NCBI RefSeq assembly: GCF_964194025.1
Contig: NC_134473.1
Coordinates: forward strand, 35,774,001-35,838,000
Reading direction: 5' to 3'
DNA: 64,000 nucleotides
Source of the DNA: Convolutriloba macropyga
Lineage: Eukaryota
Shown: positions 1-64,000 of the stretch, in pieces
How the letters are laid out: each line of letters begins with the position of its first letter
How positions within the stretch are numbered: the first letter of the stretch is position 1
Notes under the pieces: generated by a model
The model's database searches: none
What the model saw: only the letters and a program-made list of their open reading frames with translations
Told to the model about the DNA's origin: nothing
Position numbers and translations under genes: made by a program

Positions 1-1350
1 CGCTCCACTAAGAGCGAAAAATGACGTCACACATGCAATTCAGTTGAAATTGCATGAACGAATGAACAAAAAGTGGCTGTGATGTCATATGGTCGTAACA
101 AAAATCATGACGACGAAATAAAAAAACATAGCAGGACAAGTCCTGACGTACAATTCAAAGAATTTTCATTGAATTAACAAACAACTAGACCTAGAACGGA
201 CAATGAGTGAATTGGGAAAACCATTTCTAAAAAAATCAGATGAAAAAAAAACAAAAAAAAAACAGAAAATCAATGTCAAAATGCTGCAAGGGAGAACAAA
301 AAACCACTAACGAGATATGTAATTTCGATTCTAACAAAAAACTAGGTCCAGAATGAGCTGTGAATGGATTGGGAAAACTAATAGTTTTGCCACTCATTAG
401 ACGGAATGCTCAGCACCTCCTTACTTAAGATGTACAGCCGTGAACTGGAGAAAAACATGTAAACTTTGTATGACGTTTTTTATTCATTACGTTATCCATT
501 CTGCTTATTTAAATCACCATATTTTATAAATCAAGGATTTGTCCTCGGTCTGCAGTTTCTTACAAAAATCTTTTGTAATTAGGACTCTGTTCACGCCTCG
601 CTAGACCAAAATAGGTTCCTTCACTTTCTTGCAAACCACAACTTTCTGAAGCTTTTGCACGACCAAAAGCCATCTCTGAATGGATCGTTGTCTAGAATTT
701 AGCCTCTGATTGGATTTTCATGCCATCAACTTTCGCAAGGCTTCTGAATGCATAATAACTTATTCAATTCTGGCTGATAATATGCCGCTGAGGCTTGAAA
801 ACAAAAACATCCTAATTGTCACTAAGAAAATTATGAGAAAAATTAAAGATGTTTAGATCTGACTCGAGATCGTCATCTCAATTACTTCTAAAGGAATAGG
901 ACCAAAATCTTTAAATGGCATTGTTCAAACAACGCATTGTTCAAACACCGTTTCCTCACTCTACTTTTAAATTACAGCGATAAAAATTCACGCCGCAAAA
1001 CCACTCGCTTTTTCGCTCCATTTCCTGTTTCGGCGTGACCAAAATCACCACTCCAATTTGACTTCAAAAATCATGAAAATGTGTGAACAGATCTTAAAAA
1101 AAAAGACAGCGCCCCAATACAATTCAAAATCTTTGAATTGTAAAAAAACCAAGAGAAGGCCAATAATAGCCCCAGCTATCGCTGTGCGGTTATTAATAAC
1201 AAAGCTCGACAAGTAAAAAGCAGCTTAACTTGAGTATATGCATTAAATTAGGTGTCCTATAAACTTCTTATTGAGGCCCTTCACTCATAAATTTTTGTGT
1301 CTGCATTTTGAAGTGAATTTTGATGTTATGATTGCTATATGATATCTTAC

Positions 1351-1458
1351 GCCTGAGTCTCTCCGACTGGCAAAATGTGGCTGGGATTTCAACTTCCTCA
1401 CTCGATTCCTCGTCCTCTTCGTCTTCATGTCGCTGTTCTTCATCTCCCCCGATTTGCT
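1351..1458 (-). CDS. Putative DZIP1-like exon, 108 nt, phase 1-1 (left-hand duplicate copy)
   Basis: cttttcag|AG CAA ATC GGG GGA GAT GAA...CTC AGG C|gtaaga. Encodes (E)QIGGDEEQRHEDEEDEESSEEVEIPATFCQSERLR; phase matches the upstream exon. Confidence 0.5.
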
Positions 1459-3267
1459 CTGAAAAGATTCAACTACTGTTTATTGTATCCTTAGTCAATC
1501 ATCGCTATCGCAACAAAAGTGGCTAACAATCAATGAACAAGCAAGATTGGGTTGCTATGAATAAAGGCGAACGGGCGCAGAGCTAAATGATAAAATGTAA
1601 TTCAGAGCCGAATGCTTAAATTTACCAAATTTAAGCATTCGGTTTTTATTCCCAATTTTGCACATTAATTTAAACGAATCAGGTTGTTCGGCTAGTCAGT
1701 AATTTGACCTAGCAATCTCATTGGTTGAGATTAAAAAATAAAAACGTAAGAATTGATGATTTGATCAGGTTCCGTCACTTGATCATCTATTGCGTGCAGT
1801 CTTTTTGCGGTCGTAGGGGGAGGTTGTGACCGATATACCATCTTTACTACTGTCTTCCTCTCAAGATTGGATTTACCTACCCAACACTCTAGTTGCTTCA
1901 AATGTGTAAGGAAGTGTCAGTTTGGCGCGACTGATAATGCATTTAGCGCTAACTGTTTGCATGAATCGTATGAATTAATTTGAAAAGAAAAAAATCACTG
2001 CATTGATGACATTTTCTAAGTACTAGTTTGTTGGCATTTTGAGCCGAACCAGGTAATCATCAGAGAATCATCAGAGAAGAAAGCCTTAAAAATCATCAGC
2101 TATGGAGTACAATGCAGAGGGCCCTCACTGAACATTGCAGCCCTTATGTTCTTTCTTCTAGACAATGACCGGGTTATATATTAATTAAAGATCGATTTTT
2201 TGGCGTTGATCGGATGAATTGCCCGAAAACAAACCGTAAAATACAGCTTGACTAAACTTGATAAAAAATAAATACTAAAAGAATATATAGCTATAAGACA
2301 CTAATAGTTTTGCCACTCATTAGACGGAATGCTCAGCACCTCCTTACTTAAGATGTACAGCCGTGAACTGGAGAAAAACCTGTAAACTTTGTATGACGTT
2401 TTTTATTCATTACGTTATCCATTCTGCTTATTTAACTCACCATATTTTATAAATCAAGGATTTGTCCTCGGTCTGCAGTTTCTTACAAAAATCTTTTGTA
2501 ATTAGGACTCTGTTCATGCCTCGCTAGACCAAAATAGGTTCCTTCACTTTCTTGCAAACCACAACTTTCTGAAGCTTTTGCACGACCAAAAGCCATCTCT
2601 GAATGGATCGTTGTCTAGAATTTAGCCTCTGATTGGATTTTCGTGCGATCAACTTTCGCAAGGCTTCTGAATGCATAATAACTTATTCAATTCTGGCTGA
2701 TAATATGCCGCTTGAAAACAAAAACATCCTAATTGTCAGTAACAAAATTATGAGAAAAATTAAAGATGTTTAGATCTGACTCGAGATCGTCATCTCAATT
2801 ACTTCTAAAGGAATAGGACCAAAATCTTTAAATGCCATTGTTCAAACACCGCATTGTTCAAACACCGTTTTCTCACTCTACTTTTAAATTAGAGCGATAA
2901 AAATTCACGCCGCAAAACCACTCGCTTTTTCACTCCATTTCCCGTTTCGGCGTGACCAAAATCACCACTCCAATTTGACTTCAAAAATCATGAAAATGTG
3001 TGAACAGATCTTAAAAAAAAAGACAGCGACCCAATACAATTCAAATTCTTTGAATTGTAAAAAAACCAAGAGAAGGCCAATAATAGCCCCAGCTATCGCT
3101 GTGCGGCTATTAATAACAAAGCTCGACAAGTAAAAAGCAGCTTAACTTGAGTATATGCATTAAATTAGGTGTCCTATAAACTTCTTATTGAGGTCCTTCA
3201 CTCATAAATTTTTGTGTCTGCATTTTGAAGTGAATTTTGATGTTATGATTGCTATATGATATCTTAC

Positions 3268-3375
3268 GCCTGAGTCTCTCCGACTGGCTGAATGTGGCTG
3301 GGATTTCAACTTCCTCACTCGATTCCTCGTCCTCTTCGTCTTCATGTCGCTGTTCTTCATCTCCCCCGCTTTGCT
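3268..3375 (-). CDS. Putative DZIP1-like exon 7, 108 nt, phase 1-1
   Basis: Same exon in the next repeat unit, (E)QSGGDEEQRHEDEEDEESSEEVEIPATFSQSERLR. Canonical cag/gtaaga sites, phase-compatible with the donor at 4969. Confidence 0.55.
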
Positions 3376-4968
3376 CTGAAAAGATTCAACTACTGTTTAT
3401 TGTATCCTTAGTCAATCATCGCTATCGCAACAAAAGTGGTTAACAATCAATGAACAAGCAAGATTGGGTTGCTATGAATAAAGGCGAACGGGCGCAGAGC
3501 TAAATGATAAAATGTAATTCAGAGCCGAATGCTTAAATTTACCAAATTTAAGCATTCGGTTTTTATTCCCAATTTTGCACATTAATTTAAACGAATCAGG
3601 TTGTTCGGCTAGTCAGTAATTTGACCGAGCAATCTCATTGGTTGAGATTAAAAAATAAAAACGTAAGAATTGATGATTTGATCAGGTTCCGTCGCTTGAT
3701 CATCTATTGCGTGCAGTCTTTTTGCGGTCGTAGGGGGAGGTTGCGACCGATAGACCATCTTTACTACTGTCTTCCTCTCAAGATTGGATTTACCTACCCA
3801 ACACTCTAGTTGCGTCAAATGTGTAAGGAAGTGTCAGTTTGGCGTGACTGATAATGCATTTAGCGCTAACTGTTTGCATGAATCGTATGAATTAATTTGA
3901 AAAGAAAAAAGTCACTGCATTGATGACATTTTCTAAGTACTAGTTTGTTGGCATTTTGAGCCGAACCAGGTAATCATCAGAGAATCATCAGAGAAGAAAG
4001 CCTTAAAAATCATCAGCTATGGAGTACAATGCAGAGGGCCCTCACTGAACATTGCAGCCCTTATGTTCTTTCTTCTAGACAATGACCGGGTTATATATTA
4101 ATTAAAGATCGATTTTTTGGCGTTGATCGGATGAATTGCCCGAAAACAAACCGTAAAATACAGCTTGACTAAACTTGATAAAAAATAAATACTAAAAGAA
4201 TATATAGCTATAAGACACTAATAGTTTTGCCACTCATTAGACGGAATGCTCAGCACCTCCTTACTTAAGATGTACAGCCGTGAACTGGAGAAAAACCTGT
4301 AAACTTTGTATGACGTTTTTTATTCATTACGTTATCCATTCTGCTTATTTAACTCACCATATTTTATAAATCAAGGATTTGTCCTCGGTCTGCAGTTTCT
4401 TACAAAAATCTTTTGTAATTAGGACTCTGTTCATGCCTCGCTAGACCAAAATAGGTTCCTTCACTTTCTTGCAAACCACAACTTTCTGAAGCTTTTGCAC
4501 GACCAAAAGCCATCTCTGAATGGATCGTTGTCTAGAATTTAGCCTCTGATTGGATTTTCGTGCGATCAACTTTCGCAAGGCTTCTGAATGCATAATAACT
4601 TATTCAATTCTGGCTGATAATATGCCGCTGAGGCTTGAAAACAAAAACATCCTAATTGTCACTAAGAAAAATATGAGAAAAATTAAAGATGTTTAGATCT
4701 GACTCGAGATCGTCATCTCGATTACTTCTAAAGGAATAGGACCAATTTCTTTAACTGGCAGTGTTTCAGGTAAAATGTAGTTTAAAAATGTCTGATGAAA
4801 GACTAAACAGCCGATCATCAAATTTGTGTAAAACATCAACACACAATTCGTGAACAAAAATAGCATGGGTAACAACAATAATGATGGTACAAATTGAAAA
4901 AAGGCGAATGATTGATCAGAACACTAAAAGGAATGATGGGAAACAGATTGAACAGATGATGTTCCTAC

Positions 4969-5358
4969 CGTTAAAATTAACCCGCTTTCGCTTCCTACCA
5001 CTAGCAACCGAAGCTCTCAGTTGACCTGAATAGACGACTTTCTGGTCATGAGATGCTAATCTAGGTCTATGAGTCGATCTGTACCAGTCAACCAACTCGC
5101 TCATTCTTTGAGAGTCCTTCTCTGTTTTACACCCCGTTTGATGATCTTTGGTGACCTTTAGAGAACCATTGGGGTATCTCAGGTCGGCCCCGTTTTGGTC
5201 GGGTGACGACAACCGAGAGCTTTTAGGGTTTTGTGTCTTTTGAGCTGAGGGTCTTGACTTGACTGTTGTAGTTGGGGCGTTTAGAGTTGCTTTTGCATAA
5301 TGGAACTGATCATTATTGTCATTATTGTGTTCACATTCAATTACAGGACAAACTTGAA
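4969..5358 (-). CDS. DZIP1: DZIP1-like exon 6 (low-complexity C-terminal region)
   Basis: ttattttag|TT CAA GTT TGT (phase 1, fits exon 5). Open frame within ORF 4916..5398. Donor AAC G|gtagga; the 3' end is less certain. Confidence 0.65.
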
Positions 5359-5733
5359 CTAAAATAAGTTTGCATGTGGTGTGCTGCAAAATTTTCATTA
5401 AAAAACAATTAATTGGTTTGTTGAGATTTTCATTTATAATCCATTTTGTAATAAAAGAGAACTCATTGCTGTAAATTTTCTTAAGTTAAATAAAATGAAT
5501 TGCTCAAGACTTCATTGTTCTCAAAAATTTGTAATTATTATGTAAAATTACTACCTCTTTTGCATAAAATAGAGGTCATTTATAATTAAAAATTTTCACA
5601 AATCAAGCAAAAAACAGCAATTCATGGCAAACAAACCACTTCTAAAAAATCTGATTACTTTTGATGATTGAAAACCAATTATATAATAACGGAATGATAA
5701 CTGATATGATAACTGAACACCAATTATGCTTAC

Positions 5734-6088
5734 CTGATGAACTTCCAAATGGCTCTACTTCATCAGCAAAATCAGCCTGGTCAAAACCTTCAACTGCCGA
5801 CGTTAAAACCATCCGATCTTTATCCACACTAACTGCTTGCAGATCCGTCACCTGATCCTCTTCCATATTTCGGTCCAAAACCTTTTCGGAACCTTTCTGG
5901 ATCTGCTTTGGAGTTTTCGGAGTCGACTGTTTAGGAAGTGAACGCTGCTTGTTCGGTTGCTTTCCTTTTGCAGTTGTTCTCCTCCTAGTTCCGTCCAATT
6001 CATTTTCAACCACTTCAACACGAGTGGAGTTTTGCAGTCGTTCCAGAAGAAGTCTTTGCGACTCGTTTTCAACTTCTAACTTTCTCAG
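5734..6088 (-). CDS. DZIP1: DZIP1-like exon 5
   Basis: ctttttag|CTG AGA AAG (LRKLEVENESQRLLLERLQ..., coiled-coil-like), donor TCA G|gtaagc. Phases 0->1 are consistent with neighbours. Confidence 0.75.
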
Positions 6089-6542
6089 CTAAAAAGGGAA
6101 AAGGAATGCTTAATTGTCCAACTGGACTGGTTTGATCCTGTGATAGGAAAAAAACTCAAAGGCAGTGTATTGAGGTGTATTGAGGCATTTTCATGAGATC
6201 AACAATGAAACGTATTTCAAATCACTCCAAAATAGGACTTTATAACTAACATGGATAATAATTACAATTTAAAGGTTAATATAACTTTTAAAAAAGTAGT
6301 TTTCTTGTCAAACAAAACTAAAATCTGAATTTACTAATTTGGAGGACTATGAAAGTCATACAGTGATTCTCGGAAATTCAGGAACGCTATTTAAATTCCG
6401 TTTAATTATTTAATTCTCTCAACCTTCCCTCACCGGCAGAACCATTTTTTTGGACAATCTTTCATTAACTTTTTTGGCATTGCTGGTAGCAATTTGCCTA
6501 ACCCATGTGTGACTGTTGTGATTTAATCATCAATAAGCTTAC

Positions 6543-6598
6543 CTTCTCCTGGTACAAGGTTAGCTCCTTTGTGTTCGCTGTTCTATCAGAGTCAGATC
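6543..6598 (-). CDS. DZIP1: DZIP1-like exon 4 (56 nt)
   Basis: gtttttag|GA TCT GAC...GAG AAG|gtaagc. Phase 1->0 links exons 3 and 5 in frame. Confidence 0.7.
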
Positions 6599-7561
6599 CT
6601 AAAAACGGAAAGAAAATCCAATTAAATTTTAAAAAATAGCCGATACACTGCCGGTATAGCTGCGAATTAGCGTGCCGTAGAAAACAAAACACAAGACTAA
6701 TACATTGATATGGCTTGTTAAAACGGAATCCACACAAGCCTTTTTATTTATTAAGGACCTTTATTATACATATGAGTTTCTTTGATCATTCAAATTGAAC
6801 TTTAGGTTATCAATAGCAAAACCCATTCTGTTGAGTGAGGCAAAATCTAAAAACATAAACAACCTAAAAGAGTGTGAGAAATGACGCCAAGCGCACAAAT
6901 GCCGATAGTGAGAGGAAGAAGTCAGTCGGAAAACTTGTTCAGCTTTGCTGTGAGAACAAATACAAATCGAAAAAAAAGAGCGTCAGAAGATGAAATATAA
7001 AACATTGCCGCAAGACTGCGAAACGGACTTGAAATAAAAACTGAATTTGCCCGAACCAACAATTTATATAATCTATTCTTTTAGTTACCCAACTCAACTT
7101 CAAAAAAGGTAACTAAATAAAATGGATAACAAAAGCCTCTATTAATCTCCACAATTTGCGATTCCAAATCAATTACTCTCCGAAGACATTATGACATTGA
7201 TTCCGTTCAACTGATGAGTAGTTACATAGCAAACAACTTCAAAACGATACATAGCGAGAAAACTCCAATGGAGAAGTATTTGAGAAAAAAATGTAATCTG
7301 ATCACATTTTGTCTTTTTTTACAAAACTGCCTAGAGTAATCCTAGATGAAAAGACAACGTTACATTCCAAAAAATTTTGATCAAAGTATTTCAGATACAT
7401 AAGTCCTCAATATGTTACGAACGTGTCCCAAGACACACTGAACAATAAACACCCAGAAAAGTTTTGAAAAATAGCATAAATGAATAAAAAAAAGACACTC
7501 AGTATAAAAAAATTTCTCGGCATGACAGGATTCGTGACCGTTTTGCATCAGCTTGCTCAGC

Positions 7562-8180
7562 ATCTAACTTGTCCCCAGTCATCGAAAAATGGAACCTTAT
7601 TGCAGGAAATGGTTCTCGCCCTGGCGACATACTTCTGCCTTCATGGAAATCAGGTCGACCAGCTGCTCTAGACGTCACCGTAACTTCTCCACTGCAAGCA
7701 AACATTATAAATCATGCGGCAGAGAATTCTGGTTACGCGATTGAAGCAGCTGAAGAGCGAAAGTATGCACAACAAGAAAATAATTGCTCTGAGCAAGAAA
7801 TTTTGTTGGTTCCTCTGGCTGTTGAGTCATTGGGTGGTCTGTCAGTTACTCTCAAGAAAGCGTTAAAGCGCATAGCTCTGTTAGCTGACAGCAGGAATTA
7901 TCAGTCGCAAGGACATGCTATCGCTTTTGATAGATTGGCTCAGTCAGTTTCCGTTGTGATTGTACGAGGATCGGCTACAATGTTGCTTGCACGAGTCCCG
8001 TAACCCCAAGTTTCGCAATAGTTTTGGACAAATTCTATTTTGGGCAGACATTGTGAACTCCAAGAAGAGTGGAATCTTTCGAGAAGTGCCGCCCAATGAG
8101 AGGGGACCTTCTTTTTGTAATTATTGTCTCACCCAACGAGCGGGGAGAACATAAATAATTTTCAAGAGTTCAATAAAGAT
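7562..8180 (+). mobile_element. 5'-truncated CRE-clade (REL-endonuclease) non-LTR retrotransposon
   Basis: ORF 7569..8003 has RPGDI...ALDVTVTSPL...AEERKY...LVPLAVESLGG...SVSVVIVRGSA, the restriction-like endonuclease C-terminus typical of CRE elements. A short 3' UTR follows, with AATAAA at ~8173. Confidence 0.8.
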
Positions 8181-8692
8181 TGAAACGAGAAGAATTCTCA
8201 AACTTAAGGAGAACAGGACTGATGTTATAGAGAGCGATTGAGAAGAATGAAGAATTCTTCAACAAAAACACACTTACTTGAACCTTTAATGAGCAAAAAC
8301 TTTTGATTCAGAATCAAAGTTTCATAACAAAAGTTTGTATTAATTCACTTAATTGTTTAAAAAAAAATTTCATTTAATTAAATAAACACTGTAAACTATC
8401 AAACATTCAAGTGTCTCCTTTTAGTATCGCATCCCTTTCATTATGTCAAGTGCATCTTTCTAACAACAGTTTCGGGCAAACATGAACGAAAACGAAAAAT
8501 AGGGGGAAACCAAAAATGGACAGAAACAGTCCAAAACCAGACTTATCTCAATCAATTTTCTGAAACAATAACAACGTAAAACTGATTCCCGCCGAACGAA
8601 AAGGTCACTTAAATTAACATTAAGATACAGCTTCACAACCATAAAAACAAATGTGTCGGGTTAGCTAACTAAGTCGAAGCAAACTTAAATTG

Positions 8693-11600
8693 AACAAGGA
8701 TCCTCGATAATGTGCGTTCGCTTATGATGTTCCGACCCGAGCTCGTCTACACTTTTGACTTAATTGTCCACCGGATGAACAGACAATAAAAATAAACGCT
8801 TGAGTTTAAAAGGAAAATTAAAAACCTAACTATTTGTTGAATTACCTAATGCCATGCCGCATTACAGCCTTGACGAGATCTTTCATTGAAAAATCTACGA
8901 GAAAAATAACAAACACCAAAAGAAGCAAAAACAAAAATTTCACGGCAGAAACAAAATATCTAACTTTGAAGGCACCTAGTAACAACGCCAAAATGCAATC
9001 GAATAAAATCTTGACAGCTTAAATTTATTTGTTCATACTATACAGCAGATGGCATTTTTCCTTAATGAGACTAGGTAACAAAGTCGACAAAAGAAACAAT
9101 AAGGCGAAATTGAAAAATCAATCAACATCTTTTAAACCAATCAATTTCAAAAGTCTTAAAAACCATTGGCCTTTAACTAAATAATGCCTAATAAATTTAC
9201 TAAACCTTCACTATGAAACCAATAAGACCTGTCGTTGGTTAGATTAATCCATAGGAATGGACTACAGAAGCAGAAAAAAAATTAAACAATTTGCTAAAAC
9301 ACAAATTATTGAAGCCATTAAATTCATTAGCTATTATCTGAATACTATGTATTCATCCTTCCATTTTCATTCAAATGAATTCAACCAAAATTATAATGAA
9401 AGACTATTTAAGTGCATTTGGGCCAGATTTGAAGATCATTGGTATCTGTTATTACGCGAATGTGCTAAAAGCAGAGAAAAAGTTACACAAGTACACCAAT
9501 AAAACTTTTATTTAAACGCATATGGTCCACCAACAAAACATCAGTTACGACATGATACCGCTGGACGTTTAAATTTTTCTAATACAAGAAATTGAATGAG
9601 ATCTCTAAATGATGAGAATAATCTACAAGTTGACGAAAAAACAAAAAAACTGAAAAATTTAAAAATCATTGAAAATGTATAATATCATAAACTTTGAGCC
9701 TATTTGCTTCAAAATGACTGCCTCGGGTAACATCAATCCTTGAAAACTCAATCAAGCTTTTGAGATCGGCCAGCATTTTATGCCTACCTACAGATTTAAA
9801 AAAGAGACAAAAACCGCTAATTCAAAAAAAATTGAGCGAGAAAAGTGTCGAAGCAATTAAAAAATATTTTTTCGGTAAAAACCTTTCTCTCATCCAAAAT
9901 TTTTTTAAACGCATGAGATTTATTTTTTTAATATGACTTCAAAATATCAATAAATTTGAACAAATACATTAAAACCACTAAATTTCTGAGAAAACCGTTA
10001 TTATCAACGCCATTAAACTCAACTGCTTTCAGCGAAAGGCAATAAAAACGCTCGATGGGAGCATAAGAGTTATGCTTCGATGGGACGATAAGGAAATTTG
10101 TCATTGATAAGTCATCGATACAATAAGTCACTGAATAAGAACAACTAAAACAACAACAAATAAAGGCAAAAACCAAAAATTCAGTAGAAAAGTGCAAGAA
10201 GAAAGTGTCGAAGCCATTTAAACCAAAAGATTTTCTGTGAAAACTTTATCTGTGATCCATTGAACGTCCTTTCTAAGCCAATTGGATTTAACACTAATGG
10301 AATAATGTGATAAGATTTCAGAAGAACCAAAAACAAATCCAAAAACTTTCCAAATGTCCAGAAAATTTATGAAAACTCGCGCATCGAACCATTCAAACCA
10401 ATAGTTAGAAGATAAAGCCGCAAATTAGATTCTTATTTTTGAAGTAAGAAAGAAGGAGTTCCCAGAGTTCACGAAGACAAATTTACGATTGGTTATTGTT
10501 CAAAAAAAATTTTCGAAAAATTTTATTTAAGTCTTAACAGCCATTAAACTCAATAGTTTCAACAGAAGTCAACAAATACGCTCAATCATGACTCAATAGA
10601 AAGATAAAGATGTTTGTCATGCATGTGTAATCAATAAGATATCACAATAAGTCTTATGACTATGAACACAACAAATACAGGCAAAAACCAAAAAATCAGC
10701 AGAAAAGTGCGAGAAGAATGTCGAAGCCATTTAAACATTTTCATCTGAAAACTTTGTCTATGATCCGTTGAAAGTCTTCCAAAAACCAACGGGAGCTTTC
10801 CAAATTAGGATAATGTGATAAAAATTTTTAAAAATACAAAATTATCCAAAAATTTTAAAATTGTTTTTGATATCTTGTGGCATCGAAGTCATAAAACCAA
10901 TAGTTAGAAGACAAAACCGCTAAACAGATTAGTTTTGATTGCAGTAGAAAGGAAGGGGATTCTGTCAGTACTGAGGCTGACTTACAGTTTACAAAAAAAG
11001 TTTACGATTGGTTAAAGTTTAAAAAAAATTTTCGAAAAATTATAAAGTCTTAACAGCCATTAGCTATCCAGTCAAACTCTGAATTGCTTCACTAATGCTC
11101 ATAACAAAACCCATTTCAATTTTAATCAACAATTCTATACCATAGGTCTGCAAAAATTAAGCAAGACCTCAAAAAGAAAGACAAATTTTTATTAAAAATT
11201 ACAAAAGCTCAGAGTCGAAGCCATAAAAAACATGTGCGATTCCTTGAAAACATGTTTTTGTTCATTAGGCGTCATTTTACTGTAAATCAAATTTATCATT
11301 AACCAAACATCGATATGAAAAACGACCAACGATATGAAAAGTGACCAGTTTCTAGGTGACCTAAAAATATGAAGTTTTCTAAAAAAAAAAAGCTCTCAAA
11401 TAGAATTCGAAGTTTTTAACGTAGTTAACTGCCCTGTGAGACCAGAACTAGTCTGTTTATCACCTTTTGTGTATTAGGAATACGAAATGGATTCATTTTG
11501 TGGCGTAAAATGTAACTTCAAATGAAAAATTTTTAAAGAGAGGATCACAATTTGAAGAAAAATTACACTAAAAGTGAACGAAATCATACCAAATATCACG

Positions 11601-11811
11601 TGTTCACACAAAACTTCAATCCTCGATAACTCCTCGAAAAATACGAAATTCAAAAAAAAATCTTTTTAATTTCAAATTCTAGGCTGGACGAGCTTTTTAA
11701 TGATACCACTCACATTTCTCTACGATGCATATATCGATCGGCCAAAATTGACTGAACAAAAAAAAACCCATGAGTATATAGTTCCTTCCCCCACAAGTGG
11801 GGTCGGAACAA
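8693..11811 (-). mobile_element. Helentron/DINE-1-like non-autonomous element, family 3 (~3.1 kb)
   Basis: subTIR GTTCCGACCC (8729) / GGGTCGGAAC (11800). 5' IR hairpin GTTCC...GGAAC at 11781-11809. 3' stem-loop at ~8707-8725; minus-strand terminus CTTGTT as in DINE-1. Internal ~520-bp degenerate tandem repeat (~10000-11060). Ends homologous to 42103-45108. Confidence 0.7.
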
Positions 11812-12674
11812 TAAATGAAATAGTATACCACATCCGTACCATCTGCGTGTTTAGCAATTTATCAAATAAACAACTCGTCTAATTCGATATATTGATTGCG
11901 TACTCGGTATTTACCGCCTACCTGTTTATAAAAAAATGTTTAATAGCATAATTTGCTAGAAATTGTCTGAAGAGAAAAACTGAAATTGAACTTCAAAACC
12001 TTAGAGCACAGACGGCAAATTGCCGGAAAACAGCAGCGAAAAAACCGTTGAGACTGATTCTTTAGAAAGACCGATGGCGAATAAGACAGAAAAAGTGCTT
12101 TAAATGAGTAACAAATGTCGAAAAGCATACACATTTAGCTTCAGAGAGGACGAGATCAATATCAAAATTCTTTGACATCCTGGCGTCTGATCAAATTGTT
12201 GCAACAAAAAAGAACGACAAATAACCAATAAATAGCACAGGCTCTGAACTATAATTCAAATAACTTTCAGCGACTATAGAAAAAGTAGACATAGAAATGA
12301 CTAGAAATGGATTTGAAAAAACATGAACCTTGAAAAAAGAACAGTTAAGCCGGAAGTTAAATTGTCAAAATTTTAAATTAGAGTAAACAATTTCTCTTTT
12401 GCTCCACTTCAGCCTTAAACTTTAACAGACCTGAAGTTTTTTTTAACGTGAGCTCAAGTAAAGGTATAACAGTAAATCTTTACCTAACTTGAGTTTAGTT
12501 CGACTGAGTGACGGTAATAAATTTACCCAACTTTATAGAGCGTCATCATCAATTACGCTAAGATGCGTTAAGCGGACTTGAATACAGAGAGCATGCAAGT
12601 TATGTATCGATTCCAATTAAATGATAATTATTAAAAAGCATATCAGTGCAATTAGATATTGATTTGAAACAAAC

Positions 12675-12872
12675 CTTTCGCTTCTTCATGTTTCAACTGC
12701 AAGTCATTCAACTGTTGAAGAATTTGTTCCTGGATTGCATTTGGCTGCTCAGCTACCTGGCCTACAGGGTTCACTATATTCCTCGGAATTTGCCCTTCAG
12801 AAATATTTCCGAGGGTCGTTGTTTTGAGGAGCTCAATTTGGTCTCTGAGGTAACTCTCGTTTTTTGCTCGCT
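12675..12872 (-). CDS. DZIP1: DZIP1-like exon 3 (coiled coil)
   Basis: tttttag|AG CGA GCA...GCG AAA G|gtttgt; 198 nt open (ERAKNESYLRDQIELLK...LQQLNDLQLKHEEAK), phase 1-1. Confidence 0.8.
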
Positions 12873-13436
12873 CTAAAAATAAAAATCATCCAGACTCTAG
12901 TCTTTTTTTTGCGCTGGACCATCTGTTTGCGAACGTATGTCTAGCCCATGTATGTCTCGGGCTGAGCAACTAATCTTGGGACAAATAACTCGCAGTGGAC
13001 CAGTTAGTTTTTGTTCGTTATAGCAATCAAAAATTGAAGCTTTCCCAACTATTGACTTTTCAAATGTTTAACATAATCTTTATCAAAAAGTGTTCAACTC
13101 TCATCATCTATCTATACATGGCATGTATATTTGCCATTGTTTACTATCAATGGGACTTTTGACTGATGCAAATCTCATAGACTAGTACTAGTAGCTAAAT
13201 CCATAGGATTTTAATTAAATTTAAAGAAAAGAGGAAGAAGAAAGATGAGAGCTTTTGACCTTTTGAGTTTAACAGTACGCTCAATACAATCCTACTTTCT
13301 CAAATTTGCAACCGGGTTTTAAATTCACCTTTTGTTTACATGTCTAAACATCATATGTCTGCAGAAAACATTAAACTTATGTCAGATGGCATAACAAATT
13401 TTCACGTATTTTTTCTCGTTGTTCAGAAAATCCCAC

Positions 13437-13623
13437 CTAGAGAGAGCTCAGTGCTCTGCAACCTCTGTTTCAAATCGGCCATTTCTTTTTCCATCTCTTC
13501 CACTTTGCCGGATGTCTCATCTACCCCTCCCTTTACACCCCCTGGAAGTGCGTCCGGGTGCCTACGTTGGATGTGCTGCTGTAAGAAGTAGTCTGACATG
13601 AAGCTCTTCTCACACATTGTACA
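13437..13623 (-). CDS. DZIP1: DZIP1-like exon 2, C2H2 zinc finger
   Basis: tgtttag|TGT ACA ATG TGT: CTMCEKSFMSDYFLQQHIQRRHP is the C2H2 finger that follows the Dzip-like_N domain in DZIP1/Iguana. Donor CTA G|gtggga. Confidence 0.9.
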
Positions 13624-13902
13624 CTAAACAGACGCAACAAATCATTTCAACCTCGATCAGGTATTAAATTTTGGATATATCCCGTTTATGACCCACCCCG
13701 TCCATCAGCTTAGTGGGTACATATTATTTACAACCTGATCTCACACGCAACATTAACATAGTAAAATTGTGTTGTATGACATTGTAATTGGGTGCGCATA
13801 CCGTATAACATAAGAAAAATTGCTATCGAATGACCGGTGGGGCAATTTAATACAGTGGTTGTAGCCTAGATTAATTTTTCTCTATGGGTGCGAAAATATC
13901 AG

Positions 13903-13982
13903 CCCAAGATAGGGTTCGAACCCCGACCTCCGCCGATTCCGTCACCTCAACCGCGGTATTAACAACTCGTCTACCAGGGCCT
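13903..13982 (-). repeat. tRNA-derived (Pol III box A/B) segment inside a dispersed repeat
   Basis: Minus strand GGCCCTGGTAGACGAGTTG...GGGGTTCGAACCC (B box); no full cloverleaf. Confidence 0.55.
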
Positions 13983-15155
13983 TGTAATCATCTCTCGGTT
14001 TTGTTTGAACGATAAACTTTATTTCGGAATGAAAGAAATTTCAATCACTCAAAAATCAAAAAGAACGGCGTAAAAGTCACTTGAGAAGTCAAGCAAAAAA
14101 TCTGCTTAAAAAACACAGCTGGTAGAATACCAGAAACAATTTGCGCGTCGTGTATTATAACCCCTATCCTAACCTCATCGAAATCAGAACTTCAAATTAG
14201 ACACGAGAAAAAAATAGCCGAATCAAAACACATTAAAAATGTTTTAGAAAATGCGGGCACAATTTTTCAGTTCAGGGGTGTGAGTAAGTGCTAAGGGAAA
14301 GTGTATGAGGGGGGTTGATCGGGGTGTAGATAGGTAGGTTAAGAGGTCTGTAGTTTAGATTAGTAGGGGGAGTAGTAAGAGGATCAAAAAATCTTAAAAA
14401 AATTACCTCTTCAAATTGAATATTGCCAGCATTTCCTAATAAATATACATTACAAACCAAGCTACTGTTAAAGTCCAGTGTTCGAAAATAGAAGTCAACA
14501 ATCAAAAACAGAGTTAAATGTTCGAAACAAAAATCAAAATTCAAGTCATGAACGAACTTGATCTAGCTAAATGAAATCTGTAGAATACCAATACTCCTCT
14601 TCGAGTCGTAAAAAGACGGACATGTCTACAATAATTTCTTCTCATTCGAGAGCAATTCATAACGAGCTCAGGATCAAAAACAGAAACGGAATTGGTAACA
14701 GTTAAGTTCATTTAATTATGTACGCATATGTGAGCTAAGTCCGTTTGAGATCTATGTCCCGACCTATAGAGTGACGAGAGGTTATATGCTAAATGTAGTT
14801 TATTTTCCTTAACTCAATTTCAGCCAAACAGCACATTTCACGTGGAAAATTTTGGGAAGCTATAGTTGCAAAGCGCGAGTGGTGTAACAATTTTGCAAAA
14901 TTATTCCACTGGAAGTTTTTAAATTTCTGAAGAGTTACCGACGATTTAAAGTTCAGTTTTTGTTTTTTAGCCGAGCAGAACAATTATAAACTTACTCTCA
15001 CAATAGAAAAAATAAACGCATTGAGTTTCATCATTTTCCAAATATACCATTTTCCAATGAAACGGCACACAGCTAAGTAACTTCCAACTAACATAAGACA
15101 CCATGATGCGTCCGTCCTGTGCTCAAAAAGTTTTGAGCAATTTTGTCGAAAATTG

Positions 15156-15312
15156 GGATCTATTCTGTTTCGCCCCCCATACTTTTTATGACCCCCAGTT
15201 ACAAATTATATGTTCTTATATAGCACGTCAATATGTAAGAAAATAGCACGTGAGTCTGGGGGTCATAAACAATTTTTGCTTACTAAGATGGGGGGCGAAA
15301 CAGAATAGATCC
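15156..15312. mobile_element. MITE with 25-bp TIR and 8-bp TSD (Merlin-like)
   Basis: Perfect TIR GGATCTATTCTGTTTCGCCCCCCAT / ATGGGGGGCGAAACAGAATAGATCC. TSD GAAAATTG/GAAAAATG. Second, inverted copy at 49615-49784. Confidence 0.85.
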
Positions 15313-16842
15313 GAAAAATGTATCACGTGATACAATTTTGTCCAAAATTGTATCACGTTTTTCATATTCAAGATCAATTTATCGGATGTTCAGCATTTTT
15401 AGTTCGCATATATTTAAGGCCTCGCCTAATTTGCTACTGAAATAATAATGATAGATAACCAGAAAATGTTTCCAGCTAAAGATTGTCTGTTGTTCCTCTC
15501 CACTAAGCATGTATTAGTATTTCTAATACTAGTTTTCCAATTCAAATATATAAGTTTACCAAAACTACAAAGAAAGCATTAAGTGTTAATGTTATCTTGA
15601 ATACTTTTTGCGTTTTACAATAATTCATTATTTTTAAGGTATTATGGCCCGCAATGATACTCAGTTAGTAAAAAGTTGAAAAAGATAATGCCATGAACAT
15701 AGCTTCAATGATCAATTTGAGATAATAAACACCCATTACAGAGCATATGCCATCACATTTAAATAATTACGAATAAATATGGCACCTGGGCTTCAGGGTG
15801 GAAATAGTATGCACCCACTAAGCTGGTGTTTGTGGGGACACAAACGGAAAAGATCTCATACAGAAATTGGTTTAACATCAAAATAAAAAATGGCAAAAAT
15901 TCTGGGCTTGCAAGAAATAGGGATTCATTTCCCTTCAATTACTGTGCTAAATTTTAAATCTGTTTGGTTTTTCAATGTTGCTGTTAACATTGCTTGAGAT
16001 ACCTCAGGATCATGCATAACTTCTATTTGACTACTTTCACTTAACGATGGCTGCTAGCTATTTATAAAGTTCTGTTTGAACAAATCTTAAAAAATTAAGG
16101 TAAAGTAAAATTGTTGCTTTGGGCCCCTTATTATGCTTTACAATACCATTATTACACTAGTTTATAGAATTAAAAACAAGGGTTTCAGCTGATAATATGT
16201 CTTCAGCTACTTCTAACGAAGTTTCTATTGATCGGAAAGACAAAGGCAGGACAACTGTCAAAACATACTAGAGCTCTTCTATTTTAGCACGTATTTGTTG
16301 TAAGCAGTTTTTGCTAATTTTTTTTACTTTTTTTACTAACTGGTGCAAATTGTATGTTTTAAAGAATTAAATTCCATTGATATCGCAGGCAGCATACATT
16401 TTTTGAAAACTATTTTGCCGGAATTTGTTTGTCACCATTTGTTCTTTTTGGAAATATTTTGATACTTAACAGATCCTAGTTTAACTTTGTTTTTGATTGT
16501 GTTTAAACTTACCTTGTATTCCAACATTTGGCATCTCCATTAACTGGCCTTATTCTTTTACCCCGTTTTTTTCCTTGTCCCGCCTAAGTGGTAAGCAATA
16601 CGGTTTTGTATATTTATACTTTTGTGCTAGATGTTCATATTGATGATCAATTACACAAGATCGAATTATAACTTCTAAGAAGTTCAGCAAAATTTGAGAC
16701 AATTGTGCGATGGCTGTTGGTTAGTAACGCATAATCAGATTTTTTCCCAATGATCAAAGAATTGTTGATACCTAAAGTGTTCACACCAGCTTCTGAATTC
16801 AAAACTTTGTTCAGGCAGGGCAGTTTTGGAGAGAATACTTAC

Positions 16843-17406
16843 GGGGAAGTATTGCTGAGCGCCAGCAGCTACTTTAGCCTGCAGTTCTTTGATGAGTTGC
16901 TTCTTTTTCTTGCTCTCTTTCTTCATCTCAACTATTTCAGTATCTTGTTTCTCACTTTTGGAGCTTAACGTTGAATTCAACTGCTGCAACTTTCTGTTCT
17001 TTATCTCCAAGAAGTTGATCGTTTCTGTCAGGTACTCTTGCGAGTGTAAAAGGTATTCGGATATCAACTGTGACAGTTTGAAAAGTTTTACTAAATTCTG
17101 ATCAACCCCATATCGCCAATCAACTTCAGAATCGATATTGCAAAATGTAACATGAAGTAAATTCTGTTGCAAACATCCAAAATCAGTTTCCTCAGTAACT
17201 CGATCAATATCAACTCCAGCTAGAAGTCGCCAATTTATAGATTCGGTACGCCTGCGGAACTTTAACCCGGCTGTCCTCGGGGGGTTCGGGAACTGAGACC
17301 CGGTCATACCGTTGTGACGAAAACTGCTGTTTGGGTAAGTCTGCTGGGCGTAATTAGCCCTTGAGAATGGTGTAAAAGGGCTTTGTAATATGTCAGAACT
17401 ATCCAT
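16843..17406 (-). CDS. DZIP1: DZIP1/DZIP1L (Iguana)-like exon 1, Dzip-like N-terminal domain
   Basis: FRRRTESINWRLLAGVDIDRV...DFGCLQQNLLHVTFCNI...LVKLFKLSQLISEYLLHSQEYL is the Dzip-like_N signature. Donor TTC CCC|gtaagt at 16842. Confidence 0.92.
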
Positions 17407-18039
17407 AGTAAACAGAAAAACGCCTCTTTTTCAACAATTGTTGATAAGAGTTATTTTGTCCTAAAAGTTATCGTCGTAATCAATTTATTACCACTAACTA
17501 ACAATAATTTTTAATTGCACATATTGCGGTTTAAAATACAAACACAATGCATTCGTTGAGCTGGCGCATTGAAAACAAATAATGGTAGTCTCTTTTGGCA
17601 GTACATTTTATTTTTGTACAAAAACGTACATGAATGCATTTTCACAGCATATATTCTTTACGATGATTTAAGTCAAAACAGGCATTCAGATTTTTTTCAA
17701 TAGAAGCAGTGTTTAATATAAAACAAAAAGGTGAGATAGATATTACAACTCCAAAACGTACCATTCAAATATATTCTTAACATATTGTGCAGTTATAAGC
17801 GTATGAAGGTGCGTTTGATATTTAATTTCTTATTCTTAAATGGATGCATCTGTTATTTTGCACGTGATCAGATAAAAAATAACAGGAACAAAGATGGAAA
17901 AACAGCCATCAGCAAAATAGGTAGCAGTTGTAAAATTATTTTCTTTTTTCGGTAATAACAGATTCCATGTTCCATTTAAAACGTCTTGCAATCCCATTTT
18001 CCTAATTCTACAATAAGTTCCGATAATTAATCGTGAAAC

Positions 18040-18154
18040 GGGTCTTTCCCATTATAGCCCCATTATGGTATATTTACCATGATTTGGGGGGGGGAGAGAC
18101 TATAGGTTATCTGATCACTAAGCTCGGGGGAGGGGGCTATAATGGGGAATACCC
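18040..18154. mobile_element. MITE with 22-bp TIR and 8-bp TSD (second Merlin-like family)
   Basis: TIR GGGTCTTTCCCATTATAGCCCC / GGGGCTATAATGGGGAATACCC (2 mismatches). TSD CGTGAAAC/CATGAAAC. Confidence 0.75.
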
Positions 18155-20591
18155 CATGAAACTAATTGAAATTAAACGAACACCTGCATTCGGATTACAA
18201 TTTTCGGATTACGATGAATTGAAGAACGTTTCTAGCGTTAGTGAACACGACAAATTAATTAGTGACTAACTTCTTCACACTCCCTTCCCTCCGCTAAATT
18301 ACGATTACCTATCATTGGTTTTTTGCACCCCTAAATTGGTGCAAAATAAGTGCCCCGCGCATCCGTAGCCTTCTTATCCTATACAAGCCATACTTAGAGA
18401 AAAAAAAACACTATTTTGCGCAGAGGCTAACACGGAAAAATGAAAAATATAAGAGGGGTCAGTGAGACCGTTCTGGGCTGAAAACTAATGACTAGTAGAG
18501 GCCTCGATTTATAAGTAATGAAGAGGGCCTCGAGTAGCTTAAGCTTAATTGAAATGGGCGTGGGTGAGCGGCGGGTGGCTCGGGAGCAGGGAGCGATGTG
18601 CAGGGGTGATGAGCAGGGAGCATCTCTTACGATGTGCAGGGGTGGCGATTGGGGTATGAAGCAGGGGGGGGGGGGCTGAATTATGAACATTGAAAATTAA
18701 CGAACAAAAATTAGTTGTCTAACAACCTATAGAAAGTGTTGACAAAAATGCAGACAAAATTTTCAGTTTAGGGCTGAGCGACGGTTAGGGAGGGAGGGGT
18801 AGTTGGTTGATCGGGCGGGAGGTAATGGGGGATGCTTGGTGTGTGGGGGCTGGGGTCAGGTTGGGTCTTTTTTAGGGACGAGATTGGGGGGAGGTAGGTT
18901 GGGGAGCTCTGTTGTTTGAATTGGGTGGTTGTACTGTTATGAGAATAAAACTTCTCATAACGACCTTTAGACATTGAATATTACTGAATGTTTGAGAACA
19001 ATTGAAGAGACTGCCCTCGACCGATATTTTGTATTAAAATAATTTTGCTGGACCTTATTTATTGTCCCAGACTTAGTGAAGATTGGAACTAGGAGGCAGA
19101 GGCGTTTACAAAGTTCAAATGTTACTGCTGTCCATCGGGTTAGGAGCCATTAGAGGACTTGACCTAAAACTGAATTTATTTTCATTGCCTCTAGCCTTTA
19201 AAAAATAATAATTGCATTTCCATTGTTTGACTATAATGCTAAACACTTGTATATTGCTAAACAAGAGTGAAAAAACTGTAAACACTGACACTTTTTGGGA
19301 ATGAGGAAATATACTATCAAGAGTGGGGATAGCTTACTTCGAAAACTTTCTAACGGCAAAACTCAACGCGTCGTTGAACTAACTATTAAGCCCAAAACCC
19401 AGAAAGCTCACGTAAACACAATTTTTTCATGAAGCACCAATTGCTGTACTATTGGCATCAAAAAGGCATGACCAATTCAAACTTTCTGAATTGAACAGTA
19501 GGATGCTTAGAGAGCTGTTCAAAACAATTTTTGGGCCGGTTGAGATCATTATGAAGTCGGCCATTAAAACTGTTTTGCTAGTGGAAAGATCGTGGTATTA
19601 TCCCCACACGTTTGCGATTTCTCGATGCTAATAGCTTAGACAAAACTCTCTACTGGCCGAATTCGCGCTTAATGTGAAGTTAGTATTCGCATTTGTTGTA
19701 ATAACCAAAAAATGGGTACAGTCGGCTTATTTAATTTCAACTTTAATTCTATTTTAAATGCGGTATAACTTTACCAGGCAACTTTCTAAAGCAACGCTGG
19801 CAGAGTTTCCAAATTGGCGGATATTTCTCCTGTCTCACTAATTAAGACAATTATTAGATGTTTTCCACAGTCGCCTTCCCTAATCCAACGATATGCTTAA
19901 TAGAATTTAACAAAATAGCTTAATAGATTAAGTAAGCATTCTATTGACCAATTAGAACTAATCTGAATCAGAGGCTTATGTGGAATTCTTGAGTATTATG
20001 TAACATAACTGTGAATACAGTTCAGAAGGAGAGCCAATTCTCTACTAAGTACCAAAGAGGAAGCCATTATTGAAAAGATTTCCAGTCTTTCGAATTTTAT
20101 TTCATGCCTTCGTGAATTCAAACCAATTTCCATTTACTTTCACCACATGTGGAAGGTGGCCTGGCAGAATTTTAGTGGGTACCGCTTTCACTCCGTATCA
20201 TTACCATAATCGCTTAAATCAGGCGGAAACAGCAAAAATAGTCAGTGTAGAACTTTGCAAAGTTGAAAACAGGGGAAAGTAATTTCCAGTTTTCAAAACT
20301 ACGTACTACGCAAAAAATGATATGGCAACAATTTTCGAATGCAGATGAAGGCACCAAAGTATTATAAGATGATGGTGGAACCCATTATCAAAATGGGTAA
20401 ATGTTCTCATAGGTTCGGTGCCCCGTAGTCATTTTATTACAGGTTTATGTAGTATGCAATCGAAATGAAAATGTTTGCTTGGCATACAAAAACAGATCCT
20501 CTTAGCTTGATATTTTGGTTTGCTAATAAAAAAATCTGCTGATAAATATTTAATTTACAATAAATCGCATTTAATCACAACTAGATCTCTG

Positions 20592-20827
20592 CTAATAAAA
20601 ACCAGGAGCACCGAAATTGTTCTTTTTAGCTGCCATTGCCTTTCTGTTATGAGGCGTTTGAGTTTTAGTCTGTGGTTGATCACTGTCTTTCTTCACAGCA
20701 CCTCTACCTCTGCCGAAAGGCTTCTTAAAACTGCCTCTGGGGCTTTCATCATTCGAGGGTCTCGAATCGTCGTCTCTGCTGCCACCAGCCGGTTGAGGTT
20801 GAGTCCCAGAGTTGCCAAATGACCTTC
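20592..20827 (-). CDS. ASCC2: ASCC2 terminal coding exon
   Basis: gttttcag|GA AGG TCA TTT (phase 1, matches the donor after 23719). Ends HNRKAMAAKKNNFGAPGFY*, matching the conserved ASCC2 C-terminal HNRR..A.RK motif. Confidence 0.85.
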
Positions 20828-21630
20828 CTGAAAACATCAATCAATCAATCGTTTTAGAGCGTTCGTTTCTTCTACTTGCTAATAAATTCACACCAATTTA
20901 GTGAATTTTAAAAAAAATGTAAAAGGTTTTTTGGAAGGTTTAGTCAATTCGGTTTCCTCAACAATCCACCAAGCACATTGGGGATAATCATAAGCAACCT
21001 TAATCATTAGTTCCATTTAACTTCCATTCGTGTAGCGCAAACAGACGAAATTTATTCTGTATTTTCCGTTCATTCAAAGGTGTGACTTATTGGCCGCTTG
21101 AAGAGCCAAGACAATATCCAATCACACAAAATAGTTTGTTGAGCTCTAATGTTAGCAACTCCTCCTTTGATCAGAAAACTCAAAATAGCGGTCTTAAATA
21201 GCACAAAAAAATTACAGGCCATTAGAGGATTATCGAAGTTACAATGCTAACATAATTGAAAGTGGGTGCGAAATTACAAAAAATTCTGAATTCTGGTGGA
21301 AATTACTAATTACTGAATCTGTGGGAATTATAGCACCATCAATAGAACATTAACTGCTGTCAAAAATAATTCAACGGAGAAAACTAATTTAACAGAAAAG
21401 ATCAGATGGAATATGTAGGTTTTCTATCGGCTAAATTCATTCCATCCACACAATATTCATTCAACTCTGGCGGAATCCAAAGGCCTTCTTATGGCTAATA
21501 AAAGTTATCAGAGATCAAATTTTAAAAAGCCATCAAAGAGAATTATCAGTCATTGCGCAATTTAGGATAATGTAAAATTAGATCTGATTAAATTTAGCAG
21601 ACTAACTTTGGAAGAATATCTCTCGAACGA

Positions 21631-22260
21631 CTAATGGGAGCTCGAATCTACCGCAGCCTGCTTCACTCGGGGGATAACTACATTCACTAAGGAGGCTTCA
21701 AATGAAGTCATCAGAGGTTATTATGCACCACTATAACCACAAACAAAATTAGAAGCCAAAAAACGACACGAATTTCGGCGCACTTTTCATTTGAATTTTA
21801 GTAGTAAACCTCAACACTTGACTTCCGCTGGCGAAACTTGTTAATGAGAGACAAAACCAGATCACGCAAAACAAAAAAATCAAGGGCGTAAAAGTCAGTA
21901 TAAATTTTGCATTTTGCATGAAAACTACAGTAATATACTAATGGGAGCTCGAATCTACCGCAGCCTGCTTCATTCGGGGAGGGGGTAACTAAATTCACTA
22001 AGGATGCTTCAAATGAAGTCATCAGAGGTTATTATATACCACTATAAGCGAATATCATTATATACCACTATTAAGCTATTATTTGAAGCGAAAAAACGAC
22101 ACCAATTTTGGCGCACCATTCATTTGAATTTTGATGGTGAACTGCCAAAACTTGACTTCAGCTGCCAAAACTTGTGAATGAGAGACAAAATCAGATCACG
22201 CAAAACGAAAAAGACAGGGCGTAAAAGTCATTACAAATTTTGCATTTTGCATAAAAACTA
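21631..22260. repeat. ~307-bp tandem duplication inside a family-1 Helentron-like element
   Basis: CTAATGGGAGCTCGAATCTACCGCAGCCTGCTTCA at 21631 and 21938, with collinear downstream sequence. Confidence 0.8.
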
Positions 22261-23398
22261 GTAAAATAATTTTTGAAAATTAAAAACTGGTAGATGCCGA
22301 AAACGACACGAAGAGTCGTGCAATAAAAACCCTTAACTGACCTTACCTATTTCAGTAATATCAAAAACAAAAGGAAAAAGCAATATAGTTAGAAACAATC
22401 AACCGTTATTTCAGAATGTGGGTAGGTGGGCTAAGTATGTTGGGTGACGGGGAGTGGAAAGGTAGGCGAGGTGTAGACAGCGGGCAGATAGGTAGGTGGT
22501 TAGGGGGTAGGTGGGTAGGGGATTGGTGGATAGGGGGTTGGCGTGTGTGTATGTGGGGGGGGGGGGGTAAGGACGTGCAACGGGTTGATGAGGGGTAGAT
22601 AGTGGGTTAAAGGTATGGGGGCAATTGACTTGATAGTTAGGTGATTGATCTGTAGTTTAGACAGCTACATGGGACATTCATGGGATCCAAATTCTGGAAG
22701 TGACTTTTTCGCCATGAATAATACCAGCAAATCCTAATTACTTTACACAACAAATTTGGCTTCTGTTAAAGTCCAAAGTTAGAAAACAGAAGTCAACGTT
22801 CAAACACAGTTAAATCTCTGAAAAGAAAGAGATAATGAACAAATCAGCTGAAAAAAACCTGTCTAATATAAATAATCCTCTTCGACTCGTAAACAAGACC
22901 AACACGTTTCATGCATTTCACTTATGGACACAGCTTGAGCTAATCGGTTAGAACCTGTGGATAAGAGTACAGTCTGAAAATTCTATTCTCAGGAAATAGG
23001 GCAGTTTTTTTCAAAACTGTTTCAGATAGTACAAACCAAATTTCAAAAGCCAGTCCTTTACATCTCAGAAATTTGCAAAAATTCATGCTATCTACGGCTA
23101 CCTGAGCTGTATACGATCTTATTAGCGAAACAGCTGTGCTGCTCAATTCCTCGATTGGAGTGAACAATTAATCACAAAACAGATATCACAGAACAAAAAC
23201 CAAAGCAAAAAATTATTGGCCAATGTCAAGTTCAATTTCAAACTTTTCAGAACCACCATTCATACCATGAATTTGTCTCCTCAACAGTTTCTGAGAATCG
23301 CATACTAAGAGACTAGTAAGAGGCAACGTTGCTCAGCAACTTAATGCACTACGGGCTTTACTTGTTTATCCCGTTTCTGAGGTCAAAAAGTTAAATGG

Positions 23399-23521
23399 TC
23401 AGACGAAAAAACGATCAGACGAAAAAACGATCAGACGAAAAAACGATCAGACGAAAAAACGATCAGACGAAAAAACGATCAGACGAAAAAACCATCACAC
23501 GAAAAAACGATCAGACGAAAA
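23399..23521. repeat. 16-bp minisatellite (TCAGACGAAAAAACGA)x~7.5
   Basis: Head-to-tail units, no spacers. The unit resembles the GGTCAGACGAAAAATCG core motif of family-1 elements. Confidence 0.95.
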
Positions 23522-23718
23522 GTTGGTAGTACCAAAAACATCAGAACTAAGAATTGCTACGAACTTCGGTTGAGAGCAATTTAAAAATGCATGAGAACTA
23601 TATCACAATTTTTCTTATCCGTGCGCACACATAAAGACACATTATACTTAGGGAAATTAACTTAAAACTGCTCACAGAAGCTCAGTGTTCCGCTCAAGAG
23701 TGTTAACTCTGCCCCTAC

Positions 23719-26095
23719 CTGAATCTTGGTTGTCATTCCTTCCTTTTGTATTCCGATGGAACTCCTTTCTGTTTCCCGAATCCCAATGAGAAGATCCACC
23801 TCCACTGCTATCATAGAATCCTCTATTGGCCTGTGAAGTTCTCTGCTTTGGTCTAGCACCCCCAGAAGTGTTTCTGTTCTCGTTATTTATATGTTCAGGT
23901 GGATGTCTTTCGACACGTCCGCCTCCACCATCATTTTGTCCCACTTCATCGTCTAAAATTCCGCCTCCAGTATGTCTATGACTTTTCTTACTCTTTGGTT
24001 GATTAGCAAATGATTCACGAGACGGCGATTGAGAATCAACACCACTCTGTGGCTCAAATTTCCTGCCGTATTTTGATCTACTTTTAGAAGGCTCAAATTT
24101 TTGACCGTCAGAATTTTGATTACTGTTACCACGGAATGCTCCAGCCCGATTCGGTTGATTCGGATACCCATTTGCCTGACTCGGTTCCGGCTGCTCTTGA
24201 TTTTCATCATCATCGTTCTCATCATCTTCAACTTGCCAATCAGCAACTTTAGCTCCAACTCCAGTTTTCCAGCTACTGGTGCCCCAATTAGGGTTTTGAA
24301 CTTGAAACCCTATCTCACGATTCTCAAAAGAGTCGGCGACTCGAACGGAATTATCGTACGTGTCGTCGTACTCGTCTTCGTATTCAAATTCATTCACGTT
24401 TTCTGCATCCCGAATATCAGCTATCAAAACGTTTCTCGCATTTGCGCTTGTCGATTGATATGATTCGAATTCAGTATCAGCGTCGAAATCATTCACAAAA
24501 CCGTACTTGGAAACAATGTCATTTTTCATATCGGAAGAGAAATCGGCTTTAGATTTTGTTCCGGGCTTATTTCGATCGCCTTTCAAACCTTCTTCGGTTT
24601 CTTGCTTAGACTTCCTCAAGTCAGATAAAGTGATACCTTCTGGTAAATTACAGTTGTTCTCAAAAAGGTCATTTATGGTAAGGTCAATTGATAAATTTCT
24701 TCTCTCCAGATAATACTCGATAATTAGATCATCAACATCGCTGATGATCTCTTTAACTTGTAACAATGCTTCTTTCATTTTATTATCACTCCCATACATG
24801 TCAGAAACGTTATAGGAGGTAGATGTTTGTGGATCGCTTCCGCTTTGACTAGAGGGCATTTGGAACACTGGCAAGTCATCATTTAGTTTGTTCTCAAGCA
24901 CAATAAAAGTTGACATGTCTAGCTTGCCTTTATTCTCTTTCTTAGATGAAAAAATAGTTAATTGTGCAATGCTGTCATGAAGCGTCGTATCAATATCAAA
25001 ACAATTTCGAGTCCAATTTTGCTCAACAAGTTTTGTCAGAAATTCCACACAATCCAACCAAGAATCTTTAGTCAGACTGGGCAACAAAAATTTCTCAATC
25101 ACTAATTTTATTAGAGATATCACATTAGAAGCTGAAATTTTCAAATTCTGCATTAAACCTGATCTGATTTCGACATCTTCAACTTGCAGAACCGTCCATG
25201 TCAAAGCCTTCAGAACGTTTTCCACAAACTCTAGCAACCGATCCAGGATATTTCCCGGGTCATAAAACAGAAACTCGACAACTTTAGGAACTGAGTCCGC
25301 AAATGCGTACAGGTTGGAGGTCAAATCAAGACACAAACTTGACAATTTGTAAATGGTGAACAAATCAAGCCCAGCTGCCGGGTTCAACTCTAGAGATAGT
25401 TCACTCATGTCAATGATAGTCAAACCACATGCCCGCTTAACGGAATTCATTGTTTTAATAATTCCCTCTGAGTACATCTGAAATCTTGCTCGAAAATCTG
25501 ATTCATTTTGCTTGATAATGTTTTCACATAACTTGGAAAGCAATGGAGATTGCTGATAGTATATACTGCAAAAATTAGACATTTCAATCGCGTCAAACCA
25601 TTTCGACTGGCAGTGCAGTCTTCCAAAATATTCAGGACTCATAAAACCTTCATTCGACTCTTTATATGTTGAAAGCCTTAGACAAACCAAGAACACTTTC
25701 TGCTTCAAAACCGTCTGTTTTTTCGCAACTTCTTCATTCACTTCTGTGTCTTGCTCCCAACATTTTGCAAAATTCGTTAAGAACGATTTGAGAAAAACTT
25801 TGAACGTTGAATCAAAGACAACTTGAGACCAGAATTTATGGTGTGGTAGTCTTAGCAGGGATTCAACATCGCTAATCATGGAATCTAGCCTCTGTCCAAA
25901 CTGCTCCGAAGCCATGAACTCTATCTCTTTTGCATTAGGCGAGCAGTAAGTCAGAAAGTTTAGGCTACACATCCAATCCGCATGCAATGCTGGCTTTTTT
26001 GACCCGTTGCTAGGGAGAGATATTTGACGTTTCTCCAAAGGGAAGATTGGCAAACAAACTGAGAGGGAAGAACTCATTAAGGGATCATTGGACAT
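23719..26095 (-). CDS. ASCC2: Activating signal cointegrator 1 complex subunit 2 (CUE domain), large first coding exon
   Basis: LLRLPHHKFWSQVVFD, VFLVCLRLSTYKES..FMSPEYFG, CUE-like LLQVKEIISDV...TINDLFE and EYEDEYDDTYD motifs. Donor TCA G|gtaggg; joined CDS = 870 aa. Confidence 0.9.
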
Positions 26096-26163
26096 TGTTA
26101 ACCTGAAAAGATATAGTGACTCTCTAATTGTAAAATAACTGACAGTTTCCTTCGAGGTATAGC

Positions 26164-26177
26164 GTATCTATGGCAAC
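26164..26177. promoter_or_regulatory. Candidate RFX X-box
   Basis: GTATCTATGGCAAC fits GTHNYY-AT-RRNAAC, 70 bp upstream of the ASCC2 ATG. Probably within a 5'-UTR intron (acceptor cttttcag at ~26103). Confidence 0.45.
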
Positions 26178-26417
26178 TCTCCTGCTTTTGCTTAGTTCCT
26201 CTGTAAGATGCTATTCCGGCACTGTGACTATGCGCTTAGTTATTAGGACACTAAGTTATCGGTGCAGATACCTTCGAAAGCGAGTCATGTAAACTTTCGG
26301 TTTCATACAAGTTTTATCGAAGCAATTGAACTAAAGTACGCAGGGATAAGAAAGTAAACGTCAATATATCAGGCAGATGACATTTACAAAAAAATTTTCA
26401 GCCCTCAAAATACAAGC

Positions 26418-26563
26418 ATTGTCATAGTAACTTTCACATTTAACATAGTAACTTTCACATTTACCCTAGTAACTTTCACATTTACCATAGTAACTTTCAC
26501 ATTTACCCTAGTAACTTTCACATTTACCATAGTAACTTTCACATTTACCATAGTAACTTTCAC
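26418..26563. repeat. 21-bp minisatellite (TTTCACATTTACCATAGTAAC)x~7
   Basis: Direct tandem units with period 21, each carrying an X-box-like 14-mer. Confidence 0.95.
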
Positions 26564-27860
26564 CTTCAAATCATGAAACTATACCTCTTCAGCCGTTTCA
26601 GTGAAACTGAACAACAAAAACTCATACTAAAGTTGTAAAACCGAAACCAAAGTATAATGCTTAGACTTGGGGGGAAAAGCCGCAAATATTTCAAAAGTAG
26701 CAGCAGCATCCTCAAATTTTGCCAACTTCCAAAAGGCTGTTAAAATTTTTGTTGCTTTCAATAACTAGTAGCATGTTTGTAAGTAACTGTAAGCTGGAAT
26801 CAGCTAAAAGAGAACTAAAAAATTTGCGTGAAAGCATAAGTTCGCACAATTTTAACATAAATCTGGCTTGGGAATGCCATGCATGTTGTACATAAGTATC
26901 TTTCAAAGTTGCTTAGTATCAGCTGATAGCTGTAATTCACAAAAACGACATCCATCTCGGATAGTCAAAGCTGAAAAACTCTGAATATCAATAAAGGATA
27001 ACTTTTGATCAGGGAAAACAAGGAAACAATAACAAAGAAATGGAGAACATAAACCGACTAACAACTTTACTTCTAGGTGAGAGCAATTGATATCACTCAA
27101 AAATGAAGTAATTGTTTCAAAGCGTCGTCCGGGAGCAAATAAAAACAATTCATCTAAATAATGGCGGATGAGAAAACCGAAAAAAAAACATTAAGCATTT
27201 CAAATTGTTCAAAAGGTATTGTCTATGCGAATTCTGCTTCTTTTCACTTTCCTCTTTTGAAATTCCTGAGTCTTCCATAGTGTAAATATTGCGAAGAAAG
27301 TGATGTCAGACGTGTCAATTGATATACAATGTATAAGTCCAACGTGCAAACTCATAAAAAGTTGAACAGTAGCAAGCGACACGCAGAGGATCGCATAAAA
27401 ACTAATATATATCTGAAAACATTGGGTACGAAAAACACGCAATAAAAGGCGAATAAGGACAAAATGACGGTAGAAGGTAGAGCGATGAGAGTACAGAGAC
27501 ACAATGAAAAGAGAAAAAGACAAACAGCAAGACAGACAGACAAAGAAAAAAGTAAAGAGATTGTGGGTAAGTGTATCTGCGTGCCTATGTGTATGCAAGG
27601 GTGTGTGTTTTGTCCGTGATGCGTGTATGTGGCAGAAACGTGTTCATACATGCAAAATCCTCTGGTATTTGGCAATGATTTTTTCATTCTATACTTCCCA
27701 ATTCCCAGTCGAGGAGGGTAAAAAACTAAACATACTCGACTAACGTCGGAAGAATTGCTCCCCAACGACTACTGGGAGCTCGAATCTATTGCAAACTGCT
27801 TCAGTCGGTGGAATAACTAAATTCACTTCAGGAGGCTTCAAACAACGTGGTTTTTAAATA

Positions 27861-29346
27861 CCAATATAACCACGAATAAAAATTAAAGTAAAAAAATTAC
27901 CAAGTTTTGTCGCACTTTTCATTTGACTCTTGGTAGTAAGCTGCCGCCACCGGAGTTCAACTCTTGATTCTTGTGAATGCGAGACAAAATTTAGACCACG
28001 CAAAACAAAAAAAAATCAAGTGCCGAAAAGTCACTCGAAAAATCAAAACAGTCAAGCAAAAATTTTGCATCGAAAAGACCAACACGTTAACAATTATTGC
28101 CTCAACCTTGGTCCGCGAGCAATCAGATTTAATACACCGGAATTTTTCCTTTTTGAGAGCAAAGATATAACAGCCCCCAGCATCAACTTTATTCCTTTGG
28201 GTCTATCTGATGCGTCCCATTGCTGAGAACCAAAACTCCGATTTGTCAAAGAAAATCCAAATAAAAAAGAGCATCAAAATACCAGCAGTACCAAGAGCTC
28301 AAATACATGTTTCACCTTTCTTTTAAGAAAAACAAACGAACGAAAAACTAATCGCCAGAAAAAAATTTGAATTAGAGGAGAGGGAAAGAAAAGAGAGCGC
28401 GGAGAGAAAGACCGAAAAAAAAGAAGCTATTAATTAGTGACAAGAGTGCGGTAGAGATAGAGGTAAAGTAACAGGCAAAAGAGATTAAGGCAAGGATGTA
28501 AGAAGGCAGGGAGCAAAAAAGGGACAACACGAACGATGACTGCCGCCAACAGAAACAACTGCGGGGCAATTATATTCACAGGCTATACCCCCGATACATA
28601 TTTTCATGGATGAAAAACAACTCCGACCATGGAGGGATTCGAACCCTCCCCACCTACAGAATTTTCAACAGAAGCATCAATCACTCAGCTATCAGGCCCC
28701 TAAATTGCCTGTTTAATAATCACTTTGAATTTAGCACCAAACTTTACTTCAGGGAGAGAGAGAGATCAATTGAGATAACTGAAAAAAGAGGAGCATGGTG
28801 GAAAAAGTCACTTGGAAGTCAAATGATGTTTTAGAACAAAAGCTCAAAAACGGTCAAGCGACAATTTTGCAAAGAAACACAGCAATTCACAATAAAAGCC
28901 TCAAACTTCGTTCGAGAGCAATTAATTAGAAGGCAATGAAACGAGAAAACGGACCAATAACATGATACAATCTAAATCATACAAACTAAAAAACAAAACA
29001 TGTACGAAGACATTAAGAAAAAGAGTAACACAGAACTAAGAGAAAAGGAAACAGAAAAAGTTTAATAAATGTTAAAAAAAAACAAACAGAAATAAAGGGT
29101 AGGAAAAGTCACTTGGAAGTCAAGTAATGTTTTAGAACAAAAGCTCAACAACGGTCAAGCGACAATTTTGCATAAACACAGGAGTTGACAATAAATGCCT
29201 CGACCTTCGTTCGAGGAGCAATTATTTGGAAGAAATGAAACGAGAGAATTTTATTATATATATATATATATATATATAAAATGTACCAATATACCAAACC
29301 TTCGTTCGAGAGCAATTAATTCGAAAGAAATGAAACGAGAGAATTT

Positions 29347-29393
<47 letters not shown>

Positions 29394-30600
29394 ACCAATA
29401 TACCAATATATTCCAATATGACCACGAAAAAAAATTAAAGTAAAAAATTAACCAAGTTTTGTAGCACTTTTCATTTAACCTTTGGCAGTACGCTGCCGCC
29501 ACCGAAAATCAACTCTTGATACCTGTGAATGCGAGACAAAATTTAGACCATGCAAAACAAAAAAAAATCAACTGCGGAAAAGTCACGCCAAAAATCATAA
29601 CAGTCAAGCAAAAATTTTGCATTGAAAAGACCAAAACGTTAACAATTATTGTCTCAACCTTGGTCCGCGAGCAATTAGACATATTACACCGATTTTGTTC
29701 TTTAGAGACCAAAGATATAACAGCATCCAGCATCAATTTTTGCTCCTTTGGGTCTATCTGATGCGTCCCATTGCTGAGAATCAAAAATCCAATTTGTCAA
29801 AGAAAATCCAAATAAAAAAGAGCATCAAAATACCAGCAGTACCAAGAACTCAATAAAACATGATTTACCTTTCTTTTAAGAAAAACCAACGAATGAAAAA
29901 CAAATAGCCAGAAAATTTGAATTAGAGGAGAGGGGAAGAAAAGAGAGCGCGGAGAGAAAGACCGAAAAAAAGAAGCTATTAATTAGTGACAAGAGTGCGG
30001 TAGAGATAGAGGTAAAGTAACAGGCAAAAGAGATTAAGGCAAGGATGTAAGAAGGCAGGGAGCAAAAAAAGGACAACACGAACGGCGACTGCCGCCAACA
30101 GAAACAACTGCGGGGCAATTATATTCACAGGCTATAGCCCCGATACATATTTTCATGGATGAAAAACAACTCCGACCATGGAGGGATTCGAACCCTCCCC
30201 ACCTACAGAATTTTCAACAGAAGCATCAATCACTCATCTATCAGGCCCCTCAATTGCCTGTCTAATAATCACTTTGAATTTAGCACCAAACTTTACTTCG
30301 GGGAGAGAGAGAGCAATTGAGATAACTGAAAAATGAAGAGCATGGTGGAAAAAGTCACTTGGAAGTCAAATGATGTTTTAGAACAAAAGCTCAAAAACGG
30401 TCAAGCGACTATTTTGCAAAGAAACACATCAATTCACAATAAAAGCCTCAAACTTCGTTCGAGAGCAATTAATTAGAAGGCAATGAAACGAGAAAACGGA
30501 CCGATAACATGATACAATCTAAATGATAAAAACTAAAAAACAAAACATGTACGAAGACATTAAGAAAAAGAGTAACACAGAACTGAGAGGAAACAGAAAA
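27861..30600. repeat. Direct duplication of ~1.2 kb (27861-29059 / 29413-30600) of composite repeat DNA, separated by (TA)n tracts
   Basis: Long near-identical blocks, e.g. 28372-28800 vs 29920-30350. (TA)n at ~29255 and ~29352. Confidence 0.9.
28621..28700 (-). repeat. tRNA-derived Pol III promoter-like segment (copy at 30171-30249)
   Basis: Minus strand GGGGCCTGATAGCTGAGTGA (A-box-like)...GGAGGGTTCGAATCCCTCC (T-arm/B box). Not a complete tRNA. Confidence 0.6.
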
Positions 30601-31808
30601 ATAATAAATGGTATGAAGAAACCAGATACAAAAAACAAACAAACAAAACACGCCCGACTAACATTGGGCTAATTGATCTCAGACAACTGGAGAGCGGTTT
30701 GCTCAGTAGTAGCCAGCTGATGCCAAACACCATAAAAATGTCTCCTCAAAACAATTTCGGCGAATTGCATACGGGACTAATATAATTGTTACAAACTTCG
30801 TTTGAGAGCAATTAGAAAGAAATGATGTGATATAGAGAAAAGAAAACAGAAATAGAAACAAAAATGTGGAGAAGTACAGCACAGAAGAAGAATGAAGCAA
30901 ATAAAAGAGAAACAAATAACAAGAAAGAGAGCAGAATATCTAAAAACCATCAAAATTTTGAAGAGGTTGTGCAAACGTAGTAACTAAAAAGTAGAAAGCT
31001 GGAAAATAAGAAATCGAGATACCTCAAAAACGCGACCAGAGAAAACGAAACTTTTTCGAAGGTCAGGTAGAGACAAGTGTCTACTCTAGTTATCGCTTCG
31101 TTGCGCATAACCGACTAACATCGGACGAATTACCATCAAACTACAGACGGTCTGGGTTTTGTATGAGACTTTTCAATCTCTTAAAAAGCTGCCCGTTGAC
31201 CTAATGCCCTCGGTCTTTGGCAGCTTCTTTGCGACGAAAAACGATCGAGCGAAAAATCACTTTGAAAAAAGCGAACATGGCCCAAATAATTGCCTCAAAA
31301 TTTGTTTGAGAACAATGAAGAGGTAAAAATAAACGTCATGCTACTAAGAGTTAAAACAAAACATGAAAAATTATAGCTTCTCAACTCCTTTCCCGTCACG
31401 AATGACTACAAATGAAGACCACTATAGATACTACCACGATAACAACATTCAAATAAAAATATATTTTCCAATTATAGAAAATCAACATTAATCTAACTTA
31501 TTTAGATTTAATAAAATAGACTAGAGATAACTTTGCCAAAGTAACATATAAGCACATCGTTTTCATTATTGTATACTAATCTGTCAGACTTAATTTGGAT
31601 TTGTTATCCGTGTTACAATATATTATGTTGAAATCTACGAGAACTATTCTTAGTTTTGAGAGGTGCCGTCAGTAAACATCCCGGCATCAAAATCGTATCG
31701 AATAGAAGTAAATAAGGAGTGCTAAGTCATTTGACCGCGAAAAAATGTATAACTCCAGAACAAGATACTGATGACAATTCCTAGCAATTTAGTTCGTCTC
31801 AGATTTCC

Positions 31809-32021
31809 TTATTCACAGTCGGCTAATTTGACCGCCCCGTTTTGATGCACTGTAGTTGCCACGGAGCCATTGATACTCATATCGACATGGTGATTCTCAC
31901 TACCCTTGATTGGTATGCCTCTCTTTGGGATGTAGGGACCTTTGCGGTCAACCATGTTAATGCAGTCGATAATGGGACACACACTCACGCACAGAGTGCA
32001 GCCCGTACAGTCATCAGTCAC
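31809..32021 (-). CDS. DPYD: Dihydropyrimidine dehydrogenase, last exon (4Fe-4S motif)
   Basis: gctttag|[24 protein letters not shown]...PKRG; stop TAA. Confidence 0.95.
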
Positions 32022-34545
32022 CTAAAGCAACACATAACCGGCATACCGTCGAAAATAGCAACGAAATAGACTGGCTCGCTATGTAAAGTATAACCAATTA
32101 ATGACGAAACAGCTTCGTAGATCCGCAGTCTTAAAAAGATGGTAAAAGAAACAGACCAAAAAAACTTTTTTTGAAAAGCTGAGCTGTTGTTTTTTAAGCA
32201 TGTTCAACTTATTGCTGATTCTACAAGCTGTCTTTAAATACCCTTCAGTTAGAGTGACACAAACTCGTTTGACCTTATCACTTCGAATTATAGTAAAAAA
32301 ACTCAATTTCAGAGTGAGGAAGTCATTTTTGAGAGTCAGTTAAGTACGCGTGACCAAAAATTCAAATAAAAAACAAAGCAGGAAAAGTCCTGACCTACAA
32401 TTCAAAGAAGTTTCATTGAATAAACAAAAAAACTAGACCTGGAATGGACCATAAATGGATTGTAAAAACCAATTAGAAAAAAATCAGATCAAAAAAGGAA
32501 AAAAAAAATATAAAAATTATGTCAAAATGCTGCATATGAACAAAAAACCCACTAGCGAGAAAGATAAATTTATTCAAACACCATTTTCTCACTCTACTAA
32601 AAAATTTTAGTTAAAAAGTTTTACGACGCAAACCACTCGCCTTTTCGCTCCACTTCCTGTTTTCGGCGTGACCAAAATCACTACTCTAACTTCAAAAATC
32701 AAGGAAAATGTGTGAACAGATAAAAAAACATATTCCTGGCAATTTTTTTTCGAGTTGCGATGCCATCAACAATTTTCGATAACAGATTATTGTATGTACT
32801 CCATCTATGCTCAATAAAACCCGCCATTGATTACCATAAAACCTATTCGCATTAAAATTAAATGGAGGAAATTAAATTATATTTTAAAATGTGAATTATG
32901 TTGATGTCAATCCGTCGATAGACATGCTCCTTTTACCTGATGAGGGGATTCGCAGGCTAGTATCAAAACTAATAAGCATTAGAGATATTCAATAATAATT
33001 TTAATAAAGTTCACGAACATCTATTATTGGGTTTTATGCGTTTATCCCTTCTATCTTTAATTTGGTCTTTCGACACTAACTCTGTTGATTCTCGATTGTT
33101 TTCCTGAGAAACTGATGCATAAAAATTTCGAAGGGAAAGAGAGGAATGAGAATAGCCCAGAGAATTCGAAAAGATGTCACGCAAAATGTTGAACAAGCTG
33201 TGAACTAAGGTAAAGCGAAACAAATTTTTATCGGACGATTTAAAAAAGGGCCGCTATTTTATTTGGCTGAGAAGACGGGGTCAGACATTTAAAAAAAACA
33301 TAACAAATGGTACATCTCGATAAACGAGAAAACCCAAGCAAATTAAAAAAGTACAAAATATTTTTAAAAAAATTTAATATTCCTTAAAACTTGTAGAGCC
33401 TCAACGAATGTTTTCAACACACTTAAAAAAGCAGTTTCTACTTATTCATTGGGCAGCCACACCAAATGCACATTAAAAAACTTGGGACAAGAAAAAAGTA
33501 AAAACTGCAACAAACTGCAGATTTGAGTAACTTATTTCAAATGTGCTATAAAACCTTTAACTGTTTTCACTCATTAACACACCCTAAAACCAACCCAATT
33601 AAAGAATTGAAATTGAAAAAAAAACTCTCAGGGGGCAGAAATAACAGTAATTATTAAAAAAACTTGAAAACAGAAAAATGGAAAAAAAATTAATTTAGAC
33701 TGTTTTCTTCCATTGAAACAATCTTCAAGTGAAAATAACAGAAATAAAAGGTTATGAAAACGAACATGAATACACATTTCACCCAAAAACCCCTGGACAT
33801 TAAAAACTTGAAAAACAGTACAAAAACCGCAGCCAAACATGCGAAATCTCAAAATAACTCAAGATTTCATACAAAACTCTAATTTAATATTCGGATGGTC
33901 AAAAAAAAACTTCCAAACAAACACTTTTTAGTAAAAAGGTCTAGAAAAACTACTTTACCCGAAAAAGTAAATTAAAAACTAAAAAAAAAACTGCTTCGAA
34001 AAGGCCGCACTTAATCAAAAAATTTCGCTTCTTTTCAAAAAGTTTTTCACGCCTACTTTTCTCGCTCTCTCTCTCAAAAATGCAGCATGAACTGAAAATA
34101 CCTTCTCTCCTTTCTGCTCTTCAATTCATTTAGAAGTTTGACCTAAACACTTAGATTTCACGTCCAGCATTGACTTCTACATCCTGTTTTAAATACACTC
34201 CAAAAAGTTATCGATAAAAAACGCTCCACCAATACTCCTCTTCGAGTAAAAGACAGCGCCACAATACAATTCAAATTCTTTGAATTGTAAAAAACCAAGA
34301 GAAGGCCAATAATATCCTCAGCTATCGCTTTGCGGCTATTAAAAAAGAAACGCACTCTCGTTGCCCTTTTCATCTGTTTAAAAATCTGCATAAGAGAAGC
34401 ATCAAAACTTCAAGCGTAGTAGAAATAAACTCGAGAAATTAAAACGTTCCAGTACAATTTTTTGCATGAAAAACACACGACTACAAAAATTGCTACAAAC
34501 TTTTTACAAGATCAATTGAACAGAATAATGGATGAAGGTGGTGAC

Positions 34546-34684
34546 CTTAGGCAAGTGAGTGAGGGGGTCAAATGTGATGGCCTGGTATCCAGAATCATTG
34601 CATGTCATGTAACATTTGCCACAGTTGATACACATGTCCTCGTCTATTAGTGCTACTACTTGCTCCTCTTGACTCAACTCGTAC
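34546..34684 (-). CDS. DPYD: DPYD exon (first C-terminal 4Fe-4S motif)
   Basis: tttgtag|G TAC...: (W)[46 protein letters not shown]|gtcacc. Confidence 0.95.
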
Positions 34685-35085
34685 CTACAAACACAAAACT
34701 AGCATACTCGCATATCACTAACTCATCACATTTCCAAAAGAACTAGAACTACTGGGTTCAAAACGATGCGTCTCTAGCTAATTTTAGGCAGGAGAAGCAG
34801 GTCTTGACGAGTAAAAGTTGATGTAATTTTGATTGCTGTGACCTTGGGTAATGAAGGAAGAAACTTTAAGCTAGTGATTATACGTATATTCATAAGAAAT
34901 GGAAGGAAAGGATGGAAATATGCATACAAAATCATTTCTGAAAGCAGGAATTTTTCCACGTATACTATTGATTTGACTGTTTACTTTTCCCAGTGAGTGT
35001 AACAAAAAAAAAACAGACGTAACTAGTTTATGCTATCACATTTCATCCTATAACAGCAACCTATCAAAATTAAAATGCTACAAAC

Positions 35086-35266
35086 CAATTTCCAATTCTA
35101 TCCAAAGCCTTGCCAATCAAGTCGTTCACTTTGGGCACCTCAGTAACTTTAAGTGGAGCTTCAAGACGGTTGCTCAAACTTCCTTCGTTCTCCTTGAGCT
35201 GTTGATTCCTCAATTGTGCTTCCTTCAATTTCTTATCAATCAAGTATGTGCCAAAAGAAGGAAGCC
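35086..35266 (-). CDS. DPYD: DPYD exon
   Basis: tttaag|GG CTT CCT TCT TTT GGC: GLPSFGTYL...VPKVNDLIGKALDRIGNW; phases 1->2 fit both neighbours. Confidence 0.92.
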
Positions 35267-36567
35267 CTTAAACAAGAACAGTTTTGAACAAAGTTCTTGA
35301 AAACATTTTAACAAATCAATGCTTGGAAATATATAGCTTAGAAATGCGTTGTCAATTTTGATTGCCTCACAACAAAGTTAGCATTTTTTCATGTCGGCAC
35401 CCATCTTTAACCTCAAAACAAAGGCCGCAGAGCCGTTATTGTAGACATGCAATAATGAACTAGACGACATCAAAAGATAATCATATCATACCCGACAGAT
35501 TTCCCAAATAGCTGTTGAAAAGAACTGATTGATGCAGAACATAGATTGAAACAAAAAATAGCCGCCGTTGACTATATGCTTAAATCATATAAACCATTAA
35601 AAGACCATTTGTTGAACTCAGAAAAGAACTATGGATAATTATGACACATGTATGGCCTTTTGAAACCATACAGTAAACAAAATTGAGGTAAAATTGTCGC
35701 ATGTGAACAAATTTTTGTTCGAGTCTCTATCTATTTTAAAATTAGAGTGAAAATATTTCACACCGCAATACCACTAGTCATTTTCATTATAAAACAAAAA
35801 GAAATTTAATATGGGAAAAGATTCTGACAAAATCTAGTAAAGCATCTGACAAAAGCATCTAAGTGAGAGGTGACGAAGGCCAAAATCGAAATAATTGCAG
35901 CAAATAAATCTAATGAAATTTTCCCAAAAAGGCTTTAAAATAATCATCTATTAAACCAGTCACCCACCCAATACTCGGCAGACTAGAGAAAAACTGAACA
36001 ACAATAAAAAAAATCGAAGAAGTTTGAAAACTAGAAATGTGCATCATTTCAGTAAAAAGTAACCTGTCTAACTTTCAAGTTTCATTTCATAAAAGCAGCA
36101 CCCTAAACATTGCTGATATTTTCTTCAGATGGTCACAAGTGCTTCCAGGCGCATGTTTACTTGTTTAGATAATTGGAAAACACCTTTGACTAAAAGGGAT
36201 AGTGAAAACAAAAAACTTCTTTGGAAAAGCCACAAGATATCAGAACTTCCACTAGCATAGCGAACAATTCTTTACACCTACTTTTCCCGCTCTCTCCCAC
36301 AGAAAAGTAGCATGAACAAAATTACTCTTTGTTCGTCAGGTGTCTTCAGGACATTGACCTAAACAGGGCTTTCACGCATTTTACTTCTATTCAGATATAC
36401 TCAATTCAAAGTTACCGATAAAAAATGCTCCACCAAAAATCCTCGAGTCGTAATAAGAAAACATAGCCGAAAGAAATCTTAAATACTTAAACCACTTATG
36501 AAAAAATTAAAAAGGCAATTAAAAGTCAATTAATGAAATATTAAGCCGCAAAAGCCAACTACACTAA

Positions 36568-37098
36568 AACATACCCGGCAGATTGCCGAAAATTACCCGC
36601 CGTTGATTCCAATAAGCATGATTGGGATTGAACGAATAGAAGATGTTGAAAAAAAAACACTTTTGTACAAAAGAATTTTTTAAGTCCGATTTATTTTGAT
36701 GGCATTTCGTAGTTGAACATACTTCTGTTTCTTAGAGTGAGGCTAAAGGGGCTACTATCAATACCCATAAGCATAAGAGATGGTAACTAAGACTTACAGG
36801 AACGACGTTCAAATAGAGGGCATCTAAAATTGGGCTTTATGGGTTTATCACGTTTCTAATTCTGACTTCAATTTTTTATACTGACTCTGTTCATTTTGAA
36901 TTGCTTTGCTGAGCAACTGATGGTCAAATTCACTTTTAGCAGAATGAGAGAAGAGAGAAACTAGCCTAGAGAAGTCAAAAAGATTTCACGCAAAATGTCG
37001 AAAAAGCGGCAAAATGGTCAAGCGAAAAAAAGTTCGACGAAGTTAAAAAAAATAGGAGCGCTATAATAGCCGGCTGAGAAGATGAGCGCGGCTATTAA
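36568..37098 (-). mobile_element. Helentron-like non-autonomous element, family 2
   Basis: Left end AACATACC-CGGCA-GAT-TGCCG (stem-loop) then subTIR. Right end AATAGCC...GCGGCTATT (subTIR plus IR). Confidence 0.6.
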
Positions 37099-38223
37099 AA
37101 AACAAAATTCAAATACTTCTCATCAAAAGGAAGAGCACATAAAACAAAGACAATTCTATTCAAAATGAAATCATTTGATAGTAAAGTAACAATAGAAAAA
37201 CCAAAACCGACTCACGAACAAGTCGAATTCTGAAGAACAATACAAAACTTCGGAATGGAAAAAAATCAAATTCTTTCTTCAAATTTATCAGCAAAAGTAA
37301 ATGTTTTACACATTTGAAACTGCTATTACTCGGCACGTCAAAATTAAGGGGAGCATTAGGCGTCTATTCAATCCCCAATAAATGCGATGAAACCTGACAA
37401 AGCTATCGAAACAAAATTAAAATTGTTATAGCCTATTCAAACTTACTAGTCGTAAAAAATAGAAAAACTTGAAAAATCCACAGATTAAAAAAAGCAAATA
37501 AGAAATTTTTGCTTACAAAATTTTTTCATACCCAAATTCTGGCTCACTCAAAAACAGCGGTGTAAACAAAAAACCACGCGCTTTTTGCTCAATTTTGTTT
37601 AACTTTTTTTTACTTTCATTTCCTGCTTCAAAATTCACTATACAAAATTGATTAAAAACCGTAGCCAGAATAATTCAGGAAACGGCTCGAAGAAAACAGC
37701 CCGTACAGAAAATAGCACCTACGCGGAACATAAAATATTTGAAGTGATGACTAAATCAGCTCTTTAAAACAACTTACCGATGAAACTAGAACTAATGATT
37801 TTTTATCTACTGCAGGGGCACAAAGCCAAAGTAAAGATCCTTTTAGCAATTAAGAGTATTAAAAAGGTGACAAACAATAGGCAAGTATTAAAAGGCTAAG
37901 AAATTGGTCTAATATTTAAAACATAACCGACTAACGTCGAGCGAATTGCTCTCAAGCGAACGGCGAGCGATTGGCTTCGTCAGTAGCTACTCACGTGGGG
38001 GGGGGCACCGGGGGCTGTTGGGGGCATCAGTGAGGTGGAGGGCTGGGCAACAGCGGGGGGGGGGGAAGGGAGGGTGGGGGCAACAGAGTGGGAGGGTGGG
38101 GGCAACAGAGTGGGGGGGGGGTCTTCAACTTCTAAGATTTTATCTATGATCCCCATTATAAAGCCATTAAGACGTGTCATTAATGGTGTGAGTTATTGGC
38201 AACAAGAAGACCAACAGAATATT

Positions 38224-38619
38224 AACATAACCGACTAACGTCGGAGCAAATAGCTCTCAAACGACCGGCAAGCGGTTGGTTTCTTCAGTAGCTCGCTACA
38301 GTTTAGTGAGGTTAGCTGAATTGAAGTGGTGTGAGGTGAGCCCAGCGGGGGGGGGTGTTGGTGTGACGGGTCAATCCCTCAGAACCACCCTTCACACCAT
38401 AAATATAAGTCTCCGAAACATTTTCTGTGAATCGCATACTTTGAAACTAGTGAGCTCAAAGGCTCTAAGAAAACGTAATGCCCCCTGAGCGCTACCTGTT
38501 GATCCTGTTTTTGTGGACGAAACGTCAAATGGGTCAGAAGAAATATCGATCAAGCGAAAAATTGCATAAAAAACCGACAGGACCAATAAAACTGCTACAA
38601 ACTTTGTTAAAGAGCAATT
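38224..38619 (-). mobile_element. Helentron-like non-autonomous element, family 1
   Basis: Left end AACATAA-CCGAC-TAAC-GTCGG hairpin plus subTIR-like AATAGCTCTCAAACGA. Right end ...TTGTTAAAGAGCAATT (family consensus TCGTTYGAGAGCAATT). G-rich slot inside. Confidence 0.65.
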
Positions 38620-38977
38620 TAGCAAAAAAATTAGAGCCGTTAAAAACTTTCCTGAGTTTTTTGTCATATATCTCAAAAATAAGTTTATTTAAAGTTATTT
38701 CAACAAAACTGTATCCACTTGTTATCCTAAAACTCCTTAAGTCTTTCCACATCTTGCTTAGCAATAAGAAAAAACGCTAAAATTGACCTAAAAATTAGCA
38801 AAATAATTAAAAATCCGACAAACTAGAAAAAAACTTAATTATTGCCAGGCCAGAGACCTTCAAACCAGCATCAAAAACTTAAAATTTATAAAATATAATC
38901 ACACTTCTCAATAACAAAGCCAGAAAAATTCTGGAAAATTTGCTGTTGACTAGCTTGACTCAAACCGTGATTGAATC

Positions 38978-39490
38978 AACATTGCCGGCAGATTGCCGCA
39001 ATAGCTGCGAAAGAATAGACCTGCGTGCCGTATAATAGATATAGAAACGAGACAGACCTAAATTGAAAAAAAAAATTGACGCCGCTCAAAAAACCGGTAA
39101 AAAACATTCAGCGATAAATAAATAAAGTTTGTTAAAATTCATCCCACAGAAGCCTCTTATTAGGGACCTTAACGGCACATGAGTTCCTTTGACTTTAAAA
39201 AATACAAATTAAACTTAAGTTTTTAAGTGAAAAGGTCATTTTATTGAGTGGGGCAAGTCACTTGTGATCAAAATCTAATCACGCGAAAAACTTTTGCTAA
39301 AGAGAGTGAGAAATGACGTCACGCGCGCAAATGCCGTTAGTGAGAGGAAGAAGTCATTCAGAAAATTTGACCTTTTCAGCTTTGCTGAGTGAACAAATGT
39401 AAAACGAAAAAAGAGCGTCAGACGACGAAACAAAAAAACCAAGAGCAGCGCAATATAGCTCCGCTCAGCTTACAGCTTCGCAGCTATAAA
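38978..39490 (-). mobile_element. Helentron-like non-autonomous element, family 2
   Basis: CGGCA-GAT-TGCCG hairpin. Perfect 11-bp subTIR ATAGCTGCGAA (39001) / TTCGCAGCTAT (39477-39487). Confidence 0.7.
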
Positions 39491-41739
39491 AAACAAAGAA
39501 ATGTTAAAATTTGGTGTGCAGGTTCAGTTAGGTGCAAGTCATACTTCATTCAGCTCCTAAACTGAAGGCTAAAAAGCTTGATATTATTTCCAGCTAGCAA
39601 TCACAAAAAGAAACTTTGATAACCTAATGCACTATGATTTAATGACCGGGTTTTATCGTTTATCCCGCGTCTTTTGATTTTGCTCTTTTGATCTTGACCG
39701 TATTTAATGATTAAAAATTTCAAATCCTTTGAGTTGTACCAGTGAATGAGGTAAGTCAGAAGTCAAGCGTAAAAAATTTGACTTATATAAAACAAAAGAC
39801 ATGATCGAAAGGTACACAACAAGTTGAAACAAAAAACTTTGCAGGGCAAATCCTAAAACAATTCAAAAAATTTTCATCAACAAAACCAAAAACTAACCTT
39901 GATTGACATGAAAACAACTTGTAAACCATTTGCTAAAAATTCCGATGAAAAGACTTTAAAAAGTCACAAATGCCGCATGTGAACAAAAATTAGCTCTATA
40001 AAACCGTATTTTAATCAAATAAAGTTTTCTCACTCCACTACATTAGAATTTGCGTGGAAAAAAATCACGCCGCAGAACCACTCAAGTTTTACTCAATTTT
40101 CGGCTTTGAGGTGATCAAAAATTGCACTCCAACTTGAGTTCGAAGATCGGGAAAATGTCAGAACAGATCTTTGAACATACCTGGCAGATTGCTAGAAAAA
40201 CCACAATACCTTTATGGATCTGCAGTTTCCAAAAGCTTTTTGTTCATTAAATGCTGAGATGTTATAATTTGATTAAGAATCTATTTAAATTCTGCTGCTT
40301 CTAATAGTTCCTCTCAAATAACCTTCAATTATAGTTACAAGCACTTCACTTTATCTCTTTGAATTAAAAAGCGAGGAAGTAATTTTTTAAAAGTGACGTA
40401 ACTTAAATCACGTTTGACCAAAAACTTAATAAAAAACTCCCTCCACTAAGAGTGAAAAATGATTTCACGCACGCAATTCAGTTGAAATTTCATGAAAGAA
40501 TGAACAAAAAGCAGATTTGAAGTGATTGTGACGTCATATGTTTGTACCAGAAATCTTAAAATCTTGACGCCGAAATAAAAATTAAATAGCCGACAAATAG
40601 CGCGAAACCGCCATTGACGTGATTAATGCAAATCGCGATTGAAACAGAAAAGGAGATATAAATTGGCGGATTTTTTGTCTCAAAGTGTTCTAATTTGATG
40701 TACAGTTTCAGTTAGATTCTAAAACTGTACTAGATTCAGCCTTTAAAATGAAAGCTATTAAGCTTTCTTTATAGTAATGTTAACTAGAAATGACTCTATC
40801 GAACTTTGATAACCTAATACACCATGAATGAATGTCAGGGCTTTATCAGTTTAACCCTTTTGATTTTGCTGTTTTGACCATTACCGTATTCACTGCATAA
40901 TTCAATGACTGAAAGAATTTGAAATCCAATCAGTTTAAACAGCGAGTGAAGTAATTCACAAGTCAAACGTGAAAATTGTGAATTGCCTAAAACGAATAAC
41001 GTGATCAAATCGTAAAGTGAATAAAAGAGAGCTCCGAGATAAAAAGCCGTTGAGAGGCTGCGGCGGTTAAAAACACCAAGATAAGGCCAATAATAGACCC
41101 AGATATCGCTCTCTGACTATTAAAAAAGGACAGCGCCCCTAGACCATTCAAATTTAATTGTAAAAAAGGAGAGCGCCCAAATGTTAGCCGTTGAGAGGCT
41201 GATGGCGGGTATTAGAAACTATAAAGCAGCTTTCAGCGATGTATTAACGAGCTTTAAATTTTTAAAAAGCAAAAATCATTCTGTTGAGCAAGGTAAGCCA
41301 GCCATGATCAAAACCTAGTCATCACCGTAGAGGCAATATATTTCACAGGGGTGTATTTTAGAGCTTTTGACGTGCAAAACTTCCGACAGTGGAGAAGTTC
41401 AAACGAGCGATCTCCTGGATAATAGTCAACGACGTTAGCCACTCAACGATGCTGCTTTTGGAGGCTCCAATTTAGATCACGCAAATTCAGAAATTTAGGC
41501 TCGAAAAAGTCGTTCAACAAGTCAAGCGAGAGAATGTTCTAAGATAAATGTAAACCGAAAAATGACGGTCAGACGACGAAACAAACAGAAACGAAGAGCA
41601 CCACAGCATTGCGTAATATAGCAAGTTAATATGTACCACAATATAGCATGTTACTATGTAAAAATATACATGCGCGGGGTGCGCAAAAGTTAAACACCCA
41701 CTAATGGGGGGCGGAAAAAATAGATCAGAATTCGGATAC

Positions 41740-41893
41740 CTGTATTGGGCAACTTGACTCTTTTGCCCAGTTGGTGCTTAGGAGTTGGTGGGCTCTGGCC
41801 TTTCCAACCCATTGAAGGCAGATCTCGACTTTGCAAGTAGAGCAGAGTCTGTAGTCCACTGCAGTAGTCACCAATCAGCGTGAAATCCTGGTT
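41740..41893 (-). CDS. DPYD: DPYD exon
   Basis: ttttcag|[22 protein letters not shown]...[15 protein letters not shown]; donor ACA G|gtatcc. Confidence 0.95.
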
Positions 41894-42102
41894 CTGAAAA
41901 CGGTTCATAAAGTACACAAACTACAGAACATAAGCTCATAACGTCGTATGGATTGCTATTGGCAATTCTAGCGTCGCTGGGTAAGCTGAGAGGGTTAAAA
42001 AGGGGGCGGGGCACCAAAATTGGGGAGGGGGTTCAAACTTTTTCTTCACACCGTGACATGAAACGATGCGTCCTCAGCAGTTTCGGCGCATTGTAGACTA
42101 AT

Positions 42103-45100
42103 ACAAGGAGGCTCGGTAATGTGCGTTCGCACATAAAATTCCGACCCCACTCATCTACATTTTTCACTTAATTGTCTACCAAATGAAGAAGAGATAAAAA
42201 AAGAATAACATATCAACATATCGTTCAACAAACTACTAAATGAATAAAACAATCTACCTTAGAGTGCCTATGAGACTTGTGACTACCATTATATGACCAC
42301 CAGAAAAAAACGGCGATAAAAATCAAATAATAACAAATATTAAATACGTTCAAAACTCGTTGTCCATTTTTTGAAAACCAATAAGATCCAAATCAAAATG
42401 GCATCAGATAAAATTTAAACTAAGAAGATTAACCTAAACTTTAGTAGATAATGAGACTTTTCCTCAATGCGACTTGGTAAAAAGTCGACAACATATGACC
42501 AAAAGCGCAAAATTTAATAAAAACATTGCTTTTTTGAAAAGAATTAATTTCAAACTGAATAGAAACATTATGCATCAGATGAAATCATTGAAAAATTCTT
42601 TCATACCTCCTTAGAGAGCTATTCAGACCTCGCATTATCCAGGATATGTCATACGACTACAAAAAGACCAAATACAAGCAAAAAAGAAAAATTTGCACAA
42701 AAACGATGTCCCAGCCAATTAGACATTATTCTGTTTACTAAAATTCTTACCAATTTTAGATTGCGTTTTTTTTCAATTGACCACAAGACCGCCTCTTAAA
42801 GTGAAACTGTGAAAAGAAAACAAAAACCTACAAAAATGGGCGAATATGCAAAATTCACGAAAAACTTATGAAAAATGGTTGTACCACGAACAAAGACCAA
42901 TTCAGGAAAAAATCGTTATAAAGAGCAACTTGTAGTTCAATAGATAAAGGATGTGACTTGTCTATCGAGATGCTAAGCTACAGGTTAACAAAACTAAGAA
43001 TCCACAATTTTAAAAAACAAATATTTCACAAAAATCATAGCAAACATAAGCTTTCGAATAAAAGAGCAGACAGTTCATCTTGCAACTTCTTGGAAACCTT
43101 ATTGCGCCTGTTATTAGTGAGACTAAGTCAGAAGATTAAAAAATAACATTAAACACCAGCCGAACTAAAAAATTTAAAAAACAACTTTACGAAACCACAG
43201 TGTTGAAGCAATTAAATTAAAATAAAACTAACCTATTATTGTAAAAAAAAATAACAACAAATCTTCATTTGCGTCGCCTTTGATCATCATAAAGTCTTTT
43301 CTAAAATGACACCAGAAAGAACCACAAAAGTATAAATTTATCTCAATTTCACAAAGTTCTGAAACAAATTGTCTAAGCCCTGAAGACATCAGTCAAAACG
43401 ATTAAACAACAGACAATTTACTGTTTGGATCAACAAAACATCAAAGAGACCTCTCAGTAATGAGGCCAAGTTACAAAAACGATACAGCATCGTAAAATAC
43501 GAAAAAAACCGCAAACCAGAATCAGAAGGCATAAGTTGACGAAAACTTTTTATCTTTTTTTTAGAAACTTAAATGAAAATCAAAAAACCATTGGCTATCT
43601 ACCGATATCAGTTATTAAGTTCATTCACGTATCTATAGTTGGCCACTGAGACCCTTAATTATCCATTATTTGGCATACGGAAACAAAAATTAACAAAAGA
43701 TAGAGGGCAAAAAACTACCAAATTATGCTAGAGAACGGTGTCGCAGGCCTTAAAACATATATTATGAACAAAATAAATATGATCAACAAAAAATTTTGTA
43801 AAGCTTTTTCCAATTAGATTGTTAATTAATGTGATATTTTTCCAAGGAAACAAAAACAACATCAAAAATGGGAAATATAGCACAAAAATCACAGAATTTT
43901 GTAAGAAAACTCAAAGCACCAAAAACAAGAAAACGTTATGTTAAAATATTCCGCCACAAAACTATTTTCTATTCTATAAGGAAGAGAGTTTGACCTGTAT
44001 TTACAGAGAATAGGCTAAAAGTTGACTACAATCATAAAAAAATGACAAGTTCGAACAATCACTGAAAATTCCATAAAACAAATACATTCAATGACATAAG
44101 AGACATTAGGTAATAACCGAATGCATGGTTCAGTTTCACTTAAATCTCCTGAGGAAGACATTTGGATCTTTGAATGGTTATACTTAGTAATAAGACTGCA
44201 AAAAGAATAACAATTGAAGTCAAAATTAGACTTCAGTTAAAGTTTACTAAAACTCTTCCTCAAAGCCAAAAAACTGTTAGGTTCTCGGAAAACAACTATA
44301 TCTACATTTCGCCTCATTTTTACCTAAAGTGGAGCAAATTTTAGAAGGCAGCAAAAAAACAAAAATTAAAAAATTTCTGATTGTAAGACTATGATGTTAT
44401 AAAACCTATCCCTGATAGTTCTGCGCGCCCAACAAAACGCCCAAGTGTTCCAAGTGTTTACAAATTAGACGAATTGTTGATTGAAGTTCTTCAAGTATTT
44501 ACTTTAAAAATAACGACGCATTTTGTAAAATTATCGAATTAAATCTGCAAAAAACGGCAAAAGTATTCCATAAGACTTTCATAGGGCGCCTAATTTCAAC
44601 TAGTTCTCTTTTGGTTAAGGAGTCTGTGTCAAGGTTTCTAGGTCACGTGTGGCAAAATTTAATAAAAAAGGACCAAAAAAGCATATTTTGTGCCATTTTT
44701 GATTAAGTTCGAATTTTGAAAATTTTATTAAAACCTTTAGCCAAAAAATTTTAATCAAACAATGCAGCAACGCTCATCTGTCTCTAAAGGTAACATTAAC
44801 ACTCTAACGTTAAAAATTTTAATTTTAAAATAATAACAGCAAAACTTTGCCAAAGTTTAGCCAAAATTAATGAAAATCTGAATAAAAACTGTGGAATACT
44901 CACAAAACTTCAAACCTCGATAACTCCCTGTAAAAAACGAAATCGAAAAAAATCTTTAATTCTATATTCTAGGATGTATGTGCCTTTTAATGATGCCACT
45001 CACAACTCTCTACGATGAATACATCGATCAACCAAAATTGTCTGAACAAAAAAAAACCAGTTGAGTATATAGTTCCTCCCTCCCGACTAAAGTGGGGGGT

Positions 45101-45108
45101 CGGAACAA
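42103..45108 (-). mobile_element. Helentron/DINE-1-like element, family 3, second copy (~3.0 kb)
   Basis: Stem-loop ATGTGCG-TT-CGCACAT; subTIR TTCCGACCCC (42139) / GGGGTCGGAAC (~45096). 44900-45070 aligns by eye with 11605-11780. Confidence 0.7.
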
Positions 45109-48100
45109 AAACTGAGAATTGCACATAAAGTTAAAACGTGGGCGAGCTTGCCAGTTTAATCAGTTTCTTTGCACATATGGTCAAACGGGTCAGACGATGA
45201 CACGAATAATTTTCATTGAACTTGTTTGAGAGCAATCAAACATTTCTGCAGATATCCAAAAAGCGGCTGAAAATTGCAATTTATTTACATCAAAATTAGC
45301 AGGGTAATTATTTGTCGTTAAAAAATGGGAGGAGAAACATTAACTTTGGACTGTTAAATAAAATCTTGTTATGGTAAAATCTGAAGCCTCGAAGCGAGGG
45401 AATTAAAATTTTTCTCACGAAATATCTCGTGTATTTAGATTTTGCTAATGACATTGGTTTCATTAGAACCTTAGCAGTTGAATTCAAACTATTCTAAACA
45501 ATTTTTCATAGTCAGCATTGAAGTTTAGACTACATCTAGATCATTTTAAAAAGTTAGGACAAACGCTTCCATGAGTCACTTTTTCTATGTTGATTAGTAA
45601 CCTCGCGTATAATGATGGAAACATTGCTTATGGAGCCTCAGAGCTTCGAAAAGTCTTGTATTGAAAAGTTCAAATCCTGAAAAGCAATCCGTCACACCTG
45701 GCTCATTGGCATGTTATCGCTGGCAATACTCACAATTATGCCGAGAAGAACCAATGCCCACTAATTGGGAGACGTGGCGAACGAATCAACCAACCAATCT
45801 AGCTTTTCATTACTGTCTAGACTGATTCTCTGAGACAATCAAACTCGAAGCCAATAAAATCACCCTAAATTTTTAGTCGAAAACAAATCTCAGCGCCGGT
45901 TCAGGCTATACTTTCAAATATTGTTGCTAATAGGTGGGCGGTCTTTCTTGAAAAAAAATCAATAAATCAAGTGAGCTATTCAAGTTTAAATTTTTATCAA
46001 TTAGATTCAACACTTAAATTTTTCATTTGACTGCATACACATATCAAAACACGCGAATTTCGATCTTCATTATATTAAATAAGGGAAAAATCGTGTCAAT
46101 TTGAGATTTAAAATTTGTCAGAAAATTAAAAGGTCAAAACTTTAAAAAAAAATCAAGTCTTTATAAAATAACTGAACAAATTATTCACACTTTTTAATAC
46201 GTTTTCTGACACAGCAGATGAGCCAATAATAATAAATGGGTTAAAAAAATTCGACATTTAAAATATCTCTGCTATTCATTTTTCGGAGACTTCAGTTTCA
46301 TAAACGAACTAATGTACCATTTAATAATACCAACTAGCAGTTGTGCTGTGGCTGTCATCAACCTGATGTAATATCTTGGCAACTAGAATGCTTTTCATCA
46401 TTTTCGTCTTCATTTGCTTATCTGATAAACTTTCGTATTCTCGACTTGTTCCTAAATTTATCCTCAAGAAAAATAGAGAAGTCAGAATAACAAAAAACCA
46501 CACTGAGCACCGAGATTAACGCAAAAACTTAAATTAACTAACGTCGGTCAAATTGTGCTCAAACGACAGGCGGGGCAATTTAAGCGGGTGCTGTGGCCTA
46601 GATAATTTTTGGTTGTACACAGTTCTGACCCGTGAGAGGTTCTGGACCTTGAATGTAATTCGCGTAAAATCGAGTCAAATCTAAATCCAAATCAGTTGAA
46701 ACAGTGAGATGTAAGTCACAAGTCAAACTTGAGACTTATGTAAAACAAACACAAGATCTAAAGAACAGACAAATTTAAAAAAAAACACAACAGCACAGGT
46801 GCTGAAATACAATCCAAAGAATTGAATAAAACACTACTTGACTAGCAGACGAATTGAACAATGACAGTGAAAAATACATCTAACTTCACAAATTTAGAGA
46901 AAATAAAAACATTACCGTTGCCAAAATTCTTGAAGCTAATAACTTGAAAGCCAAATTGCCACAATTGAATTAAAACCATCACCCGCGCACAGACTTCGAA
47001 AAAATTTTATTAGCTCCTAAGAATTTTTATTGGCCCCTACTAATGGTCCAGATCCATTAATAAGCTCTTCCAAATTTTCCGTGTAATATAACTGCCTAAT
47101 AAAAGCATTTCTCAGTATATGTCCGCAAAAATTTTTAACGCTGCCTAAAATTTAACAGGGCGCAACAAAAAGTTCAATGATGTAATTCTTCCTCGCAAAT
47201 TCCTTTCAATGTTTTATTTTCGCGTGAAGAATTTTCTCACTGAGCTCCGCGGTGCTGTAAAAATGTAGATCCAAACAATTTTTCTTAAATTTATCCAAAA
47301 TTTATTCCCAAGTTCATATTACAATTTGTTTTCTCTCGCTGTTAAAAACAAGAAAACAAGCGTTAAAAAGTCAATCGAGAAGTGAAATCAAAAGACTGCT
47401 CTCGATCAAAACGATCAAACAAAAAGCTTACATAAAAAAGACGCACACGTTCACAATAATTGCTGCAAACTTCGTTTGAGAACAATTAAAAAAAATTAAA
47501 AATAACTGGCAGATTGCCGCAAAATAGCCCCGAGTGGGATAGCAGAAAAGATTGATTGCACAAAAAAATTTAAGTTCGATCTATCATTTCATTTTGCAGT
47601 TTGACATACTGCTGTTTCATAATGAGGATTCAGGAGCTATTATCAATACAAAAAAGCCATGGAGATGGCAACTAAAACATAAAAATACACAAAGTTCAAG
47701 TTGCGAGCATCTAAAATAGGTCTTTATGGGTTTATGCGTTTCTATTTTTGATCCGTTTTTCGGTATTGACTCTGTTCATTTCAGATTGCTCTGCTGATCA
47801 TCTGCTGTTTAAACGCACTAGCAGAATGAGAGAAGAGAGAAACCAACCTACAAAAGATTTCAAGCAAAACGTTGAACAAGTAGATTCAAACAAATTTAGT
47901 CAAGCTCAATTAGTTCAAATATATTATGTTTGAGCATAAAACAAAACTTGGCATAAAAAATTCTTTGATCTAAAAGATGTTAGTATACAATTCTGCGCCA
48001 AACAGCCTGATTGTCGCTTGCTTTACTAATATTGTGTGACTACAAACACCGGTCCAATTTGAATTTAATTCATATCATAAACACAAAAATGTATGATTTT

Positions 48101-48221
48101 AAACAGATATAACAAAAAAGAAGACAGGGTACCAATCTAACTCATTCTTTTTCATTTTAATGATTAAAAATTAGAGTGAAAAATAAGAAACTTTTGAGTA
48201 GATGATGGCAGCTATTAATAA

Positions 48222-48668
48222 AACATAACCAACTAGCGTCGTGCGAATTGCTCTCGAACGAATGCAGAGCGGTTGGCTTTGTCAGTAGTTAGTTGCGGCT
48301 TAGGGAGGCTAGCTTTAGCTCATTGAGGCGGGTGGGGTGAGCATGGGGGGTGAGCTGAGTTACGGGTGGAATGAAGCGGATAGGAAGTGGTTACAGGGGA
48401 TTAAATTGGAGGGCGCTCAAACTCTAAGAACCGAGCTTCACACCATGAATTTATGTCTCCAAAACAGTTTCGGCGAATCGCAATACTTACTAAGCCGAAA
48501 AACTCTGCAAAAACTTAATAAACTCCAGGCGTTACCTTTTCCCCCATTTTCGAGGACGGAAAGTCAAAGGGGTTAGACAAAAAGATCAGATGAAAAGTTG
48601 GTAGAGCGAAAAATCGCATTAAAAAAGACCAGCACGACTAATACAATTGCTATAATTTGAGAGCAATT
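48222..48668 (-). mobile_element. Helentron-like element, family 1 (part of a head-to-tail chain 47500-49490)
   Basis: AACATAACCAACTAGCGTCG..AATTGCTCTCGAACGA at left, TTTGAGAGCAATT at right, with a G-rich slot. Confidence 0.65.
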
Positions 48669-49614
48669 AATCAACATTAACCGACTAGCGTCGGATTTGT
48701 TTTCGAACGAAAGTAGGGGGATTAAAATTAGGTGTGTAGCTGAGGGTTTTGGGGGTGCGAAAGCTTGGACCTGCTAGTGGTTTAAACCCACGACCTCCAA
48801 GATAGCAATCAGACATCATAACACCACAACGCCACATCCTAAGCCACAACACAGTTGCTGCTCAACCGCTAACAATCACTTTTATATTAGCAACAAACCT
48901 CATTTCAGCATGACAGATCAATTAAAAACATAACCGTCGGAAGAACTGCTCTCGTCGGAAGAACTGCTCTCGAATGACTAGCGGGAGCTCTAATCAATTG
49001 CAGCCTGCTTCAGTGGGGGGAGGGAGGGGGCTAAATATGTCTAAGAATTTCACTAGTGGGCTTCAAATAACCACATTAGAGGTTAACATATACCACTATT
49101 AAAATTTAAAATGAAAAATGGCCCTAGTTTCGGCGCACTTTTCAGTTTATTTTTAGTATTAAATTGCCGCCAATTGAGTTCAGCTGCTTGCAAATGATTG
49201 AGAGAGAATTTTAGATCACGCGAAACGCCAAAGTCAAAGGCGTAAAAGTCACTTGAAAAGTCAAAACGGTCAACGAAATTTTTGCCGAAAAAATGACACG
49301 CACGTTTACAATAATTGCTTCTCTACAGGAACAATTAATCACTCAAAATAAAGAAATGAAGCGTGAAAAAGTCACTTGAGAAGTCACAGAATTTTCTAGA
49401 ACAAACGCGCAAAAATGGTCAAGCAAACATTTTGTATGAAAAAAGACAAAAATGCTTACAATAATTACTTGAAACATTGTTTGACAACAATCAACAATTC
49501 CCTCCAGAGATCAAAATTTATGAATACGCAAGTACGTCATTACAAAAAGGTCATTTGATTACAATTAAATACAAAATACCTTTCTCCAAATTTTCATGGC
49601 ACCAGTAAATTTCG

Positions 49615-49784
49615 GGATCTAATCTGTTTAGCCCCCTCCCCCCTCCCCAGCTTAATTAGCATAATTTTTTAATGACCCCCAGGCGCACGTGCTATTTTCT
49701 TACATAGTAACGGGCTATATAACAACATATAATTTGTAACTGGGGGTCATAAAAAACACTGGGGGGCCGAAACACAATAGATCC
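49615..49784. mobile_element. MITE (same family as 15156-15312, inverted), perfect 8-bp TSD
   Basis: GGATC...GATCC termini; TSD AAATTTCG at 49607-49614 and 49785-49792. Confidence 0.88.
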
Positions 49785-50218
49785 AAATTTCGTATCTGCA
49801 CCAGTAAAATTTATATCTTTGAGTATGCTCCCATTTGACTTTATAGTTGATTTCTTACTTAAATTTTAACCTTGATTTTGGAGTATGAATAAGAACAGTT
49901 GTTGTTGATTAACATTATATTATTTGTTTTAAACCTTCATCAATAGATAGAGCATCTTTTTTGGCACTTTTCTTGCCCAATTCGAAAAAATGGCCAGGAA
50001 GTTCTCTTTCTTTCTCCAAGCTCATTATTAAACTAATTTACTGATTCCTAATAATTTCTGAATCGCAAGGGTTTGGCATGGAATCGCAAGGAATTTTGAA
50101 AAATCTCACGCATAAACGACCTCTGTATTTGCAATTTACCTCAAAAGTCGAGTATCCAATTTCAATAACACGCTTCTTGATCAATTGTATAGATCCGAAA
50201 AAAAAAACAAATTTTCAC

Positions 50219-50379
50219 CTGCACAGCACTGCAGATCTGTACAACAGATGCCCCAGCTTGAATGAATTGAAGAGCAACGTCGGCTGAGTCTATACCTCCG
50301 GTCGCCAAAATCGGATAGCCAGGCAGTGCTTTGCTGACAGCCGAGACTGCTCTAAGCGCGATGGGTCGGATAGCATTCC
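50219..50379 (-). CDS. DPYD: DPYD exon (FMN/TIM-barrel domain)
   Basis: actttag|GG AAT GCT: [54 protein letters not shown]|gtgaaa. No upstream exon found in the window. Confidence 0.96.
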
Positions 50380-52248
50380 CTAAAGTAAATCGATTCTTTT
50401 TCGGCTGCTTAGAGAAATTCGCAGAAAAATTTAGATACATTTCTAGCGATCACTTCAAATAACCCATTAAAAAAAGTTGCGAGCAAAATTTTAATGCTAA
50501 CATTTTCAGCAAAAACAAAAATTTAGCTGGATGGATCGGGAACAGTGCGTCGGGAATGTCTATGTAAAAACCTGGCACTACTCATAACCTGGCAGTAAAA
50601 AATTTGTGTTCATTAAAGGTAAACTTTATGATTTGGCAACCTTTGGTATGTTTCACTTTCAGAACAAACACAGCTGGTATATTATAGCCGGCAGATTGTA
50701 AAAAAACGGCAGCCATTGACCCCCACCGACGAACGTTAGAATTGAAACAGCAAGAAAAACATGAACAAAAAAGAAAAACCTAACCTTTTAGCTAAAAGTC
50801 AAAAAATTCCAATTTGTTCTTCAGTTTCACTAGATTAGATAATTATGGCAAGTTCGGCCATTATATTGGAGACCATTAAATTGAATATTAATAAAAAGTT
50901 ATCAGCTTACTCTGAGGAAATTTGATAGCTGAAACGAAGAATCTAAACAAAGACCATAATTTCCGGAGTTATATTGGTTTATCCCGTTTCTTTTGATTTC
51001 GCTTCTTGACCTTGCAATTATTCGCGTAAAACTTCTGAGTGAACTCTAAATTCCATTCAGTTGAAAGTGAGTACGATAAGTCAAAGGTCAAACGAGAAAA
51101 TTGTGACATGCATAACAAAAGAAACGTTATCAAAAGGTAACACTAATTTCAGACACATAGCAGGACAAGTCCTAAACTCAAATCAAATAACTTTCATTGA
51201 TTGAATAATGATCACGAATTGATTCGGAAAAGCATTTTTCAAAAACACAGAAAATTTGACAAAGCAGTAAAAACAGAAATGAAATTGCCGCAAGTGAACA
51301 AAACATCAAAATTGAGAAAGCGAATTTTTGATCACATACCGTTTTATCTCTACTTCAAAATCAGATTGATCAAATGTCACGGCGCAAAACCACTCACTTT
51401 TTCGCTCCACTTCCTGGTTCTGCGTGAATTGACTCCAAACTCATGAAAATATGTGAACAGACGTTACACTTAGACGCTATAAATAATAGCCTTTGAGAGG
51501 CTGACGAAGTTTAATAAAAATCAAGATCGAAAAAAATTAAGTTTTTTCAACAAAACCTATTACTGAGATCTCATATTTTGATTTAGTACTGCATTAGTAT
51601 TTTGATTACACAACTTTTCTGTTTATTCTTCTAAAAAAAACTTCAATTGAACTTCGATGAGAGATTCTCATGAGAGAAACTAGGCCAAACTGTATGAATA
51701 ATTAAAAAGAAAATTTTAAGCAAATGCGGCGTGAAATGGTTGTAACAAAAATCTTGACAAAAACAATCTACTACCGTCGGGCGAATTGCGCTCAAACAAC
51801 TGGCGACCAGTTGTCATTACCGTGGGGGGCGGGGGGGAGTAAGTCAATGGGGAGAGGAGGATTGGGAGAGCTGGACGAGCAGAGGTTCTCGCCAGCTAAA
51901 GATGAAGGAGGTTTAACGGGGGAGTGCCGGGTGAGGTGCGAGTGCGGCGTGACAAACCTTTAAGATTAAGAACCGCCCTTCACAACATGAAATTATCTCC
52001 TCAAAACAGTTTTGGTTAATCGCATACTTAGAGACTATTCAGGCATAAGGCTCTTAAAGAGCTGCTCAGCCACTTAATGCCCTCCGGGATTTACCTATTA
52101 TCTCGTTTTTGAGGACGAAAATTAAAAGGGTCAGACGAAAAATCGGTTGGGCAAAACGTCCAATAAAAACATGACCGGTAGAATATGAAAAACATCCAGA
52201 AATGGCCCGAGGATTCTGAAAAATAATCTCTAAACTCCCCTTATCTAA

Positions 52249-52448
52249 AACATAAACCAACTAATGTCGGAAGAATTACTCTCGAACGACAGGCGGGTGG
52301 CAGAACATTTGACCCCACCGGGATTCGAACCATTGACCTCCCGCTTCATAACAATATGCACTCCAGACTATGATATTTGGCCCTTATTTTTGCCATGCTG
52401 CAACCGACATTATATTAGCAACAAGCTTTAATTCGGAGTGAGAGCAAT
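52249..52448 (-). mobile_element. Short family-1 Helentron-like element carrying a tRNA-like segment
   Basis: Left hairpin/subTIR AATTACTCTCGAACGA, GGATTCGAACC B box (52321-52331), right end GTGAGAGCAAT. Confidence 0.55.
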
Positions 52449-53394
52449 AGAGACAAAAATAGACACAAAAATGACAAAAATGAGCTTGCAATGCAGCAAA
52501 AATTATTTTAAAAAAAACTAAATTGATCAAAAGCAAAAATTATTAGACCGCTTAGAGATTTCTTTACAATTACTTTTCTCGCTCTCTATCTGCAAAGAAA
52601 CTTTGTCGCTCTCCTCTCTGATTCAGTTTGATCGAATTTAGATTAAACTCATTGTTTTCACGTGCATCATTCACTGTCACGTCACCCATTGAAAAAATGG
52701 CTAGCAGATTACTAGGAAAAGTGCGAAAGCTATGGATATCTGTAGCCTGAAAATACCAATGAAAACAAGAGACCGAAAAAGAGAATTTTTTTCAAATTAA
52801 TTTTGTTACATCTTTGATTAAATGTATGTACTGCCAAATTTTCTCCCGAAAACCCTCACTTAGAATGAGATAAACTGACTTTAAATTATCTCACTAAAAA
52901 AGCAAAGTCATTTTCAGAGAGGATAAAGTTAATTAAGAGAAATGAATCACGAGTGTGAAAAAAACTCGATCCAAAAAGCGTGAAAATTTACATCACGCAC
53001 GCAATTAATTAACGAGAACATGGATGAACAAATGCATGAGCAAGCAAAAATGATACGAAACGAGCATGAGGTCGTAACATGAGTCGACAACCAAACATAG
53101 CCGGAAACGTCCTGGTCTAATATTCTAGAATTTGAATTGACTAAACAAAAAAATTAAGAAAGGACAAGGAATGAATTTGGCAAAACATCTAATGCAAGCC
53201 GATACAAAACCGATTGGAACAAATTCAATACAGGTCAAATTTCGGAACGTGATGAAAAACACGAGAAAGCAAACTTTTGTTCAAGAAACGTTTTCTCGGC
53301 CTAAATGATTGCACTCCACAAAAACACGTGATTTCTTGCTTCAATTCCTGTTTCGGTTAACACAGCAAATAAACCCAAAAAATTAAAAAAAAAC

Positions 53395-54094
53395 TGTATA
53401 CTAGAGGGTATGGGTTGCGAAGGTTCAAACTTCTGACTCGATGGTCGTACTCCTAGTATATGCTATCTTTCTAAGCCTGATAAGTCGCATAAAAGTATTT
53501 ATTGATCTAAGTAAGTAAATTTGACTAATTGATCTAGTTATAAGTTTTATATAATCTTTATAAAAATCTAACATTGATAAATTTACAAGTAATGTTATGA
53601 GGTTATAAGAGTTAAAAACTTAAAGTTATAAAAGTTAACTTATAAAAAGGAGAAGGTCGGGAAAGTTAGTAAGAACTTTACTAACTTGAATTATTATCAG
53701 TAACTATTTATCCTTTATTGAATAAAGTTCTGATTTGTATAATATCTCCAACTATTCGTTATTCGATATAGTTGAGAAAAGGTTTGGCAATTCAGATCTG
53801 AATTAGTTTTATTGGAGATTACTTTCTCAATTTGGAGATATTAAATTCTCAGTTTCTCTGAGTTGTTAATTCTTAATTGCTCAAAGTTGTGCTTTTTGCT
53901 TTGCTATATATAGTCTTCAGAACGGGATAATTCCCGTCCTGCTGGCTGGACGGTAAAATGTCCGTTTGACTGAACGGACATTTTACGCAAAATGAATGGT
54001 TCAGTTAATTGCATCATTCTATTTTTAGAATGATGTAATTTGAATACTTAGCTTAGTTAAGCTAAGTATTCAACATAAGCATTACTTTAGTACA
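53395..54094 (-). repeat. 3' LTR (700 bp)
   Basis: TGTA...TACA termini. By eye ~14 substitutions and 2 indels versus 62593-63289. TATA-like CTATATATAG at 53904-53913; minus-strand AATAAA at ~53714. Confidence 0.95.
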
Positions 54095-54192
54095 TCCCGA
54101 CACGGTCCTTCGTGATGGTAGAATGAAACAACTGCATAGAAAAAATTTACAAAATATAATAAAGGTTAAATATAAAGCTTTACACGCAATGT

Positions 54193-54837
54193 TTAGAATA
54201 TAAAAATGTTTTGGTGGCTCTCCTCCGGGCTACAGGTTGGAGAAATGGCGCGGAAGTCGCCATTACGATAGTCACGTAGTTCTCGCAGCAGGCTGTCGTT
54301 GCGCTGCTGGAGTTGAAAGTTTTTGTATCTTTCTCTCAGAAAACTCTGCTCGAGGTTACGGATGTAACTGTCTTCAGAGTTTTCTAAATTAGCGGTGAGA
54401 AGGTAGAACGGGACTGACAAAATTTGTTTGTCAATCACTAGGTTCTTTGCGCGATAAGTTTTAGTTTTGGGGTTTTAGGACACGAGTTTATACAAGTTAG
54501 CATGGTTCTGGAGCTTTTACTTCAAGCTCATGTCATACTTCGGGTGTCCTTTGAAGCTGGGGTTACATACAAGCTGCTTTGTCTTCATTTGTCGATGAAT
54601 CTTGTCTTGTATTGTTAGTGGTTTGGGCAGGACTGCTGCCCCTGGTGGTTGCGATGGTCCTGGTTGTTGGGGTTGTTCCGCTAGTTGTTGGGTGGTTTGT
54701 TGTTCACGCAATTGTGGTTCCACGGTTGTCAGTAGATATTGTTGTACAATGTCGGTAGGGAGTTTCAATGGAGGCTGGTCTTCTAAGAGTTCCTCAAATG
54801 CTGGTAGAAGAAAGTCGTTGTCATCTAGTGCTATGTT
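54193..54837 (-). CDS. Two candidate accessory ORFs of the retroelement (acidic + Q/P-rich 54517-54837; coiled-coil-like 54193-54438)
   Basis: Open frames between env and the 3' LTR. The first opens exactly after a ttcttctag acceptor-like site. No recognisable homology. Confidence 0.35.
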
Positions 54838-54885
54838 CTAGAAGAATTATAAGAATTATTTATAGGTGTAATTAATTAGATTTAA

Positions 54886-55960
54886 TTACACTGGAGAGGT
54901 GGGAAAATCATCATTGCTAGATTGATTTTCTCTCTCTTGTCTAATTGCCTGTAGCTCACTTTGTATAGGAGGGTATATGTTAATAGTCGGCTTTTTATAA
55001 GTTGGGGCTTGTACTAAACGTTCTGAGTCGCCTCTTTCTTCGATAGGACGAAATACCGAAGTCACTATGGACTGGAAAAGTATATTAAAAGTGGCTGATA
55101 GTATTACTTTTCCAAAACTCACTGAAGCTCCTGTAATTTTATGTATTTGTAGTGCCCGAATGATGCAAACTACAATGTCGATTATGAATTTCACAAAAAG
55201 GAATAGAGCGAAAGTAATTCCGCATTGCTCCAAATAATAGTGTACTCGGCCGAAGGCTTTTATATACCGGTTGTGTAAGAATTGTGACGAGATTAGACAA
55301 TCTAAATATATTGTTTTTGTAGTGTAGTAGTTGCTATAACCACTAGGCTGGCTTTTATTATGTTGAATCTCAACTAATTCACGAGAAACCTCTTGCGCTG
55401 CGTCTTTCATTTCGGTATTCAAAGTTACATCGTTCCAAAATGCAATCATGTCTTCTTTGACATGAAAAGAAACTTCCTGTCCGTTTTTAAATTTCATTTA
55501 AACCATTTTGTGTTTCTGATTGCTGGGTGCAAATATTGCTGGCCCAGTGAATTGTGTTATACTTGGAGTTAATTCGATCCAAGAGTTATCATTTTCAATA
55601 TCTAGTTGAAAAAAATTCTTTTGTTTGTTGTTACATGGTTGTTGTTCAGCAGTAGTAAAAGTTTGTCTGCTAACCGGATCGATAAAGCGAGCTTTATTTT
55701 TATATAACACAGGTATCCTATTATAACAAGTATCCATTACTTGTAAAGGCGAATAAAATTTTGGACTCTGATAGAGCCAGGATATATTGCCGTTTGTCTC
55801 TAGAAACATAGATCTGTTATTTGTTAACAGAAAACCAGCCAGCTTAGGGCTGAGACGCGAATATGCAAGTTGTGTATTTTTAAGTGAACGTTCTAGTTCA
55901 CAAATTTGCTGTATAGTATTTATTTCAGAGAGTTGTAGCCTTCGGAAATTAGTGTACTGA
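54886..55960 (-). pseudogene. env: env-like glycoprotein, C-terminal part (chuvirus G / herpes gB-like class III fusogen family)
   Basis: ICELERSLKNTQLAYSRLSPKLAG...GNISWLY...CYNRIPVLYKNKARFIDPVSR...C, then a hydrophobic anchor GITFALFLFVKFIIDIVVCII. One in-frame stop at 55498-55500; N-terminus missing. Confidence 0.75.
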
Positions 55961-55989
55961 TAATAGTCAAATTTATAATAATAGTCAAA

Positions 55990-58900
55990 ACTATGATAAT
56001 AATCATCATAGTTAGTACTATAGTCCTGTACTAACTTGTCTATTTCTTGTTCTTTAGGAAAGTATTCTACTAAGTGATTTCTATGCACTACTTTCTTTTG
56101 TTCAGTCGAGTCATGAACAATTTCATACGTAGTGTTAGTTATTTGTTTAGTAACAGTATAGAGTCCAGAGCGTAACTCTAGTAGCTTTTTGGATTTCAAT
56201 AATCCTTTAGCGTGATTCTCTAGTAAAACTTTACGACCGATTTTGATTGGTTTACCCAAATTAAATCTATTCCTATACTCGTGTGCTTTGTTTGTAATTA
56301 GCCGACGGCGAGTATATGTTTTACTATACATATTTTTGAATTCGTTCTCGCCTTGTAGTATAGTACTAGACAACCGATATTGTAACAGTTTATCTACCTT
56401 CTCGTTTTTACAAGAGTTTTCACAGTGAGTGTCTAAGTGAAGGTCTTTACAATACTCTGAAATACAATTCCATCTATTGTCCCGTAGTAAGCCAAGCTTA
56501 AGGGAAATTGGAATTTGTGGTTTAATACCGAATATTATCTCGTACGGAGTATATCATGTACTGTAATTTATTGCAGTATTATGCGCAAAGGCAAATTTAT
56601 TAGTAAGGCTAGCCCAGTTCGATCCGGTGTCGTTAATAAAACTGCGCAAATAATTTGCTAAGTTTTTATTTTGTACTTCAACCTTGCCATTTGTACAAGG
56701 TGAGTATGAGGTCCGTGGTTTTAATGTAATTCCGAATTCGTGCGTCCAGTGCACAAAATCATTACTCAAAAATGCAGTACCATTGTCATGTACTATTTGT
56801 TGAGGGATCCCGAATCGTGCTATGTATTTTTCTAATAATTTAACAGTTTCTGGTGCATCAGCGGTTTTTGATGGATACACTTGTATAAAACGAGAAACTA
56901 TCTACTATAACTAGACAAAATTTCTTTTGGTTACTGCAAGGTCTAAATGGGCCTTTTTGGTCTATGTGTATAGTATGAAATGGGGTTGTTTCTAATTCAC
57001 CCCACTGTTCTAGGGGTGCTTTGTTCAGATCATGTCTTTGTGGTTTATTCTTTTGGCAATCAAGGCAGTAATGTACTAGCATGGTAATCCATTTGTACAT
57101 TCCGGGCCAATGAAAGAATCTACTGATGTTGTTAAATGTACATGTGTCTCCACGATGTCCACTTAGCGGATTATTATGTGCTAACTCAAAAAGCATTTCA
57201 TAAATAATGATAGTGGAACACATATTTTTCTGTCATATAGACCGTTCTCGTCTGGTTTATTGTAACATAGCAAGTCATACTGCTCCTCAAGTAGTAGCAG
57301 GTTAAATATATTCTTTTATGCACGTAGACCTTTACAATGTTTAATTGTACTTGTGCTCGGCGGTTCTTTGCCTGCTTTTAGCCATTGGCGAACGGCTTGT
57401 AAAACGGGATCATTTATTTGTTCGCGCAGAATTGTATCTGTGTCTAGTTGAGATTGTTTAGTAAACTCTGTTAATTTTAGTAGTAAGTCTTTACAAGATA
57501 CTTTAACTACTTCTGTATGTAGAGTTGTCGGTTCCACAATGTCATACCTGTGCGTGCGTTGCTTGTATTCCTCCTTCGCTTGTTCTAGTTCTTGTATTAA
57601 GGATATATCTACATTTCCTTTTAGCAATTCTAACCAGTCTTCATCGTCAAGACCGTCGTCTACTGCATGTACCTCTTCGGGTATTTCTTCATATGTGTGG
57701 TCGTTAAGGCTTTCTGTAGATACATTTTCCGAAGACATTTTTCTGATTTGATTTATTTGTCGTCCATATCTGAACGAGTCGGCAATATTGTATATTGCAC
57801 TACATGTCTGTTCTATATCGTCACTTGCGTCGTTAATACTAAAATCCTCGTCGGTTATATTTAGTATTTTCTTTTTCTTTCCGTGTATATGTGCAATTAC
57901 CGGATAGCTAGTATTTGGGGGTGCTTTTTTTTCGTCACAGTGTAGTATTGAATTATTTATCGGTTTGTAATCCGATGTGTAGAAGCGAATGTCCTTTGGT
58001 CCTGTTTTGTGTTTAATTTGGAACTTTCTCGCTTCTTGTGGGACTGGTCTACTAGGTTAGTCGGGGAACGCAAGGTTTTTACCTTCAGTGTATATTATCT
58101 TTAGATTCTGAAATTTAGTAAGCACAACATGATACTTAAAGAATCTATTTGATAATTGTCCGCGGCGAGACTAGAGGAACAATATAGGTCTGTGATCGCA
58201 AAATAGATATATTGGATAGGGGGAGCCTATAATGTAGAACTCGTAAGTTTGTAATGCTGATATTATTCCGCACAGTTCTCTATGCTGTGGGGACATTTTC
58301 TGTTCTGCTTTATCGAATACACGGGAGTTTGCAGAAACAATTCGTTTCCCTTCGGGAAAATGTTGTATCAATATACTACCAGTTCCTAAGTTGGAGGAGT
58401 CAGCATGTATATGAAAGGGATATATTGGGTTGGGAATAGCGGCGGAAATATCGTGTGAAAATTTTGCTTTCAGTCTATCGAATACTTGCTGGTGGCTATC
58501 CAGCCATTCGAAATTCGTTTCATTCTTGACTAAGTCAAATAGCAGTTTTGCGTCAATATGATAGTTTGTAACATAATTTGCATAAAATCCCATTGCCCCT
58601 AATACGCTGAGGACGTCGGTTTTCGATTCTGGCGTTTTCAAGTTTTGTATATCGAGAATGCGTTAAGTGATTGGGCTAAGTGTCTCTTTCGATGTTACAT
58701 GCCCGAGGAATTTCACTTTTCGTAAGAATTTTGTTTTATCCGGCGCAGCTTTTAAGTTTGCTTTACGCAGTAGTGCACTATATTCACGTATTACTGTGAA
58801 CATTTCTTGTTTATCTTGTGCTTGTTGTAGTGTATCGTCAATATAAGTAATAGCTTGCTTTTTCTCTATAAGCGGTCCAAATGCACAACGCATAAGTTTA

Positions 58901-61100
58901 CTAAAGAAGTTCGGAAGGGACTTTAAGCCGTAAAATCCGACTTGATAGGTATATTGACGTCCACCTACAATAAAACTAGTTAATTTCTGAGTTTCTTCTG
59001 TAAGGGGCACTTGATGATAAGCGCACGACAAATCACTACTTGTAAAATATGCTCCATTTACTCGGGTCATCAAAACTCGTAGTGGCTCGAGCGGCCAGCT
59101 CGAGTTCCTTGTATCCGTAATTGAGTTGAGGTAGCAAGCATCGATTGCAAGTTTTACATAGTCGTTCTTAGGCAATATAATAATTGGGTTTACAAACCAG
59201 CTATTTAAATCGTCGTGCTCATTTAGCTCGCGTATTATTCCGGCTTGTATTAATTCGTCCATTAACGCTTCTAACTTTTCACGCAAATGTAGAGGAACTT
59301 TGCTTGGACGTTGCTTTTTAAATTCGCAATCTTTCTTAAGGGGTATATGAAATTTCCGTTTCGTGCGGCTGATATTATACTTATGATGGGAGTATACATC
59401 CTCATCATCTAGTAGAACTTTTAGAAGCACCCTGAATTCGTCGTCCGTTAAATCACTCTGTGTGAAATCAAACTTTTTAAGGTACTCGATATAGTGTGTA
59501 TAGTTCTTACTTGCATCTTTGGTTCGTGTATCGAGTCCTTCTTGAACAACTTCATGAATGATGAAGTGGTTTTGTTCAGTTGTTATGAACTTGGGGAATT
59601 GTTCAGTATTATTGGGCTTGCATAATGTTTTTGCATCATTTGAGAAATCAGTTGCTACTTCAGCATCACTTTTGCATTTGTTCACAATTTTATCGCCTAC
59701 AATTTCAAATATCTCTTCGATGCTTTCATCTGTGTATTGTGCATAGGACGGCATTTGATTAATTTCGGCTTTACTCACATACACATATATTTTAATTCCC
59801 CAAGAATTAAATACATTATATAGCAATGCAGATATCTCAGACCAATCCATTTTGTCTAATCCACATGCATTTTTAGGCATAGCCATGCATCTAATGTTCT
59901 GCATTAGAAGTATGGTGCGAAGTTCGAATAGTGCAGTTGTAATACTTTCAATTGTCGGTTTACTATTATATTTTTCTTTAGTTATTAGACAAACGATTTG
60001 GTGTCCGAGCCTAGGAGCAATGTATTGTATTACATTTTGGTTTATTGTACTTCCGTCACGATCGTTCACTTCTACTTGCCATTTACAATGTTCTCCCAAG
60101 ACGTGGAACTTTTTACACAATATGAGTGCAAAGCCTTTGCTCATAGTGCAGTCCTTAGAAACTGTGTGTATAATAGCCATACTACTATTAAAAATTGACT
60201 GTTCTTCCTGGTTAATATAATTCATGCAAATATCAGACTCGTTCGACTCAGCCTCTTGTACTCAGTTAACAACTGTACTAAGCATAAAACAATTATCGAG
60301 TTCTTCATACTTATTTAATATTGAGTATGCGAACTCACTACAATCACGCATGTTGAATTTGCGCGTATCACGACTTAATACTAGATCACAAACAGCGTAC
60401 CCAATAATACCTTTATTAAGTGTAATAAGGTGATTCTTGTGGTTTTCTATTAGTACAGGTAGTGTTTTCTCTTTTTGTGTACAGACTGTGTTAATAAACT
60501 GTGTTTTTGTGCGGTAGAAAAAAGTGACTTTGCGGTAACATAAATCAGTATTTGGTGTTTGTACAAATAGGTTGATCTTGCCTGTATATAAAGTGGCTGG
60601 AACAAGATTATTGCTTCTAATTCTGATACTTGTGGATACTGTTTTTCATTATTCAGTGTTCTATAACTGATTACTCCTGTGTGTTCTTTCAATTCTACAG
60701 CAGGAATATCGAAATACAGAGCTTTAAAGAAAATATGACAGAAATCAACACCAATCAGGTTAGATGTTCCTTCTTGTGTAATCCATACTTTATAGTTTGT
60801 TCATACTTTCCGTCAGTGTCAAAGTATGCTGTTACTGTAGTATTGCCTAACATACGAATTTGTGATCCATTATAGGATTTTGTGATATTTATTGCTGAAA
60901 AAATCCTCATGCTAGGGTTCAATTTTTGCATTTCTAAAAATGTGGGGTAATTTATTATCGTACACGTCGAGCCTGCGTCGATTAAGCATTCAATTTCTAA
61001 TCCACTATTCTTATTTATGTCTCCGGTGGTGAAATAGTACATATTTAGGTAAATCCTAGATTTTGGATTACTATTTGTACTAACTTTCGGAGACTTTTTA
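55990..61100 (-). pseudogene. pol: pol polyprotein (disrupted)
   Basis: PR CLIDAGSTCTII (~60990). RT SDLSCAYHQVPL/YGLKSLP/YIDD (59340-58663). RNase H HADSS...RELCG...CDHRPI (58641-58171). IN HNNPLSGH...CLDC, IHID, HDNGTAF, NGKVE (57223-56554). GPY/F-like RSGLYTV (~56160). Confidence 0.93.
59776..60225 (-). CDS. TARG1/OARD1 (Poa1p/DarG-like) macrodomain within pol, in frame with RT
   Basis: AIIHTVSKDCTMSKGFALILCKKF...CLITKEKYNSKPT...MAMPKNACGLDKMDWSEI...VF....IKIYVY. Compare human TARG1 [24 protein letters not shown]...YLITKKRASHKPT...LSMPRIGCGLDRLQWENV...VF....IKITVY. Confidence 0.9.
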
Positions 61101-61172
61101 AAGGAAAGAAATCTGTGATAGCATCGGTGTAATTATTTTGCTCATAGTATTCTGTTTGTTGGTTTTGATCAT

Positions 61173-62511
61173 CTACCCAGTGGACAGAGTGGGACGAGCG
61201 GGGTTGTTGATTATGATAATTACTACTTGATGCCTGAAATTGATTGAAGTGCGATTGGGGGGATAAGAACGTTGAAAATTTTGATTCTCACGTTCATAAT
61301 ATTGTCTTGCATCAATTTCATGCGGACTAAACTGGTTGTTCTGGGGGAACTTTTGTTCAGAGGATTTATTATAGTTGTTGTTATAGTGTTTATTTCCGTA
61401 CCTCCGATTGTCATATCCACTGTTAGTATTATTTGGACGATTCTGGGTATTGAAATACGGTTTACTGTTAGTCTGTTTTTTGTAGTCAGTACTGAAGGAT
61501 GTCCTTTTCTCCTTTTTCTCAGTGAGTTCTCTTTTCATTTTTTAAAATCCTTCATCAATCCTATGTTTACAGCAGTTAAAAATATTATGCCCATGATTGC
61601 GGCAACAGTTGTAGAAGCGTGTGTTATTCGGTCGTCCTTTTACAGTGGGGTCTTTAAAAGACCCTGAGTTAATAGCGCTAACTTCGTTATTTCTTATTAG
61701 GCTAGTAAGCTCTTTAATTTGTGCTTCAAGACTACTAATTTTATCATTTGTTTGTCTTACTGTGCCGTCGGTGCTAACAGAAAATGTTAAGTCTTTAGTT
61801 ATTAAGTGGTTTTGTATTTCGTCCCATGTTTTATCCGGATTTTCTATCCTATATTCATGCGCTTTGCGTTTTAGTGAGGGGGGTTGTAAACCTCTTATGG
61901 CAAAATCAATATACTTTTGTTCCCTTTGTCTCTGCTGCACTGTTCTTTCAGTGGCAATTTGGCCAGGGTCAGTTAATCGTGCGTGTATTTTTTCAGGCCA
62001 TCCTCTATCAGCAGCATGCTTAATTCGGTGGAAATAATTTTTAATTAGTTCACCTTCTTGTCTGGTGGCACCTTCCACTTCTAGTCGATACTTGAATTGA
62101 TTACGGCTATCAGTGAATCTATTTATGAAATCTCCTTTAATTTGGTCAAGATTTCTTGTGGGATCTATAGTATTGAACCACTCTAATGCGGTATCTGTCA
62201 GTAGTGATCCAAATAGCGCTTTGCGTCTATTTTGGTGATTTGTTAATGCAGTGGGGTCTGTCGGTAACGTTGTACCTAAGGAGAAATTTATTTTTTGTTC
62301 AAGTTTAGTTCCAGAAATCACTTGCATTTTGTCTAGGGTCATTTCCCGAGAAAGTGACAAGTGACATATTAGGATGAGACAGGGGGTATCAATTAATGTT
62401 CTTGTTACTGTAGTAGTGCTGCCTGATCCGGAACTTAAAGTTGTTGTGCCTGTACTTACTACCCGAGCCGGTTGAAGGAGCTGTACTACTCGGCGTTCCT
62501 CCTGAGGACAT
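61173..62511 (-). pseudogene. gag: gag (frameshifted)
   Basis: ATG at 62511 (MSSGGTPSST...). Retrotransposon capsid-like LTDTALEWF...IKGDFINRF...RQEGELIKNY and a degenerate CCHC knuckle (YNCCRNHGHNIFNC). Confidence 0.85.
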
Positions 62512-62574
62512 TATGTTAGATTTGTTTTGTTATTATTATATTTTTTCATTAGAAGATAGAAATATTTATGCGTG

Positions 62575-62591
62575 CCCCACTGGTCGCACCA
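62575..62591 (-). other. Primer-binding site
   Basis: Minus strand TGGTGCGACCAGTGGGG, 1 nt after the 5' LTR. The complement ...CCCAC-TGGTCGC-A-CCA looks like a tRNA 3' end (Leu-type T-stem; identity uncertain). Confidence 0.7.
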
Positions 62592-62592
62592 G

Positions 62593-63289
62593 TTTATACT
62601 AGAGTGTATGGGTTGCGAAGGTTCAAACTTCTGACTCGATGGTCGTACTCCTAGTATATGCTATCTTTCTAAGCCTGATAAGTCTCATAAAAGTATTTAT
62701 TGATCTAAGTAAGTAAATTTGACTAATTGATCTAGTTATAAGTTTTATATAATCTTTATAAAAATCTAACATTGATAAATTTACAAGTAATGTTATGAGG
62801 TTATAAGAGTTAAAAACTTAAAGTTACAAAAGTTAACTTATAAAAAGGAGAAGGTCGGGAAAGTAAGTAAGAACTTTACTAACTTGAATTATTATCAGTA
62901 ACTATTTATCCTTTATTGAATAAAGTTTTGATTTGTATAATATCTCCAACTATTCGTTATTCGATATAGTTGAGAAAAGGTTTGGCAATTCAGATTTGAA
63001 TTACTTTTATTTGAGATTACTTTCTCAATTTGGAGATATTAAATTCTCAGTTTCTCTGAGTTGTTAATTCTTAATTTCTCAAAGTTGTGCTTCTTGCTTT
63101 GCTATATATAGTCTTCAGAACGGGATATTCCCGTCCTGCTGGCTGGACGGTAAAAGGTCCGTTTGACTGAACGGACATTTTACGCAATATGAATGGTTCA
63201 GTTAATTGCATCATTCTATTTTTAGAATGATGTAATTTGAATACTGTTTAGTTAAGCTAAGTATTCAACATAAGCATTACTTTAGTACA
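62593..63289 (-). repeat. 5' LTR (697 bp)
   Basis: Direct repeat of 53395-54094; the inner terminus is mutated TG->TT on the + strand. Confidence 0.95.
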
Positions 63290-64000
63290 ACTGTCGAAAC
63301 ATCAACTAATAATGAATAACCAAAATAATCACTCAATTTGACTTCAAAAGTTATCAAAATGTGTATTTGCATATTTAATAAAATATAACAGGAAAACCCC
63401 TGAGCTAAAATTCAAAGCAATTCGATGTACAAAACAAATTAAATATGATTAGGAAAGAATTTAAAAACGACACAAACACTCCAAGAAACCAAGAAACTAT
63501 AAAGAAAACAAATCGCCTCTAGTTTGCAAAACCTGTAGATTGTCAGAAAATAGCCACCTTTGACCCCACAGTCTTCCCTTGAGACTGAAACAGCAAGATC
63601 AATCGTGAATTAGATGGTGAATTCAGCCTTTTAATTGGAGGACAGTAAGCTTAATATTTATACAAATCAGCAGTACAGTTTCAGTAATTTTGATAATTTA
63701 TATTTGATAATATAATATCCCGTTTCTTTTGAGTCCGCTTTTTGACCTTCGAGGTAATTGCATATTATTTCTAAGTGAACTTAAATTTCCATTTAATTGG
63801 AAGTGAGAAGTCAAACGTGCAAGTCGTGAGTTTTGTAAAAAAAAATGAGAAAACAGTAAAAACAGAGGTCAAAAAATCACAATGGAGAAAGCGACCGTTT
63901 GTTTAAGAGTTCAACAACTTTTTTCTCTGTACATTAAAATAAGAACCGCAAAACCATTCGCTTTTTCGCTCCACTTCCTGTTCCGGGACAAAAATCATGG

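Follow-up and report, generated by a model that had tools for sequence, protein, structure and literature searches.

INTRODUCTION

Dezordi et al. reportedly described, in 2020, the Anakin elements of mosquitoes as BEL/Pao elements with a Chuviridae-like glycoprotein. A recent survey extended such pairings to the Ty3/gypsy group: among 1,512 env-bearing Ty3/gypsy elements, Chary and Hayashi (eLife 2026; PMC13524379) counted 221 of the ENV_HSV type, and the hosts of these gB-type elements include cnidarians, ctenophores, tunicates, rotifers, bryozoans, flatworms, nematodes, annelids, and arthropods. According to the available parts of that paper, the mosquito BEL/Pao glycoprotein resembles both Chuviridae env and herpesvirus gB and adjoins gypsy pol in 114 arthropod elements. 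The same parts argue for an ancient (Precambrian) acquisition of env, with room left for several lineages, for losses, and for rare transfer; how gB-type elements enter cells is called unknown there (PMC13524379). An earlier study, in its accessible sections, reported Gypsy fragments beside such glycoproteins with no clear capture and counted six separate endogenisations (PMC10084718). The statement of a first-pass annotation of our locus, that such envs occur mainly in BEL/Pao elements, is therefore out of date, given the 221 gB-type Ty3/gypsy elements and the 114 arthropod gypsy neighbours (PMC13524379).

Two further env-bearing gypsy elements are useful for comparison. Drosophila gypsy carries an F-type env, whereas the env described here is of gB type. 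The Env of Tor, from Oikopleura, is a membrane glycoprotein that is expressed beside germ cells and cleaved by furin, according to the accessible part of its description (PMC4402516), whereas the acoel elements are known from their genes alone. Xenacoelomorpha are not in the list of sampled groups given in the available text of the survey, and nine acoel or xenacoelomorph name stems are absent from its seven text supplements (PMC13524379). We found no earlier report of env-bearing LTR elements in acoels or other Xenacoelomorpha in the literature searched; among the papers listed, one named the phylum, as one of the groups whose genomes were screened.

Here, we describe a locus from the acoel Convolutriloba macropyga, contained in a stretch of 64,000 nucleotides that we call the window (contig NC_134473.1, positions 35,774,001 to 35,838,000). 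It is very probably a gag-pol-env element of the HSV/gB type within Ty3/gypsy (an "errantivirus" in the operational sense of Chary and Hayashi), now dead, and one copy out of a multi-family radiation in an acoel genome. The novelty lies in the phylum of the host, in how large and young the radiation is, and in the accessory genes; the pairing of env with gypsy had already been described.

RESULTS

The window holds a decayed gag-pol-env element

An LTR pair and a target-site duplication delimit a Ty3/gypsy LTR element of 9.9 kb at positions 53397 to 63289 (Table 1). The duplication, CAGT, is 4 bp long and flanks both ends. The LTR termini read TG...TA in this family and in two related families, compared to the usual TG...CA. 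The primer-binding site complements the 3' end of a host tRNA-Met(CAT) and shows no mismatch in five of five same-family siblings. A genome search with the tRNA-Met 3'-end pattern returned 63 matches, compared to 0 for the reversed control, and ARAGORN found a tRNA-Met at all six primer-pattern loci examined. Most of the matches (51 of 63) are located in two tandem arrays, C1:77.67-77.77 Mb and C4:55.03-55.13 Mb, with a spacing of ∼0.9 kb. This acoel tRNA-Met 3' end differs from the primers of the described HSV/gB-type errantiviruses in that it is not in the accessible version of their primer-binding-site table (PMC13524379).

Table 1. Features of the env-bearing element, in window coordinates
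Feature	Positions	Strand	Basis or remark
5' LTR, 695 nt, TGTACT...AGTATA	62595..63289	-	13 mismatches and 3 gap columns relative to the 3' LTR
Primer-binding site, complement of host tRNA-Met(CAT) 3' end	62571..62591	-	2 mismatches in 21 nt in this copy
gag, broken (1 stop, 1 frameshift)	61099..62511	-	Sibling alignment; 465-469 aa in siblings
pol (PR, macrodomain, RT, RNase H, integrase), broken by stops and frameshifts at several points; the final ∼150 aa are deleted	56002..61132	-	Pfam, sibling comparison
TARG1/OARD1-type macrodomain, inside Pol between protease and RT	59776..60177	-	PDB 4j5q, E 2.2e-16
RT (YIDD) and RNase H, Ty3/gypsy type	58177..59400	-	Pfam, PDB match, RT tree
Integrase: H2C2 zinc finger, rve core, p58_C C-terminal module	56002..57232	-	Pfam
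Junction of ∼2.74-kb deletion (pol end, ∼1-kb spacer, env codons 1 to ∼420)	55976..56000	-	Sibling alignment, genome search
env remnant, C-terminal half of predicted gB/chuvirus-G class III fusogen	54886..55975	-	Pfam, model, sibling alignment
Fourth ORF (ORF4), with 2 internal stops in this copy; the sibling version has 203 aa	54196..54840	-	Starts right after T-rich ...TAG
3' LTR, 698 nt	53397..54094	-	LTR comparison; preceded by a merely imperfect purine-rich tract

The Retrotrans_gag family matched the gag of the window copy weakly (E 0.11) and that of a related family at E 3.6e-4. In siblings, pol is an ORF of 1,870 aa that overlaps the end of gag in the -1 frame; at another locus (L081), gag and pol form a single frame of 2,058 aa. 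Along Pol, the Pfam domains follow the order RVT_1, RT_RNaseH(_2), Integrase_H2C2, rve, and Integrase_p58_C. Two further Pol regions were observed. The first, of ∼130 aa between the protease and the macrodomain (60262-60645, minus strand), has no Pfam family and is retained in related families. The second is an acidic linker of ∼330 aa from RNase H to integrase (57316-58056, minus strand), which may contain the "mini" bridge domain of ancient errantiviruses. The window copy is dead, with gag, pol, and env each interrupted by stops or frameshifts, and the description of this copy as "potentially infectious" in the first-pass annotation does not hold. The intact siblings described below may plausibly be infectious.

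A private deletion joined an env remnant to integrase

An env remnant after integrase had been proposed, and our analysis confirmed it. Read from 55959 to 54889 on the minus strand (the start given previously, 55960, is one base off frame), the remnant encodes 357 aa, with its single internal stop (55498-55500) as X. It matched Pfam PF24664 (Monjiviricetes_fusion) at E 1.3e-17 over profile positions 332 to 601 of 653, a value at which the match is not due to chance; a full sibling env matched the same family at E 1.7e-29. The motifs CELER..L....L.P..AG..L, ETNG, CY..IPV.Y, FIDP.SR......PC, and FG...KFIID..A..IH..G are present as previously quoted, but a cysteine that had been given in brackets is absent here and present in the sibling. 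The proposed transmembrane (TM) segment and cytoplasmic tail were likewise borne out by the hydropathy profile, whose main peak covers residues 252 to 270 (with weaker peaks at 242-260 and 285-303) and is followed by a polar tail.

The remnant corresponds to residues 426 to 782 of a 782-aa sibling Env, with which it is 93 to 94% identical. It therefore lacks the hydrophobic segment of the N terminus, along with the domains predicted as fusion and PH-like. On the sibling model, it begins within the long central helix, and what is left comprises some of that helix, the crown, the C-terminal helices, the TM segment, and the tail; nothing remains of the fusion and PH-like domains, which are rich in beta structure.

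The frame that env shares with integrase, also noted previously, is present in this copy, but it is the product of a copy-specific deletion of ∼2.7 kb, as env is a separate ORF in siblings (782 aa, located ∼1 kb downstream of pol). All five aligned siblings have 2,737 to 2,741 nt more between window positions 56001 and 55975, and the junction sequence has one match in the 1.18-Gb genome, the window copy. A filler of 25 nt at the junction is similar to the flanking sequence, which suggests templated end-joining. Across the junction, 351 codons read without a stop, as they would if the in-frame fusion were a functional or domesticated host gene. We consider this scarcely credible, given that the junction was found in the window copy alone, that stops lie immediately upstream of and within the frame, and that the fusion would lack the N-terminal hydrophobic segment and the fusion domain. 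At a different sibling locus (L086, 7187-10000), env and the ORF4 core form one continuous frame of at least 938 aa, probably as the result of a lesion.

The element belongs to Ty3/gypsy rather than BEL/Pao

When the RT-RNase H of a sibling was compared against the PDB, Ty3 was the best match (E 6.9e-35), followed by foamy virus (1e-20) and MLV-type enzymes (2e-13). We also built an RT tree of 24 rows from the same genome, consisting of 7 env-element rows, 8 gypsy rows (PF17919), and 9 BEL/Pao rows (PF05380), with exact duplicates removed; the tree left out three env-element rows (L094, L083, and L095) and has no named reference elements. The env-element and gypsy rows split from the BEL/Pao rows at 100/100, while the gypsy and env groups were each below the star threshold (87/95 and 89/94). 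The env-bearing RTs formed their own group, ∼25 to 30% identical to the other gypsy RTs sampled. No Pao-type Pfam domain (Peptidase_A17 and others) was found on any Pol scanned. The Pol order PR-RT-RH-IN excludes copia only.

The same assignment emerged from the neighbourhoods of sibling envs. Env was present in 26 of the 28 stretches tested; gypsy pol adjoined it in 23 of those 26, and a Pao Pol was found in 0 of 28. The three envs with no pol in the stretch examined were at L084, which has an N-gap, and at L085 and L088, both apparently truncated. In every full sibling examined, env sits between pol and the 3' LTR.

BEL/Pao elements are abundant in this genome (at least 150 scored PF05380 matches), and Anakin has an env of this same family, so one could propose an Anakin-like BEL/Pao element here, or a free-standing chuvirus glycoprotein EVE that landed in a gypsy copy by chance. 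Both proposals have a vanishingly small probability in our view. The missing Pao domains, the RT tree, the 0 of 28 stretches with Pao pol, and the constant position of env between pol and the 3' LTR speak against them. On its RT and domain content, the element is Ty3/gypsy, as the first-pass annotation had claimed, and clustering of its RT with Belpaoviridae was not observed. BEL/Pao identity is thus refuted by the Ty3 best match in the PDB, the RT tree, and the Pao Pol count.

A recent glycoprotein EVE from Jingchuvirales was considered separately and rejected, given 9 to 17% identity in the rows returned from BFVD, no relative in IMG/VR, and pol and an LTR as neighbours. No nucleoprotein or L-polymerase ORF was present among the ORFs scanned.

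Env models as a class III fusogen

We modeled the ectodomain of a natural sibling, 93 to 94% identical to the remnant, with AF2 and an alignment of 120 rows. The model reached a pLDDT of 80.5 and a pTM of 0.59, compared to a pLDDT of 33.5 for single-sequence AlphaFold. In a Foldseek search against the PDB, all 40 matches listed were herpesvirus gB (best E 9.4e-13, TM-score ∼0.33, rmsd 11 to 15 Å for the postfusion forms). A VIA structure search of 48,161 chains placed HSV-1 gB first (Z 9.6, rmsd 10.0 Å, 398 residues aligned), followed by other gBs; Chandipura G, Bourbon virus GP, and rabies G scored Z 4.9 to 5.2. In BFVD, the best matches were xinmo-, qin-related, and chuvirus G proteins (E 9e-29 to 1e-22, TM-score up to 0.59), which were 13 to 16% identical to the sibling Env. 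PDB sequence and profile searches with env gave no match. The global fit of the model to gB is loose (TM-score ∼0.33, rmsd 10 to 14 Å, pTM 0.59). Judged on the model, Env is of the class III gB/chuvirus-G fold. The resemblance proposed in the first-pass annotation was thereby upheld by PF24664 and by the Foldseek, VIA, and BFVD matches, including the suggested Foldseek comparison against class III fusogens, which did return a structural match. The glycoproteins of Jingchuvirales, Xinmoviridae, and qin-like viruses share this class III fold with herpesvirus gB and with the acoel env, which differs from them in sequence (9 to 17% identity) and in being carried by a retroelement.

Several features of the ectodomain are shared among the envs. 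Fourteen of its cysteines are kept in 86 to 98% of the alignment rows covering them, and hydropathy peaks are predicted at both ends in seven of seven envs, the N-terminal one being deleted in the window copy. Full-length env was recovered from other genomic copies, as had been recommended, in the form of the 782-aa ORF with its N-terminal hydrophobic segment. Two hairpins are predicted in domain I, with one conserved cysteine each and tips that are partly hydrophobic and not strongly conserved; this region, too, is deleted in the window copy. No furin-type site was found in six of the seven envs. Because of the weakly conserved hairpin tips and the lack of this site, it is the fold alone that argues for fusion competence.

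Young, constrained families have kept env with pol

A genome search with the first 136 aa of the remnant returned 2,068 candidates, of which 150 were scored and more than 50 had at least 85% identity. Nine of the 150 scored matches lie in open frames of 782 aa, and 30 lie in frames of 896 to 908 aa. The part of env that is missing from the window copy was found as well: all 40 scored matches, from 326 candidates, were 95 to 100% identical. The two LTRs were 97 to 100% identical in 10 sibling pairs and fully identical in 3 of them, and a clean 4-bp target-site duplication was observed in four of seven sibling pairs.

Comparison of the remnant with five siblings gave a dN/dS of 0.10 to 0.12, compared to 0.11 for RT, and values of 0.05 to 0.16 were obtained in 10 of 10 sibling env pairs. 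By these estimates, env is under purifying selection, with a constraint as strong as that on RT, although this selection could reflect a role other than infection.

We compared eight families, among which env identity falls to 33 to 52% (one close pair shares 92%) and RT-RNase H identity is 47 to 62% between the two main groups. The env and RT trees recovered the same split of four and four families with SH-aLRT support of 100, and finer branches were partly unresolved. As read from these trees, env has long been retained with this pol lineage. Since the env and RT trees agree and the viral matches are only 13 to 16% identical, the data fit long co-descent rather than recent capture.

These elements have much in common with the HSV/gB-type errantiviruses, as far as the latter are described in the available sections of PMC13524379. 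Shared features include a Ty3/gypsy Pol, the order gag-pol-env, LTRs, a tRNA primer-binding site, and young multi-copy insertions, as well as a gB-like fold, an N-terminal hydrophobic segment and a TM segment, a furin site that is not conserved, and codivergence of env and pol. Anakin has the same env family downstream of pol in an LTR element, with a BEL/Pao Pol there compared to the Ty3/gypsy Pol of the acoel elements (PMC13524379 and PMC10084718, accessible parts).

The first-pass annotation had gone further and proposed an independent capture of env. In its most developed form, this would mean that an acoel gypsy lineage took a Monjiviricetes-type RNA-virus glycoprotein early in acoel history, separately from other gB-type errantiviruses. 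The closest folds are indeed RNA-virus G proteins (E 9e-29 to 1e-22) and not herpes gB, the env-bearing RTs stand as a group of their own, acquisition of env by several Ty3/gypsy lineages is allowed in the accessible text of PMC13524379, and the six endogenisations of PMC10084718 set a precedent. However, the viral matches are 13 to 16% identical, compared to 22 to 50% for relatives in sequence collections, IMG/VR holds no relative, env and pol codiverge across the eight families down to an env identity of 33 to 35%, and gypsy elements with gB-type env are widespread (PMC13524379, available sections). We regard a separate capture as unlikely, and the claim as originally made is unsupported, given that widespread occurrence, the common split of the env and RT trees, and the low viral identity.

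Beyond these families, env had no match in phage records or in IMG/VR. Two JGI metagenome contigs matched it at 38 to 41%, and at 1.3 to 1.4 kb they are too short for context. All 20 clusters of distant env relatives that were looked up had no annotation beyond "hypothetical protein".

Pol carries a macrodomain

The domain between protease and RT has its sequence match in human TARG1/OARD1, from which it differs in sitting within a Ty3/gypsy Pol polyprotein. The catalytic pair of human TARG1 is Lys84/Asp125 (PMC8120803, in the part available), and Lys and Asp occupy the corresponding positions, assigned by spacing, in four of five Pol rows checked. The Lys motif was not found in the macrodomain of the family with a 784-aa Env. 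The macrodomain, with a dN/dS of 0.28, is present in the families with Envs of 782, 784, and 902 aa and absent in those with Envs of 769 and 828 aa. We lean slightly toward a putative role in reversing host ADP-ribosylation.

Database annotations of some retroelement polyproteins include macrodomains, so the feature may be known. In the literature searched, with subscription journals and Repbase outside its scope, we found no report of a macrodomain in a gypsy LTR retrotransposon. Fish epsilon-like ERVs provide a precedent among retroelements, with the macrodomain as an additional ORF in theirs compared to a domain within Pol in the acoel elements (PMC4977317, citing Basta et al. 2009, in the part consulted).

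Additional ORFs lie downstream of env

ORF4 follows env in the window copy and in siblings. A core of ∼120 aa is 33 to 38% identical across three families, and the window copy and a sibling differ with a pN/pS of 0.05. There were 47 synonymous changes in 116 codons, far above env, and recombination is the sole explanation we offer for this excess. The ORF4 frame opens directly after a TAG in 9 of 10 sibling loci, with T-rich sequence upstream in the families with 782- and 784-aa Envs, and a version of 284 aa has no Met. In the simplest reading of these sequences, ORF4 is probably a spliced 3' exon; TAG also bounds the frame as a stop, so this match is partly built in. Four contig-only runs on a sibling stretch gave even coverage and no splice-type joint among the best 15 of 35, and they are uninformative on transcription. 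ORF4 matched no Pfam family, and its best Atlas score, 0.78, is a lead at most.

Other families have different ORFs in this region. In the family with a 769-aa Env, an ORF of 611 aa with a coiled-coil-like C-terminal half lies between env and the 3' LTR (L129 417-2249, L132 499-2331, L135 715-2547); it had no Pfam or PDB match. RING-finger-like ORFs (PF13920, E 3.4e-6) occur downstream of env in further families (L133 2053-2788, L143 357-779, L130 1787-2281) and are candidate members of the elements.

As far as the available main text of PMC13524379 goes, the described HSV/gB-type errantiviruses come with no mention of a macrodomain, ADP, accessory genes, or splicing, while the acoel elements have a macrodomain and post-env ORFs.

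Other features of the window

Elsewhere, the window contains a host gene with a CUE domain in a single open frame of 830 codons (23675-26167, minus strand), which we take to be ASCC2-like. It has only three relatives at E≤1e-20 (98, 62, and 45% identity) and thus seems to be fast-evolving. An exon of an Iguana/Dzip1-like host gene is located at 16738-17430 on the minus strand (PF13815, E 4.5e-29). A frame of 171 aa at 7488-8000 on the plus strand is, by eye, a candidate for the C-terminal endonuclease end of a retroelement. The repeats include a ∼1.92-kb unit present three times in tandem at 93 to 99% identity (377-4765), 16-nt and 21-nt minisatellites together with a ∼1.55-kb tandem duplication (23377-23552, 26402-26590, 27855-30593), and many dispersed short repeat families throughout.

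Beyond the window, the single mitochondrial COX1 of the assembly reads in the invertebrate code, with genes on both strands, and has Symsagittifera roscoffensis as its best named match (92%), followed by the acoel Baltalimania (75%) and by other animals at 64 to 68%, which places the host in Acoela (Convolutidae, Xenacoelomorpha). Nuclear COX1 fragments on C13 are just 73 to 84% like the mitochondrial contig and do not tie it to the host, for which we relied on the Hox genes. The 20 homeobox matches examined, out of 80, include an anterior, a central, and a posterior Hox-like gene, each on a different chromosome, together with a Cdx-like gene, with classes assigned from motifs; acoels are expected to have such a set.

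DISCUSSION

How might the intact relatives of this dead copy replicate? By comparison with known families, Gag-Pol would be made through a -1 frameshift, and, following Ty3/gypsy biology, the RNA would be reverse-transcribed from tRNA-Met and then integrated with a 4-bp duplication. Env would form a glycosylated, membrane-anchored trimer with which particles from one cell could enter another; the simplest transfer would be from somatic or stem cells to the germ line, as for Drosophila gypsy. On this analogy, and on that with Oikopleura Tor (PMC4402516), we think it probable that Env on particles carries the RNA to another cell, the recipients likely being germ-line or stem cells. The macrodomain may strip ADP-ribose that host defences put on element proteins or nucleic acid, and ORF4 may be an accessory protein made from a spliced RNA. 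After its insertion, the window copy decayed and was shortened by 2.7 kb, the fusion domain included, so that it makes no working fusogen.

Env could also work without infection, with the element copying itself inside the cell and env kept for cell-cell fusion, budding, or receptor blocking against related elements. Such a role would fit the lack of a furin-type site in six of seven envs and the weak hydrophobicity of the hairpin tips; moreover, herpes gB requires partner glycoproteins, and the gB-type entry mechanism is the one called unknown in the accessible text of PMC13524379. We nevertheless judge it quite improbable. Among very young copies, env is as constrained as RT, as one would predict for a step on which every replication cycle depends, and the class III architecture is complete, with anchor and sequons.

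Taking transfer between cells as the preferred role of Env, we can entertain a broader and more doubtful proposal, namely, that acoels host currently active "complex" Ty3/gypsy retroviruses that combine gB-type entry with counter-defence genes, like the complex retroviruses of vertebrates. The latter genes would comprise the Pol-packaged TARG1 macrodomain, which would erase host ADP-ribosylation, a post-env protein made by splicing, and the RING-finger or long coiled-coil ORFs of sister families. The proposal is tentative, and the odds seem to us to be against it. If true, it would mean that a deep branch of the Bilateria restricts retroelements by a PARP-type mechanism and that the elements evade it.

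The locus shows no new route to retroviruses, because the pairing of env with gypsy has already been published (PMC13524379, available sections). The macrodomain and the post-env ORFs suggest that invertebrate errantiviruses carry counter-defence accessory genes, of which we found no description in the literature. The position of Xenacoelomorpha allows vertical descent and repeated capture to be tested directly against each other, and these elements fill a gap in the errantivirus survey. With several young multi-copy families and an env as constrained as RT, this genome also provides a natural system in which to ask how a lone gB-type protein works without herpesvirus partner proteins.

Follow-up and report, generated by a model that had tools for sequence, protein, structure and literature searches.

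What is a macrodomain of the ADP-ribosyl hydrolase kind doing inside the Pol polyprotein of a Gypsy retrotransposon? The question is raised by a stretch of 64,000 nucleotides of the Convolutriloba macropyga genome (hereafter the window; contig NC_134473.1, positions 35,774,001 to 35,838,000), for which an initial annotation had proposed a TARG1-type macrodomain between the protease and the reverse transcriptase (RT) of such an element. Retrotransposons carry few accessory enzymes, and those that are retained indicate the threats that the elements face, as dUTPase does for uracil in cDNA.

The element lies on the minus strand and spans 63289 to 53397. Its 5' LTR (TG...TA; 62595–63289) and 3' LTR (53397–54094) are 97.7% identical over 698 columns, with 13 mismatches and two gaps, and the same four bases stand at both flanks as a target-site duplication (63290–63293 before the 5' LTR, 53393–53396 after the 3' LTR). 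A primer-binding-site-like stretch (62575–62591), read from the sequence, begins with TGG, three bases inward from the 5' LTR. It is followed by gag (61099–62510), disrupted by a stop and a frameshift, the aspartic protease region of pol (60740–60991), a dUTPase-fold domain (60327–60630; approximate limits, taken from the model of a natural sister copy), the macrodomain (59776–60225), RT with a YIDD motif (58666–59480; PF00078, E = 6e-17), RNase H (58171–58662; PF17919 and PF17917) with a stop at each end of the piece, a frameshifted integrase with zinc finger, core and C-terminal domain (56001–57247), and the 3' part of env (54886–55975), to which an internal deletion, about 2.7 kb long, has joined the end of the integrase. 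The LTRs, the target-site duplication, gag and the order of protease, RT, RNase H and integrase are those of a Ty3/Gypsy LTR retrotransposon. The third ORF encodes a Monjiviricetes-type viral fusion glycoprotein with a membrane anchor (PF24664, E = 1e-15 in the window and 9e-25 in a sister, an intact sister having a 782-codon frame with hydrophobic segments towards both ends), so that the element is indeed env-bearing, as had been suggested. The macrodomain-carrying frame of the window pol contains five stops, with frameshifts on either side; because its decay goes beyond what the similarity of its two LTRs would lead one to expect, this copy is probably a non-autonomous member of its family. 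Between env and the 3' LTR lie two short ORFs (54193–54837), whose counterpart in an intact sister is a frame of 203 codons (L053, near 5350–5957), a possible accessory ORF.

The macrodomain comprises 150 aa and is of the TARG1/OARD1 class, as its sequence matches and the model of a sister copy both indicate. In a phmmer search of PDB with 59776–60225, human TARG1/C6orf130 accounted for the top five of seven matches (E = 1e-16 to 2e-16), the next reaching only E = 0.049, and a profile of nine natural domains matched TARG1 at E = 1e-33 and DarG at E = 1e-13. No match to MacroD was obtained from the macrodomain by sequence or profile search. The NCBIfam DarG antitoxin model, NF048014, matches the window copy (E = 5e-9) far under its whole-protein cut-off; scores are 36–48 bits against a cut-off of 250 and cover only positions 14–147 of 338, so that the domain is not a DarG antitoxin as defined there. 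Pfam Macro gave no match to the window copy and matched a family-B sister with a score just below its cut-off, which may be why such domains slip through routine annotation.

The equivalents of the TARG1 residues Lys84 (in LITK, 59977–59979) and Asp125 (in CGLD, 59854–59856) are aligned with those of TARG1 at a spacing of 41, the same as in the TARG1 catalytic dyad (PMC9411070); the dyad had been reported as retained, and it is found in the window copy and in families A, B and G alike. The equivalents of H-x-x-S-x-D and of G123 are also kept. The element domain thus resembles human TARG1 (PDB 4J5R, 4J5S and 2LGR), the best match by both sequence and fold at about 30% identity, but differs in being part of a retrotransposon Pol and not a stand-alone cellular enzyme. 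The macrodomain of bacterial DarG (PDB 5M3E and 5M3I; NF048014) belongs to the same class and has the catalytic lysine in common; the element domain, however, is only about 19–20% identical to it and lacks the DarG C-terminal part. The private changes of the window macrodomain, 18 altering an amino acid (one of them in the loop before the aspartate) and six silent, follow a neutral pattern, and this copy's own domain may be inactive.

The reading frame was described by the initial annotation as running from upstream of the macrodomain into RT, and the downstream half of this description is correct, the domain and RT lying in the same frame of ORF 58663–60261 (532 codons, with RT at its end). 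Upstream, the frame does continue past the TGA at 60262–60264, but for 127 codons only, and the window protease is in a different frame; continuity from protease to RT is seen in the single frames of sister copies. The order protease, macrodomain, RT was likewise given correctly, except that the dUTPase-fold domain intervenes after the protease.

Sister copies were sought in the whole genome of 1.18 Gb. Of 840 candidates, 150 gave scored matches, and of these 89 belong to the family of the window copy (family A) and 61 to family B, which is 44–49% identical to the window sequence. Among the matches listed, five A copies with frames of 1868–1870 codons and nine B copies with frames of 1898 codons are stop-free within the match. 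In 14 sister stretches of 10 kb examined for layout, intact copies have a gag ORF of 465–469 aa that overlaps the start of one long Pol, from which expression of Gag-Pol by ribosomal frameshift is inferred. Their Pol runs from protease through a spacer of about 175 aa with the dUTPase fold to the macrodomain, RT, RNase H and integrase, and env comes next; in family B, Pfam matched Retrotrans_gag and, weakly, Asp_protease_2. These intact single Pol frames rule out a nested insertion and bear out the earlier view of the macrodomain as an integral Pol domain. The protease active-site motif in families A and B (L021 and L026, pol aa 53–57) is D-P-G, the usual motif of aspartic proteases being D-T/S-G.

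The spacer and macrodomain of a natural A copy were modelled from an alignment of 29 rows (mean pLDDT 81.5, about 90 across the macrodomain); this model was used instead of an earlier single-sequence fold of the region from protease to macrodomain, with a pLDDT of 36. TARG1 was the first match, with a Foldseek E-value of 8e-12, a TM-score to target of 0.81–0.87, and Z = 19.2 at an rmsd of 3.3 over 147 aligned residues, and DarG was second (Z = 17.7). As modelled, then, the fold is nearest to the TARG1/DarG class, and TARG1 ranks first in fold and profile comparisons alike, in keeping with the TARG1/DarG-type assignment of the initial annotation. Residues 40–141 of the spacer model resemble the dUTPases of EBV (Z = 8.6), EIAV (Z = 8.6) and human (Z = 8.0), a putative dUTPase fold at modest Z with 83–95 residues aligned. 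No Pfam or NCBIfam dUTPase family HMM matched the spacer, and Atlas searches with the region gave unnamed clusters only. This domain (aa 171–272 of the L021 pol) occurs in macro-less relatives too, and is under purifying selection.

Selection on the macrodomain was estimated from 31 A, 40 B and 23 G copies picked from among the best-scoring ones, long frames being favoured and near-duplicates (two A and two B) dropped. Variants present in at least three copies were taken as reflecting replicating sources; as variants are not mutually independent, the p-values of this analysis are approximate. In family A these shared variants comprise two replacements and 17 silent changes in the macrodomain (dN/dS 0.03–0.04) and two and 36 in RT; in family B, six and 11 (0.16–0.19), against six and 32 in RT (0.05–0.07); and in family G, three and 27 (0.03–0.04), against none and 64 in RT, the linker beside the family G macrodomain having 36 and 83 (0.14–0.17). 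Single-copy variants of the family A macrodomain are near neutral (66 replacement, 24 silent), and so provide an internal control against selection bias. The macrodomain is therefore under purifying selection, in family A as strongly as RT (about 0.04) and in family B more weakly than RT; the expectation that intact sisters would carry a domain that does not evolve neutrally was borne out. The lysine is present in 28 of 29 A, 38 of 38 B and 23 of 23 G copies, and the aspartate in all copies of each family (29/29, 38/38 and 23/23).

A search with the RT–RNase H region returned 105 Pols, the 32 closest being 43–85% identical. Nine of these 32 carry the domain in the same slot, 14 span the slot without it and nine begin too far downstream to show whether they have it; since 14 close relatives cross the slot without the domain, it is accessory and not required for replication. 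The distance from spacer to RT is 265–292 aa with the macrodomain versus 92–112 aa in the nearest four Pols without it. The longer gap of P0176 was considered as another insert and proved to be a duplicated piece of RT. In an RT tree built by quick search from 57 rows, none of them a named reference errantivirus sequence, 12 macro-bearing Pols and one truncated Pol form a clade (support 96), with a sister clade of five Pols lacking the domain. Because the macrodomain tree of the window's clade branches much like the RT tree and the sister clade has no domain, one gain at the base of the subclade followed by vertical descent is indicated. On these alignments and trees, the macrodomain is a discrete insert gained once in the window's RT subclade.

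The genome also harbours a second Gypsy lineage, distant from that of the window (families C–G), whose Pol of 1826–1938 aa carries a TARG1-class domain at its very C-terminus, with an env-sized ORF downstream in some copies (locus G000 C15:32948714-32954192, L049; families D–G, L068–L083). Its domain is under purifying selection in family G and degenerate in family E. Word-indexed searches with the domain found seven near-identical relatives in one case and none in another, and when 1.84 billion representatives were searched with a profile, 8077 proteins matched at E ≤ 0.001. Retroelement domains are contained in 11 of the 63 longer matches scanned among the best 150 of these 8077. In the matches listed, the macrodomain stands before the protease (P0050), between RNase H and integrase (P0028 of Athalia rosae and P0072 of Harmonia axyridis, both named 'uncharacterized' at NCBI, as well as P0031 and P0135), after the integrase zinc finger (P0064, P0151 and P0152, partial proteins), after the integrase (P0096 and P0066) or after a chromodomain (P0146). 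These database Pols were read as proteins, with host and env status known where NCBI names them. NCBI files P0031 under a Brevinema MAG, yet by its RT it clusters with the Gypsy Pols of insects, and it probably stems from host DNA that was placed in a bacterial bin.

Chromodomains steer chromoviruses, and a macrodomain could likewise act as a reader of ADP-ribosylated chromatin or repair sites, steering the pre-integration complex there or recruiting repair at the integration gap. The far C-terminal position in the second lineage and in P0096 and P0066, the placement directly after the chromodomain in P0146, and the persistence of the fold without the full dyad in some subfamilies would suit such a role. 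In the window's lineage, however, the macrodomain precedes RT, away from the integrase, and the lysine is retained in 30 of 30 retroelement macrodomains and the aspartate in 25 of 30, which is more than binding alone needs. We therefore regard a reader as unlikely.

The retention of the lysine in all of these domains but of the aspartate in only 25 fits DarG, which has a catalytic lysine without a dyad (PMC9411070). Further pocket residues are lost, and the fold kept, in P0173, P0179, P0180 and family E. This loss of the aspartate or pocket in subfamilies, together with a degenerate second copy in insect Pols, indicates that the fold can persist without the enzyme in some subfamilies. One might then suppose that the domain is a passenger or structural spacer, captured and retained only because Pol processing needs it folded. 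Such a supposition would agree with the sister clade that lacks the domain, with the degenerate forms seen in several subfamilies and in the bridge region of insect Pols, and with the similar selection on the neighbouring dUTPase-fold domain. Yet active-site residues beyond the core ones are invariant across families only about 30% identical, the domain recurs at several different positions, and it has been kept although the sister clades show that clean deletion is possible, all of which makes a mere passenger very unlikely.

The degenerate copies just mentioned lie directly before the integrase zinc finger in P0028 (895–1048), P0031 (650–787) and P0072 (590–736), each time as a second macro-like domain; in P0228 (765–912) it is the only one. 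The profile of these degenerate domains, whose rows were initially chosen by a weak macro score, matched the macro profile at 97.9% and that of RNase H at 0.09%. When 84 bridges between RNase H and integrase were scored, P0228 alone reached 96.9%, and the best of 81 bridges without a macrodomain 4.5%; in P0221, whose RT falls within the clade of the insect macro-bearers, the bridge did not match the macro profile (0.24%). Atlas searches with the degenerate bridge yielded no match. A survey of errantiviruses (PMC13524379) places domains that it terms 'pseudo' RNase H in the interval that separates RNase H from integrase. The macro-like domains of the insect Pols here occupy that slot, and the degenerate macro-like domain may be part of what the survey describes.

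Trees of the retroelement domains join lineages I and II with a support of 75, and uniting all 27 retroelement rows is not rejected (p-AU 0.06); a macrodomain tree of 156 rows, in which the labels 'cellular' and 'prokaryotic' are guesses from fused domains, mostly lacks firm branching. The retroelement macrodomains as a whole may go back either to one old gain with shuffling or to several gains. We tentatively put forward, as a possibility well short of an even chance, that TARG1-class erasers form an accessory module that recurs among the Gypsy/errantivirus Pols of animals, gained or moved several times because ADP-ribosylation of retroelement cDNA would be a widespread, undescribed restriction, and that the insect 'pseudo-RNase H' bridge is partly a degenerate macrodomain.

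The host genome itself has an OARD1-like gene, the single top-scoring one outside any Pol (L156:1333-1980; G000 C2:20366620), with its domain in one frame, the lysine and aspartate retained, and a basic C-terminal tail. It is 30% identical to the window domain and 23–41% to the element domains, which do not group with it in the tree, so that a recent capture from this gene is unsupported. With such a gene in the host, a private copy is less necessary, unless the compartment matters.

PARP-family domains are expected in any animal, and 19 matches to them were found in the host genome, three lying within 41 kb as a local cluster (G000 C7:32903583-32944232); these 19 matches do not discriminate among the functional readings. 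RNA-virus macrodomains counter interferon-induced PARPs, and in positive-strand RNA viruses (alphavirus nsP3, coronavirus Mac1) the macro fold lies inside the replicase polyprotein, as it lies inside Pol here. Their counter-ADP-ribosylation role serves as the model for functional inference on the element, and by analogy its domain could be a dedicated counter-defence against an antiviral-type mono-ADP-ribosyltransferase that marks Gag, Pol or element RNA. The virus-like, env-bearing nature of the element, the recurrence of the domain in unrelated Gypsy lineages, and the clustering of some host PARP-domain matches on one contig would agree with this. However, no such enzyme was identified among the host's PARP-domain matches, selection is plainly purifying with no excess of amino-acid change, and the class is that of TARG1/DarG, unlike the MacroD-like domains of most RNA viruses, including those of alphaviruses and coronaviruses, which score lower against the model (Z = 11–13, 9–14% identity). 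A dedicated defence of this kind thus seems quite unlikely, and general DNA-damage PARPs acting on cDNA that is nicked or single-stranded would account for the domain equally well. Of the interpretation originally offered for the locus, the TARG1-class fold, its integral place in Pol, the env, the selection and the catalytic residues of sister copies stand; hydrolase activity, packaging, substrate and a dedicated host PARP/ART pathway are predictions.

The reading that we prefer, at a probability of roughly 0.6, is that the Pol macrodomain is an active, packaged ADP-ribosyl hydrolase that clears PARP-made ADP-ribose from the cDNA, RNA or proteins of the element. Made as part of Gag-Pol by frameshifting, the macrodomain would enter the particle, where the element protease would free it or leave it on the N-terminus of RT. 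It would accompany RT and integrase, enzymes that yield DNA with nicks, gaps and single-stranded parts, and its most likely substrates would be ADP-ribose adducts on the DNA of reverse transcription and integration, laid down by general DNA-damage PARPs and not by a dedicated anti-transposon enzyme. An eraser within the particle would keep the cDNA clean. TARG1 needs Lys84 to strip thymidine-linked ADP-ribose and to rescue DarT toxicity (PMC8501950), and it removes the ADP-ribose that PARP1 places on DNA at Okazaki fragments not yet ligated and at overhangs of single-stranded DNA (PMC11102865). That a TARG1-class eraser is kept, under selection like that on RT, by two Gypsy lineages far apart within a single genome, and is present in insect and other Gypsy Pols, points to ADP-ribosylation of intermediates of reverse transcription or integration as a threat; if so, ADP-ribosylation would be an overlooked brake on jumping genes. 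The macro-bearing and macro-less sister clades and the naturally degenerate subfamilies offer ready comparisons, and DarT rescue in E. coli makes the enzymology approachable with the isolated domain.

Macro-domain ORFs are known from fish epsilon-like endogenous retroviruses (Basta et al. 2009, cited in PMC4977317), which are, like the present element, reverse-transcribing LTR elements with a macro domain. As described in PMC4977317, however, those domains are additional ORFs of Retroviridae, whereas the TARG1-class domain here is fused in frame within a Gypsy Pol. The element shares its LTR-gag-pol-env arrangement and chuvirus-like/gB-type fusion protein with errantiviruses and other envelope-carrying Ty3/gypsy elements, but the survey of these names no macrodomain, its text and seven supplements giving 0 matches to 'macro' as a domain (PMC13524379). 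By word search, PMC13524379, PMC4245714, PMC8120803, PMC10789625 and PMC4695847 gave no mention of a macrodomain in a Gypsy Pol, and none was found in the literature covered, with subscription journals, Repbase reports and CDD lying outside the search. Earlier notice of such a domain in those sources is quite possible.

Elsewhere in the window (377–4765, 27855–30593, 23366–23552 and 26402–26590), units of about 1.92 kb and about 1.55 kb are tandemly duplicated, in three and two copies respectively, and there are also minisatellites of 16 and 21 bp and several dispersed families of short repeats.
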